DNA of 64,000 bases from Craspedostauros australis (lineage: Eukaryota), in assembly GCA_030167865.1 (NCBI GenBank), contig JALAGF010004754.1:62001-126000 (forward strand), written 5' to 3'. Positions within the stretch are counted from its first letter, which is position 1, and each line of letters starts with the position of its first letter. A model generated the notes under the pieces. That model saw nothing but the letters and a program-made list of their open reading frames with translations. It had not been told where the DNA came from and did no database searches. Both the position numbers and the translations under genes were made by a program. Shown in pieces: positions 1 to 64,000 of this stretch.

Positions 1-14
1 CTTCCTACTTTCAG

Positions 15-2711
15 GATTCTGACGTGCTGCTGTACTCGGCCACGTCGCATGTGCCGTTTCCACTGCTGTTCAAGTTGGATCGATCGACAGGTTGTTGCGA
101 CGAAGTCTCCATGAGCTGGTTGTTGAATCCTTCCTCCTTCTTGCAGTCATCGTCACCGTCGGCAAACGCAATTGCAACGAAGACGGGGAAACGCGGCGCA
201 AAGAAAGGCCAGCCATCCGCCATGGAGCTGGTGTTCCGCACATTTGCACAGCGCCAACTGCGCAAACCTGGGTTCGGCGTGAGACTATTCGTCCAGGCAT
301 GCGTTCTGGCCGGCTGCGATTACGCAATCAACGAGCTCAGCGGCGTCGGGCTCGTCAATGCCTTCAAGGCCGTGCGCGACAATGCCCATCGCACGAACGA
401 AACGCGATTCCAAAAGGTGCTGGCCACCTTATCCAGAAGAGCCACGATGGGAATCGATCTCAAGGCCTACGAATCGCAGCTGTCCAAGAGCGAGGCAGTC
501 TTTTACTTCCACGTCGTGCGTGGTATGGGTGGCGGAACATGCACGTTTCTCGAACTGCCAGACCAAGACCGGAGCATTGTTGGTAGTAACGAACTGGATG
601 GGCGTGAAGCACCATGCGCACAGTACCCATGCCTGGAGAGATACGGCAGCGACGTTTCATTCTTCGGCACGCCACGGACTCCCAACGCCACAAAAAAGGT
701 CGTCGATGAGGGTCTTGGCGATGTAAACGACAGACAACGGATCCACACGCCCCCGGCAAAGCACGACCCACAGCCGGACGCGCTTGCTGGCAGCATGGGC
801 CCGCCATGTGTGCCCTCCGATCTTCGCCAAGCACTCGAGAAGTTCGCACGACCAAAGACGCACCCGTACACATCGCCGCTGACGGTATCAACATCTTCGT
901 CGACAGCGACACGGCCGTCATCAACGTCGTCAATATTCTCGTCGTACTCCGCATCGTCTTCGTTGTCGGTATCATCAGGGTCACGCCGGTCTACTCCAGA
1001 GATATCAGCGGTGCGATCTGCGCGACGCCACTCTTCAATATCTTCGTCTCCATCTTCATTTACGGGGGAGAAAACTATTTCACACACATCGTCATCTTTG
1101 ATCCGCAACCCATACAAGCAACTCAGTCATCAATCCGAAGAGCGGCAAGTACCGCAGCACGAAGGCCCGGGACAAACCCAAACCATGAACCCATTCTCGA
1201 AGTCACAGCGCGGCCAAACGCCTCAAAAGAAGGCTCGCAGCAGCACAAGCTCCTCGATTCAGAAGTTTTTCAGCCCTGCGAGTACCGAGACGAGTATCAG
1301 CACCAACGCTGAAACAGGTGCGAAGCGGCACTTCGGCACAACATCGGCGCTACGAAGCAGAAGAGACTCAAGACAATCATACACGACGAGGACGACGAAT
1401 GGAAGTCTCTTTTCACTCGTCCAACAGAGGTGCAACCCAGCGAGCTTGACGACTCCTGCATCGGATGAGAATAGGCGCAATGGTGAATGTTTCATCCCAT
1501 CCGTCACTCCGGAGAGTGATGACAATCCAGCCTCGTCGTCACTGTCGTTATCGTCATCATCCTCTTCTTCTTCATCTTTGATCCACGAAAGTTCAGAGAA
1601 ATCAGCAGCAGCTCTGTCGTCGGCGCCATCGTTATCGCCGATGGCAACGTTCGACTACGGACCAAACAACCATCAGCATGCTCTGCGTAGCATCATCAAT
1701 CTCAACGAGCCACCGACACCTCCAAGCCTCATCGACAAGGATCGGTCTCTTGGACAACGAGGGAGAAGTGAAGTTATCGATGTCATTGATGTTGATGCCG
1801 AGAACGACCCCGACGTTACCATGGCAATGAAGGGTAGTCAAGACCAGAGCCAAGCAACGATGATTTGCTCCGAATCGCAACAAGGGAGCTCCTCGCTGTT
1901 CTTCGACACGAACCAATCGGATTCTCGGATGTCTGTCGAAAGCATCTGCTCCAACTATTCGAACACGATCGATCTCACCCAATCATCGACTCCTGAGCAA
2001 TCCACCACTACGAGCAGGTTCTTCAACAAGGCCAGGAATACGACAGAAGTCTGCAAAGTGACATTGGACTGGTCAGGCCAAGCAACGGCAGGCAAGGGAA
2101 CCGCATCGGCGAAGTCACGCAGCCAATCGGGCGAGGACGTTGCCAGCACGGGCAGCGATGGAAACAGTCTATCTTCACCCGATCATTCAGATCACGAATC
2201 CTCAGACGATGACGATGGCTTCATCCACACGCCAGACTCGTCACCAGCGCGCAAGCCCCAGTCGGCGCACACAACTTTTCGAAGGCTCTACGAGCAGACC
2301 TCGAAGGTCTCGTCGCGACCGCTTGGGCAAAAACACAAAGCCATGGGCCCTCTCGCTTCGGCTTTCGAACGCCAGAAGACGCTGTTTCGGCGCAAAAGCG
2401 TCGGTACGGGGCTACCAAAGACTGCGGGATCGACTCGCCCCACCATCGGCGTGAAGCGCCGCAGGATGTTGATGCGATCAGCCACAGCCCCGGCATCCAT
2501 GACACCTGTGACCGCAGCAGCAGCCCAGTCGACGACTTCGACGCGAAAGAATGCAAAAACAAATGCAAATGAATCTTCGAGCGCGCTGTCAACCACCGCA
2601 TCATCATCATCATCATCATCTGCAAAGAGGTCCAAGTACTTCCAATCAACGAAGAAGACCCTTTTTGCGCAGCTGAAGGTTCACGTTCGCCATCCTGACG
2701 ACGACTTTTGA
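15..2711 (+). CDS. EXO1: Exonuclease 1-like (XPG/FEN1 family), final exon; 5' part lies outside the window
   Basis: Acceptor ttcag ends at 14, followed by in-frame DSDVLLY (XPG-I acidic motif). H3TH motif CVLAGCDY...GVGLVNAFK. Long Ser-rich disordered C-terminus typical of EXO1. Stop TGA 2709-2711. Confidence 0.8.
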   Translation, partial: DSDVLLYSATSHVPFPLLFKLDRSTGCCDEVSMSWLLNPSSFLQSSSPSANAIATKTGKRGAKKGQPSAMELVFRTFAQRQLRKPGFGVRLFVQACVLAGCDYAINELSGVGLVNAFKAVRDNAHRTNETRFQKVLATLSRRATMGIDLKAYESQLSKSEAVFYFHVVRGMGGGTCTFLELPDQDRSIVGSNELDGREAPCAQYPCLERYGSDVSFFGTPRTPNATKKVVDEGLGDVNDRQRIHTPPAKHDPQPDALAGSMGPPCVPSDLRQALEKFARPKTHPYTSPLTVSTSSSTATRPSSTSSIFSSYSASSSLSVSSGSRRSTPEISAVRSARRHSSISSSPSSFTGEKTISHTSSSLIRNPYKQLSHQSEERQVPQHEGPGQTQTMNPFSKSQRGQTPQKKARSSTSSSIQKFFSPASTETSISTNAETGAKRHFGTTSALRSRRDSRQSYTTRTTNGSLFSLVQQRCNPASLTTPASDENRRNGECFIPSVTPESDDNPASSSLSLSSSSSSSSSLIHESSEKSAAALSSAPSLSPMATFDYGPNNHQHALRSIINLNEPPTPPSLIDKDRSLGQRGRSEVIDVIDVDAENDPDVTMAMKGSQDQSQATMICSESQQGSSSLFFDTNQSDSRMSVESICSNYSNTIDLTQSSTPEQSTTTSRFFNKARNTTEVCKVTLDWSGQATAGKGTASAKSRSQSGEDVASTGSDGNSLSSPDHSDHESSDDDDGFIHTPDSSPARKPQSAHTTFRRLYEQTSKVSSRPLGQKHKAMGPLASAFERQKTLFRRKSVGTGLPKTAGSTRPTIGVKRRRMLMRSATAPASMTPVTAAAAQSTTSTRKNAKTNANESSSALSTTASSSSSSSAKRSKYFQSTKKTLFAQLKVHVRHPDDDF

Positions 2712-3592
2712 TTCGAGTATGGGTCCTATTATCATTCCTACCTATGTACGGGTAAATTCGGAGCGCGGGAGACTACGGGAGCAACGTAGGGAGTAGAACA
2801 ATACGAATAGAGCAGACTAGAGTAGAACAGAGTAGAGAGTGGAGCATAGTGCATCAGTAGGGTATCGGAAAGAGCGACGGCACACTCTTGTTTGGACAAA
2901 GGTAGATCACTGCGTGACGCGCCACCGCACTGCAATTGGAACATTCCCATGTCACGGGAACTTGGCACAAGCATGCAGAGAACATGGGATGATCCCAGGC
3001 AGTACCAGCACGGCTGCTCTGCCCTGCTGTACCCCGCACAACATCTATTGCCTGAAGCATGATCGAATCTAACAAAATAGGGTCGATATCCTCTCTCTCC
3101 CCCCAGCAGCGAAGTAAGGTTGCGAGTACGAGCATTACGTAGATTATGTTCACAAAGTCCAGCAAAGCCCCATCTGCTTTGCCGGCCGGCCTTGTGCGCG
3201 TGCACTTCCGTGTGTTTCTCTGGCCCTCATCTTCCCTTCTCCAGACGCCGCTGTCGCCCATGTCATTATCTCTTGATTTCCTTGTTGCTTTGTTTGCGTT
3301 TGTCGGCTTGCCAGCTCGCCTGCACATACACACACACACACTCTCTCTCTCCTCATTCGTTGGTGAGTTCAACGTCACGTCGGCCGTCCGCATTCAAGTG
3401 TGCATGCGTGCCGGCATGTAATCGTGGACAGATGAGCCCTATCATGTGTAGACTAGGACCATGTCCTCCTGCGAACCAAGCTGGCACTCTACTCCTGTGT
3501 CCAACCAATGGTTTGCACGCCATGCCATCGAGCATACTTCAACCCTGCTCGGGCTTGCGCTCGGAATGGGAGGGTCCTTTTTGCTCTACTGT

Positions 3593-5483
3593 TTAGAATA
3601 GAGATCGTCGTCTGTTGATGCGCCGACGGTTGATGCGGTCGTTGCCATCCTCCGTCTCCGTCAGGTCCGTTCTCGTTTGCAGCGTCTCCAGGAATTCGTG
3701 CGCCTCCTCGCCGGACATGACGATGCGGTCGACGACAGTGTTGAACGAGGAGCAGTTGCGGCACTGCACACCGAGGAAATGCCACGCACGTCCATCGTCC
3801 GACTTTGCGCAATCGATGCAGGTGATGTTCACAACGCGGGCCAGCTCGGGTGGCACGGCTTGGAACGCGACGCCGGCAGCCATGGCGTTCCAGGTTGGCA
3901 GCATGCGCTCTCTCGTCTCTGCCGTCTTCTTGCAGACCGGGCATCTCGAGTCGTGCGCGGCAAGCTGTCGGAAGCATTCCCAGTGGATGGCGTGCCCGCA
4001 TGGCATCTCGTGCGACGCGCTGCGTGAGCTGAAAAGAAACTCCTGGCAGACTGGGCAGTTGGATTTGTACTTTCCGCTTTTGCAGTTGTGGTTGGAGTAC
4101 AGGCTCTTGTCAATGCACATGCCGCAATCGTGACAGTGCTGAAATTTCTCGGCACCGCCCACGCGGCAGAAGCCGCAGTCCTTGCAATGGTATGGCTTTT
4201 CATCGTTCGACATCCAGAGGTTGCAAATGCTGCAATGGTATTCACCGAACTGGACGTTGCAATTAACGCAGTTGTTGCTGTTGAGATGTTTTAGTGTCGT
4301 GATGTGTTGTTTCAAGTGAAGCGAAATGGCGAAGCGAAATAGTGAAGAGAAGCGAATGGGAAGACAAGAACGCAATTGGAAAGGAGGAAATGTTGAGCCG
4401 ACCCACCGCGACGAGCATGATAATGAGGGGCATCAGAGGATGGTAGAGTATTCTTCATGCGGGTAAAAGTACATAGGGACACACGAGTAGAGCAGACGAA
4501 GCAAGGCAGAGCGGAGTCGCAAGCGCGGAGACAGGAAGCCAGAGCCTCGACGATCGCAAGGCGCAACACGGCATATTTTGCGTTGCCGAATCAAGCGATG
4601 CAATGGCATAGATGCAAAAGACAACGGTACGATGCATTAAGACTCACGTTTTGGAGGACTGCTTGGTGCAGCACTCGCGACAGATAACTTCCATAACGGC
4701 GAACCGGTCGATGCTGTGATGAGTTTCCTCTGCCGTTTGCATCGTGGTGAAGCTACCTGGCAGCGACGAACTTCTGGGGTACTTGCGTGAGGCTTTCATC
4801 ATGAGCAAGGGAGGAAGGACAGGGCTTTCGTCGTGACATATGCGGCAACCGAAGGCCGCGCCGCAGCATGGGGCCACCATGGTGCAATTGCGGTCGTAGT
4901 GGGCACAGCGCGGCCTTGTCTGTTCGGCGAGTTTGGTGGCTTCGTTGCAGATGGGGATGCACTGCTCGACGTATGCAGGGAAGAGGGCTGTTGTGGGACC
5001 GTAGCCGTTCTGCCCCATCGCCGAGGGATCCATCATCATGGCTCCGCTTGCATTGACAGCGTTGGCCGGCACGGGGACTCCGTTGATCATCATGACATTG
5101 GGCATGGCTTGGGTTGGGCCGCCTCCGTTGGCGTAGCCGTAGCCATACTGCGCAGCTGCGTGATCTAGGTCGAATTCTCCGCCTGTCGCGCCGTGGCTGC
5201 TGGAGCTGGACGTGACCGAATTGGTCCCCATGCTGCTGCGTCTGCCATCCATGAGGTGCTGGATGGATCGACGGCGTTCGGATGGCGTGATGCTGGTGTC
5301 TGCTAATATGGCCTTGATGCTGGCGCGCCTTTCCCTCTCCTGCTCTTCGGACATCGATCGCCGACGACTCAGCTGACCATCCGTCAATGTTCCCAAGGGC
5401 AGAGTTCCGTTGGTGCCGACTTGCTGCGGTTGCTGCGTCATCAGGTGGTCATCCTGCTGGTCCACATCCATGGAGTCTGCCAT
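3593..5483 (-). CDS. RCHY1: CHY/CTCHY/RING/zinc-ribbon E3 ubiquitin ligase (Pirh2/RCHY1-like); exons 5483-4648, 4277-3593
   Basis: CAHYDRNC...APCC...CRICHDE (CHY); YHCSICNLW...YHCKDCGFCRVG (CTCHY); CPVCQEFLF...CGHAIHWEC...CPVC (RING); CIDC...HFLG..CRNCSSFNT. The phase-2 gtgagt...cag intron joins the exons in frame. Confidence 0.92.
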
Positions 5484-7224
5484 CTTTGCCCTGTTTTCGT
5501 TGTATTTCGTTGTATTTCGTTTTTGCGTCGTTGTGTTGTTGTGCCGCAGTCGTTACTTGCGTATAGTATGCTGAGTGTGGTTTTGTTCCTGCGCTCTGGT
5601 GTCGTAATCGTACTTGTGCAGTTTCGGTTTTCTGTTTTGGTGTTGCCTGGATGTCTACAACAGTGTGACCGTGGCAGGGTGACAGGGCGGCAGGGGGCGG
5701 GCTTGTTTGTCTGGCTGTTTTCGTCTCCGAGAATTGGAGAAGGCGAAGGTGAACAGGGTGGTGGCTTGGACAATGTCTTGACCTTGACCTTGCGCTGGGC
5801 TGGGTTGTGTTGCGCTGGGTTGTGTTGTGCTGGGTTGTGTTGCGCTGAACCCTGTGGGAGCGTCGTCGATGTGGACACTTTACGTTATCTCCAATGGTGT
5901 TGGATTCTCACCTTGTCTTCGATGAATGTGAGCAGAGTTCAGTAGAGTAGAATGGTTTTTGTGGGTGCAGTCAGTGTGCAGAGCTGTCCTGGCAGGTTCT
6001 GAAGCGCGGTGCTCGTATGGTATGTGCGCTTTGTCTCGCGATTTCGATTTCTTTGTTGTTCCTGTTTGTCCTCTCAAGTGATGGAGTACAAGTATGGGTG
6101 TGGTGGCAGACCACCAAGTCGACAACGGAGAGCGCGGCAACGATGACTCCAATACCGCGTGAAGGAACGAAGAACCAACGGGCTACCTCTGCTCTGCTCT
6201 TCACAGTTGCGGTTGCGTATCGGTAGGAGCAGCTCTTGTGAACGGCGAACACAATGGTGCAACTGCCTTCTTTGTTGTGTCTGTGCCTGTGTCTCTTTTG
6301 CTTCGCTCTTGTCGCTTGTCTGTGTTTGGCAGTGGATGTGTCTGTGAGTGTGTGTGTGTGTGTGTGTGTGTGATCGAGTGTGTGAATGTTGGCAGACGTT
6401 GGTACGAGTACGACTACGAGTGCTGGTGTTGGCGTTCTCTCTCTCTCTCTCTCTTCGCGCGATGTCCTGGCTCCGTCTTTCGCGAATCTCTCTGTCTGGC
6501 TCTTTTTGGTGACAGCATCAGGCACAACCTCTCCCTCCTTGCCATCACAGCAGCAACCACAACTCCACCAACACAGGAGAGACGTGGCCGCTGGTGGCGC
6601 CTTTTCCTACGACGCGCCGCAGATGAATCTGCCGTTTCGCGTTCTCTCGGTCAGTACGAGACCCAGACATGAATTGCACACATCATCAGCGCAAAACCAC
6701 ACAACCACGTATCGTCACCGGCTGGCGCAACGAACGGTGCCTTCTCTTTCCTCTCCCTGTTACGTTTCGTTGCCATCTGCGTGTTCGTGGTGGTGGTCAT
6801 GGCGACCAGAAGTCATTTCGGTCTTCTCTCGTTTGGTCACAGGATACCAAATGGTACAAAATACACAGTATACTAATAATGTCCAAGAAAACCGAATTTA
6901 CGGATACTCATTCACAGCAGTATACCCAATTGCTGCGCCTTCGCGATTCAGCCAGATTGTATGTTTCGGTTTCACGTGGAACAAACGAACACATCCAAAT
7001 CGGCGCCACAAAGTTCAATCCGTTCTCTTCTTCACTTTTCTGCATCATCACACACGCGCACACACACAAAACACGCAGCCAACTGTATCCATGGCTCGTC
7101 CTTGTGCAAGCACGACGACAAGTATTGGTATCATTCGCCGCATTGGAATGTCGTCCATGCACAACGACGACAAGTTCATTCGAAACTATTCTATGTACCA
7201 CACCCAACCACACACCCCATCACG

Positions 7225-8607
7225 ATGAAATTCTCAATCTATGTCGCTGCGTTCGTCGCTCTTTCCCTTGCTTCCTGTGACGGTTTCCAATCCGTGACAA
7301 CAGCCAGCAGCGTGTCGTCCCTGCGGCATCAGGAACAGCAGCAGGCTGCTACCGTGACAAACAATGACGGCCTTTCCACCCACTCCCGTCGGATTCCATC
7401 GGCTCTGTTCGCCGGTGCCGACAGCAAGGGTGATGAAGATGACGACGACGAGGATGAATACGAAGCAGAAGCCGACATTGCCATTCAATGGGAGCTGTTC
7501 AAGAAGCATCACGCGAAGGGTTCCTGGAAAGGCGTTTGGACCACCTACAACTTCATCGGTGACATCATCGACGAGACGGTCGCCAGCGTCGATCTCAATC
7601 TGCAATCAAAGTTCGATGACATGGTCGTGGATCACGCGCACACAATCGTGGTGGGCGCCAAAAAGTCAGATTGCGAGACCTGCTTCGACTCCTTCGACAC
7701 CAAGACGTTGCCGGTGGCCAGATACACGCCGGAGACTCTGTCGCAGAGGAACCGGCTGGGTGCCAACGGCATGGTCATCGGTCCATCCATCTTGAAATCC
7801 GGCGCCATGGCCACCGAGCTCGTGCTGTCGTACGGGGATGGTCGCGTGCGTGTCACCTTCCAGCATGCGCCCGTGTGGGCGGCGGGAGTCGAACCAGGAT
7901 CATGCCCGCCGCAGGGATTGAAGTTATTCCGTGCCATGCTATCGCGTGAGGCGCTGCGTGAGTCGGCGCCGACCGCCGAAACCGAATCCAAGAATCCTCC
8001 GATCGAGGGAAATCCAATCTTCTCACGTCCCGTTCCACCATTCAACTATCACAAGAAGTGGGGCGGCAGCAGCTGGACCTGGGGCCCGCAGACTGGTAAC
8101 AAGGGCTGGGGCATCGAGGAACTCGAAGAGTCAGACTCGTGGCATGGTATCACACCCGCGGATAGCTGGAATTTACGGCTGCCAGGCGGAATTCACGTCC
8201 AGGCGCCAAAGGTGGTCAATGACGCTTCCACCGGACTGTGCCGCATGGCGTGGCTTCCCGATGATGAAACTTTGCTCCGAATCGAGGGTGGGGTGACTGC
8301 GCTGCAACCGCTGATGCTGGACGATGATCAGATGGTCGGCTTCGAGCCCCCGAGCCTGTCGAGCTACCGTTGCGATGTCATGAAGAAGATGGGAGAGCTC
8401 GAAAATATCTCTCGACCATCGCAGGACTTGAACAAGAGCGATTCTGCAACCAAGCCCAAGTCTGACGATACCGCCAGCAAAACCACAAGCAAGGGCGGCG
8501 ATGAAGAGAACTTTGATGCCACGAAACCGAACGGACTTGCCGAGGGTAGCCAGAAGCCTGATGAGGACTCTGGTTTGGAATCCATCCGAGATGCTCTCTC
8601 TCTGTAA
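7225..8607 (+). CDS. Probable plastid-targeted protein, DUF3598/BFA1-like beta-barrel
   Basis: ATG at 7225 starts a signal peptide MKFSIYVAAFVALSLASCDG|F, followed by a Ser/Thr-rich transit-like segment (diatom bipartite targeting). WELFKKHHAKGSWKGVWT and KKWGGSSW resemble the repeated GxWxG strands of DUF3598 (tentative). Confidence 0.65.
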   Translation: MKFSIYVAAFVALSLASCDGFQSVTTASSVSSLRHQEQQQAATVTNNDGLSTHSRRIPSALFAGADSKGDEDDDDEDEYEAEADIAIQWELFKKHHAKGSWKGVWTTYNFIGDIIDETVASVDLNLQSKFDDMVVDHAHTIVVGAKKSDCETCFDSFDTKTLPVARYTPETLSQRNRLGANGMVIGPSILKSGAMATELVLSYGDGRVRVTFQHAPVWAAGVEPGSCPPQGLKLFRAMLSREALRESAPTAETESKNPPIEGNPIFSRPVPPFNYHKKWGGSSWTWGPQTGNKGWGIEELEESDSWHGITPADSWNLRLPGGIHVQAPKVVNDASTGLCRMAWLPDDETLLRIEGGVTALQPLMLDDDQMVGFEPPSLSSYRCDVMKKMGELENISRPSQDLNKSDSATKPKSDDTASKTTSKGGDEENFDATKPNGLAEGSQKPDEDSGLESIRDALSL

Positions 8608-8939
8608 ACATTGTGCCAAACCCAAACTTCTCCATGTACCTCACTCTATTTTGCGAATAATACCAATAGGATGTGACATGAGTAGGAGCTCGTATGCTCT
8701 GTTAGTTGCAACCTATCAAAAGTTGTGGAGCATGGTATGATATAGAAGCGTCCTACTTTGATTGACGTAGTGTTACAAATCTCCTTGGGGAGCATGGCTT
8801 TGTCTTTCGTGGCATTGCCGGTTGCGTCCAGCACAACGCGACTCCGTCATGGGAGCCGATGAGGGAGTTTGGGCCGTTCACGGAATGAACTCATCCACCC
8901 TGCAGGAATGGAATCCTTTGGTACTATACACCCACGTCA

Positions 8940-11900
8940 TCATATGATGTCGGGTTCGTCGACGGGCATGTTTTCGTCATGCCCGTTGCCGCCAGTCTCG
9001 TCCATTCCTCTGGTGTTCATCTTCCTGGCTGCATTCTTTTCTGCAGCTTCCAGCTCGATATGGATCTGAGTTTGCGTTGGGAAGTACATGTTGGAGAAAA
9101 CCTTGCCTGCAACATCGAAAGCGATCGCTGCCACAGGAACGAAGATGATCAACATCCAGTTCACAGAGCGCATGCCCAGCACGTGTGAAGTCACACCGGC
9201 GAAGTTGAAGAAACTGCCAGGACCCTGCTGCTCGCTCACAATCTGTTGTTTGCGGAAGTTGAAGTGGTGAAAAGGTTGGTGTTCGAGTTATGAGAGGTAG
9301 AGTGGGATGAAAAGTGGGGTGAGAAAATTCGCAGATGGAACGCACAGCCAAGGAATGGCATCTTGCAGTGACAGCATGGTACGGTGGGCATCTTGACGCG
9401 AAGAAAGATGATTGCCCCTGTGTCCACGTGGTCGTTTCCCAGCACATCAGCACAACAGCACGACAACACATTATCACGCCAACGAACAACGCCTGCGTTT
9501 CCGCCAATCCGAAGTTGACGTACCTCGTAAGCCCAAATGAAGAAGAACCAAAAGAAAATGGAACCGAATGTCAGCCCATGCCAGGTGTAGGCAAGGCGGC
9601 TGAAGAAGCCCTCCTTGGCGTCCTTGCTGCAAGTGAATGCCGGCCAGTTGCCATTGATGATAGACTTTGACTCGTAGAGGACCTGTTTGGCAAGAGCGGA
9701 GAGAGAGGGAGAAAAAGAATTGAACGAAAGTGCGAACGAAAGTGAACGTGAGAAAGATGCAAGACCGCATTTTGCACTCCGGCAAATAAAAAACGGAACG
9801 ATCCACGACAGCGCCATTCTGTGGACGTACCTTGAGGGCAAGCAAAATAACGAGGCATGTGAATGTGATCGTGCCGACGCTCGTGAGATCCGCGCCTTCT
9901 GCCTCTCCAGGATGGTCGTCGTCGAGTTTGCTGGAAAGTCCGCGGAATGCAGACGATATTCCACCACCTTTTCCCAATGGCTGCACTGTGAAGTGGTACA
10001 AGGAAAAAATGTGCACGAAAGTCACGATCACCCATCGGAACATCACTCGGATGGTCATGAGCTCGTTCTTGCGGGATGGTTCGTAGACTTCGGGGTTGCG
10101 CTTCACGTAGTCCTTATCCAAGCATCTGTCGAATGCACCGAACACCATGATGGGCACCCCAGCCACGAAGTTGAGCATAGCGATGACCCAATCGTCGAAG
10201 AGGGCCGTGCCGCTGAAGACGGTCTCGCCGTTGAAAACGATAAGACATCCGGCCATGATGGCGTTCTTGTAGAAGGAGAACATGACGACATTGCTCAGGC
10301 GGAAGAAGTTCCACCGACCGTGGACCAGCACAAGGTCCTCGAGGAATCGGAACTGCGCGATAGCAAAGTCGGATGCGTTGACTGCCTGCTTTCCTTCCTT
10401 TCCAGAAATACCGATGCCGACGTGCGCTTCTTGGATCATGCCAACGTCGTTGGCACCATCGCCGATAGCCAACGTCACTGGTTCTGGGCTCACGTTGTGA
10501 CGCACCAATTTCACTAGCAGAGCCTTTTGCCGTGGGCTTACACGGCATGCGATGACGGCGTTGCACCCGCTGGCGATCGAAAACACGAGCTCCTCCAAAT
10601 CGGGATCGCCGAGCATGTGTTTCAGGGCGGCACCTTCGATGACGAGCGCCCGTGGTCCTTCACCAGACGACATGCCCTCCTCGGTGTGGGGGGCTGCCTG
10701 CTCGCTCGGCTCTTCGTCGATCGAGGCCAACACGGCCTGCCTCTTCTCCTTCTGCAGATGCCGAATCAGCTTGCCCTTTCGTCTGTCCTTGTCGACTGCG
10801 AACAGTCTCTCCATGAGCGTCCGGCGCTTCAGGTCAAAATCTGTATCGTCCGAATTGGTAGGCATGAAGCTGCTCAACGACAGCACATCTTCGTCGATCA
10901 GCGCCTCGTCCTTGTCCTCCAGCTGGTCTGCTGTGAGGTTGGCAATGGCCGCGTCGCGGTCCTGGGAGAAAGACATGCGGCCCTCCTTTCGGTTCTGCCC
11001 CAGCAGACTCCTTGCGGATTTGGCTCGCGTGAAGACTTTGGGGAGATCGTCAGATGACAGCGCCAACTCTCCGGAAGCGTCGGTGCCTTTGAACGAGGCG
11101 GGGCCTGTGGTTGCCTTGCGGCTTCGCTGGGCCTGCCCCTCGGGGGTTCCGAGGAAGTCGTCGATGATCTTCTCAGCGCGGTTGCGCACCTTCCGTCTCC
11201 TCTCAACGTCGATGAGCATGCGCTCGTCGATGGCCTCCTGGTCGTCCAACGTCATGATCTTGGTCTCCAAGGCCACGGTGCTGAACCCAAGCAGCCCGAC
11301 AATCATCTTCTCGACGGTGAGGAAGAATTTCCGGAACCCGCGGAGGACTTTTCGCAGCGCCTTTCCTACTTCATGCGAAATATGCTCCGACGTGCAGCCC
11401 CTGACATCTCTGTCCACTTCGGACCTTTGGTACACGGGAAGCTTGCCTGCCTTGACGAGCTTGATGAACTCCATGGCGCACTGCGCGCGGACGAAGTTGG
11501 CCCCCTTGTCTGCCACCTCCGTGACGCACATCTTTGGCGTCAGGACCTTTGTTGAGTATCCGATTTCGATGGCAGTCTCGCGCTTGTCGCCAGTCAGAAC
11601 CCAAAGTTTGATGCCTGCCTTCTCCAACGTCGAGATGGTCTTCGGGACTCCGACCTGCAGCTTGTCTTCAATGGCCGTTGCTCCGACGATGGTCAGGTTG
11701 CGTTCGATGGCAAATGCAGCTGCCTTCAGCTTTTCGTCGCGCTCCTTGATGGAGGTTGCCGCGGTTCTGTGCAGCTCTACCCACTCGGCGCACTCATCTT
11801 CTGTCAAGACTCTCATTGCCAGCACAAGGGTTCTGAGTCCCTCCGAGGCAAACTCTCCAAGATGGGATTGGAGACCGTAGATGTGCTCCATCTCCCACTC

Positions 11901-14900
11901 GTCGCTGGCGAACACGTCGTCATCATCCACATCATCCTCCGAAACCGTCGACAACGAGCGTTTGGGTGGCATCGGCATACGCGAAGGTTCGGTTTCTGCC
12001 GTCAGCAGCGCCTGACCTCCGGAGCACACGTCGGCATCGAGCATCGCCGAGTCGGCGCCCTTGCAGAACAGGATCGGGAGACTGCCCAACTCCGGCGGAG
12101 ATCTCAGCAAGATGGACATGCGCTTGCGTTCTGAATCGAACTTGTTAACAGCAAGGATGGACCAGGTCTCGGTTCTCTGGCTGCTTGCATCAACCATATC
12201 TGCTTGGCTGGGTTCGTAGATGGATCCGCGTCTGTCCTGGTTGATCGATTTCGCCGCAAGCAGCTTGGGAGTGAGCCTGCCAGTCTTCAGACTATCCACA
12301 AGTTGTTCGTCCTCCAGGAAGGACGGGTGCGGCGAGCGGATCTTGATGCCCGTAGAATCTCTGGCGATGACTTGGAAGCCGAAGGAGTTGCTGGCGGCGC
12401 TCACGAGCGCACCCTCATCTGGACTTTCGGCCTGGTAGGCAAACCCATGCGGGGCGCCGTCCGGCGCCTTCTCGAGCGATTGGGCCTGGTCTGACAGGTT
12501 GGATTCTGTGCTGATAACTCGATCACGTGGCAAACCGTCAGGCGCTTCGATTTCGATCGCTTGCTCTTCGTGGACTGGGCGGAGATTGCCGAAACCAGAG
12601 TTGTCGGTCATTTCGCTCATGGCACGGTCGCGGTTGCGATTGCCGAAGAGCTTCTTGACGTAACTGCGGGAGGAGGATTGCGAGGTGACAGATTTGGAAG
12701 AATCGATGTTTGTGGACAGATCCAGGTCCTTCTCCACTACGACGGTGTGGCAAAGACTCATGACGCGCAAAAACATCTCAGCATTGAACGTCAGAAGCTT
12801 GCTGGGACCAGCATCGGCCTTGTCCGGTTGACCGGACTTCGATGGGTATTTCGACTTGTCGGGATATGTCCTGTTGCTGTTGCTGTTGCCGCTGCCACCG
12901 CCACGACCGAAGGAGAACAGCCTACCAACGAGCAACTGACGAAGAGGGTGGAAGCTCGACACACGGTCATCGTCATCTTGGTCTTCAGTTTGTGCACCTG
13001 GACGTGATTTCTGCACCGGCGGCCCGAAAACGGACCCATCAACAGAGCAACGCTTGAACCGCATCACATTCTGCGTCAGAGTTCCAGTCTTGTCCGAGAA
13101 GATATACTCGATGCGTCCCAGATCTGTAACGTTGGTGCTGCGTGCGACTGCGCGCGTGTCCGTGACAGTGTCGTAAAGATCGAGGTCGACGTAGATCAAC
13201 CAAAGGAAGAAGAAGTTGATGGCTTCGACTGTGACGTACATACTCAATGGGACGAAGTTACTGAGCAACGTGACGTAGAGAAGGAACATCTGTGCCCAGT
13301 TGGGTGTCTTTTCATCCCAATCTGGTGCATCCAAGTCGGGGAGGTAGGGCCATTTCTCAGATGTGTCCTCGTTCAAACCGACGTACCTGACAGCAGAAGC
13401 GATCGAAGGATGGAGGCAAACAGTTCATCAGAAGGCGACAGATGTAATGCAAGTGGAAGAGAATGAGAAAGAGCGAGAAGCATGCACATGAAAGATGGAG
13501 GAGCATGGGGGGAAGGATGAGTGGACCTGTTCTTGTGATGAAAAGGGTGCGCATTGCATGCACATTGCATGAAACATTGTATCACTGCGCAGGAAACAAG
13601 GAAAGCGGACGACTCACCACAAGAACTCGAATTTCTCATCGTTCGCGATCACCGACTGGGTTGCCAGGTAGCTGATGCAAAGGATCATGATAATGATGAT
13701 GGCAAGTACGGTGTAGTTCATCAAGATGTCGAGTTGACTGAACTTCGATGGTGTTTCGAACGAGTTCTGGACGAGCTTCGTGTCGGTTCCTGTGAAGCAT
13801 GCCAAACCGATGGCCCACTCGGTGTTCCGCAGGACGGCGCCACGGAGCAGGATGTTGTCTGCGCCGAGCGGGATGTCGAAGGACGGGCCGTCACTCTCGA
13901 CTGGGGGCAGAGTGAGCTTTCCGGTGAATGTGTTGACGTGAGGGTTGGGTGGTTCGGTGGTGAGGGTCGCAACGAAGCGCACATCGTCCGTCTCGAATGC
14001 CTTGGAATTGTTGGGCAATTTCATGGATTCTGAGACGAATCCCTTGACAGAGTCCAAGCCCGCGGAGAAGAAGTTGCGCTTGGAGCTGGTACCGAGCGAT
14101 GAGGCGTCTCCGGCGTAGTTTGGATTTTCCAGCGCAGAGATCCCGTGCGGGTGAGCCAAGGTGGAGAACCTCGTCACTCGCTTGGTGGCCTGCTCCAAGG
14201 TTTCGATCTTCTCGGTGTCATCTTCTTCGTCCTCCTCTTCGTAAGTCTCGAGCATGGGCGTCGAACTTCTCAGAAAACGTTGCACTCGTTTCGGCAGCTG
14301 CGGGCTGGTTCTCAGCTTGAGGTTGGTCTCTCCGTCGATGGAGCTGGTTTCGATGTAGGAGCTGCCGTTGTCTCCGCTGCTCGCCAGCAGAATCATGTCG
14401 GCTGGAACCATGTTGCGGTTCTTAACGAGGACAAGATGTCCCTGCCGAATATTCATCCTGCTGATTTTTTGGAACGCCACCTTGACGTTGGAGGAATCGG
14501 ATGTCGGCGCGGGCGTCTCCGGCGTTTGATTGTTGGAGGTTTGATGGTATGCCTTATCCAGCCTGACCACGACATCCTTGCCATCCAGGATTGATTCCTC
14601 GCGTTCGGCCTCCGGATCTTCCTTCAACTCGTCGGCGCGCCTCAGGATGACGCATGGCGCATTGTTGGTGAGCCTGTCGCTGATGTGACGTCTCCGATCC
14701 GCGGAACCTTCAATCAGTAAACTGAACGAAATGACCGCCGCCAGCGGCCCAAGCGTTGTCCATGGTGAAATCGCGGATTCGTACAGATCGGTGTACGTTC
14801 CAATCGCCATGACGCCTCCCACGCACAGAAAGTACAGGTTGGCAAACCGGCGGAATTGCTCCAAAACAGCCTGAAGGATTGCAGGTCATTATGGTATCGG

Positions 14901-15733
14901 AGTGCATGTCGTAGTATGGTATGTCGTAGTATGGTATAGTTTGGCGTAGGATGGTATGATACGGCATGCAGGTGTATTGATAGAGTCGTGTTCGTCGCAA
15001 CATGACAAGAAAGCGCCGGTAACGAGGTGTTGGATGTGAAGGCATTACGAGATGTTGTTGAACACAACATAGTGGTCGTGCGGTTGCGATGGCCGTCGGA
15101 GCAGGTCACATGAGAGGTTCCACGTTGGTGCGTTGGTCCATCGACGCATGGGTTGGTGGGGTTCACGGATCCGCCAAGTTCGGGGCATCACCATTGCGAA
15201 CGACCAACCAAACAAAATTCGTTTCGCCGTTTCGGGATGGCCATGAAGGAACAACCACGAAACAGTCGTGTGAAGGAGACAAGAGATCACGCAAGACCAT
15301 GAAAGATCGGCGCGCAAATGTTGCACGATCAAGAATGCCTGTGAGAACATTGCCATGTGCAAGTCACTGCTGCTGTATCTGTTGCTATTGCTTTCGTATC
15401 AGGGATCAGCATCATCTGGTTGAGACATGATTTCCTGCCTGTGCAAGGGCACATGGCGCAGAGTGCAATAGAGCAGTCTTGTCCGGAACAACGTTCGGCG
15501 CATTCAACAATTTCCAACGCGCTGCTCTTGCTGAGACCGTATCCGAGAGCGGCGGAAGTACCACAGGCGAGCAGGACAATTGAGCCAGGGTGTGCACTTA
15601 CGACTGGGACGAACGTCAGGATGGTGTACCGCGACGTGGTGATGCGGTTGTTGCATCGCTCCAGATCTGGTCGACCGGCCAGCAGGACGCGATCCCGCTG
15701 ATCGTCGATCTCCTTGCTTCCTCCCAACCCCAT
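8940..15733 (-). CDS. P4-type ATPase (phospholipid flippase); exons 15733-15602, 14870-13618, 13386-9831, 9682-9524, 9242-8940
   Basis: EQFRRFANLYF, ETSSIDGETNLK, DKTGTLT (phosphorylation site), YQAESPDE, KGADS, IEDKLQ, LTGDK, CRVSPRQK, AIGDGANDV, FYKN. All four GT-AG introns join in frame. Confidence 0.96.
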
Positions 15734-15941
15734 GGTGTGACGTGATGTGCTTAACGGAATGTGGTGATACAGATGATGATGTTGATGGTGTAACCTAATT
15801 GGGATTATGAGCTTTTCTGCTGTTGCTCTTGTCTTTGTTGATGTTCTTGTTGATGACAGCGGCTGACCCGTTCTCATCGGTCATCCTCTGTGTTGCTTGT
15901 GCTCTCGCGCTTTCTGCGCTCAGTGTGACATCTTCGACCTG

Positions 15942-16379
15942 CAAGACACGGGAAAACCGACGAAACACGATCAGGCTGAGTCGTGAGTCGGTACGACTTC
16001 TCTGCCAATTGTCCTGTTCGGATTGCCTGTTTGACTAAACCGAATACTTGCATGCAGTAGATAACGTTAATTCACGTCTGTAAATTCAAATCAAGACAAA
16101 TCCTGGTTCAAAAACAAAATAGGTGAAAGTACTCCAGACTCGACGAAAGTAATTAGGAATAGGTGAAAGTACTCCAGACTCGACGAAAGTACTCAGGATT
16201 AGGTGAAAGTACTGTTTCGATGAATAACCNAAATNACGGTTATTACCTANTATTTAACGTCCTCAATGGTGTCAACGGAGTTTGACTAATCAGAATAATA
16301 CATTGGTGCACAAATGCCACGTCAGCATTGACATTCTTGGGCGTTTCTTCGATCGTTTCGTCGAAATTCCCGTGTCTTG
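15942..16379. mobile_element. 438-bp MITE-like TIR element inserted in the 3' LTR
   Basis: Perfect 13-bp TIR CAAGACACGGGAA, extending imperfectly to about 30 bp. TSD CTG at 15939-15941 and 16380-16382. The sister LTR shows the empty site (tcgacCTGtttg, about 18651-18662). Confidence 0.88.
16119..16213. repeat. 40-bp tandem repeat, about 2.4 copies, inside the MITE
   Basis: aggtgaaagtact at 16121, 16161 and 16201; ccagactcgacgaaagta occurs in the first two units. Confidence 0.9.
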
Positions 16380-18323
16380 CTGTTTGATTCGATGTCCATT
16401 TTCGCTCACGCTCCAATACGCCCCTTCGAGGCATGTTTGGTGGGAACCTTCCATACATGGCTTGATCCTGGCAAGGTTGCAATGGAGCATGCTTGTCATG
16501 GTTTGCGTAGGGCTCTCAGCGGCACCTGGACTCGTTGTGCCATCTTCATCGTCATCTTCATCATGTGTATATGTATCCGGGGAAATGTGAGGGGGTCTTC
16601 TGAATAGGGACATGCAACACAGCTTTTTTTCAAACACTCGTTCGGTGCGCGTGCAGTCTCGCTTGGTGTGCGTCTGGGCTGAGAGGGCGGTCTTGATTCT
16701 GGTGCCCCTCTTGCTTGTCTTCTTCGTTGCTTTTGCAGTAAGGGCATGATGATGTTCCTTGTTTTTCGTCATCAGTGGTTTGGTCCACCTGAAGAATAGG
16801 TGATGTTGCAACTGCCTGGTCCTCGCATACTTTGCGATGATGAACGGATCGTCGAGTTGTACATCGTCAAGTCGGTACCATGACTTGTCACTGTTTCCCC
16901 ACAACACTTTCAGCTTCATGTGTTCCTGGTCGATGCCACGGAATAGGACCTTGTGCAGGGTTTCGTGGAGCATCCGTAGTCCAAATGTTTGTTGTTTTGG
17001 TTTCCTTGGTCTGGCAGATCGCCTTGGCAGTGTATCTTGTTGGACTCCTATCCATTTCTTCTTCTTTGCTGTATCCGGTGGCTTTGGGATGTGGTTGACA
17101 CTTGGCGTCGCCACAATCATGGCAGCCAGCGGGTCCCCCCCTGAATCCTTGGAGCGTGGCAATGCCCGATCTGGAGGATTTGCGCTTGAGTCACTGGCAG
17201 TTCTGCCAGGGCTTTTGGTAATTGGTTGTCCGGCCCTGTTGCGCACACTGCTCTGCTTGAAGGGTGCAGTAGTGACAGCAGTCGCCCCTTTCTTCCAGAC
17301 CACCCATGTAAGCTTTTCAGCTGTTCGTTGGGATTGACCGGAAGTAGACTTGGTGCCACTGACGGACCTGTCTGCGGAGTCGTATGCCAGTGAACGTGGT
17401 CGAATGGGCGGCGAAGGCGTGTCCCGGTCCTTCTTGCGTTGCTTGTTCTTGATGCGTCGTGTGACTTTCGCGTGCTCGGATGGTTGTGACGTGCTGAATG
17501 CGTCAGCTGGTGCATGCATATCGGGGATGGATGCGCTCGTGCGATGCATGGCCTCTGCCACATCATCAAACCCTGGAGAACTGTGCAGTTCTGGCACCTC
17601 TACTGTCGCAGGCATTGTTGGGGCCATGCGCTCCGGCGGCTTGGCTATTCCCGCTCGTCGGCTGATGGATCGTGCGATGCGTTCTGCCATCATTTCTTCG
17701 TTTACAGTGGTCTTGAGGTCGTCGAACGTCTCGATGGTTCCTTGGACGAACTTGGAGTAGATGGCTGGTTGGATGGCATCCATGCCATACCAATCCATAC
17801 AGTTCTCAGCGTGCCTTGGCTGCTGTTTTGTTACAGCATGGTGAAGTGCTGCTATCTTCTGGTGTGGGTGTTCTGACACGTAGTTGTTGAAGTCTTCAAC
17901 ATCAAGGATGTCTGCCTTGACGCAAAGGATGGATGCTCTGTCTGGAACCTCGGACAGGTTTTTGTGCATCTCAATGTATTCTGCAAATGACATGAGCAGT
18001 TCGAAGTCCGGTAACAGTGGAACGAGCATGACTGGTACTCTGGTCGTCATCACCATGATGGAAGGGTCACGTCCACCAATGTGGCACATGTTCTCGAGGA
18101 CCCTGCTGAGCTCCAAGCCTTTGTCAGCCTGCCTCTTGGTGTAGAATGTCATGCAATCGATGAACACTCTGCTAAAACCCATGCTCTCAGTCAGGAAGGT
18201 AATTGTCGTTGTTGTTTTATCTGGCGGTTCTTTGGGCATCTGGAACCCAGACGCGGTGTTCACCCCAGTGGATCGCGACATCTTTCTCTCTCTCTCTTCT
18301 GTCCGCACTTCTGTTCTCTGCAT
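16290..18323 (-). CDS. 677-codon ORF of the LTR element: gag-like N-terminus plus chromo-like pol remnant; no RT, integrase or protease
   Basis: The ORF lies between the LTRs and runs on into the 3' LTR and MITE. KLKVLWGNSDKSWYRLDDVQLDDPFIIAKYA...FFRW resembles the 'VxWxxGxxSWxPL...P..VAEYA...F.W' segment of diatom copia polyproteins (recalled pattern). Confidence 0.6.
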   Translation of the reverse strand: MQRTEVRTEERERKMSRSTGVNTASGFQMPKEPPDKTTTTITFLTESMGFSRVFIDCMTFYTKRQADKGLELSRVLENMCHIGGRDPSIMVMTTRVPVMLVPLLPDFELLMSFAEYIEMHKNLSEVPDRASILCVKADILDVEDFNNYVSEHPHQKIAALHHAVTKQQPRHAENCMDWYGMDAIQPAIYSKFVQGTIETFDDLKTTVNEEMMAERIARSISRRAGIAKPPERMAPTMPATVEVPELHSSPGFDDVAEAMHRTSASIPDMHAPADAFSTSQPSEHAKVTRRIKNKQRKKDRDTPSPPIRPRSLAYDSADRSVSGTKSTSGQSQRTAEKLTWVVWKKGATAVTTAPFKQSSVRNRAGQPITKSPGRTASDSSANPPDRALPRSKDSGGDPLAAMIVATPSVNHIPKPPDTAKKKKWIGVQQDTLPRRSARPRKPKQQTFGLRMLHETLHKVLFRGIDQEHMKLKVLWGNSDKSWYRLDDVQLDDPFIIAKYARTRQLQHHLFFRWTKPLMTKNKEHHHALTAKATKKTSKRGTRIKTALSAQTHTKRDCTRTERVFEKKLCCMSLFRRPPHISPDTYTHDEDDDEDGTTSPGAAESPTQTMTSMLHCNLARIKPCMEGSHQTCLEGAYWSVSENGHRIKQQDTGISTKRSKKRPRMSMLTWHLCTNVLF

Positions 18324-20260
18324 ACGTGAAATCCCCCCTCAACTCGTGGTTGCCTTCCGGATTAGAATGCGCCCGTGCCTGTGCCTTCTCTCTCAAATCT
18401 CTGCGGCGGCGGCGTCGGCGGTCTCGTCAGTGTGGCACAACGAAGTGAGCTCTCAAGGTCGTATAAACTAACGGAATGTGGTGATACAGATGATGATGTT
18501 GATGGTGTAACCTAATTGGGATTATGAGCTTTTCTGCTGTTGCTCTTGTCTTTGTTGATGTTCTTGTTGATGACAGCGGCTGACCCGTTCTCATCAGTCA
18601 TCCTCTGTGTTGCTTGTGCTCTCACACTTTCTGTGCTCAGCGTGACATCTTCGACCTGTTTGATTCGATGTCCATTTTCGCTCACGCTCCAATAGTGCTG
18701 ATGCGATCGTGCACTGCTCAAGAGCGTTCCTCTATTGAACGGAATGGATACAAATGGACGAAGGAGACTCCTTTGATCTTTGCACTTTGGCAGTAGCCAC
18801 TCTCACAGTCCTCTCGTTGTTTGTAATTTCGTTGTCAGCATTATCAACAAAGCCGTCGTCGTCGCCGCTGCGCTTCTTTGTGTGTTTCTTGTTGTTGTGC
18901 TTTGTTTTGCTTTGCTTTGCTTTCTTGCTGTGGCCTCTCTTGCTCCTCACAGCGTCGTCGGCTCCAGTACTCTCTGGAGGATGGTCAAGCGGAAGCGCTC
19001 CGACACCACCGAAAGTGAAGACGGCCTCTTGCGGGGGAGCACCCTTCGACGAAACCAGCGTGAGAACTCGATAAGTCAACAGGAACCGCGATCGTTTCGC
19101 TTCCAAGAACAGGATCGTAAACTTTTGTTCCAAATCGCAGTTTTGTGTCAGCGACCAGAGTCTATGCGGTTCTTCTGGAGCGTCCCCTGAGAGCACACAG
19201 ACACGCAGCGTATTACCATGCACTTCCGGATGACCTCTGTGCGTGATTGTGGAGTGGTGGATCGTCGTTTTGCTATGCTATTGTTACCTCTCCGTGCTCT
19301 GTGTTGTGTTTTGTGTTGTTTTCGCATCAACCAAGATGTCACGATTCAATCTCTCTCTCTGATCTCTTGTGTTCCCCTCCACTCACAAAACCGTGTTGTT
19401 CAGTTTGGGTTCGTGCAGTTTTTGATTGAAACCGGTCGAACAGTGAACTTCGTCCACTCAGCTGCTCGCGCGGAGATGGTGGACATGCAGGATGTCTGCG
19501 CAGCAACACACGTGTTCGGAAAGTGACCCTCTCTCGTGCCACCAACTCGCACACATCAACGGCAACAACGCCTCCTCCTCCCACACAACGCTCGTACAAA
19601 ACAGCAAACGACGAGGGCAACGACAAAGAGAAGGTCACAGCAGGCGCGCACAATCACACCATGGCGCAGCTCTCCCACCAAAAACGAAATCACGATACAG
19701 AGTCACCGCCTGGCAGGCTCGTACTGGTACTCGCAACCAGTCACAGCAAAGATCTTTCGGAACGTGCAATTGTACAAGGAAATGTGGTACAACTCATGAA
19801 TGACTCTTGTTCCATCAAGTCGTTGGGTTGCAGCACACTCGACAATTTGTGAAAGAACTGGAGCGACGAACATCGAAGAACCTCGCATCAAACCATGCGA
19901 ATCGCCATCCTGTCCGTCTGTGCGCCAACTTTCGACTTCTCTGCAGTTCCTCTCTCTTGCACAAGTCCCAATCCACGACAAACCTGTCTCCGAAGTGCCC
20001 AAACGAGTGTGAAAGTGGCACGAACTCACAATCAGAGACAAGCTGCTCGTCGCTGCTGCAACTTCATCGCACAGATTGGTATTAGCATAGTACATGTCCT
20101 CGTACATTGTGAGTGTATGGCATGCAGGTAGTTCACACAGCAGACCAGTAGCCATCCACTCCTCCCTTCACATTTGATGGCAACTGTTCGTTCATCTGCT
20201 GGCTCCGACGATCGGCAAGTATCACAACAATAAGGTGGATCTGGTGTGGCACATTTCTCT

Positions 20261-20360
20261 CATGCCACTTGCACAAGCCGCTTGTACATGCCGCTTGTAC
20301 ATGCTGCTCGCACATACCGCTTGCACATACCGCTCGCACAAGCCACTCGTACATACCACT
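20261..20360. repeat. 13-bp minisatellite, about 7-8 degenerate copies
   Basis: Units such as ccgcttgtacatg, ccgcttgcacata and ccactcgtacata. Confidence 0.8.
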
Positions 20361-21625
20361 GCCATTGCCATCGCAACCTGTGCCGTTGCTCCATTTCACT
20401 GGCAACACTTGGATCAGCAGGATGCGGAGATTGTGAGCATGGTGTCGCCATTCCTACAGTTTTGACCAAGGTTGTTGCCACTCTTTGGATCGACGTGGTG
20501 GTGAATGGAAGGTGAATGGAAGCGTCAAATGCATACCCTATCGAGTTGTGGGCCTCGTGTGATGATTGGGCTTGAATGGATTGGAGTTTGATGGAATCAT
20601 TGACTGGTCGATGGATCAACGGATGGATGTGTTGAAGTGAGGTGAAAAGAATTGCATTGTACTATTTAGATTTCTTTCTTGCTTTTGCTTCGAGTGGGGA
20701 GGTTGGTGTGCCTGAGTGATTTGAGCTGAGATGGATTATGTTGGGTTGAATTGAATTGCATTGCATTGCATTGCATTGCATCTTGCTGCGTGGCTTGTAC
20801 GTTGGACGAGAACGTTGGTTCGATTCCGCTGCCGATGTTGATGATATGTTTTGGATTTGCAGTAGTAGATGTGGTAGTAGATATTGCTGCGCTGCTGCTG
20901 TGTGGTTGTCGTTGTAGAATTGATGTGATCTGGGTGGAAATTGGTCACATCTGCTTGTGCTGTGTGTATGGTATGACATGGTACGTGTGTTGGAGTCATT
21001 GCTCCCTGTTGATGGTGCACAAAATGGGTGTGCTTGTGTGTTCCTGTTGATTGTAGGCGTCTTGAACTGACCATGGTATAATATGTGCTCGTCGTTTGTG
21101 ATGTTGTTCTGCACTGAGAGCATTGTTTGTGGTGGGGTTTTGGATACAGTTGTGAACGCCATTTGGTTGAATGCGCCCTCCTCCCAATCCAACCTGCTGC
21201 GACCATCGGCGTTGAGACGTGTATGATACTCTGCGAGTGCTTCTGCCCGAGTTCATTGTGAAAGTTGAGTGTGATTGTTGGTGGTGCTGCAAGGGACGGT
21301 CGGAGACAGTGACGGATGCGCACGGAATATGACTGTGCCAATCTGAAAGCATGGCTGAATTTTCACTTTGCCTCACTCAAGTTTACTCGGACGAGCAAGG
21401 GATGAGCGTGTGGGTATCAGTTGAGGATGTGATTGTTCAATGTGCTTGTATGCACTCGGACCATCCAGTACTTGGATTAGTCATGGATAAAAGCAACAGA
21501 CAGACTGCCAATAGAACTTTATGATGTTTCAAATTGAGTCCCATGTGTCCCTGTTCTCTCTCCAAGCAATATTTTGAATAATATTGGACATTATATTCAC
21601 GTTGCGCATGTCGGTCTGATTCCAT

Positions 21626-22101
21626 GTTAGAAAGCACGGCTGGCATGTTTCAGACTGATTCAGAATGGATTCAGACTTTCAGAACCAATTCAGAACTTCA
21701 GAACTTCTGACTTTTTCCGTTCTGATTCTGAATTGAGAGTGGTTCTTCCAGTGGTTGTCATGGGGGCTTTGCTGCAGACATGCAATAGTTACCTTCTGTG
21801 TCGTGGCTTCTCCATGTGTATCATTTCCAATCATGTTGTTTGCCCATGCAGAAACATAAATGCTCTTCTGTGCACCAACACAGACACAAAGAGAGGAGCA
21901 GCCAAACACCAGCTGCGACATCAACAACATGAAGAACTTGACTTGCATCAGCAAGAGCATTCAAACTTTCAGAATGGATTCAGAACGGATTCAGAACTTC
22001 AGAAGTTCTGATTCTGAATTCAGAATGAGTTGTCTGATCCAGAACAGTGACAGGAAGGCACTGAAGTGTTCCATGTTGAGTGGCCTGCCCTGCTCTCTAA
22101 C
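21626..22101. mobile_element. Degenerate MITE-like element with subterminal TTCAGAA arrays
   Basis: gttagaaagcacggctggc (21626-21644) matches the reverse complement of 22083-22101 at 16/19 positions. TTCAGAA/TTCTGA clusters at about 21648-21735 and 21960-22028. No TSD seen. Confidence 0.45.
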
Positions 22102-22264
22102 TGTTATATTCAATATCCAAATGTGTCTTCACAATTGAAACGTGAACCCACAAAACTGATGGTGAATTAGTCGAATTAGTCGAATACAAACCGTCTTGTT
22201 TATCCACGATTAATCCAAGTACCGGACGGTCCCGGCATCTGACCCCCAGCAACGAGCGCAACAC

Positions 22265-22837
22265 TTAAGCAGTTCCCTCCTCCTTGCTGGTGCCGGCGTC
22301 CTCTTCCCCATCAGCCTTGGCGGCATCCGCGTCACCGGCAGATCCGTCCTTCTTTTCGTCGTCAGCGTTGGCCTTCGCCTCGGCTTCGATCTCCTCGGCC
22401 GACTTCTTCTTGGACCAGTAGGTGTCCATGTCCTCGTCCAGCTTCTTGGATGCGACAGTCTTGTCCTTGCTCTTCATCCAGTAGTCATCCATGCCGGCAT
22501 CCAGATCTTCCGCAGTCACGGGCTTCTTTGGCTGTTGTGGCTGCGACGATTTCTGGGCTTTCTTATTCTTGGCGGCCTCGGCATTGCGGTCCTTGTTCTT
22601 GTTGTACTTCTCCTTGTTCTTCTGCGAGTTGGGACCGACGCCGTACTTGGAGACCTGCTTTCTGCGCGGATTCTCACCTCGTTCGATGGCCTCCTTGCTG
22701 AGACGCACGCGGAGCTTCTCGCGCTTCTTCTTGCCGACCACGGCCTTGCCGGATGCCTTCTCCTTTCTGCCTCCCGTGGAGTTGTTGCTGTTCCTCTTTC
22801 CGCCTGGAGACTTTCTTGGTGATGATGTTTTCGCCAT
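22265..22837 (-). CDS. CHTOP/Friend-of-PRMT1 C-terminal domain protein (basic, nuclear, mRNA-export related)
   Basis: Lys-rich N-terminus from MAKTSSPRK; duplicated motif TAEDLDAGMDDYW...LDEDMDTYW (FoP_duplication/UAP56-binding type). Confidence 0.75.
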   Translation of the reverse strand: MAKTSSPRKSPGGKRNSNNSTGGRKEKASGKAVVGKKKREKLRVRLSKEAIERGENPRRKQVSKYGVGPNSQKNKEKYNKNKDRNAEAAKNKKAQKSSQPQQPKKPVTAEDLDAGMDDYWMKSKDKTVASKKLDEDMDTYWSKKKSAEEIEAEAKANADDEKKDGSAGDADAAKADGEEDAGTSKEEGTA

Positions 22838-22874
22838 GCTGCTCTGTCTTGATGCTTGTCTTCTATTGTGCCTG

Positions 22875-22928
22875 TGTATGTCCTTGTATGTCCTTGTATG
22901 TCCTTGTATGTCCTTGTATGTCCTTGTA
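22875..22928. repeat. 10-bp tandem repeat (TGTATGTCCT)x5, just upstream of the CHTOP-like start codon
   Basis: Perfect repeat read directly from the sequence. Confidence 0.95.
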
Positions 22929-23479
22929 ATCCACGAAGTGAATGCCGTCTGTCTTGATGATGTTTGGGTTTGGTTTGTTGTGGACGTCAAAGTGGTGGTG
23001 GTTGTCGTCGTCGTCGTCGCCGTCGCCGTCGTCGTGTGGGTATCCTTGTTTGGGGTGTTGCTGTATCGTGCGTTGCGTCGTTTGTGGTTGATTTTGTTTT
23101 CGCGATTTCGATGCGTTGGTTTTTTGCCGCACCAATGAATGACCGCTTCGATTCGTTGGACCACATGACGCGGCTTCGCCCAAAAACACGATTGTGTGGT
23201 TTGGGGGCAAGGAGCCAAAGATGGGACATGAGGTCAGTATCACATCTCCCCCTTTATTATCCATGTTTCGTTGTTTCAACCCCACTTTTGACAACCGATC
23301 AAACCCCGAAATCCTCAGACCTCCAAACAACACACAACACACAACGCCAACACGCCAAGCGACCATCACCCTCCTCGCCGACAGCGAGAGGCGGAAACGA
23401 GAATGATCCAACATGATGTGCCAACCATGTCACCACATGTTATCGCATGCCGCCACATGCCATCGCGTGAACATTTGGT

Positions 23480-23509
<30 letters not shown>
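23480..23509. repeat. (AGC)10 microsatellite immediately upstream of the pseudouridine synthase ATG
   Basis: Read directly from the sequence. Confidence 0.95.
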
Positions 23510-23510
<1 letters not shown>

Positions 23511-23515
23511 GGAGT

Positions 23516-25051
23516 ATGATACGAAGAGCTTCCTCAACGTTGTGCCATCTCCGTACTCGCAGGACCATCCAGAGACACTTGCTCATCGTCGTCATCACCA
23601 TCATGCTCTTGCCAAAGTCGATGCTCCTGAGAGCAAGGGCATACGGATACCAGTGCTATTCGATATCCTCGTTGCGACGATCAACGGGCTCTGCGGCCGA
23701 GCATGTAGCAGATGGAGGCGCAACGAACAGACTTCCCTGGCAAACGGCTGTCAGTGATGCATTCGACGTCGGGATGATCGCGACACCTGCTTCATCTTCG
23801 AAGTTGCGGAGGATTCAGCCGTCGCCAATGTCATTCTCATCAAGACTGCAAGGGTGTGGATCTCTGAGATCTGCCTCCACGCGTCCACCATGCCAGCCAT
23901 CCGCCATGCACCCGCAGCTTGCCATGCACCAGCAGTCTCGCAACCTTTCAACGCGCCTCTTCGCGATGAGAGGCGCGGTCGACGATGGCGGCGGCGGTTC
24001 AGATGACGGCAGTCATGACCAGGACAAGAAGAAGAAAAAGAAGAAGAAGGGCAAAGGCGCAATCAACAACCCTGCGCAGAGCTACCGCGCCGATCGGGTG
24101 CTGTCGAACCGAGGTTGGGGGACTCGATCGGAATGCTTCCAAATCCTCAAGGCCAAGCGCGTCACGATGCGCCGGGGCGACACCTTCGAGCGGGTGCCAG
24201 GCCCGGCGCATAAGATCCCGCTGAATGCGTCGTTGTGGATCGACCAGAAGGAGGAGGTCGAGAAGCCGCCGCCGCTGATCCGCATCTACCACAAGCCCAA
24301 GTGGGTGCTCAGCGTGATGCGCGATGAGGAATTGCAACGGCCCAACCTGGAGAATCTGCCGTTCCTGCAAAAGGGCAAGCTGCATCCGGTGGGGCGGTTG
24401 GACTACGACACGTCGGGGTTGCTGCTGTTCAGTTCGAAGGGGACGCTGACGCAGACCTTGCTGCATCCCAATCACGAGGTAGAGAAGGAGTACGCCGCCT
24501 TGGTGGTCGGCAAGGTCACCCACGACGTTCTGAAGACGCGGTTGCTGGAGGGCGTCAACACGACCATGGGCACGTTCTCGGCAGATCTGATCGAGTCGTC
24601 GGATGTGCCGGAGGGCGAAGTGCAGACATTGATCGCGGACATTCTAAATAACTTGCCACCTGAGTACAACGTGAAGAAGCTGGAGGATGAGGGGCACCTG
24701 GACTTCCGGCACGCGAAGGAATTGAGCCGCGTGCGCGTGGTGGTGCGGGAAGGCAAGCACAGGATGGTGCGCCGGATGCTGGCAAACGCAGGGCACGAGG
24801 TGATCGGGCTGAAGAGGGAGCGGTTGGGTGCCATCCATCTTGACGATCTGCCTGTTGGCGAATATCGTGAAATGACGCAGACGGAAGCATCATGGATCGA
24901 CGATGTCTTGAACGGCAAGAAGAAGAAAAAGAAGAGCAAGAGCAACGTCAAAGCCGAGGCCAAGGTCGAGAACACGAAGGATTCCCACGACAGCAACAAA
25001 CGCCCCACGGACAAGTCAACTCGGAGTCAACAACCGCAGTCTTCTCAGTAG
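23516..25051 (+). CDS. RsuA/RluB/E/F-family rRNA pseudouridine synthase, probably organelle-targeted
   Basis: S4-like RADRVLSNRGWGTRSEC, YHKPKWV, catalytic PVGRLDYDTSGLLL, VEKEY, EGKHRMVRRM, LKRERLG. Long N-terminal extension; start codon uncertain. Confidence 0.9.
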   Translation: MIRRASSTLCHLRTRRTIQRHLLIVVITIMLLPKSMLLRARAYGYQCYSISSLRRSTGSAAEHVADGGATNRLPWQTAVSDAFDVGMIATPASSSKLRRIQPSPMSFSSRLQGCGSLRSASTRPPCQPSAMHPQLAMHQQSRNLSTRLFAMRGAVDDGGGGSDDGSHDQDKKKKKKKKGKGAINNPAQSYRADRVLSNRGWGTRSECFQILKAKRVTMRRGDTFERVPGPAHKIPLNASLWIDQKEEVEKPPPLIRIYHKPKWVLSVMRDEELQRPNLENLPFLQKGKLHPVGRLDYDTSGLLLFSSKGTLTQTLLHPNHEVEKEYAALVVGKVTHDVLKTRLLEGVNTTMGTFSADLIESSDVPEGEVQTLIADILNNLPPEYNVKKLEDEGHLDFRHAKELSRVRVVVREGKHRMVRRMLANAGHEVIGLKRERLGAIHLDDLPVGEYREMTQTEASWIDDVLNGKKKKKKSKSNVKAEAKVENTKDSHDSNKRPTDKSTRSQQPQSSQ

Positions 25052-25669
25052 CAGCACACCCAAGTACAATACCGCGTGACACAAGTAAAAAACTCTCCGG
25101 GAATAGTTTGGTATCTCCCTGAGTGCCTGCCTATCTGCCCACATGATGATGTTCGTTGAGCACTCCAATGTGGGAGCTCTGTTCCAGATTGCTCCACTAG
25201 TCGACGAGCTACCTACTACAGTCTCTATCCGACGCCACCTCAATCCCGCTGCCGCCAAGCACAAACAGCCAGTCGCCAGCGTTTCGCAACGTGGGTCCCG
25301 TTATCATCGACATCACGCCACGAACGATGCTCCAACTCGACTCAACGCCACTGGACTCGACAACACGATAGTCGTTGCTTTTTTGTCTTTTTTAGTATTA
25401 TGTTATATTTGAATAAGAAGTGCTGATGTACGATAGTAGTGTCTCAGTTGCGCACGCAGGTGTGCGTTTGCAGCGGTGTTTTGTTTGATCCCCCAAATTC
25501 CCCAGGACAGGAATTGAAATTCATTGCGCGGATGATCCATCGCCAACAAATGATGGCGATGGGGTCCGTGACGGATGCTCGACTGGCGAGTGATGGCAGC
25601 GTTAGCGTTGCTGCCTGCAGATGGAGCGAAGTGGCTCAGGTGTGTGCCGTTTTGTTGTTTTGTTTTTCT

Positions 25670-26746
25670 TCAGCGTCGCCTTCCGGCGCGCTTCTGCGAA
25701 TCGCCCATGTCGGATTCACTCCCGATTTCGGAGTCGGTTTCGACGAGAGAGGAGTCCTCTCGGTACCCCTTCTGGAATCTGGGGGCGATACCGCCCTCGG
25801 TCATCTCTGTGTGGCAGAACTCCAGCCTCGTGTAGATCTTGAGGTCTTTGCGGTTGTGCGGCGGCTTCTTCTTCTTGTAGTCCTGCGGACAGACGTTGGA
25901 GATCTCGTAGACGCTGAGGTAGATGGGCTGCTTGCCGGAGACGGCGCTGAGCGAGAATGGACGCACGCCCGGCACGTTCATGGACTTCCACTTGATCCAG
26001 TCGCAGTAGGCGCTCCACAGACACATGGTGTAGGTGTCGTCCAGGTTCCAGTCGACGCTGCCCGCGCCCATGCGGCGACGGCGCTTGACGGATTCCGGCG
26101 TCTCGAAGAGCTCGTAGCCCAGATCGGGCAGCTTCTCGCTCGGCTTGGTGATGACGATGCGGTCCATGCTGGCCTCGACGGGGAAGGAGAGGTGGGTCTT
26201 CTCGTACCTGCCCTCGTTGATGGCCTCCTGGTCCAGCAACGAGGGCTTCTTCATGTCGATGCCCCAGCTGTAGTGAAAGCCCGAGTTGATTCTGCGGATC
26301 ATGGCCAGGAGGACGTTGGAGAGGCCCTTGGTGAACCTGGAGACCTTGATGGGGTCGTTGACCTCGCAGCCCAGGAAGAGGGGGCCGGTGGGCACCTTTT
26401 TGAGCTTGACCTGGAATTGGAATTCGAAGCGGCGCTTGTAGCTCTTCATGTAGTTGGAGACGCGGCAGGGGATGTCGCCGCGGGGCTTCATTTCCTTGAT
26501 GTCGTCTACGTCCGGCGTTCTTACCAGGAGCATGATGTGTCCGGAGAAGCACTCGTTGTCGATGGGCATGGGGACGTTGTTTGGGATGATCTCGTTCATG
26601 GAGTGGCAATCGACGATGCTGACCCGCTTCAGCTGCGGGTGCTGGTCAGCGTGAGTGGCGTTCATGCTGCTGTCGCTTGTGCCGCTGCTGTGTTTGGTGT
26701 CCGAGGCTGTTTGATGTTGCATTGTGTCCACTTGTGCCACGCCCAT
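25670..26746 (-). CDS. DUF1769-like protein
   Basis: Strong C/G-ending codon bias. NECFSGHIMLLVR...KRRFEFQFQVK...LFLGCE...FHYSWG...DWIKW fits the recalled DUF1769 pattern. Start uncertain. Confidence 0.65.
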   Translation of the reverse strand: MGVAQVDTMQHQTASDTKHSSGTSDSSMNATHADQHPQLKRVSIVDCHSMNEIIPNNVPMPIDNECFSGHIMLLVRTPDVDDIKEMKPRGDIPCRVSNYMKSYKRRFEFQFQVKLKKVPTGPLFLGCEVNDPIKVSRFTKGLSNVLLAMIRRINSGFHYSWGIDMKKPSLLDQEAINEGRYEKTHLSFPVEASMDRIVITKPSEKLPDLGYELFETPESVKRRRRMGAGSVDWNLDDTYTMCLWSAYCDWIKWKSMNVPGVRPFSLSAVSGKQPIYLSVYEISNVCPQDYKKKKPPHNRKDLKIYTRLEFCHTEMTEGGIAPRFQKGYREDSSLVETDSEIGSESDMGDSQKRAGRRR

Positions 26747-29700
26747 GCTTGCTGTTGCTGTTGTTTGTGCTGTTGCTGCTTCGGTTGCGGTTGCCGTTGA
26801 TGCTGGCTGCGGTGGTGGTTTGCTGGACGATTGAATCGTTGCCTTGTGTTGGTTGCTGTTGTGTCTGGGACGTTGGTCGTGTCCTTGCGTCTGCTCCTGT
26901 CGCTCGTGTTCTTGTGTCTGCTGCTATTGATATCTGCGATTGTGTCTGTGTCTGTGTGTGATGCAGTATTAGAGGTGGTGGTGATGATGGTGGTGATACA
27001 GCTGTTGGTGGGAAAGTGACTGTTGTGGACAATGGGGATTGTCACTGGGTGTGCGTCTTTTCACGCGGTGCTGGATTATTATGGATCGTTGGTGATTTGC
27101 GCGGGCGGGTGGGATACTCCTGACGGCTGTTGTTGCTGTTACTGTTGCTGCTGCTGCTGCTGTTGCGGAAGCTAGTGGAGTGTCGCTGGTTGTCGCTGGT
27201 TGTCGCTGGTTGCTCAGTGTCTCTGCTGTCGTCGTGTTGGTAGGAGGTGCTGCTCTGCGCCTTTCCGGTTCTTCTTCCGACTTTTCTGGCGCTGTTTCAG
27301 TTGTGGGCTTGTCGGAACAAACCAGATCAAGCGTGTTATCGTACAATGGCGCAATGGGACAGTGATGTGTTGCAATGTGCTGCAGTGTGTTGTGGAGGGT
27401 GAACCAGAAAGGAATCGGCGCTTTGTTCTACTGCTGTGGGCAACGCCGGAATGCGATTGTTTGCTTCCTTGTCTTGGCGGATGGCTCAGTTGATTGTTGT
27501 GGTACAAGAAGCGTGCTTTGGAGTGTGCTTGAGGCTGTGGCTGATGCGGTGGCTGAGGCTGCGGCTGAGGACGATGCGAAAGCAGAAGGCACAATGCAAT
27601 GGATGGTCCGTAAGTGCGTTGGTGGAGTGACTGTGTGGTATGCTCGTGTAGTATGTTTGTTCCGTCTCCAGAGTGGTGGTTGTTCTGCCTCACTGTGCAC
27701 ACTACTGTTCCGCTCTATTCTGCTGTTTCTCTGCTTCACTTTGTGCGTCTCCGGTGATTCTCGGAAGTGTGCGTGTCTCCTCCGTGCCAAGAAAGATGCG
27801 TTTCTCTGTTGTGGTCTGCTTCGCTCTCTCTCTCTGTCTCTGTGTCTCTCTGTTTTCTACTCCCGCCTTTGCGCAGCCCCATGACGATTTTGTCGCGTTT
27901 CTCACGAGGGCACTCGTGTGTACGTACAAACTCGTAGCGTCACACGTAGAAACACGTGTACACCACAGCGCAGCCCACTGCTGTACGGACAACAAAGACG
28001 ACACAGACAAACGTTAAGAACAATCCCGCAAGCACCTGCCGTGTGCCAAAGCGACGCAGATGGAAGCGGAAGTTCTTGGCCAAAAAAAAAAAAAATTCAC
28101 GAACGTTGGTTGGCTGCAACGCGAGAGAGACGATTTTTTCGCGACGAATGCGTGCGCGTGAGCCCGACCACGAGGAAGACCGGGTCATCCGGCACAAAAG
28201 CGTCTTTGACTCGCCAGTGTCTGCCTCCGCAAGTGCCAGCAGCATCGTGAAAAGATGTTAGCAATGCCCTCCGCCCAAAGGCATCGGACAAACCGTGTGA
28301 CACCAGTGATACATAGAGCGATCGTGGATGACTCCTCAATCCATAAATGGAAAAGGGCTGTCTTTATGCCACACACATACCGGTTGCTTCCTCGATGGAT
28401 CGCTGAAAGTATCTCTGACACGGCGCAGGCCTTTTGCTGGTTGTGATGGAGAAATGATGTGACTATCGCTCTAGCTCCGATATGTAGCCTGCGGGCATGT
28501 GCAGCGCCAAAGACCTCCGGCAAATGACCTGCATCCAACGAACGATCTCCGTCGTCCAAGCCAAGCATGTTCTTTCAGACGAATCGGATTGCGGCGCAGA
28601 CAAATCGGATGGTCGGAGGCAAGGAGAGGAAGATGCGGGTGTCTGCAATGTTCTGCCCAAAAGCTCCGAGGAGGATGAGGCAAGGCGAAGACTAAGTACG
28701 ACCTACTCGTACATAAGAGCCATCCATGGCGCCAACGGGCGTTGCGACAGCAGTGACAGCATTGCGAAAGATGTTCATCGGAGCACTCCGCATGCGCGCG
28801 GAGATCGATCTATTTCGTCTCCCAAGTCACGATCACCACCCCCAAGAACACAATCCGGATCATGGTCGTGATTTCCTCAGAACTTCATCCTGTGGTATGC
28901 CACTCGACTTGTTTTTTATTCTTGCTTGCTACCATCGTTGTGATCGTTCGTTGGTCCTCTTCATCCAACCAAGACATGGGACATGGGACCTTGGAGCGCG
29001 GAGCGCAATTTCAAGACGCAATTTTAAAGCCATCAAGGCAGATCGGGGTTGACCGCCGCTGGCGACTCCGGATTGGCTTCCGTCTTGCTCGGACCAAAAC
29101 CAAGCAAGACCAAACAATGCAGGACCTGCAGGTGTCAATCACTCTCTTGGAGTTCGCGACAACAGCCAGCACGAACAAGATGATGCCCCTGGCCAATCGT
29201 GTCGCACGCAAGGACACGACCCCGTCTCACACCCGCGTCCGCGCTTGCAAATGCCTCAGTGCGTGCTACCATGCGTGCTTCCTCGATGTGTCAATCAGGT
29301 TTGATCATGTTTTTCTCCACATCCACAACCACGTTCCACTCCAACCAACGCTGGTCGTTTCAGAGTGTCCTCAATGCACAACACCAGACCACAACGATGC
29401 CGTTTTCCATTATCTACTTTTATTATGCGTTTGCCGCATTGTCCGTTGTGTATGTCTGTTTGATATTCTAGATGTCTGTTTGTCTCGTTGTTGTGTGCTT
29501 GTAAATTGGCTGTTTGTAAACAACTGTCTGTTTACCATATCGACCAGATGGACCACTTCAACGGTTCCTTCTTGATCGTCCCAATCGCTGATGCCCCTTT
29601 CTTTCGCAGTATCCGTGACTGGCCGAATCACTTTTCATTCGGAGAGACTCAGAATGACTCGCAAAGAAACAAAGAGAGACAACCAAGGATCCACGCTGTA

Positions 29701-30231
29701 ATGCGTCGCGGCGTGTCGCATCGCTGGACATCGTGGAATGTCCATCCAAGCGAACAGAAACAACACGAACGCGTGAAACGCCGTGCACAACTGGTCAGAA
29801 CCCGGCAGAGAGAAGAGGTGGGGAGATGGGAACAGCGCCACCATCAACAACTGGCACCACCAACGACAGCAACCCCGGCAGCTCCGACTAACGATAATAC
29901 CACGAGCTGCACTACTACAACAGCACATCCGGAGAGGATCCATCAACTCTGTCCACTCTGCTTCACAATTACTCGTAACATCCTCATACAATCCATCCGC
30001 GAAAGCTGCGGGTCGAGCAGGACACTTGCTTGCTTACGTGTGTACTCACGAATACCCAAACAAAGGCACACACTGACCCAGACCATCGCACGCAACACGC
30101 AGCACACAACACCCATTGCCTGCCAACGCTCCCCAAAGTGCATACGCGGACTCCATCATCAACTCCGGCGACGAAGCAGATAGCGAACGGATTTGAACAC
30201 AATCGAAACCCACACACAAACAAGCATCAGC

Positions 30232-32788
30232 ATGCCACCGTCAGACGCATCGCACTGGAAGAGCGCCGTCGATCCCAGATCGGGACGCACGTACTACTAC
30301 CATGAAGTGACTCGGGAGACCCAGTGGAGGAAGCCCCTCGAGCTGGCCTCGAAGGAGGAGCGCCGCGCCATGGAGGAGAAGGAACGCAGGCAGAAGGAGT
30401 TCTTCGCCGCCATGGAGTCCAACATCATGACCAGTCTGTCGCAGGGCATCGTGCCAGGGACGCCCAACCCCAGCACGCAGCCGCTTCTGCGCAAGAAGAG
30501 CAGCGTCAGGTCGAAGAAGAAGAAGAAGGGTGGTTCGGCGACGCCGGCACCGTACAGACCCATGGAGCTGGGCTCCGTCGGGGGCTCAAGGAAGCCAGGT
30601 CACGATGCAGGCGCTGCCGATGACGACGACGATGATGACGACGACGAAGGTGACGAACGCCCAGGGTTGATCCGGACGATCAGTGCCATGGACGAGACCG
30701 TCCTCAGCGATTTGATCCGACGGCAGCCGTCCTTCCGGGCGATCAAGAAGGAGTCCCTGAACCCTGGATCGTTGGGACGCACGCTGTCCACCCCGCTCAA
30801 CCCGCTCACCGAATCGGCGAGCGAGTTTGCCGCTGACGACGGAGATATCTTGTTTGATCCATTCCAGGGACTTCCGGATGAGGACCCCGGTGCCGATCTG
30901 GACGTCAGCGAGAGCAGTGAGGACAGCCTGGGGAATCTTCCGATCGGCTCCGCAAGGTCCAGCCGCTCTGCAAAGTCGCACGGCAGCGCTCTCAGCGGCA
31001 TGAGCGGGAGGATGAACGAGTCCAGCATATCCGGCTTCGGCTTGACGTGGGAGGAAACCCAGGCGCTCAAGCAACTGGCCAAAATCACGAAGGAGATGGT
31101 GGACGTCGAGAATGATGACATCCAGGCCGTGGAGCGCAAGCTGTCCAGAACCACCCTGTCGAGCTCCGTCGCTCCTGGGAGTTCGAGCGCTCCCGCCACT
31201 CCGAGCCTCGTCGCCAAGTCGAAGGATCTCGGGTCGAAGGGCAAGCGAGACCTGCCAATCGAGCTGGAGCTGGACGATGACAACAGCGAATCGAGCATCG
31301 GGGATGCCGAAGCGGCCCTGCCAGCCACAGACAAACCGACGCCGGCCAACTTCGGAAAGGAGAAGGCGAGGCCGCTGCCCCGCGAGCTGGAGTTCGATGA
31401 CTCCGATTCGGATCCAGAGTCGGACATTGAGGCTTCGCCTTTCCCCAAAGCCGAAAAGCGCAAGTCCGTGCGAATCAAGGAAGACAACGCGCCAGGCAAA
31501 GGAGGCAAGGGTGGCAAGTCGGAGCGCCCCAACATCACTCGGCGAAACACCTGCAGCACGCTGTACGTCGGAACAACCATGTCCGCGCCCGACAAGGACG
31601 CCACCATCAAGGTAAGTTTGCCTTTCGTACCGCACGCACTTGCGTCTGGTCGTGTGTGCGCGCCTGCCAATGTGTTTGGAAGTGTGAAAGGTGTCGAGGT
31701 GTAGTCCAATGCACATATGTATGCGAAGGTGTTGAGATGCGGCGTTTGCATGGCGTCGGATGATCGCAATATCATGTCACGACATGCATTGACGCCACGC
31801 TCGAACAGTGTTGGTGAAATGGAACCATTGGCGATTTGCATGAACCAGGCATGGATGCATGGATCCATGCACATGAGTGTTACACCAACACGAGCTTTGC
31901 ACATCGTTGGTCCCCTTGACCTATTCAAGTCTAACCCCAACCATTGCCAATTCGTCTGTATCTTGAAATTCATGTATTTCATGTACTCACATGCACAAAT
32001 ACGCACACGCACGTAAACATGATACGTTATAGTGCGTCTGCGGAGTGTACCGCGCTCACATCCTGTCGTCCGAACAAGACTTTGTCGGAAAGCAACAGCT
32101 CAAGGAAAAGCACACTATCTTCAACGATCTGGAATCCCAGCAGCAGCAGATCGATGACGACGGCTCGATGCCGCAATACTCCATCCCATCTCTGGAGGAG
32201 GTTGGCAAGTTCTACCGCGATATCTTCGTCAAGGCGCAGATGGAGTCCGATTGCATCATCATGTCGCTGATCTACGTCGAGCGCCTCATCAAGACGACGC
32301 GCGGCACACTGCGACCAAGGGCGAGCAACTGGCGCTCGATGCTATTCAGCTGCATGGTGCTCTCCAGCAAGGTCTGGGACGACCTGAGCATGTGGAATGC
32401 CGACTTCAGCCAATCCTGCCCACCAGGCGTCAGCTTCCCGCTGCAGCGCATCAACGAGCTGGAGCTGGCGATCCTGAATGTGCTCGAGTTCCAGGTGAAG
32501 GTCCCGGCCAGCGAGTACGCAAAGTACTACTTCCTCCTGCGCTCCATGCTCATTAAGAGCGGTCTTGGTGGAGACCAGATCACCACCCTCAACCCACTGG
32601 ACGTCGTCGGAGCCCTCCGCCTGCAGCAGGTGTCGTCGCAGTATGAAGCGGACTCGCTGGCCAAGGTCAGGGTGACGAGATCATTGAACAACCGCAGCAA
32701 AAGCCTCGGGGTTGCTGACAGACAGCGCGTTGCCAATATGCAAAACACGCCCACCAAGATCAGCCTGGAACAGGTCGTTAAGATGTAA
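30232..32788 (+). CDS. WW-domain plus cyclin Y-like protein; exons 30232-31611, 32033-32788
   Basis: WW: WKSAVDPRSGRTYYYHEVTRETQWRKP. Cyclin-Y-like: RRNTCSTLYV...TIK|CVCGVYRAHI, LIYVERL, NWR, SKVWDD, NELE, VPASEYAKYYF. Phase-0 gtaag...tag intron. Confidence 0.88.
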
Positions 32789-33421
32789 AGCTTGCTCGGC
32801 GATGGCTACGGCCTGACCTTGCTTCGGCTATGGGGCTGTGTACATCCGCGAGGATCCTCGTATGGGTTGGTAGACGGACCGAAGCAGTGTACTCCAATAG
32901 CATTGTACTCTCCGTCTGTCTATCTCTCTAAAGAGCACAAGTACTTTACCATCCAACTAATTTACGAGTATTCCAGTTAGAAGCGCAGGTGCAGGTAGAA
33001 TGTGCCAGTATGATGTATACTGGCAGTTGCGACGAAGAGCAGAGCACATGCTGTCTACTCGTACTGCACCAGCTTGAGAGTCGATAAGATGGTGCACGCG
33101 CTTGTCGTCTTGTGTCAAAACCGAATCTTCGCGCTCTTTGTTTCGACTTCCTACCACCACCAACACCATCACAAAAGCCAACCCAAACGTGGCTCGCTCG
33201 GATGCCCGAGGAACCATCACACAGCAAGCGCCGACAACCACAACAAGTATTCTCCACGAGCAACAGTCTCATCCTTGTGATCGGAAGCTCCGTTCGCCAT
33301 CCATAGTTGGCACAAAAGCAAGAGCTTGACGACATCGACCTCGCGTTGAAACAGCCAAACAAAGATACGTTCAGTTGCCTCCGAGTACTTGAATTTGTAG
33401 CAAGACCACACACCTCCGACC

Positions 33422-35179
33422 ATGCTCCGAACAACGACAGCAACAGCAACAATGTCGCGGGGCTGGAGTCGGCACGGTGTCGTCTCGAGTGTCGCCACAG
33501 CATCAGCGGCTGTGGACGCGGCAATGGCTGTGATGACCCCGCGGAATACTGCTGCAGCCGCTGCTGCCACGCAAACTGCAGCATGCTCAAGATCATGGTT
33601 CGTTGTCGAAAGATCTCATCACATCACCAAGCGCTCCTTTCAGACTTCCGGGTTCTCGCAGACCACAACGCGTTTGCGGTCGGCACACAACTTCTCGTAT
33701 GGTCTGCGCCAACCGTCGTCGCTTCGTCACTTCTCAAGGACGGCAGTCGTCAGCGATATCAACGACGGTGCAAATGTAAACCCAAACGCAGCTGACAACC
33801 GTCCCGCCCAAGAAATCCTGGATCAATGCTCCAACCTGTACGATTCGCTGACATCTCTCAACGACAAGATCGGCGGGACGGCCATCCCTCCATCGTCCGA
33901 TCGAGCAACGTCGTTGCCGTTCTGCTTGCTGGTTGGCAACCATTCCTCCGGAAAGTCCTCATTCATCAACTACATCCTGCAGCGCAACATCCAAAAGGCT
34001 GGAGTGGCCCCGACCGACGATACCTTCACGGTGATCGCGCCCTCGGTCGATGGCGAGGATGCCGACGCCGATGGCCCGACCCTGGTTGGAAATCCCGATC
34101 TGGGATTCTCCTCCCTGCGACAATTCGGCCCAACCCTGATCCATCACACGCAGCTCAAGGTCAGAACCTCGCCGCTGGGTTTCATGCTGGTGGATTCGCC
34201 AGGCATGATCGATGCACCCACCAACACCCATCCCAATTCTCGCAAATCCGACTACAAGATGGATCGGGGCTACGACTTCCAGAGCGTCGTGCGGTGGCTG
34301 GCGCAACGAGCCGACGTGGTCCTCCTCTTCTTCGACCCGGACAAGCCAGGAACGACGGGCGAGACCATGAGCGTCCTCCTCAATTCGCTGTCGGGCATGG
34401 ATCACAAGCTCCTCATCGTGCTCAACAAGGCCGATCAGTTTCACAAGATCCACGACTTTGCGCGCGCCTACGGTTCTCTGTGCTGGAATCTATCCAAAGT
34501 GATCCCACGCAAAGACCTCCCGCCCATCTTCACCATGTGCCTGCCAAGCTCGGGTGACGACGACGCAAAAACGACGCTGTCCTCCAGCCTCAGCGACTTG
34601 GAGCACACGCGTGACGACGTCGTCGAGCAGGTCATGCAGGCCCCCAAACGCCGCGTGGACAACGTCATCACAAACCTGTACGATTCCACGAGCATGCTCG
34701 TCCTCTACTCCAAGGTCTGGAACGACGTTGCCAACCGGTACCGCAAGGAATGGCGCGGCTGCCGTTTGCAAGAGGCCGCCCTGGTCACGGCGGGCGTCTC
34801 CGTCTTTGGCGCTCTCAACTACCTCGGCATTGACCCCACCATTCAGGGCGGCGTTCTGGGTTCCGGTATCCTCGGTTCCGGCGGATTGTTCTGGTACCAC
34901 CAATTCGTGCTGAAAGGTCTGAGGGAGCGCCTCACGTCGGCCGAAAGCCTGGCGACGTCCTTCCAGCGCACACACAGCAGAGAAGTGCAGGACGCTGACG
35001 AGTTCATCGCCAGCCTATGGCAGCGCGTGCGAGCCAGCCTCAAGCGCTCGCTGGATGATGCGTTCGATGGCGGTGCCATTCCATCATCCGTCACGGCCAA
35101 GGAGTTGGAACTGCTGGAGAATATCCTGACGACGGAGATTCCGAGGCTGAGGCGGATCGCAAGTGACACCAAGTACTGA
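33422..35179 (+). CDS. EHD/sarcalumenin-like dynamin-superfamily NTPase without an EH domain, with C-terminal hydrophobic segments
   Basis: P-loop GNHSSGKSS, PTDD, DSPG, DRGYDF, LNKAD, RAYGSLCWNLSKV (EHD signature). Arg/Ser/Thr-rich N-terminus; start at 33422 or 33452. Confidence 0.85.
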   Translation: MLRTTTATATMSRGWSRHGVVSSVATASAAVDAAMAVMTPRNTAAAAAATQTAACSRSWFVVERSHHITKRSFQTSGFSQTTTRLRSAHNFSYGLRQPSSLRHFSRTAVVSDINDGANVNPNAADNRPAQEILDQCSNLYDSLTSLNDKIGGTAIPPSSDRATSLPFCLLVGNHSSGKSSFINYILQRNIQKAGVAPTDDTFTVIAPSVDGEDADADGPTLVGNPDLGFSSLRQFGPTLIHHTQLKVRTSPLGFMLVDSPGMIDAPTNTHPNSRKSDYKMDRGYDFQSVVRWLAQRADVVLLFFDPDKPGTTGETMSVLLNSLSGMDHKLLIVLNKADQFHKIHDFARAYGSLCWNLSKVIPRKDLPPIFTMCLPSSGDDDAKTTLSSSLSDLEHTRDDVVEQVMQAPKRRVDNVITNLYDSTSMLVLYSKVWNDVANRYRKEWRGCRLQEAALVTAGVSVFGALNYLGIDPTIQGGVLGSGILGSGGLFWYHQFVLKGLRERLTSAESLATSFQRTHSREVQDADEFIASLWQRVRASLKRSLDDAFDGGAIPSSVTAKELELLENILTTEIPRLRRIASDTKY

Positions 35180-35542
35180 ATTTGGAGGAGACGACTTGCC
35201 GTACGCATTCGCGGGCAACCTTGTGCGATAGCAGACATGGCAGAGCGGATGGCTATGCGTGTCCAGCAGAATGAGGAAGCGCGGCATTCTTTGGCAACCA
35301 CATCCACAACGTCATGCCACATCATTCTCGTGTCGACAATGCCCCATGCATTCTCCACCACTTTCTGCACTAACTCAAATAGAGCACATCGTGATGAAAG
35401 TGAAGTATTGTGGAGTAGTTGTAATGCAGAGTAAAGTCGAGAAACTAATTGGAGGACTCTATTACTTCTCTATCCGCGCTACGAATGTACGAGTATACGA
35501 GCATATGGTAGTACCTTGCGAGCAATGTCGCCCTTGGGCTTT

Positions 35543-36172
35543 TCACATTCCTCCTCCCCGAAGCTGCAACACCATGTGGATGGTGGCACCAGCGGCAATG
35601 TTGTACGATTCGAGAGTCTTGTCGTCTGCCAGCTGCTTTCCGGAGTGGATTAATCGGATCTGGTCCACCTGGATACCCTCCTTCTCCTGCAGAGCCTGCT
35701 TGACGGAGAGAACCTGGTTCTCTGGCTCAAAGTTGAATGCCTGTTTGCGGCCTGTCAGCGTCTTGATGAAAATCTGCGGGCAGTCGCAGGCATCGTTGTG
35801 GTCGTTATCGTCGTTGTCATCGTCATCGCAATCGTCATTGTCATCGTGGATTTTTATTTGGTTCAGAGAAGAAACATCAAGAAATGGAGAACATTGCAAC
35901 AAGCGCCAAGTAACAGGCAAAGGAGAGGAAATCATGAGTTGAGGTTGGGGGGGAATCGCATGCACAACACTCGATTCAAGGGTGAATGGAGACTTCTCGC
36001 TCCGGTCTGCTCTGTTCCATTTCGACGGCCAATGCGCACCCGATGCTTATGTGGCCAGTCCGTGTTGAAGAGGGAGAATGCCTTCGTGCACCGGGAACAG
36101 GAACCTCCCGTCAAATCCAAATGGCTGCGACCAAGATACCATCTCGGAGCAAGTTCACATGCTCACCTGCAT
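35543..36172 (-). CDS. NEDD8: NEDD8/RUB1 ubiquitin-like protein; exons 36172-36167, 35773-35543
   Basis: ATGCAG|gtgagc first coding exon and ccgcag acceptor give [10 protein letters not shown]...[20 protein letters not shown]...[11 protein letters not shown]. Position 72 is not Arg, so this is not ubiquitin. Confidence 0.88.
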
Positions 36173-36813
36173 TGTTGTTGATGGGTTGTTGCTTTATGCT
36201 TTGCGTCTATTGAGATTACGTGCTAATGTTGCGTGTTGCGTGCTGCGTGCTGCGTGCTGCGTGCTGCGTGCTGCGTGTTGTGGTTGTTGGTCCAGTGGTC
36301 GCGTTGAATGCAAACGTGTTGTTGATTGTGTCAGTGATTGTGTTGGGGGTGGTTTTGTGGGCAGACGATCTCAGGAGGTCTGTTTCTTGCGTTGGTTTCC
36401 GCGATGTTTGCTGCTGTTCCCGCCACGTCTGTGCGAGGAGGTTCTGTTCGTTTCGTTTCGTGTGGTTGTTGTTGCAGAGCGAAGCGTGGGAAGAAATTGA
36501 TTCGTCTGACCGAGATTCTCGCCATGACCCCATTTCATCCACGATGATCCACACGTTTGGAGCCACGACATGCACAACTTCACTCCAACAAAACACGATG
36601 AGACAACTTGTCCACGCTCGAGGACACACGAGCAATCTTCATCGCGGAATGTCCTCGATTTCATGGAATCGGCAAAGAATGAAGCGCCCTCGCTCGTACA
36701 CACTCCACTCCACTCCGCTGTGCCTCGCTGTACTGTACCCGAATCGACTCTCTATCTCGACCTATTATTCTATTATATAATATATGATATGATATTATAT
36801 GTTGTTACAGTTT

Positions 36814-37995
36814 CTAGTTGGTTGCCTGACTGCGAATGCTCCGACATAGCGTAACCACAGCATCGTGGACCTTCACCATGGATCTCATGTATGGTTGGTC
36901 GTTGAGAGAAACACCGCTGCGATCTTGTTCAGGTCCATTGATTGGAGTGCGCGTGTCACCCGTCCCCGTTTCCTCCTCCTCTTTTTTCTTCTTGTAGACC
37001 ATGTTCACAAGATCATCAAAGGCTTGGTCATCTTTCATTTGGAGCAGGGGTTGAACATCCGCCCTCCAACTGCTTCGGTCATCATAGTCCCAGCATCCCA
37101 CGAGGCTCTTGGGCCGCATCATCAGCTGCGAATGCAGCGTGTGCAACTGGGTTGTGTACAGGTGGATGGCCCCCAGCACATCCGTGTTGAAGTTCCGATT
37201 CAATGTCGTGGATTTGATGACCGCGTATGGGTTGCGGTAGATGTACACGTGCTCACACGTCACGCCGGCCATATTGCATGCCTCGTACCACACATCGAGG
37301 TTGGGATACATGAGAGCCCGGCATGGATTCAGGAAGTTTGGATAGGACATGACGCCGAACTCGTTCCCACCCGACAGGAAGTTGACGGGGAACACGATAT
37401 CATCATCGTCAGTGTGGCCAGGCCCCCCAGCATCACCATTTGGTTTGATCTGCGACTTGACATGCTCGGACATTTCTGTGAGCAACGCTGCGAGGTCCTG
37501 CTGAGCTTGCGTCGTGTTGGACGCGGGGTCGGTATCTGCCCATTTGCACGGCGCACTCCAAAGCCCGCCCCACCGTTGCCTCTTGTGCCGGTACAGCAAG
37601 CGCATGAGTCGCTTCGAGAAGTTGGGATACAGCTCCGTTTCGACGAGCCTGCTGCGGACCGCAGAAGCCTTGATGAGGTCCTGCCAGAAGTGGTGACCGG
37701 TTCCCTCCAACCCCAGGAACATGACGAAACGCAGCGGGCCGTTCGATCGCGGTTGTTGCGCATTGACCGCATCGGGATCCATCTGGCCAACGGCAGCGAG
37801 CGACGCGCTCATGAACTGCTCGTAGTATCCGTAGTCATGGCTCTGCCTGACATACAGCAGGTATGCACCGATGACCAGGAGCAGAAGGAGGATGTGAAGC
37901 CATCGTGATCCTGCACCGCGAAAGCACCACACTCCTATTCTCTTCACAAAGCTCTTCTGCAGATTGCTTCGTTGACGCAGCTGGTTTATTCTCAT
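36814..37995 (-). CDS. Type II membrane protein, sulfotransferase-like (P-loop fold)
   Basis: N-terminal TM WLHILLLLLVIGAYLLYV; FVMFLGLEGTGHHFW (5'-PSB-like loop); YIYRNPYAVIKS (3'-PB-like RxPxxxxxS). Start uncertain. Confidence 0.6.
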   Translation of the reverse strand: MRINQLRQRSNLQKSFVKRIGVWCFRGAGSRWLHILLLLLVIGAYLLYVRQSHDYGYYEQFMSASLAAVGQMDPDAVNAQQPRSNGPLRFVMFLGLEGTGHHFWQDLIKASAVRSRLVETELYPNFSKRLMRLLYRHKRQRWGGLWSAPCKWADTDPASNTTQAQQDLAALLTEMSEHVKSQIKPNGDAGGPGHTDDDDIVFPVNFLSGGNEFGVMSYPNFLNPCRALMYPNLDVWYEACNMAGVTCEHVYIYRNPYAVIKSTTLNRNFNTDVLGAIHLYTTQLHTLHSQLMMRPKSLVGCWDYDDRSSWRADVQPLLQMKDDQAFDDLVNMVYKKKKEEEETGTGDTRTPINGPEQDRSGVSLNDQPYMRSMVKVHDAVVTLCRSIRSQATN

Positions 37996-38439
37996 TGCTC
38001 TGCAACTCTGACACTCTGACACTCTGTTGTGGCCATGTCTCAAGAGACGAGCACGGGATGGAGGATGGGAGACGCGGGATGAAGTGTCGCGAGGGTTGAT
38101 GGTCACAACAAGCGAAGCGACAACCATGAACAGACAACAACACCACATCCTCTTCGCAGCACCAAGAGGATTGAACAATTTTGTGTCGTGGATACGACCA
38201 CTTCGAGTACACCAACCACCAACCAACCAAAAAATGAGATTCGGGAACAGATCATCTCCGTGGTCCTCATCTCGGCTCCACCAACACCACCAACGCTGTC
38301 GCAACCATCTCCACCACCACCTTCTACCTCGACTCTACTTCTCACTTATAGTCGTATGCGAGAGAGCGGCAACACACATTGTTATCCAGCAGCCAAGCAG
38401 AAGTCTCGAACAATACTCTCCAACAGCACCGGCGACATC

Positions 38440-40896
38440 ATGGGCAAGCAGCAGCAGAAGAAACGCAAGGAAGAGGAGGCCGACGAGCAAGGCAAGGCCG
38501 CCAAGCGCCCGCGCAATGTGAACGTCGTGCTGGAGGAAATGCCAAAGTCCTCCCACTACCAGATCTCCTTCATGCACAAGGGCATCGTCACGCACGTTGC
38601 GTCATCGGCGAAGCACGGGTACGTTATCACCGCGTGCACGGAGGGCGTGATCAAGTTCTGGAAGCGCAGCTCGGCGGTCCTCGAAAAGAAGCCGGATGGG
38701 GCTCCACCCAAGAAGGAGGACGAATCCACAACGGCGTGCCTAGAATTCGTCAAGTCCTTCACGGCGCATATCGGGCCGATCATTTCCCTGCTGGTGGATC
38801 CCTCGCAGGACACCGTGGCCTCCGTGGGCAAGGACGGGACCATCAAGCTCTACGACGTCTCCACCTTCGATGCGACCTCCATGCTGCGAACGCAGAACTC
38901 TTTCGCTCCGGCGGCCACATTCCTGCTCGACGAATCCCAAGATCTGCTGCTGGCCATCGCCGATAAGAATTCGGGCAAAATCTTCGTGTACTCCGTCGGG
39001 ACCCTGGAACTTGTGCAGGAGCTGTCGTTGCATTCGAAGCCGGTCACCGCCTTGGCCTACAACAGCGAACGCAAATGCTGCGTGAGCACGGACGAGAAGG
39101 GCACCATCGAAATCTGGGACTGCACGTCGGGCACCAAGCCTGGCGAAGTGGTCGGCGCGGCATGCTCCCCAAAGAACAACAACGTCACCTTCACCTCCAA
39201 GATGGACACTGATCTGTACGGACTTGCCAAGAAGGGAACCTCCATCCTGTCGCTTTCCATGTCCAAGAATTACTTTTGCGTCTTCGGGTCGGACTTCAAG
39301 GTGCGCCTGTACGAGGTTGCCACGGGCAAGATGGCCGTGCGATACGATGAGCGGATAAGCGTCTACACCTCCAAGTTCGCTTCGTACGACATGGACTCCA
39401 TCGAATACGGCAAGCGAGCTGCCACCGAACGCGAGATGATGGACCAGTCCGACCTTCCCACATCCAACCTCGTCCAACTCGATCCGACGGAACGGTACAT
39501 GATCATTTCGACCATCGTGGGGATGAAGCTCATCGACTGGCGAAAGAACAAGGTCGTCAAGGTCATTGGCAAGGCAGATGCCAGCCAGCTGCGGTTGCTC
39601 TCCTTCTGTCTCTGCCTCGGGGACCCGAAGGTCAATCAACAGATGAAGCTGGCGCTCAGTTCTGGAAGCTCCAGCGCCGTCGGGGAGAAGAAGGAGAAGG
39701 TCCAGCAATCCATCCTCATCGCGCTCGCGTACCAGCAACGTCGATTCTACGTCTTCTCGCACCACGACCCGCTGGAGGCCGACGACGCAGACGGAGCCGC
39801 CAGCCGCGATGTGTGGAACGAGGCCCCATCCTCGCAGGACAAGATCCTGGGCATGAGCGGAGGCCGGGCGGCTGGCGGGGCGCAGAAGGCTGGATTTTCC
39901 TCCGCAATCCTGCGCACCAGCGTGGGCGATGTGCATATCAAGCTGTTCCAGGAGGTGCCGAAGACGTTGGAGAATTTCTGCGGCCACGCACAGGCGGGAT
40001 ACTACGACAACGTCATCTTCCATCGCATCATCAAGGGATTCATGCTGCAGACGGGCGACCCGCTTGGTGACGGAACTGGCGGAGAGTCCATTTGGGGAGG
40101 AGAGTTTGAAGATGAATTCGTGCGAGAGTGAGTCTTGTCCTGTGGATGCATGGGTGGGGAGAGAGGGGCCTGGCGTTGGATGTTGCAAAACTATGATCGA
40201 ACGTTTGCCCTGACGATGCTCTGAATGATTCGTACAACGTACAACGCATTCCATGTGCCTTGTGTATGCTCGCGTCTCTGGTTTGTCCTGTGTCACTCTG
40301 TGTTCTTCGCTTGTTACTCACACCGACAACAACTCTGCCTTCATTTTTTCCATTTGATTTCTTCCAATTCCATTCTATCTGCAGCCTTCGCCACGATCGA
40401 CCATACACCGTATCCATGGCCAACGCTGGTCCAAACACCAACGGATCCCAATGTAAGTTCACACAATTGGCAAAGACTGAATATGAGTATATTCGTTCCT
40501 GGTTGGTTGGTCTGTGAAGCGTGCTGAAAAGATACGAGGAGTTCACACGAGTACCAACATGCATGCATCCCGTCCATCTGACACACTGCACTTGCACCAC
40601 CTGTGCTCTTTCCTTCTCTTTCTTGTTGCGCAATTTGCTCTATTCTGCCTGTGCCAAACATGGCCAATACCTGCTTGTATTGTATCATGCACAACATGCA
40701 CTTCCTCCGTCAACACATATTCACAAATACAGTCTTCATCACGACTGTTCCAACGCCATGGCTTGACAACAAGCACTCCGTCTTTGGCCGAGTCACGAAG
40801 GGTATGGACATTTGCAACATGATCGAGAATGTGAAGACCGACACGAACGACAAGCCGCTGGATGAGATCCGTATCTTGAGCATCGACGTGGAGTAG
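38440..40896 (+). CDS. PPWD1: WD40-repeat cyclophilin (PPWD1/CYP71); exons 38440-40127, 40385-40452, 40733-40896
   Basis: [31 protein letters not shown]. Cyclophilin domain PKTLENF...[33 protein letters not shown]...[18 protein letters not shown]...[12 protein letters not shown]. Both introns join in frame. Confidence 0.96.
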
Positions 40897-41498
40897 AGGA
40901 GAGGAGAGTCTCCCCCAGTTGGTCTTGTGGAACTTCTGCCGACACGATGGTGTTTGACGATTCAAAGCATCCCGTATGGTGTAGTCGCACAAACGAAGGA
41001 ATGGCAGCCCGATGCTGCCGGTAACGAAAGCAGTTGTATAGCTCCATACATATCAGAGGCGCAACGTATTGTCATAAGTAGGGTACTCCATTCAATTGTT
41101 TTGCAGCAAGCATGGCAGGTACCACAGCAGCGAGAGTCTTCAAGGATAAATGGAATAATCGGGAGGCAAATCTGGTGGACCTAGTTGTCATCGTGCTCGC
41201 AGTCTGCGACCAACGCTATCTGGGACGAAGCAATCGTGTTTGTTTGTCGGCTTGTGTCCCGTGAGTTCAACGAGACGGGACTCACCAAAAGACGAGAAAG
41301 TCACAACGACTGGCACGCAAATGCCAATGCCAGAAACGCAACCGGTGCGGAGGCACAACATTGAAGACCAAGCCTCGGGAGGGGGAGCAAGAACAACAAA
41401 AGCAGCAATACCGACAGCGGTCGCAACTTACCCAGATCATTGTCAAACCAAGCCGAGCTAAGAGGAGGTTTGCGGTCAAGGACGTTAGTACTACAAGC

Positions 41499-43022
41499 AT
41501 GACGAAGAAATCATCATCAATACTGGCAGCACACCACCGTGGCAGCCTGAGATGCCTGCTGTCTCTGCTGGCAGTTGGAACCGCTCTGCTGGGAGGATGT
41601 GCTGATGCAAAGACCGTGTCCGGTGATTTCAAGCTCTCAGGTCTCATGACGGAACACGTGATGGGATCGTTCGCGGTCGCCGCGGGCCACACGGGTACAA
41701 TGACGGTGGATTTGATATCGAAGGACGGGCCTTACAGTGCATTCAGCGCACGCATGTACAAGGACGACGAGTGGCCGAAATTCAAGAAGGCGTTGCTGTG
41801 TGACCAGAAGACCAAGCTGGCTTCCACTACCGAACCTGTGGTGTTCGCCCGCGACCGCAAGAGTCCTGGGCAACACAAGGCGCACATCGCGATGAAGATG
41901 GACAACTCGAAGGGCGACCGTCCTCGATACTACTATTTCGCAGTGGATGAATGCCAATTGGAGATGTACATGCATGATGCCCAGGTGCCGAAGGTCCACT
42001 ACAAGGTGCAGACCTGGGACGAGGGGTCGCATCTGTCGGCGGATGAAAATCATCTCATCACTCTGCACACCATGACGATGCTCTTCAGCGGCATCCTGGC
42101 AACGTTGCTCGGCCTTTCCATCATGGTGCAGATGATGCAGAAATCTTCCGTCCATGCCGCCATGTTCCTCGTCACGGCGGCCGCGATATGCGACTCGGCA
42201 TCGAGTATGCTCGAGCTCATGCATCTGCGCGCTTACTCTTCCAACGGCGTGGGCAGTTACGCGCTGGACGCGCTCTCCGCTCACATGGAGGCATTGTGCG
42301 ATTCGATGGTGACCTTGATGCTGCTCTTCGTGGCTTCGGGATGGACTCTGCCATCCGACGTGATTTCCGTGCAGCAGAATGCAACGCTCGTGCAGAAAGT
42401 CATTGGCGGTCTGCAGAATCCATTCAGAGCGTTGGCCAGCGGCAGCCCGGGGGCAGTGTTTGCGATGTTCATCATCGCGGCGCATCTCATCCTTGCGCAG
42501 TGGGGGAGAATTTACAACGACGACTTTGACTCCTACCACGATCTGGAGCACTTGCCAGGGACCATGCTCATGCTGCTCCGCATGTTCCTCGGCCTTTGTC
42601 TCATCATCTGCTGCTTTCAAACCAGGAGCAGATGCCCCATCTCGCTGCATGGCTTCTACGTCAAGCTTGCGATCGTCGGCACGGCTTGGTTCCAGTCGTT
42701 GCCCATCGTCATCTGGGCATGTAACGCATTCGTCTCGTATCATCTGCGTCATGCTGCGGTTGGCAAGTGGTGCGCGATCGTGCAGACATCGTCCCTGGTG
42801 CTTCTATCATGGCTCGTCACATCGCAATCATCATCATCGTACCACAAGCTCAGCCACATGTCATCCGGCAAGGACAATTTAACAGAGAGCCTCAGCGGAG
42901 CAGGTGGCGGTGATATCGGTGCAGACAGTGGTGGTGGTGGTGGCAGCGGTGGTATCCTTGGTGGTGCTGCTAGCAGGGGCCTCACGTTCTCCATGGGGAA
43001 ATCCAAGGTTCGGCTGGACTGA
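41499..43022 (+). CDS. GPR180/TMEM145-like seven-transmembrane protein
   Basis: Signal peptide; lumenal domain RPRYYYFAVDEC...HLSADE; YSSNGVG; ASGWTL; about 7 hydrophobic helices; WFQSLP. Confidence 0.8.
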   Translation: MTKKSSSILAAHHRGSLRCLLSLLAVGTALLGGCADAKTVSGDFKLSGLMTEHVMGSFAVAAGHTGTMTVDLISKDGPYSAFSARMYKDDEWPKFKKALLCDQKTKLASTTEPVVFARDRKSPGQHKAHIAMKMDNSKGDRPRYYYFAVDECQLEMYMHDAQVPKVHYKVQTWDEGSHLSADENHLITLHTMTMLFSGILATLLGLSIMVQMMQKSSVHAAMFLVTAAAICDSASSMLELMHLRAYSSNGVGSYALDALSAHMEALCDSMVTLMLLFVASGWTLPSDVISVQQNATLVQKVIGGLQNPFRALASGSPGAVFAMFIIAAHLILAQWGRIYNDDFDSYHDLEHLPGTMLMLLRMFLGLCLIICCFQTRSRCPISLHGFYVKLAIVGTAWFQSLPIVIWACNAFVSYHLRHAAVGKWCAIVQTSSLVLLSWLVTSQSSSSYHKLSHMSSGKDNLTESLSGAGGGDIGADSGGGGGSGGILGGAASRGLTFSMGKSKVRLD

Positions 43023-43740
43023 TTCCTTGGAATCCCTCCAAGTACAGATTCCTCGAGAGAGCACATCGCTTGTCACTGGTACGTGTGTAGTGCATAGAGA
43101 GCTCGCAGCCGACGTCAAGACGGCGCCCAGCTGGTCAAGACCACCCCCACGAGGAAAGATCCCTTAAATTCTGTTTTTCAGCACCACAATACAAATTCTC
43201 AGGGAGATACAAGTTTTCAGAGAATACTCTCCAGTTTCATGACACAACAGGAGTGCTCTTCAGGCGCATTCTCGAGCGTATTAGAGAATATGGTTGTGTA
43301 CTTTCTCTCTGGAGAATGACTGGTGGCCATGCGTCGGCTGCATTTGCGAGGTTACTGCTTCTATTGCGGGCAGGGATAGGGAATAGTTTACGAAGCAGAG
43401 TAGGACTTGATATCGTTCGTCAGGGCTAATTGGTCCGTTTATATTTGTGCGTCCGTCAAATGGTGTGTTGACCGTATGTTTGTTTACTGTCAATCTCATC
43501 CGACCGTTGGTAACTCCCAGCACATCCGCACACATCACAGACCCGGAAACAAATGACAGCAACAACAACAAAAAAGTGAAACAACACACACGCACCTCAA
43601 ATTCAAACAATTGTCGACATCAACAAGGAACGAACAGCACGCAAACGAAAAGGACCGAGTCCTTTGTCATTAGGCTGCACACAAATACTCAACGATTGCG
43701 TCCCATCGGAAAGACGTGTTGGACAGGATCCGGCATCACC

Positions 43741-44379
43741 ATGTTACCCACCAGAGTCCTCGCTCATTCTTTCACCACGTGCGTGACACAGCACAACCCG
43801 CAGCGAGGTGCGTACTCCATGTCATTGAAATACGCGTCGGACGGTGACACAGACTTCTCGTTGCCACCAAGCGATGATGGCCCGGCTGTGCCGTTTGAAT
43901 CCATCGACGTTCTCGGAACGGACGAGATTGTGGGTGGTGTGATTCTGGCGGTCCTGCTAGCATTCACGGCATCCTTCCTGCAGGGTCGTCGATCGCAGAA
44001 CGATTTCGTGTTGTGGGAGAGGAAAGCCGAAGACAGCGAGGGTTTTGAGAGCTCCAAGAGGAACAACACGGATAGGGTCGTGTTCGACGCAGAATCATGG
44101 CAGGAGATGAGCCAGCCTGACAACTACGTGCTGTACCAAGATAGAATACGCAAGTCGAAGGAGCGATCGTCACGGCCAAAGACTCTGTCTCCGTCCTCAG
44201 TGTCGAACATGGACGTGGAACAACGGATCGTTCTCGTGCTGCTCTTGGTGCTCTTTATGCCAATTTTCTCGGTCGAGCTCTTTTTCGCGCTGAGCCGCCA
44301 AGCAATTTGTAACATCGACGGCACCAGCATTGCGCCGGACTGGGTCAATGGTCTTTGTTCACCGTACACTGGCAGATGA
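43741..44379 (+). CDS. Hypothetical two-TM protein
   Basis: Open frame with two hydrophobic segments (GGVILAVLLAFTASFL; IVLVLLLVLFMPIFSVELFF) and coding-like composition. Start uncertain. Confidence 0.6.
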   Translation: MLPTRVLAHSFTTCVTQHNPQRGAYSMSLKYASDGDTDFSLPPSDDGPAVPFESIDVLGTDEIVGGVILAVLLAFTASFLQGRRSQNDFVLWERKAEDSEGFESSKRNNTDRVVFDAESWQEMSQPDNYVLYQDRIRKSKERSSRPKTLSPSSVSNMDVEQRIVLVLLLVLFMPIFSVELFFALSRQAICNIDGTSIAPDWVNGLCSPYTGR

Positions 44380-44999
44380 TCGTGGGCGGTGGCTGTAGAT
44401 TATTAGACGTCGGAGTAAACGTACATACAAAGCCCAACTTGAAGAGATCTTCCGTAATCATACTTAGACACATTATACTATTCTATCATAGGGGACGCGC
44501 ACTTTCCCTTCTCTCTCAAACGAACAAACCAAGCCTGCCATTATGTCATGGCTTGGGGGGAGGCCAATTTTTTGGTAACTGCTGGTAACACTACTATTTG
44601 GTCGTACGCGTCATTTTGGCTGCAAACGCTGGCACCTTGTGCGCACCAGTCCCACGCAAAGCGGCCCAAAACCACCTTTTCTTTCACAAACCTCCTTGGC
44701 AAGTCTATGCCCCTCTGTTCATTTGAGCTCTCCTTTCGTGACCACTCTGGTGTGCAGCTTTTCATCGTCCTCTCCAACTTTGGTGGTGATTGGTTGGATA
44801 GTTGTCGAGATCTGCTCGCTTCTCTGGACCCGCCACTCGTTTTTCATTCACGAATGCCCATCACCACAATGTACCTATCGTGGAAGATTTCGGTACAACC
44901 CTGTGGTGATCATCTTGTTTCATCCTGGAACTATCACGAATGCTCAACATTACAATGTATCATACATTCCGTTCATAGTATGTTAATGTAGTTAAGTTC

Positions 45000-47604
45000 A
45001 GACAGTCAGTCCAGGGTCCTCAATGCGTTTCAATGCATGTTGCTCCAAGCAATTGCTTCTGCTGCCATCTTCCCCAACTGGAGAGCAGCACTACATCATT
45101 TTTTTCGTTGCTGCATAAGGGCATTCGTGGCAGACGCACTTCACACTCTTCTTGCATCTACAGCACTCGCCTCTTTTCTTCCTCCGTCCCATCAATGTCT
45201 GCCCCTTGGAGTTTGTGCAAGTTGAGGATGGAGCCTTCGGTGACTCGAATGCAATGATCGCATATTTGGAACTCTGCGTTCCTTTCTTTTGGACTTGTTG
45301 GTGGTGGAACAATATCTACCCTGCTGTTTGACCCATCACTGGTTGTATCACTTGATGCTGTGCTGATGCCAACAACAAGTGTTTGGTCGCATCTTGCAAC
45401 GCGGTCTTCCTTGTTTTGTATCATGTCTTCTGCAAGTAGATTGACAAAATCATAAAGAGGCATCTGCTTGTGTCTGTGGTTGCCCGCCAAGTGATGTCGG
45501 TATGCCAGCCATGCATCCACCACAGTTATCCCAAACAACGTCGTCACAAGGCGAAAGTAGCCATTGCGGGTCCTCCACACCTTCTCAAGACCAAGGGTGT
45601 CTTGGTGTGCTTGATTGTGGCTATCCACTTTGCCACAGTCATGGAAGTTTTTTGCTGCAACTTGGGGTCTTGGAACTTCCCTGGACTCTGCAGTATCTTC
45701 ATCTGAGATCCACTGGGCGATGTATGGGTTTCCCGGGTTTGCATGCCCCGTCCCTTCTGAGAACACGAACAAGACCACTTTCTTCTTGCAATACTTGTAC
45801 CCCATCGCATAGTATGCAGTTCTTGCTTCATTGCTGCCATTGTCACTGTCTTCGTCATCGCCTTTGCACCGAAGGAGCAGCTGCGATCCAGATGGCCAAT
45901 TCTCCATTGACTTCTCGAGAAAGGCTTTTGGGAAACTGCCAGGGTTGTTTTTGACGATGCCCATAAAATCAGAATCTGCTTGAGTGGTCAAGGCATGAAC
46001 TGTTCGATAGGAACCAAACCAGGCATCGCCAAGGAAGATGCTCTTTGGAAGGTGCGGTGGGTGGTAGTGAAGGTTCTGTTCCCCCATTCTGCTGGTGGCA
46101 ATTGCCATGCAAAGGATGCAGGCTACATGCACTTACTTCAAAATATCAAGATACTTTGCGTTCTCCATTCCCTTCTTGCCTCTCTGTATCTCCAGATGCA
46201 ACATGATGCCAGTTGCACCATCAGCCACCAATTTGAACTCAGTACCAAATGGCTCTGGCTTGCGATTGACGAATGTCAGGCGCAACAGGTTCCCAGTCTT
46301 CTTTGCTTGAAGCTGAAAAACACTCATGGATTCATTAAGTACTTTGATATGACTTGGTATGACAACTTTGGAATGGCAGTGGTTGAATGCCTTGGCACCT
46401 GCTTGAATCTGCCACCATGGATTCTCGCCTCTCCTTGATTCGTCCGCAAAATACCATTGGCATTGGAATCTCACGGAGTTGGTGGAAGCGTCCTTTGGAT
46501 ATGTGGTTTGAGATATTTGTAGGCCGCAGGAAGCCCTCCTGTTGCCCCCCTGGCCCCAAAGGCTGCAGGTGACGTGCAGATTTCCCAGAAGAATGATCCC
46601 CAAAACACCCAGAACTCACTGTCGGAGACAGTGCAGGGGACTCCAATCAAGTTTCCTGCTGAGTTCACATTGGTGATCCGCTGGTTGAAGCAGTCTGCCT
46701 GCGCTTTCCAGTCACCTGGCCAGATGTGTTGCATCAGGTGCAACAGGTTGGTGTGGCTCCTTTGGCTGCTATTTGACGTTTGCAATGTGTCGCAGAAGTT
46801 AGACCCCGCCACTGCCACAGTCTTGTATGGCGAAAGGCTGTGGGCCTGGATGCGGCTGTCAGAAACCACACTCTAGATCTGAGTGCCGAAGCCCTTTCCC
46901 ACAACCACATTCGTCCCCATAAGGGCAAGCTTGGCTGACCTGTGCAGCATTGCGTCGGCCAGTCAGTCGCCTCGAAAGAAACATTCGAGATGCAGTCCAT
47001 CATGGACCGACAAGACGCTGGCTTCGTTGCCCATTGGCACATCGTCGCCGCCATCAGCGCCATCAGAGGCATTGTGGCTGCTGCTGCGAACATCAGTGCA
47101 AAGCTCGTCACCATTGGAGATTGCTTTTTCAACGCGACAAGAGTGAGGGACAGAGTCTGATGCAGCGGGAGGAACACTTGGCATTGGTTCAGGATGGCCA
47201 TGATGGGAGTGATTGGGGTGGTTTGAAATCGACGCGTGGGCGATACAGACACCAGCGATCACGTTCCTGACTGCTGAGCCAATCTGAGGCGCTGCATGGG
47301 GTGGGGCGATGAATGCACGTTTCTTCTGGAAGCGTCGCAGTGCCAACACACCCTTCCCAATGTAGCAGGTGCGGATGAGGTCAGTGATCTCCTCAGGAGG
47401 GGCATGATGGATGGGTTTGTTGATCAGCTTCAATGTCGCAACTTGGTGGTCACACACCACCTCAAGCGAGGTCCAGTGGATCACCCAGACGCGGTCCGCA
47501 AGGGGCTTCAGCATGATGCCACGGAGAGGGACCTTCTCACCATGAGATCCATGGGAGGGATGGTTGAAGTTGGAAAAGATGTGTGAACCAACCTTGAGAG
47601 GCAT
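45000..47604 (-). pseudogene. Decayed piggyBac-like (PGBD/DDE_Tnp_1_7) transposase
   Basis: Successive broken frames give IWPGDW, EFWVFWG, LNESMS (first catalytic D appears to have become N), RKPEPFGTEFK..ADGATG, GDAWFGS, VDSHNQ...LEKVW, RLVTTLFGITVVDAW, and Cys-rich CCRCKKSVKCVCHEC. Several stops and frameshifts; ends not defined. Confidence 0.82.
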
Positions 47605-47670
47605 GGTGAAGAGGAGTTTGGTGGTGGACGAGTTGGTTGTGATACTTGGAGGAGTACTGATATGGAGGAA

Positions 47671-48422
47671 AGTTGGTATATTTTTGGAGGAAGTGAAGGA
47701 CGAAGACCAACACTACATGGGCGAGTTCAGGAGAGGATACTGCGTCGATTGAAGGCAACAAAACGAAGTTCCAACATCAGGGCGATGCACAACCTTGCAT
47801 AAGGTAGAGAGGCTCAGGTGAGTAGCACAGTACGAATCAACAACATGAAAAAAAACATGACAATCATTGGCGTGAACTTTTGTGTGTTGACAGATTGATG
47901 ATCATGGCTGTCGCGAGCAGTAGTGACTGACTTGAAGCACCCAAGGCAACGCACAAAAGCGCTCCGGACTGTTGACCAGCACACCACACAAAACAAAATG
48001 AATCAACGAATTCAGCCATGTCATTTACTTGTGCAACAGGTGAAACAGAATTGGATGTGGGTCTTTGGAAGACCATTGGTCGAGATTGGACGAAAAAGCA
48101 ATACATCTCTGTACCAGAATGCCGTAGAGTCTACGCAGTTACCAATGCGTGCCAACGAAAAAGTTGCGGATTTACGTCCGTACGTCGTCCGTATGAAAAA
48201 AGACCGAAATAGGGTCCAAAGAGGCATCGAGCTGAACAGAAAGCAGAGACCGTTTGCTGACAATGAACACATCAACAGAGAGCTCTGACTTTGCTCTTTC
48301 CAATGATGTGAAGATGGCGGTAAACGGCCGTCAACTCATCGAATGGTTGCTTGTGCCATCGGCGATAGGCCAATGGTTACCAAACAATACCAAAAAGCGC
48401 CAACAAAGCGGAACATAGCCAC
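47671..48422. repeat. About 750-bp dispersed repeat, copy 1
   Basis: Near-identical to 54484-55512 apart from a 260-bp insert in that copy. Confidence 0.95.
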
Positions 48423-48491
48423 TAGCCACTAGAGTGTGCGCTTGGTTTCCCCTACTCAATGACGCGAAGAGAGACACACATGAGCAATAGA

Positions 48492-48767
48492 TGTCAAGTC
48501 GAGTTGTGTTTTTTGTTTGTTGGTGACTTTTATCTCTATTAGTTTTCTACTTTGTAATATGTTTTCTGAGTGGTGTCGCAACGATCGTTACTGTGACTCT
48601 TACGAACCAAAGAGGGCGCACTTTTTGTGAGCTTGTGCAATACTGTTGACATGCCTTCAACTCCTGTCATCCCAACACCCCCAGCTTTATGCACTGGCTG
48701 CAAGGTGAGTCTCTCCCCTGTTACCATATTCTGCTCACTGTGCTCTAACTTGATACCCCTCTCCTCA
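48492..48767 (-). mobile_element. Orphan 3' LTR (264 bp) with polypurine tract
   Basis: On the minus strand GAGGAGAGGGG is followed directly by TATCAAG (48755), and the unit ends CTTGACA (48492). These are inverted termini; no partner LTR is seen in the window. Confidence 0.5.
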
Positions 48768-49579
48768 TGCACACATCTCTCTGTCTCTGTGTACTGATGT
48801 GCTCATTCCAGTGCTTGATCCAGGCAGGTTAATCCTGCACCATGAACAGGCATCCATTCAGCCTACTCCATCAGACCTCACTCAGTGGAATCAACCACTG
48901 TTCCCAAGAGGAGGCAATGATTGTTTGCATCAGTATAAATGTCATTCATGACACCACTCCTTTTCAAGTGCTGAGGATGTTCTTATAATGGACTGATATA
49001 GTGCCTTCTTTGCACATACAAAATTGCTTCCACCACATCACGATACACAACGTACGAGTACTGGTGGGGTCACAACTGTTGATCCATGACTGTCGTCCGT
49101 CCATCCATCCAAATGTTCAACCGTTACCGAATTCTGTCGTCCTCTTTTTTCTCTTGGTGCGGTTTGAACAGGGCGGTTGCGTCGCTCGTCAACGGCATTG
49201 TTGTTCCAAAAGTTGTGGCAAAGCAACCATTTTGCAGTTTTATTTTTGTATCACGAATCTGAGAAACGACGAACAACCCCGAAACATGCTGCCACCCAAA
49301 AGTTCGCACAAACCCAGAACGCTTGTCGCTGACATGTGGGAAATTGAAATTGGGCTCACAAACTCCACAATAAAACAAACTGGTGCTCTGCCTTCGATTG
49401 TCACAGGCCACCAAGAAAAGAGGAGAGTTACTTCATCGATGGCATGGATAGATGAGAGGAAGACAAAGGTCGCATGTGCCCGAGATGCCCAAAGTGGGCG
49501 CACATGCTCACAGCATCATCGTCGTGCAGGGCAAGAACGTTGTTTGTTGATGGAAGACCAAAAAGTGTTTCTGCAAAAA

Positions 49580-49651
49580 GGTCGTCTCCGGGAATCGAAC
49601 CCGGGACCTCCACCACCCTAAAGTGGAATCATGCCCCTAGACCAAGACGAC
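49580..49651 (-). tRNA. tRNA-Pro(AGG)
   Basis: Acceptor stem GTCGTCT/AGACGAC, anticodon arm CCACT-TTAGGGT-GGTGG, T arm CCGGG-TTCGATT-CCCGG, followed by a T5 Pol III terminator. Confidence 0.97.
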
Positions 49652-52600
49652 TCCGATGCTCATTTATGACAATTTTATGATCCATTAATGTTACTGCGTT
49701 ATGTCCCGCCTTGTCATCGTGCAGAGATCTGTCTTATTGCTTTTTGATGGAATGTATCGTTGATGATGGACTGTACCCGAGTATTCTATCGTCGACCACA
49801 CCACGACGAAAGTAAGGGATTACATCACGATTGTGAATAATGGCTGGTGCTCGGATGCATTCGTGCCAACGCCACCAACCTGGAAATCACGACGTCTTCT
49901 CCTGTTGGCGTGGCTCCTGGACCGTCTGGTAGCTGCATCTGTGATGAACGACTGATTCACGGAACGAGACGAAGCTCATCAAAGATACTCAAGTGCAATA
50001 CTCCTAAAGAGATGAGCGTCAAGAGGAAGGCAGGTGAGAAAAAGGACTTTGTCCTTCAACCAAGTTCGGTCTGTGGCATCCTGCATCACACCATGCAATG
50101 AGTTTGTTGGACATCGCTGCCCATTTGTAAGTGGTCTTCGTAAAAATGTTGCAACTTTCTCGGGAAGCCCTCTCAGACTTCCTTATAATCTAATATGATG
50201 TTCCTTTCTATGAGGAACTTACGGATCGGCCTTCCTAGCATTTGTTAACTTTATATTTTATAGAATAAGTTATGAGGGCTTGAGTTGAGAGATTTCCCGC
50301 AGTCGCCCGTGCATTAGATTATTAGCCTTCAGTCGGACATGGGTGCGACTCGTCATTGTCTTCAACTTGGACGTGGGTGAGCCGCGAAGATGCTCTTGTT
50401 TCCTCCCTCAAACGGACTTCGGCAAGGCGCTGGAAGCCACATTCAGACGTGTCTACAGTCGTGCGAACGGCCCACATTTCGGCTGTTTTTGGCCCCGATT
50501 GATTGCGCGCAGTTTCTCACGGTGGACTTGGAACAACAGGTCTGCAGGAGCAAAACCGCGCCAACACGCGATGACATGTGCACTGCACTGTGATGTACGG
50601 TATCAGGATGGGATTGCACAAGGCGCAGAGCTATCAGCATATTCCACCAGGTATAGTGATATGTTGCTTTTGCTGTTGCTGCTGGTACTTTGGCTTGTGT
50701 GCTACGAGCCTCCTATTCTTCGCGAGTGGGGGCACTGTGATCACTGGTGGGTTCGTCACACCATGATCATGCGCATTCTATGTGTGATCCCTCGTGTCCT
50801 ACAAGGGGCACGAAATGCTGAGCCAACATAGAACGATAGGGTAAAGTTCCTGTCCTGTATTCCAAAGTTGCCCATTGCCATTGCAGCACATTCCTGATGT
50901 ACACTGCTCTGCTCTTCTTGAATGAGACAAAAACAAGCCAGAAAGCATAGTATTGATTCCAGTCCTGCACGTGACCTGACTGACCTACGTACGCAAAGTG
51001 CGCACCTTGCGCCCACTTTCCTCCTAGAACAGAGCAAGACACTAACAGGAGCTAAGACCGCAACTCCTCAGCTCATCAATGCAATATCTCGTAATATTAG
51101 CGAACAACATTGATTCACACACTACTCGTCTTATTGACACATAGAAGCAAAGTGGTGCGTAGAAAAGCAAGAGTTTGTGGCAAGGACAACACCAGAGTGA
51201 TGGAAGAGGCAACTGTGTGCTGATGACGTTGTTCGGACAGAGTCATGAGGTTGCTCAGGGTTAGAGCTAGGGTTGGGGTTCCAGTTGGGGTTTCGGCAAC
51301 ACTGGAGCGACGGGAGAGAGGCGAATACGTGCGGCTGACATTGCACAGAAAAGCCATTAAGTTACTCAATGTTAGGGTTAGGGCTGGGGCTGGGGATAGG
51401 GGGCCAAAGAGCCAAGACTTGAGTTAAATATGTGTGGGTTGGGGTTGCTACTGCTTCCAGGACTGGGATGAAGGTGCTGTCCACTTCCATCTTGGCACCA
51501 GAAATTCACATCATCAAATTCAGCTCTGCGCATCTCGTGCCTGTGCACCCACCTTGCCACCACTCTGACGTGACATACAGAAGGCAGAGGGAAAAGGACG
51601 GTCCCTACAATCCTGGTCGGCAGCCCGTGGCACATCGCACCGCACCGTACCGTACCGTACCGCATCACATTACATTCCAGTACATCACTCGCTACGCAAC
51701 AGAACAGTTTCGTGTCCATACCAACGATTCTGTGTGAGCACAAGGTAGAGTCACGCTCCGGAAATCTGAGAATAGCGAAAAAGGCCAAAAATGGAAGGAA
51801 AAATCATTTTGCGTCAACTGACCACTGCGACTCAATTGAAGCATCCACGAGCACACGAACGTTTGTACGTGATTCACCTACAACATAGATTTCCCATGAT
51901 TTTCACCGCCACAACTAAAAATGATTGGACGGAACAATTGTAACTCTTGCCATATGGTGTGGAATATGCAGGGAAGAGATACATGTAGCTTTCCTTCACA
52001 TCAAAACGCCTCTCTAGAGAAAGGTGTAACAGTTTCGCTCAGGCGGGTTTTCTGGGCTGCGGTCTGGCTTCTCATGTAGTCATTTGCAGATTTCGAATCA
52101 GAGGTTCTGAATCATCCTATTATAGTGTAGGGAGTGTATACATGAAGTTACAGGCTCCTGGTCAATGTAGTTGAACTGATTATTGTTCACATTAGCCTAT
52201 GACTAGAGACGGTTGGCATGCGGACGGAAAGAGTCAACTTGGGTTCGGAATTTCCAGTCGTGCTTCAACTTGCTGTCCAGTCGTGCTCTTGATCAAGACA
52301 CTCACATTTCATTTGCTGGGCGGTTGGGTGCGAAGAAATGTTGAGGATTGCGCGGTGGCGGTAGGCATGCTGATGGTCTGTCTGTGCCGTGGATCAGTTG
52401 ATGAAATCCAGACATGTGGGTTGGTGGGAACTCCAGATCTTGACCCCTAGCTTGGCTTTCACAATCCCTTGTTCTGGATTCTGCCGCAGTTCGTGGCCCC
52501 TGTGGTTGAGCTTCGTCCACGTCCCAATCAGCACACACTGCCTTCCCTCCATATGCCTAATCTAGACAACTGCCTCGTTCTTGCTGGACGTATATTTCCT

Positions 52601-54483
52601 GCTTGTTCCTTTGGACCTCCTCTCTGCTCGTCGTCAACAACGGCCATCGCTGGCTTCTAGTCGTCATTCATCTGTTCTCCTCTTTGCTTCCTGTTTAGGT
52701 GCCGACAGCGTCATTCTTCCAATTTGCATGTGGTTCTGCAACTTTTGCTGTTTCCGGAAACGTGTAATCGTCTTGTTCTCAACGTATTTCACGTTTTGGA
52801 CCAGCACGAACGCATGACGTCAACATATTATTGTTCAAAATTTCGGATTTCTGATCCAACCTCGATGAGAGGTGTCCTTCACGAAACTGGTTGAACTTCC
52901 AGTGACCGACTATTTCTCCTCGATCATGCCAACCAGCCACAAGAAAGATGGACAGACCTTGTATTTCGCAGTGAAACTTTGTGTGGTTGTGATCTTGACG
53001 GGAGAGAGTTCAAATCGTCATCTTGTGGTGGAGGGTGCAATCTCTCCAAGTTCACCAACCTTTATCGCGCCCACGCACCACAAGCTATGATGCCAACAAC
53101 AACAACAAAAAACATCCCAACTGCAACAGCAGCTCTTGGAGAATCTGCGTTGAGACCGCCGATTGTGCAATGGAGGCCGCCAAGAGCACGGCCGACATCC
53201 ATGGAACACAAGACCAGCGGCCCTAGTTTCACCAACAACAACAATTCCGTAACACAGATGTGACAAACTCTGTGGAAGAGACTGCTCCATCTTCACTCAG
53301 CACAACCTCTGCAACGAGGAAACGTACGAACGAATGGGCTTCTATTTCATGGATGGGTGGTCAGGAGAGGGACGCGGAAGGTGACATTGTCTAGTGTCTC
53401 GTGACTTGAGGGAAGGCCAAATTTTTTGGAAACCATTGGTAGCAATTGGTATATAGTCGTATGAGTCATTTTCGCTGTAGGCGCTGGTACATTTTGTACG
53501 TCTATCCCACGCGAAGCAGCCCAGCAACAACCTTTTCTGTCACAAACCTCCTCGGCAAGTCCATGCCGCTCCATTCGTTTGAGCTCTCCTTTCGTGAGAA
53601 CTCTCATGTGTGGCTTGTTATCACCCTCTCCAACTTTGATGACAGTTGGTTGGGTAGTTGTCAAGATCTGTTCGTTTATCTGGAGCCAGCACTTGTTCTT
53701 ACCATTCACGAATGCCAATCACCGCGATGTATCGTGGCGAAGTTCTGTGTGCCCCAGCGCATGTCAGCACGCGGCCGAAATGATTACAAAACAATGTGGT
53801 ACCGACCGATGCGTTCCTCACCTGCTATGATCTGTTCCATACATCCTGATATCATCTATTGTGGCTTCGTTCATCGCATAGCATTGCAGTTGATGATTTG
53901 GTTGATACTTTCTACAATAGCGTTTCAGTTCTACTCCGGAATACCGTATACCAGCATCCGTCTTGGCAACAACAACTTGGATGCACGCATATCGTTGCAT
54001 CCATCCTGCTTTGGGGAGCAATGATCCCTTAGTTAGCAGCAGCAGACAAGATCAGTCCAAAATAGAGTAGAGTAGATTGTTTCACACTGAGGAGTTCAAT
54101 CTCGCCATGCTCTGACCGCTCTTCATTGGATCTTCGACATTGCGGAGCATGTGCATCTGCGCTGCGCAGAATTTCCACGCAATGTGCGCACATTTTAGCA
54201 TGTATCGCGTGTGCAATGTAGAGGCCAGCAGTCAATTGGCCATAGCAGCGCTGAAGATCAGTAGATAACGTCAGGCTTCCTCCATAGATCGGTTCGAACA
54301 AGGTTTGATGGAGCACGAACAGCGACTGCATCAACGACTTCACCCATGGCACGAGCGCGAGATATGTGACCAGTCTTTGCGAGGGTGTAACAGCCAGTGT
54401 CATTGAAGACAGTGGTGGTGCGTGATCAGGAAGCGGGGCTTCCTTGCAAGGATAGTATGCGGAAAGGGATGAAAAGAGCCTAC

Positions 54484-55512
54484 AGTTGGTATATCTTTGG
54501 AGGAAGTGAAGGACGAAGACCAACACTACATGGGCGAGTTCAGGAGAGGATACTGCGTCGATTGAAGGCAACAAAACAAAGTTCCGACATCAGGGCGATG
54601 CACAACCTTGCATAAGGTAGAGAGGCTCAGGTGAGCAGCACAGTACGAATCAACAACATGAAAAAACACATGACAATCATTGGCGTGAACTTTTGTGTGT
54701 TGACAGATTGATGATCATGGCTGTCGCAAGCAGTAGTGACCGACTTGAAGCACCCAAGGCAACGCACAAAAGCGCTCCGGACTGTTGACCAGCACACCAC
54801 ACAAAACAAAATGAATCAACGAATTCAGCCATGTCATTTAATACTAATAATAACGCGCTGATTATCCCCTCTCAAGAGGGGTGCCTCGAAAGCTTTAACG
54901 TCGCCGGCATACAGCGAGCCCATACGGGCCGACTGCGCTCGAACGACCTACCTAGGTCTCTCACTCCCGGGTCTACCACTGGTTGCCACTCCACCGGGCC
55001 ATAGAACATACCGCACTGGGCATCCGGAATCCTCCGCTATGCACTTCACTCTCTTTTTGTTTGTATGGCCAAGGGCTTCTCGCCGTCCGTTGCACGCTAC
55101 TTCAGCCATGTCAATTACTTGTGCAACAGGTGAAACAGAATTGGATGTGGGTCTTTGGAAGACCATTGGTCGAGATTGGACGAAAAAGCAACACATCTCT
55201 GTACCAGAATGCCGTAGAGTCTACGCAGTTACCAATGCGTGCCAACGAAAAAGTTGCGGATTTACGTTCGTACGTCGTCCGTATGAAAAAAGACCGAAAT
55301 AGGGTCCAAAGAGGCATCGAGCTGAACAGAAAGCAGAGACCGTTTGCTGACAATGAACACATCAACAGAGAGCTCTGACTTTGCTCTTTCCAATGATGTG
55401 AAGATGGCGGTAAACGGCCGTCAACTCATCGAATGGTTGCTTGTGCCATCGGCGATAGGCCAATGGTTACCAAACAATACCAAAAAGCGCCAACAAAGCG
55501 GAACATAGCCAC
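54484..55512. repeat. About 750-bp dispersed repeat, copy 2 (with insertion)
   Basis: Direct repeat of 47671-48422. Confidence 0.95.
54841..55100 (-). mobile_element. 260-bp SINE-like or 5'-truncated LINE insertion
   Basis: 17-bp TSD ttcagccatgtca(t/a)tta at 54824-54840 and 55101-55117; empty site at 48011-48027; (TTA)n-like tail at one end. Orientation is inferred from the tail. Confidence 0.82.
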
Positions 55513-57465
55513 AGACACATGTGCAACAGACAGGCTGACAAGCTACAGCTCGATTGACTTGGGTCATGATCCCACCCATCCGCGCAGCAATCACTGCCGA
55601 TTGAAGCATGTAGGTGGTTTCCATGAATCAACGCATCAACAGGATGAATATACAGTGGCCGCATCGGGCGTCCTGGTGACTGGTTCGGAGTCATACACCT
55701 GTTGGTATCGGTCATCATCAATGTCCACAATCAACCATCACCAGTAAAACTTGCAACAGCATTGGATTCCATCATGGCTGATTGTGACACAAGGAGGATT
55801 GTCTGCTGGTGGCTTCTTCCCGCAACAGATTGGTGTCAACCTACGTATCCAATGGTCTAAAGTACCATCTCATTGGTCAGCACAATGCCAACAACAAGTA
55901 CAACTGACCATCAGCGGTGCTCATGCTGCATTTGTTGGCTGGGGAAAGCAATGGAACATGGCATCTGGTAATGTCCCAGTGATACAAAAAAGCTGAAGAT
56001 CGTTTGCTGTTCAGCAATATCCGATCAACGAGCTTCACAGCAACTACCATCGACACCCACAGATTTGTATGGGAAACCTTGAACCAGACAGAGGAAAGGA
56101 GCTCATGTTTGTTGGCAAGTTCCGTGATTGGATGCCTACGATTGTGGAAGATGGTGTTGGTTGATAGTCGTTTGTTTGCTATTTCATCCCGTTGGCACTC
56201 CAATCCTCTTGGTGTCCGTTCTCTTGCCCGATGCTCTCGGCGCTTCAATCTGTTTTGTAGATTCGGTCTCCGACTATGAGTCGGTACGCAAGATGCTCTC
56301 TCGCTACTATTCGTATTCTCTCTCTCTCAATATCGTGTATTTGCATTACACAATACTCTGTGTTCGATGCATACTCTGCATTTGACACTCCATGAGTTTA
56401 TTGCTGGTTCCTACTCCATGAGTGCTTAACACTTGAACTCCTCTTCGTGTATCCATGATCTCAATGCCTTTTGGTCATCGAATCTTCACCTTTCTGGTTC
56501 TGACATGGAGACAGATGTCGACATGGTGACACAATGGCATCCTGTCAACGTCAGCTGTCATCCTTCTGCTCTACAGATGTCACATTCCATCGATGATACA
56601 ATGGTCTGTCAGATGATATTGTCATCTGAGGTTGAGTTGGGAGGTACCTCAAGATTCGCTCGATACCATACGTTTCCTTTGACGGATGGACGGACGATGT
56701 TTCTGATTCTCTCAGAAATCGTTGATTGCAAATTTCCTCCAGAAATTCTGCTCATTTTCGTGTGTTCCATTTCCACTGATTCTGACAAATCACAGCATAC
56801 TATCTACACGAGTGTAGTTGTACCGTCCAGAAATATATAAGAGCATAACGGGTGAACAATGCACATATACACGTACATCTCGACATATCCTCACATGTAC
56901 ATCTCGACACATGTTCACGAGTGACAACCAATAGGCAGAGAGCACAGCATGCAGTCTAGGGCTCAGCAGCGCATGTCGAAAACATCAGAGAGCACCACAT
57001 TCAGCTGAGGGTATCCAGCAAAGCGTCCATCATACATCAATACAGGATCAAGCAATGAGCATCGAGCACTACGCAGACTGAATTTCGACACCACCAACAG
57101 ATCAGCAGACATCTTTCAGCAAGAGCATGGAACATCTGCCAACGATCAACAAGTAGTAGGCAATTTCCAGCAGCAGTGGGACAGCTTCTGACCAGAACCA
57201 ACAAATTTGTACACAGTGCAACATCGAGCAGAGTATCCAGCTGCAACCAGCCACCAATGCATCAGCAGTAAGCATCACCAGATGGCATTCAGAAAAAGCA
57301 ATGAATAAACAGAGATATTGTAGAACAGAGAAGAGTATGGGCCAAGTATTCATCCCCACAGAAGAATTTGCCAACTATCCAACCAACAGCATTGAGCAAA
57401 GCTCGCCTGGCAGAGCATCTTGCAACAACCAATGAATCAGCAGCATCATCGAGCAGAGTGAATCC

Positions 57466-57468
<3 letters not shown>

Positions 57469-57498
<30 letters not shown>
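57469..57498. repeat. (AG)15 microsatellite
   Basis: Read directly from the sequence. Confidence 0.95.
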
Positions 57499-57501
<3 letters not shown>

Positions 57502-60430
57502 CATCCAGACACACTCACAAATCTACAGAGAAAATCCAGCAGGAAGGAACCAATACCAGGCAATGGATTGAGCAGCGAACTTGCTGCAAAGCAATTGGCA
57601 ACAAGCAACCAACCAACTACAAATCTGCAACACCAGAGCACTCAACAGAAAGCAGAGCGCATGTGGTAGAGTATCTCAAAACAATCAACAGATCAATCTA
57701 CATCGTTCAGCAGAGAGGAGTGCGCCTGTGGGCAGATCTTTCTCCAAGAGTATACCATGCTCAGCACCAACATTGCAATACGTTTGCAGTGCATGCCAGT
57801 TGAATACTTCAATGGATACATGGATGAGTTGGTGAATGGATGGGCAAGCCCATTGTGTGAATGCAGGAGTAGATCGTATTCCATGTTGAAGGCAATGATT
57901 GCAGCAGTCGAGCAAGAACTGTCCTGCTCAACGCACCCACCCCGGATATCCACAGGTGCATAAACGATCCAACGGATCACCCGATGTGACCACAGCGGCC
58001 AAAAAAGGCCATCGTGGCCAGGAGCAGTCCGCCCCTGACTTTGCCTCCTGAGCAAAAATAGGCATTAAATGCTGTATGACTGATCTGCACCAGCACTGGT
58101 TGTTCGAGTTTTGGCAGCGAATGGTTTGACATCAAAGCCCATTCTCACATTGCTTATCTCCATTCCATCCCTCAAATCGACAAATTCAACATCTGGTCCA
58201 CCACCAAGACTATCATCACCAAACGTGCTCTGACGCCAGATCGTGCAAACCGAATCCATGGAAGGAGAGAAATGCAGTCATTTGTTATCTTCTTCCAGCC
58301 CAAATCGTGTTGTAATGTGCACAATGATGGTTGCCGCAGCAAGAAAGGTCAAAGTGAAACTGCAAGCACACGAATCACAACACAAGAAGCAACACGACCG
58401 CCACCAGTCTCTTCCCACGCCATGCCAAAAGCTCAGCAGCTGACCAAGGCGTCCCATGTCCAAGGGGAGCAAAGCAGGTTACGCAAGACTTTGTATGAAC
58501 AAACTAAGCTCAGTTCTAAATAATATATATTTTGCATACCTGAGGATAAGTCACTGTGCTCCATTACATTATGTTGTGTTGTGTAATATTCGCAAGTGTT
58601 GCTGTTGGCGTGGATGTGGATGTGGATGTGGATGTGGATGTGGACATGGACGTGTTGGGATGCCACCACCAACGCTGAGCTGTTTGGCGCAACACGCACA
58701 AGAGAGGACAGACCCAACCGAGCCAAATCACCAACAACGCGAGGAATCAATGTGACACTGAATCTTCCACAACATCACCACCGATGCCGTTGGATACCAT
58801 CGCAGTCTGACATCGACCGGCAATGACAGCATTGCATTCGTCCACAGTGAGGACAAGCCAGCCAGCTATTTGTGTCGTATGAGCTAGCTAAATATATCTA
58901 AGCCTATCACACTACACGCGACATTGTGTTCTAATAAAATCACGTTTTACCATGTCAAATCCGCGGGATGATACTCAACCTCGCTGAATGGGGTCATGCA
59001 ATCAGTTTATTGGGCATCGTGGCTCGCAATTGTTGGACCAAATTGTCTGTGCCCGGACCCAATCACGTGATGTCTTGTTTCCATCACGCGTGAACATTTC
59101 TCGGGAAACCACATTTTGCCCGAACTTTCCTTCGGTTACCAAGAACGACATGAAGTGCCAGGTTCAAATCGCCCACTGCGAAAACAGTTGTCTTGCTTGC
59201 CGGAAGGAAAAAAAACGAAGTTGTGTTGTTGCCAGTTTCCGTCCACTTTGTTCACACAACCACAACCAATTCAGCCACCCAGAGCAAGCCATTGTTTCGA
59301 GACAAGGCTCGAGGGACTCTGCGCGCACCAAGCCGACGAAGGTCCGCGTTGTTGAAGACGGGTCAACCGATCAGTGCGAGCGATACGATCAAGAAGGCCG
59401 CATACACACACACGCGTACACGAACACACTTGCTCATACATAGGGACACCGTGCGAATGTGCTTGCTGTCCAACGACCCAAATGGACACCGACGGAATTT
59501 GGCGGGCCGCAAAGCACAGGAATCGATGGCACAGCCGCATTCGAAATCGGCAGCCAGCTTGGTCCAACTTCTCAATGACCAAGACCCAGAGCCTGATTTC
59601 CCGATCCTCACGAGGCGAGCCAAACGCCAGAAGACCGTCGCAACAAGTCAGCAAAGCCCGCGCTTGTGGGCGCCTCAAGATCAAGTTGACCGCATCGAAT
59701 ACGACACTCGTTTCTACAGGTACTCGGAAGGAAGCAAAACGCTGGAACGCACGAATACGAATGTTTGTCGTGATGCCAACCCATCCCAGCCCGGTCCTCG
59801 GACTGGGCTTGGGCGGGACGACGACCACTGCTTCGAAAGATATTTGGCACTTGCTCCGCAACCACAGCTGCAGCCCAGACCATTTCATGCCAAGAAGAGG
59901 CAAGCAGCGAACACTCACGGGAAAACTAGACAGAGACGGGATACCAGCAACAGCGCGAATGCAAAACGGAGCGATGCAACCACGTCCGACCCTACAGCTG
60001 CAAGGCAGCTTTGCCGATCGCGAAAGAAGAATGTAGCGACTGACATTCCAGCATGTTGCGGAGACACGTATGTCAGAGGTGACAGCATTCCAGTGTACGT
60101 GGTTACTTTTCCGGTTCAACTCCCCGGACTTTTCGTTCAAGTGGAGCATGCCGTGGCATGTTGCGCCCTTGGGTGTTCGATTGGCAACCGCTACACTCGC
60201 GTAGAGCATAGCCTATTGATCTGCTGTGATCACCGCGGCGAGCCATGCATATCTTGTCCCATTCAACGGCGCTCGCGCACCCACATGCACACTCACACTG
60301 ATACGCCACACCATCTATGCTCACCCATCCAATCTGCACGGTCATCTTGATTCTCATCTTCATGCTTCATCAACACAAACCGCCAATCACCTTCATTCAT
60401 CGTCCTGCCCAACATCGCAGAACGCCACAG

Positions 60431-61339
60431 ATTTGGGATCCAGTTCGCGCGAACGAAGCAGAGAGACGAGGCGAGAACATTTCTGCTTTCCTAACGCAGG
60501 TCACCGAATTGGTCCAAACCGACTTCCTCATGGAACTCTTGCACAATGTCGACTACTCGGTTGCTGCCGCGCAGGCCCAGTATGCCCAGCTGCGCAAGGT
60601 CATGGACGTACCATCGACGGCACTCTCACGGGGAGAGAAGCGCAAGTTGATCCTCATGGTCTGCAGCAAAGACACGAAGAAAGACTTCTCGAAGATCTCA
60701 AAGGCCATCAATCGAAACATCGGAGATTGCCTCATCGAATACTACCGTTGGAAGGGCACCGAAGAGCAAGACTACATGTACATGAAGTCAAAATGGCGAT
60801 CCGATTTCTGCACGATCTGCGATGACGGGGGGACATTGCTCATCTGCGACGTATGCGAACGAGGGTACCATCTCGGATGCCTGGAACCACCGTTACGGGA
60901 AATACCAGACGGCCAATGGTTTTGCGAAAAGTGCGAGTGTCTCTGCGAGTCACAGAGGCTCGAGATCGCCATCAAAACCAAGCAACGGATCGCCAACAAC
61001 GATGATGCCAAAGAGCTGATTTCAGACGGCGATCCTTGGCCCAGCCTCCGGAGTTTTGACCACCTGGACAGCGAAAGCAGCAGCGACGATGGAAGTGGCG
61101 ACAATGAGAGCGACAGTGATCGTGCCAGCAGCGCCAGCGACAACAACGATACCGCGAGTAGCAGCATTTATTGCGGCATCGACAGCGAGAACGAGAATGA
61201 GATCGAGAGTTCGGGTTTTACCCTCTCTCCACATGCAAATTCATCGTGCAAGTCTCATACATCCAGTGCCTCGCATGTACAGTACTTTTCTGATGTCCTG
61301 TCGATAGACACGCCAGAGCTAGCTACTGCTGATCGGTGA
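60431..61339 (+). CDS. ELM2/SANT-like plus PHD-finger chromatin protein, last exon; upstream exon(s) possibly from 59457
   Basis: Acceptor ccacag at 60430, then IWDP...MELLHNVDYSVAAA (ELM2-like), KDFSKISKAINRNIGDCLIEYYRWK (SANT-like) and CTICDDGGTLLICDVCERGYHLGCLEPPLREIPDGQWFCEKC (PHD). Confidence 0.8.
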   Translation: MWDPVRANEAERRGENISAFLTQVTELVQTDFLMELLHNVDYSVAAAQAQYAQLRKVMDVPSTALSRGEKRKLILMVCSKDTKKDFSKISKAINRNIGDCLIEYYRWKGTEEQDYMYMKSKWRSDFCTICDDGGTLLICDVCERGYHLGCLEPPLREIPDGQWFCEKCECLCESQRLEIAIKTKQRIANNDDAKELISDGDPWPSLRSFDHLDSESSSDDGSGDNESDSDRASSASDNNDTASSSIYCGIDSENENEIESSGFTLSPHANSSCKSHTSSASHVQYFSDVLSIDTPELATADR

Positions 61340-61959
61340 CGTCACCAGCCAACCTGAGACCAAATCAAATCCTAGGTTTTGGTTTAGTTCAACACTTCCA
61401 TCCGTCAAGGAGAACCAGCAATTGCAGCATCGATGCTGGTGGCGAGTGTAACTGAATGCATATGGTACGACCTAGCAGTCATGGCTCCCAGACCGCCTGC
61501 CCGTGAATGTGCTGATAAATCCAACCAAGCCCACCTCCGAACATTCGGAAAGTCTCGATCATGAAAAGACTGCCAGGCACAGCAGGCATCGTGGTAGCCC
61601 AGATTCAGACCAAGCAGTACTGGCCTCGTTGCTTCATCCTGCGCCCAGTCTTCGGCTTGGAGGCACACAGCCATCACCAAAGCCAGCATCAGATCCGCCC
61701 GCAACATTGACGATTCAATATTCGCCAGTCTCTTGAGGAACGGGCGTGCTAGGTTCGGTAGGTCAAGATCGGAAATCACACCCATACTGACGGGTACTCT
61801 AAATAAAAAAATAACCCGCTGATTCAAGCGAAGATGCATGTGAAACGGTTAAAACAGCGTTAACGTGCGAAAACGGGCGTCGCCAAATGTCAGGAGGCAA
61901 CAGAAGGTGTGGTGAGCCTCCGTGATCTGAGTGTTCAAGATCTGAGTCTTCATGGTTGT

Positions 61960-62660
61960 TGACAGCTTTCACTGTACCTCTTACCTATTTACTAATCGTA
62001 TCAATCAAGTACTGGTCGAAGATCGTCTTCAGACAACTCACAATAAAAGAACAAGAGCTCTGACCAGGGCACACAACAATGGGCCAATACGTCTACAGTA
62101 GTTACTTGTGCACTTTGAAAGTTGTGACGGCATGGATCAACCGCTCCTTATCTGCGACTGTGTCAATGACGCTTTTCTCTGCCTCCTTTCAACTTCATGT
62201 GGCACGCAAAGGGGGAACTGACCCAGGTCTGCTCTGTTTTCTTCATGTTGGCACTGGTGCCAGTGTCGGTTCCCGCTCCATGGTCCAAAAGCCATTGGCA
62301 GCAGCAACCTTCATCCACTTGTGCAAGGGCCTGCTACCAGCAGGTACCTGTAGGATTGTGGCCGTTTGCTCCATCCATACTACTTGGCCCGATGCAGGGC
62401 CGTAACAGCCTGGATATGTGGATTTGGCATGGCTATGTGCAGCATTGTTGTTGTTCAATTGTGCAAGGATGGCCTGCAACCGTTCCCGCATGGCTAGAAG
62501 TGACAGCTTTCACTGTACCTCTTACCTTTTTACTAATCGTATCAATCCAAAATACTGGTCGGAGGTCGTCCCTGGACAACTCACAATAAAACACAAGAGC
62601 TCTGACCAGGGCATGCAACAACGGGCCAATACGTCTACAGTAGTTACTTGTGCACTTTGA
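61960..62660. repeat. Pair of about 160-bp diverged direct repeats (61960-62118 and 62501-62660)
   Basis: tgacagctttcactgtacctcttacc...gttacttgtgcactttga occurs twice, separated by 382 bp. Confidence 0.9.
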
Positions 62661-63445
62661 CAAGAAGCATGGCTCCTTCTTCAGAGGCTTGGTTGGTGTC
62701 CATATCATCATTGCAAGAGGACCCTTGATTCCACGCAATGCGCCGGATCACCTCCGATGCCCACTTGTCTGTGGTCCGGCAAGATCCCTGCGACGCGAGA
62801 AAAAGAGCTTGTTGTTCCACCCGTCGCGTGCTCAGCAGGCCGAATCTTAGCGACCGCGGCCCAACTAACGGATACTTTGCTCAAACAATACCGCAATCAT
62901 CGACAAGCAGCATGATGGTTGTGGGCACACCATGCTCACTTGACAAGGAGTTTCACCATGCACAACCACAGAGCAATGGATACGGCACACTGCAAACATG
63001 TTAACAGCGCTCTGCACGTCCCTTGCGACAGCTTGCGATGATCAACCAGATAGCTGATTTAACTGCAATCTACGGGTCTGTCGCTATCGTGGCGATCATC
63101 CCCAAGAACACTGCAGGCCGTACAGACACATGCCTGAGACGACTCGCACCAAGGATTGTGCTGAATCGTTGACAGGCCATAAACAAGCCTACTCAGCATG
63201 ATGGCTTGGATCGGAGTCACTGGAGACCAAAATGAATCAATCACCGAGCAGGCATGAGACCTTACATTGGGCTGAGATGTGGCTGTGCAAAAATGAGCCA
63301 ATCTAGCATGCGGTATGCATGGTTCTCCATTCCACCTCCCATCCTGTTGGAGATGATCTTGCCATCACTGTGTCATCCATCCGCAGGGAAGCGAGCGACA
63401 CTGGCTCGTTTATCGCACGATGAATCCGAGCAAACAACAACAACA

Positions 63446-63497
<52 letters not shown>
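63446..63497. repeat. (GATA)n microsatellite
   Basis: Read directly from the sequence. Confidence 0.95.
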
Positions 63498-63498
<1 letters not shown>

Positions 63499-64000
63499 GT
63501 AGAGCGGATTGCGAGTATGATATGAAGAGTTGTCTATGGCATCATATCAGCACTCTTTCCGATAAGTACTGCTCGTTCTAGCATGCCTGACATGCGTGGT
63601 GCCTCTTCCTCCCAAAGCAGCCACTCATCGTTGGGGCAGCCGGAAGGTCTGTGTTTGGGTATGCACTCCAGCATGGATGCGCACATGTCTAAGTATGTTC
63701 CAGTTGTCGCACGTCTTTGGCATGATCGGACCCCTCCCCCCATTGCACAAGCACGGTGATATCCTGCCGTCTCTGTGTCGTACGCCATGTCGATCTATCA
63801 TGACTGTCTCTTTCTGGAGAGTGCTACCTTTGCACCTATTGCTGGCTGTCTATTCTTGATCATGGGCTATCGTACCGCACTCTTCTCAGGCTGCCTGCGC
63901 GTTCACGTGTGCCTGTGTACTCTTGAGAGTCCATTCATATGGAGCTCCCTTCTTCGCTTTTCATACTATACTCTATGGATATTTCGGTGACTTGCGCACT

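Follow-up and report, generated by a model that had tools for sequence, protein, structure and literature searches.

Introduction

TSD/TIR introners, such as IE1 of Micromonas pusilla, are reportedly treated in Huff 2016, among other sources. An introner of this type brings one splice site and recruits the other, or it draws both from the target sequence; in most reported cases, the mRNA keeps its length or shifts by whole codons (bioRxiv 2022.06.06.494994). Introners can spread because they are cleanly removed from coding exons. A family is defined by at least four similar introns per genome. GC donors make up 0 to 50% of the sites in some families. Donors of this type are usually offset by a stronger match elsewhere (PMC3167603). 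Four pennate diatom genomes are among the rows examined of PMC12130899, and these rows give no introner family for them. Regarding the LTR elements of diatoms, a 163-bp LTR of Phaeodactylum drives a reporter by itself under nitrate starvation, and LTR insertions in this diatom are typically heterozygous (PMC2806351).

Here, we analyzed a stretch of 64,000 nucleotides of Craspedostauros australis DNA (the window), in which the original prediction had placed a TIR element that is nested in an LTR and creates a strong 3' splice site from its own TSD upstream of a flippase gene. The data are best explained, with a probability of roughly 0.78, by a young MITE of an ordinary kind that lies within a Copia-derived, non-autonomous element and whose acceptor is incidental.

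Results

The flippase gene and the LTR element upstream of it

The coordinates of the features of this locus are compiled in Table 1.

Table 1. Features of the flippase locus and of the elements nested upstream of it
Feature	Positions	Strand	Description
P4-type ATPase (phospholipid flippase) gene	8940..15733	-	Five exons, 1800 aa, intact; Pfam PhoLip_ATPase_N/C
LTR element target duplication	15747..15751	.	5 bp, GTGCT; second copy at 18695-18699
3' (gene-proximal) LTR	15752..16418	-	226 nt, with the MITE after base 39; ends TA...TA
CTG target duplication, left copy	15939..15941	.	CAG on the minus strand; AG of the candidate acceptor, last intron base 15939
Non-autonomous MITE-like TIR element	15942..16379	.	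41% GC, no ORF of note, CpG o/e 1.38 (not depleted)
Left TIR	15942..15954	+	13 bp, perfect
GTGAGT consensus donor	15983..15988	+	Element position 42; strand opposite to the flippase, unusable at this locus
Internal tandem repeat	16118..16217	+	40-nt unit, about 2.5 copies; contains an 8-nt motif
Right TIR	16367..16379	-	13 bp, perfect
CTG target duplication, right copy	16380..16382	.	Minus-strand G at 16380 is base 1 of a weak GC donor
Internal region of the LTR element	16419..18468	-	Purine tract adjoining the 3' LTR; long open frame
5' LTR	18469..18694	-	Empty site; GTGAGC donor 9 nt into the element (18685)

The flippase gene contains four introns (15601-14871, 13617-13387, 9830-9683, and 9523-9243). 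Its product is identical to the best homologue in 1361 of 1794 aligned residues, and all six motifs examined are present. The best relative, with 79% identity over the 418 amino acids searched, has the taxon identifier of Stauroneis constricta and is followed by proteins of Nitzschia, Seminavis, Amphora, Fistulifera, and Epithemia. Since the tblastn alignments of three homologues open at residue 1, corresponding to position 15733, the ATG at this position is the true start. A set of 80 flippase-related loci from metagenomes consisted mostly of distant P4-ATPases or intronless contigs and was excluded from the splice model; blastn against these loci gave no match to the MITE, the LTR, a second TIR element, or intron 1.

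The LTR element (15752-18694) has the same orientation as the flippase gene and ends 18 nt upstream of its ATG. It was classified as Copia-derived by its paired LTRs, 5-bp TSD, purine tract, and Copia-related coding remnant (without an identified primer-binding site). Canonical LTR ends are TG...CA. Within the minus-strand open frame at 16290-18338, the recognizable part is limited to about 16700-16960 (residues ~430 to 520) and resembles a segment of chromodomain character that lies shortly before the Copia RT in other proteins. The frame had 15 weak partial protein matches, four of them to proteins with a Copia RT (RVT_2) and one to a protein with a chromodomain, and none of 6286 candidates of similar length was a full-length relative. 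RT and integrase are absent from the element, which is therefore non-autonomous. Apart from the MITE, the 3' LTR contains upstream ATGs at 15931, 15884, and 15877 as well as a GTGAGC donor (16409), which, like its counterpart in the 5' LTR, is located 9 nt into the repeat. A candidate older LTR upstream of 18695 was rejected, as 8 of 200 null sequences attained its score of 39.

All five differences between the two LTRs are CpG transitions, although CpG holds only 24 of the 226 LTR positions; the distal LTR accounts for four of the losses and the gene-proximal LTR for one, numbers that are too small for significance. The CpG o/e ratio amounts to 0.71 to 0.78 in the LTR element, as compared to 1.07 to 1.14 in the flippase exons and the higher value of the MITE. 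The LTR element has thus been methylated in the manner of a silenced TE. Since CpG transitions and CpG depletion are found in the LTR element and no depletion is found in the MITE, the former is a young element that has been methylated, and the latter is even younger.

Anatomy of the MITE and its empty site

The original prediction of a 438-bp element with 13-bp TIRs, a CTG TSD, and an empty sister LTR was borne out. The perfect TIRs extend over exactly 13 bp. Excision of the MITE together with one CTG restores an LTR of 226 nt, of which 221 are identical, without a gap, to 18469-18694. This is beyond chance: the MITE is an insertion, and its sister site is empty. The assignment as a MITE is based on (i) the TIRs, (ii) the TSD, (iii) the short length, (iv) the non-coding nature, and (v) the empty site. 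A boundary alternative, namely, a 14-bp TIR with a 1-bp duplication, leaves the same letters, the same empty site, and the same arithmetic of minus one base.

Beyond three mismatches that follow the left TIR, a 9-bp block (15958-15966) also matches the other end of the MITE. The 8-nt motif of the tandem repeat also occurs behind both TIRs, and four of its nine matches in the window are inside the MITE. All three N bases of the window (16230, 16235, and 16250) are located in the MITE as well, which would fit cross-mapping among copies. In the 64-kb window, the TIR pattern was found with zero mismatches at two places only, which are the two ends of the MITE, and a blastn search of the window with the MITE returned only the match to itself.

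Searches for relatives were negative. Patterns based on the TIRs had no match in metagenome contigs (22 fixed bases) or viral contigs (17 fixed bases), and among the 14 supplement files of PMC12130899, the 12 that were searched lacked the first 10 letters of the TIR. A literature search outside most subscription papers and Repbase retrieved no published description of the MITE. Folding of the N-free stretch 15900-16225 was no better than that of shuffled sequences (z of 0.28), and an Rfam scan of 14800-22400 gave a single match with an E value of 0.39, well short of the threshold required. No autonomous partner in the window emerged from Pfam scans of 86 long frames. A weak DDE_Tnp_1_7 match at 46136-46615 was the only candidate, and its termini are unrelated to those of the MITE.

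The candidate acceptor compared to host introns

As a standard for splice sites, we used 10 host introns that were inferred without RNA: the 4 flippase introns, defined by alignment with homologues, and 6 introns of other genes in the window, defined by eye and by frame continuity. The acceptor of flippase intron 3 was read by eye and then checked, and the intron of a ubiquitin-like gene, one of the six defined by eye, follows a two-codon first exon and had no frame test. Of the seven candidates of a de novo intron finder, most had wrong acceptors, and the finder was set aside. The host introns are 148 to 731 nt long. All 10 donors are GT with a G at position +5 and have scores of 4.34 to 9.21, which are resubstitution values and hence flattered. 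All 10 acceptors are YAG, with the previous AG at a distance of 94 to 468 nt; the last 100 nt contain no AG in nine introns and one AG in the remaining one. Over the same length, 132 of the 3114 YAG sites of the window have at most one AG, and 1229 have at least seven.

The minus-strand AG of the MITE acceptor ends at 15939, with CTGAT 35 nt and CTCAC 48 nt upstream and 20 pyrimidines in 27 positions; its distance from the ATG at 15733 is 205 nt (15938-15734). The letters are thus all as originally described, namely, a branch-like motif, a pyrimidine tract, and an AG supplied by the TSD 205 nt before the ATG. The claim that the site is strong held in part. It stood by a generic rule (YAG, at least 20 pyrimidines in 27 positions, 30 nt free of AG, and a branch-like pentamer), which only 28 of the 3114 YAG sites satisfy, the thresholds being set at the values of the candidate itself. 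The MITE acceptor is the sole minus-strand site to satisfy this rule from 15734 to 19400, and 4 of the 10 host acceptors satisfy it as well. The claim did not stand by the 10 introns of this genome. In the MITE, the previous AG is at 37 nt, closer than in any of the 10 host introns, and the last 100 nt contain seven AGs, as opposed to the zero or one of the host set. In the zone from -30 to -4, G occupies 7 of 27 positions, whereas all 10 host sites have fewer (one to six). The composition score of -1.35 is below 9 of the 10 leave-one-out host scores and above that of one host acceptor, and it is reached by 1459 of 7427 other AGs. The long AG-free and G-poor 3' zone of the 10 host introns indicates that generic acceptor rules overcall in this diatom. 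Judged from its letters, the MITE acceptor is fair by generic rules and poor as a native site.

In comparison to the empty site, the insertion raised the score from -3.82 to -1.35 and the number of pyrimidines from 9 to 20 of 27. The resemblance to an acceptor is a by-product of TIR and target, since the TIRs are purine-rich inward, and therefore pyrimidine-rich outward, and a CTG/CAG target adds a CAG on one strand.

Discussion

In the history that we propose for this locus, a 2.5-kb non-autonomous Copia-derived LTR element first inserted, in the orientation of the gene, at a site 18 nt before the flippase ATG and left the 5-bp duplication that is observed. Later, the 438-bp MITE, presumably mobilized in trans by a DDE transposase, was cut and pasted into the gene-proximal LTR, within its 5' part; the order of the two events and the duplication of CTG can be read from the locus. 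The acceptor is probably not used at a meaningful level, because it lacks the AG-free zone of the host introns, the donor at the terminus is poor, and transcripts of the gene need not include the site. By analogy with Phaeodactylum, the most likely source of the flippase is a homologous allele without the interruption or transcription that begins in the 3' LTR downstream of the acceptor. Both routes are simpler in that they require no splicing. The first 39 nt of an LTR are usually promoter, and a start in the 3' LTR would then lie downstream of the acceptor. An ordinary nested insertion is of little significance, since nested TEs are routine.

Several alternatives were weighed. (i) By interrupting the LTR that occupies the promoter position of the flippase gene, the MITE may have altered LTR-driven expression or crippled the progeny of the retroelement. 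Its location 39 nt into the gene-proximal LTR is consistent with such a lesion, as are reports that diatom LTRs can carry stress-responsive promoters and the distribution of the CpG losses over the distal and gene-proximal LTRs (four and one of five, respectively, too few for significance). This effect is compatible with the preferred explanation and does not exclude an ordinary nested insertion; we consider it unlikely.

(ii) The MITE may suppress the effect of the LTR insertion, in line with the originally proposed rescue of flippase expression by skipping, if its cryptic acceptor is joined to a donor of an LTR. Splicing from 18685 to 15939 would drop 2747 nt: a transcript from the native promoter would enter the 5' LTR and reach the flippase ATG by way of 187 nt of the 3' LTR. 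Splicing from 16409 to 15939 would drop 471 nt, and this twin donor would be used by transcripts of the retroelement. Both donors have the hexamer of a host donor at 36166 (GTGAGC), and their score of 2.61 is among the best four GT donors between 19700 and 15990 but under those of all 10 host donors. The 471-nt intron falls within the host range, whereas that of 2747 nt is nearly four times as long as the longest host intron (731 nt). That the acceptor is the sole generic-rule site on the strand from 15734 to 19400 and that the flippase frame is intact also argue for suppression. Against it stand the seven AGs that the last 100 nt of the intron would hold and the three upstream ATGs retained in the product, which open frames of 3 codons, of 29 codons, and in frame with the flippase, adding 48 amino acids. 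In addition, complementarity would allow the other TIR to base-pair with the pyrimidine tract in a transcript that contains both TIRs. From general LTR biology, the product would keep the 3'-end signal of the LTR element itself, which was also counted against. Taken together, rescue by an LTR donor appears distinctly unlikely. If the acceptor is used at all, the GT donors at 16409 and 18685 are likelier partners than the GC donor.

(iii) An extension of this idea is that a family of CAAG-terminal MITEs with a CWG preference makes a 3' splice site with each insertion. The copy studied here would have entered an LTR that had separated the flippase from its promoter; combined with the donor at 18685, it would turn nearly the whole retroelement into a 5'-UTR intron of 2747 nt, so that the mutation caused by one transposon is suppressed by another, and its GT donor at position 42, in opposite orientation, would make it a possible imperfect proto-introner that is not yet frame-neutral. 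We regard this as improbable. A CWG target preference is not demonstrable from a single MITE insertion.

(iv) The original prediction that the element may splice itself out found no support. As an introner, it would be a GC-AG intron with the TSD used at both ends, and other copies would form introns throughout the genome. Introners share its TIRs, short TSD, and co-opted AG, some families draw both splice sites from the insertion site (bioRxiv 2022.06.06.494994), a "carry 5' co-opt 3'" class is listed for the diatom Thalassiosira oceanica (PMC12130899), and the 442 nt to be removed fall within the host intron range. The predicted GC dinucleotide is indeed present at 16380. Since the MITE starts with CAAG, this donor must take its G from the TSD, and it is weak, its score of -0.82 being below those of all 10 host donors (4.34 to 9.21). 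GC donors reach 50% in some introner families, and a weak GC alone is therefore not fatal. However, splicing would remove 442 nt from an insertion of 441 nt, which leaves the mRNA neither unchanged in length nor altered by whole codons; this net loss of one base would shift the frame of any coding insertion, and the MITE thus cannot be removed cleanly from coding exons, although the loss would be harmless in a UTR. The intron would contain 22 AGs, the acceptor has no long AG-free zone, the sole known copy is located outside exons in another TE, none of the 10 host introns resembles the MITE (blastn against the window, self-match only), and the two T. oceanica families in the rows examined of PMC12130899 are GT-AG. 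An introner at this locus is hence very improbable.

The preferred reading of a nested MITE with an incidental acceptor and its alternatives make different predictions here: the five SNPs that separate the LTRs (15879, 15907, 15909, 15917, and 15924) and the four junction lengths (441, 442, 471, and 2747 nt) make this a clean test locus, at which an artefact can be told apart from each splicing model. A skip of 441 nt would be mimicked by reads that stem from empty LTR copies. If suppression by the MITE were true, the locus would be a natural case in which splicing lets a nested transposon rescue a gene, and it would mark a step toward becoming an introner in a pennate diatom, the four pennate genomes in the surveyed rows of PMC12130899 being devoid of an introner family.

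How does this locus compare to known systems? The use of a TSD as a 3' splice site, as originally claimed, is a geometry known from introners (bioRxiv 2022.06.06.494994). M. pusilla IE1 and other TSD/TIR introners share with the MITE a 3-nt TSD, TIRs, and a TSD-derived AG (PMC11282704, PMC11470543, and bioRxiv 2022.06.06.494994). In contrast to these introners, which have their own GT or GC donor and mostly leave the mRNA length unchanged, the MITE has no terminal donor of its own, loses a base, and is known from a single, non-exonic copy. The introner families of T. oceanica have a diatom host and the "carry 5' co-opt 3'" class in common with our case, but those in the two rows examined are GT-AG, whereas the terminal donor of the MITE is GC (PMC12130899).

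With respect to the superfamily of the MITE, the original assignment to PIF/Harbinger or CACTA fails on the terminal letters (CAAG and CAAGA, respectively). A CWG duplication (CTG in the one MITE insertion) and a TIR length within 12 to 61 bp are shared with the NuwaI group of PHIS (PIF/Harbinger), but NuwaI TIRs usually begin with GGG and the group has been reported only from animals; PIF/Harbinger TIRs in general usually begin with A or G, whereas that of the MITE begins with CAAG (PMC4482050). The CACTA/EnSpm (CMC) elements have in common a 13-bp TIR, a 3-bp TSD, a subterminal repeated motif, and the initial CA, but their terminal pentamer is CACTA and that of the MITE is CAAGA (PMC2613891). 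The CAAG termini match none of the 3-bp-TSD groups checked.

The LTR element resembles the Copia elements of diatoms in its short LTRs, its CpG methylation signature, and its insertion near a gene, and it differs from them by its non-autonomous nature, without RT or integrase, and by its TA...TA ends (PMC2806351). The segment of its ORF that matches proteins with a Copia RT (RVT_2 in 4 of 15) is also Copia-like. Finally, the MITE agrees with MITEs nested in LTR retrotransposons in that it is short, non-coding, and AT-richer than its surroundings, has TIRs and a short TSD, and is located inside a TE.

Introns and splice-site context

All 10 inferred introns of the window, of which 4 in the flippase (P4-type ATPase) gene were taken from homologue alignment and 6 in other genes were placed by eye from frame continuity, are fairly long (148 to 731 nt), and each has a G-poor 3' zone of 94 to 468 nt that lacks an AG. 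These zones suggest distant branch points and scanning in C. australis. The longest is flippase intron 1 (731 nt), which is rich in TpG/CpA (1.45); a search within the 64-kb window found no repeat match to it.

Features of the window and their positions
Feature	Position	Strand
Inferred intron	4278-4647	
Inferred intron, flippase	9243-9523	minus
Inferred intron, flippase	9683-9830	minus
Inferred intron, flippase	13387-13617	minus
Inferred intron 1, flippase	14871-15601	minus
LTR-borne ATG and open frame reaching flippase start	15877-15734	minus
Open frame, 682 codons, in non-autonomous LTR element	16290-18338	minus
Second TIR element, 775 bp	21458-22232	
Inferred intron	31612-32032	
Inferred intron	35774-36166	
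Inferred intron	40128-40384	
Inferred intron	40453-40732	
Older repeat pair, 78%	44546-44873/53399-53731	
Direct repeat pair, 98-99% identical	47671-48422/54484-55512	
Inferred intron	60068-60420	
Direct repeat pair, 160 nt, 91% identical	61960-62118/62501-62660	

Repeats and the LTR element

The two arms of the second TIR element, each 34 nt long, show 88% complementarity; its interior holds both inverted and direct repeats, and its CpG observed/expected ratio is 0.44. This element adjoins a gene 3' end at 22265, and no clear target duplication flanks it. The block at 44500-58900 is rich in repeats and depleted in CpG. Within it lie the older repeat pair, the 98-99% identical pair, whose second copy carries an extra 277-nt piece, and a weak piggyBac-type DDE_Tnp_1_7 match (46136-46615). 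The 160-nt repeats, spaced by 541 nt, are possibly a very small LTR-type element.

In the Copia-derived LTR element upstream of the flippase, the LTR-borne ATG shares the flippase frame, with no intervening stop, and LTR-initiated transcripts could encode a flippase extended N-terminally by 48 amino acids, including a His-rich run. Relatives of the 682-codon frame are confined to one chromodomain-like stretch; its N-terminal 200 amino acids lie outside this stretch. Because this frame continues through the LTR start, its stop codon falls within the MITE, the 438-bp TIR element nested in the gene-proximal LTR. The three N bases at 16230, 16235, and 16250 are the only ones in the window; they cluster in a 21-nt stretch of the MITE and may reflect heterozygosity or reads from other copies. 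The LTR element (15752-18694) has a perfect 5-bp target duplication, and no primer-binding site was recognized in it. LTR termini are normally TG...CA, whereas both LTRs of this element have the termini TA...TA.
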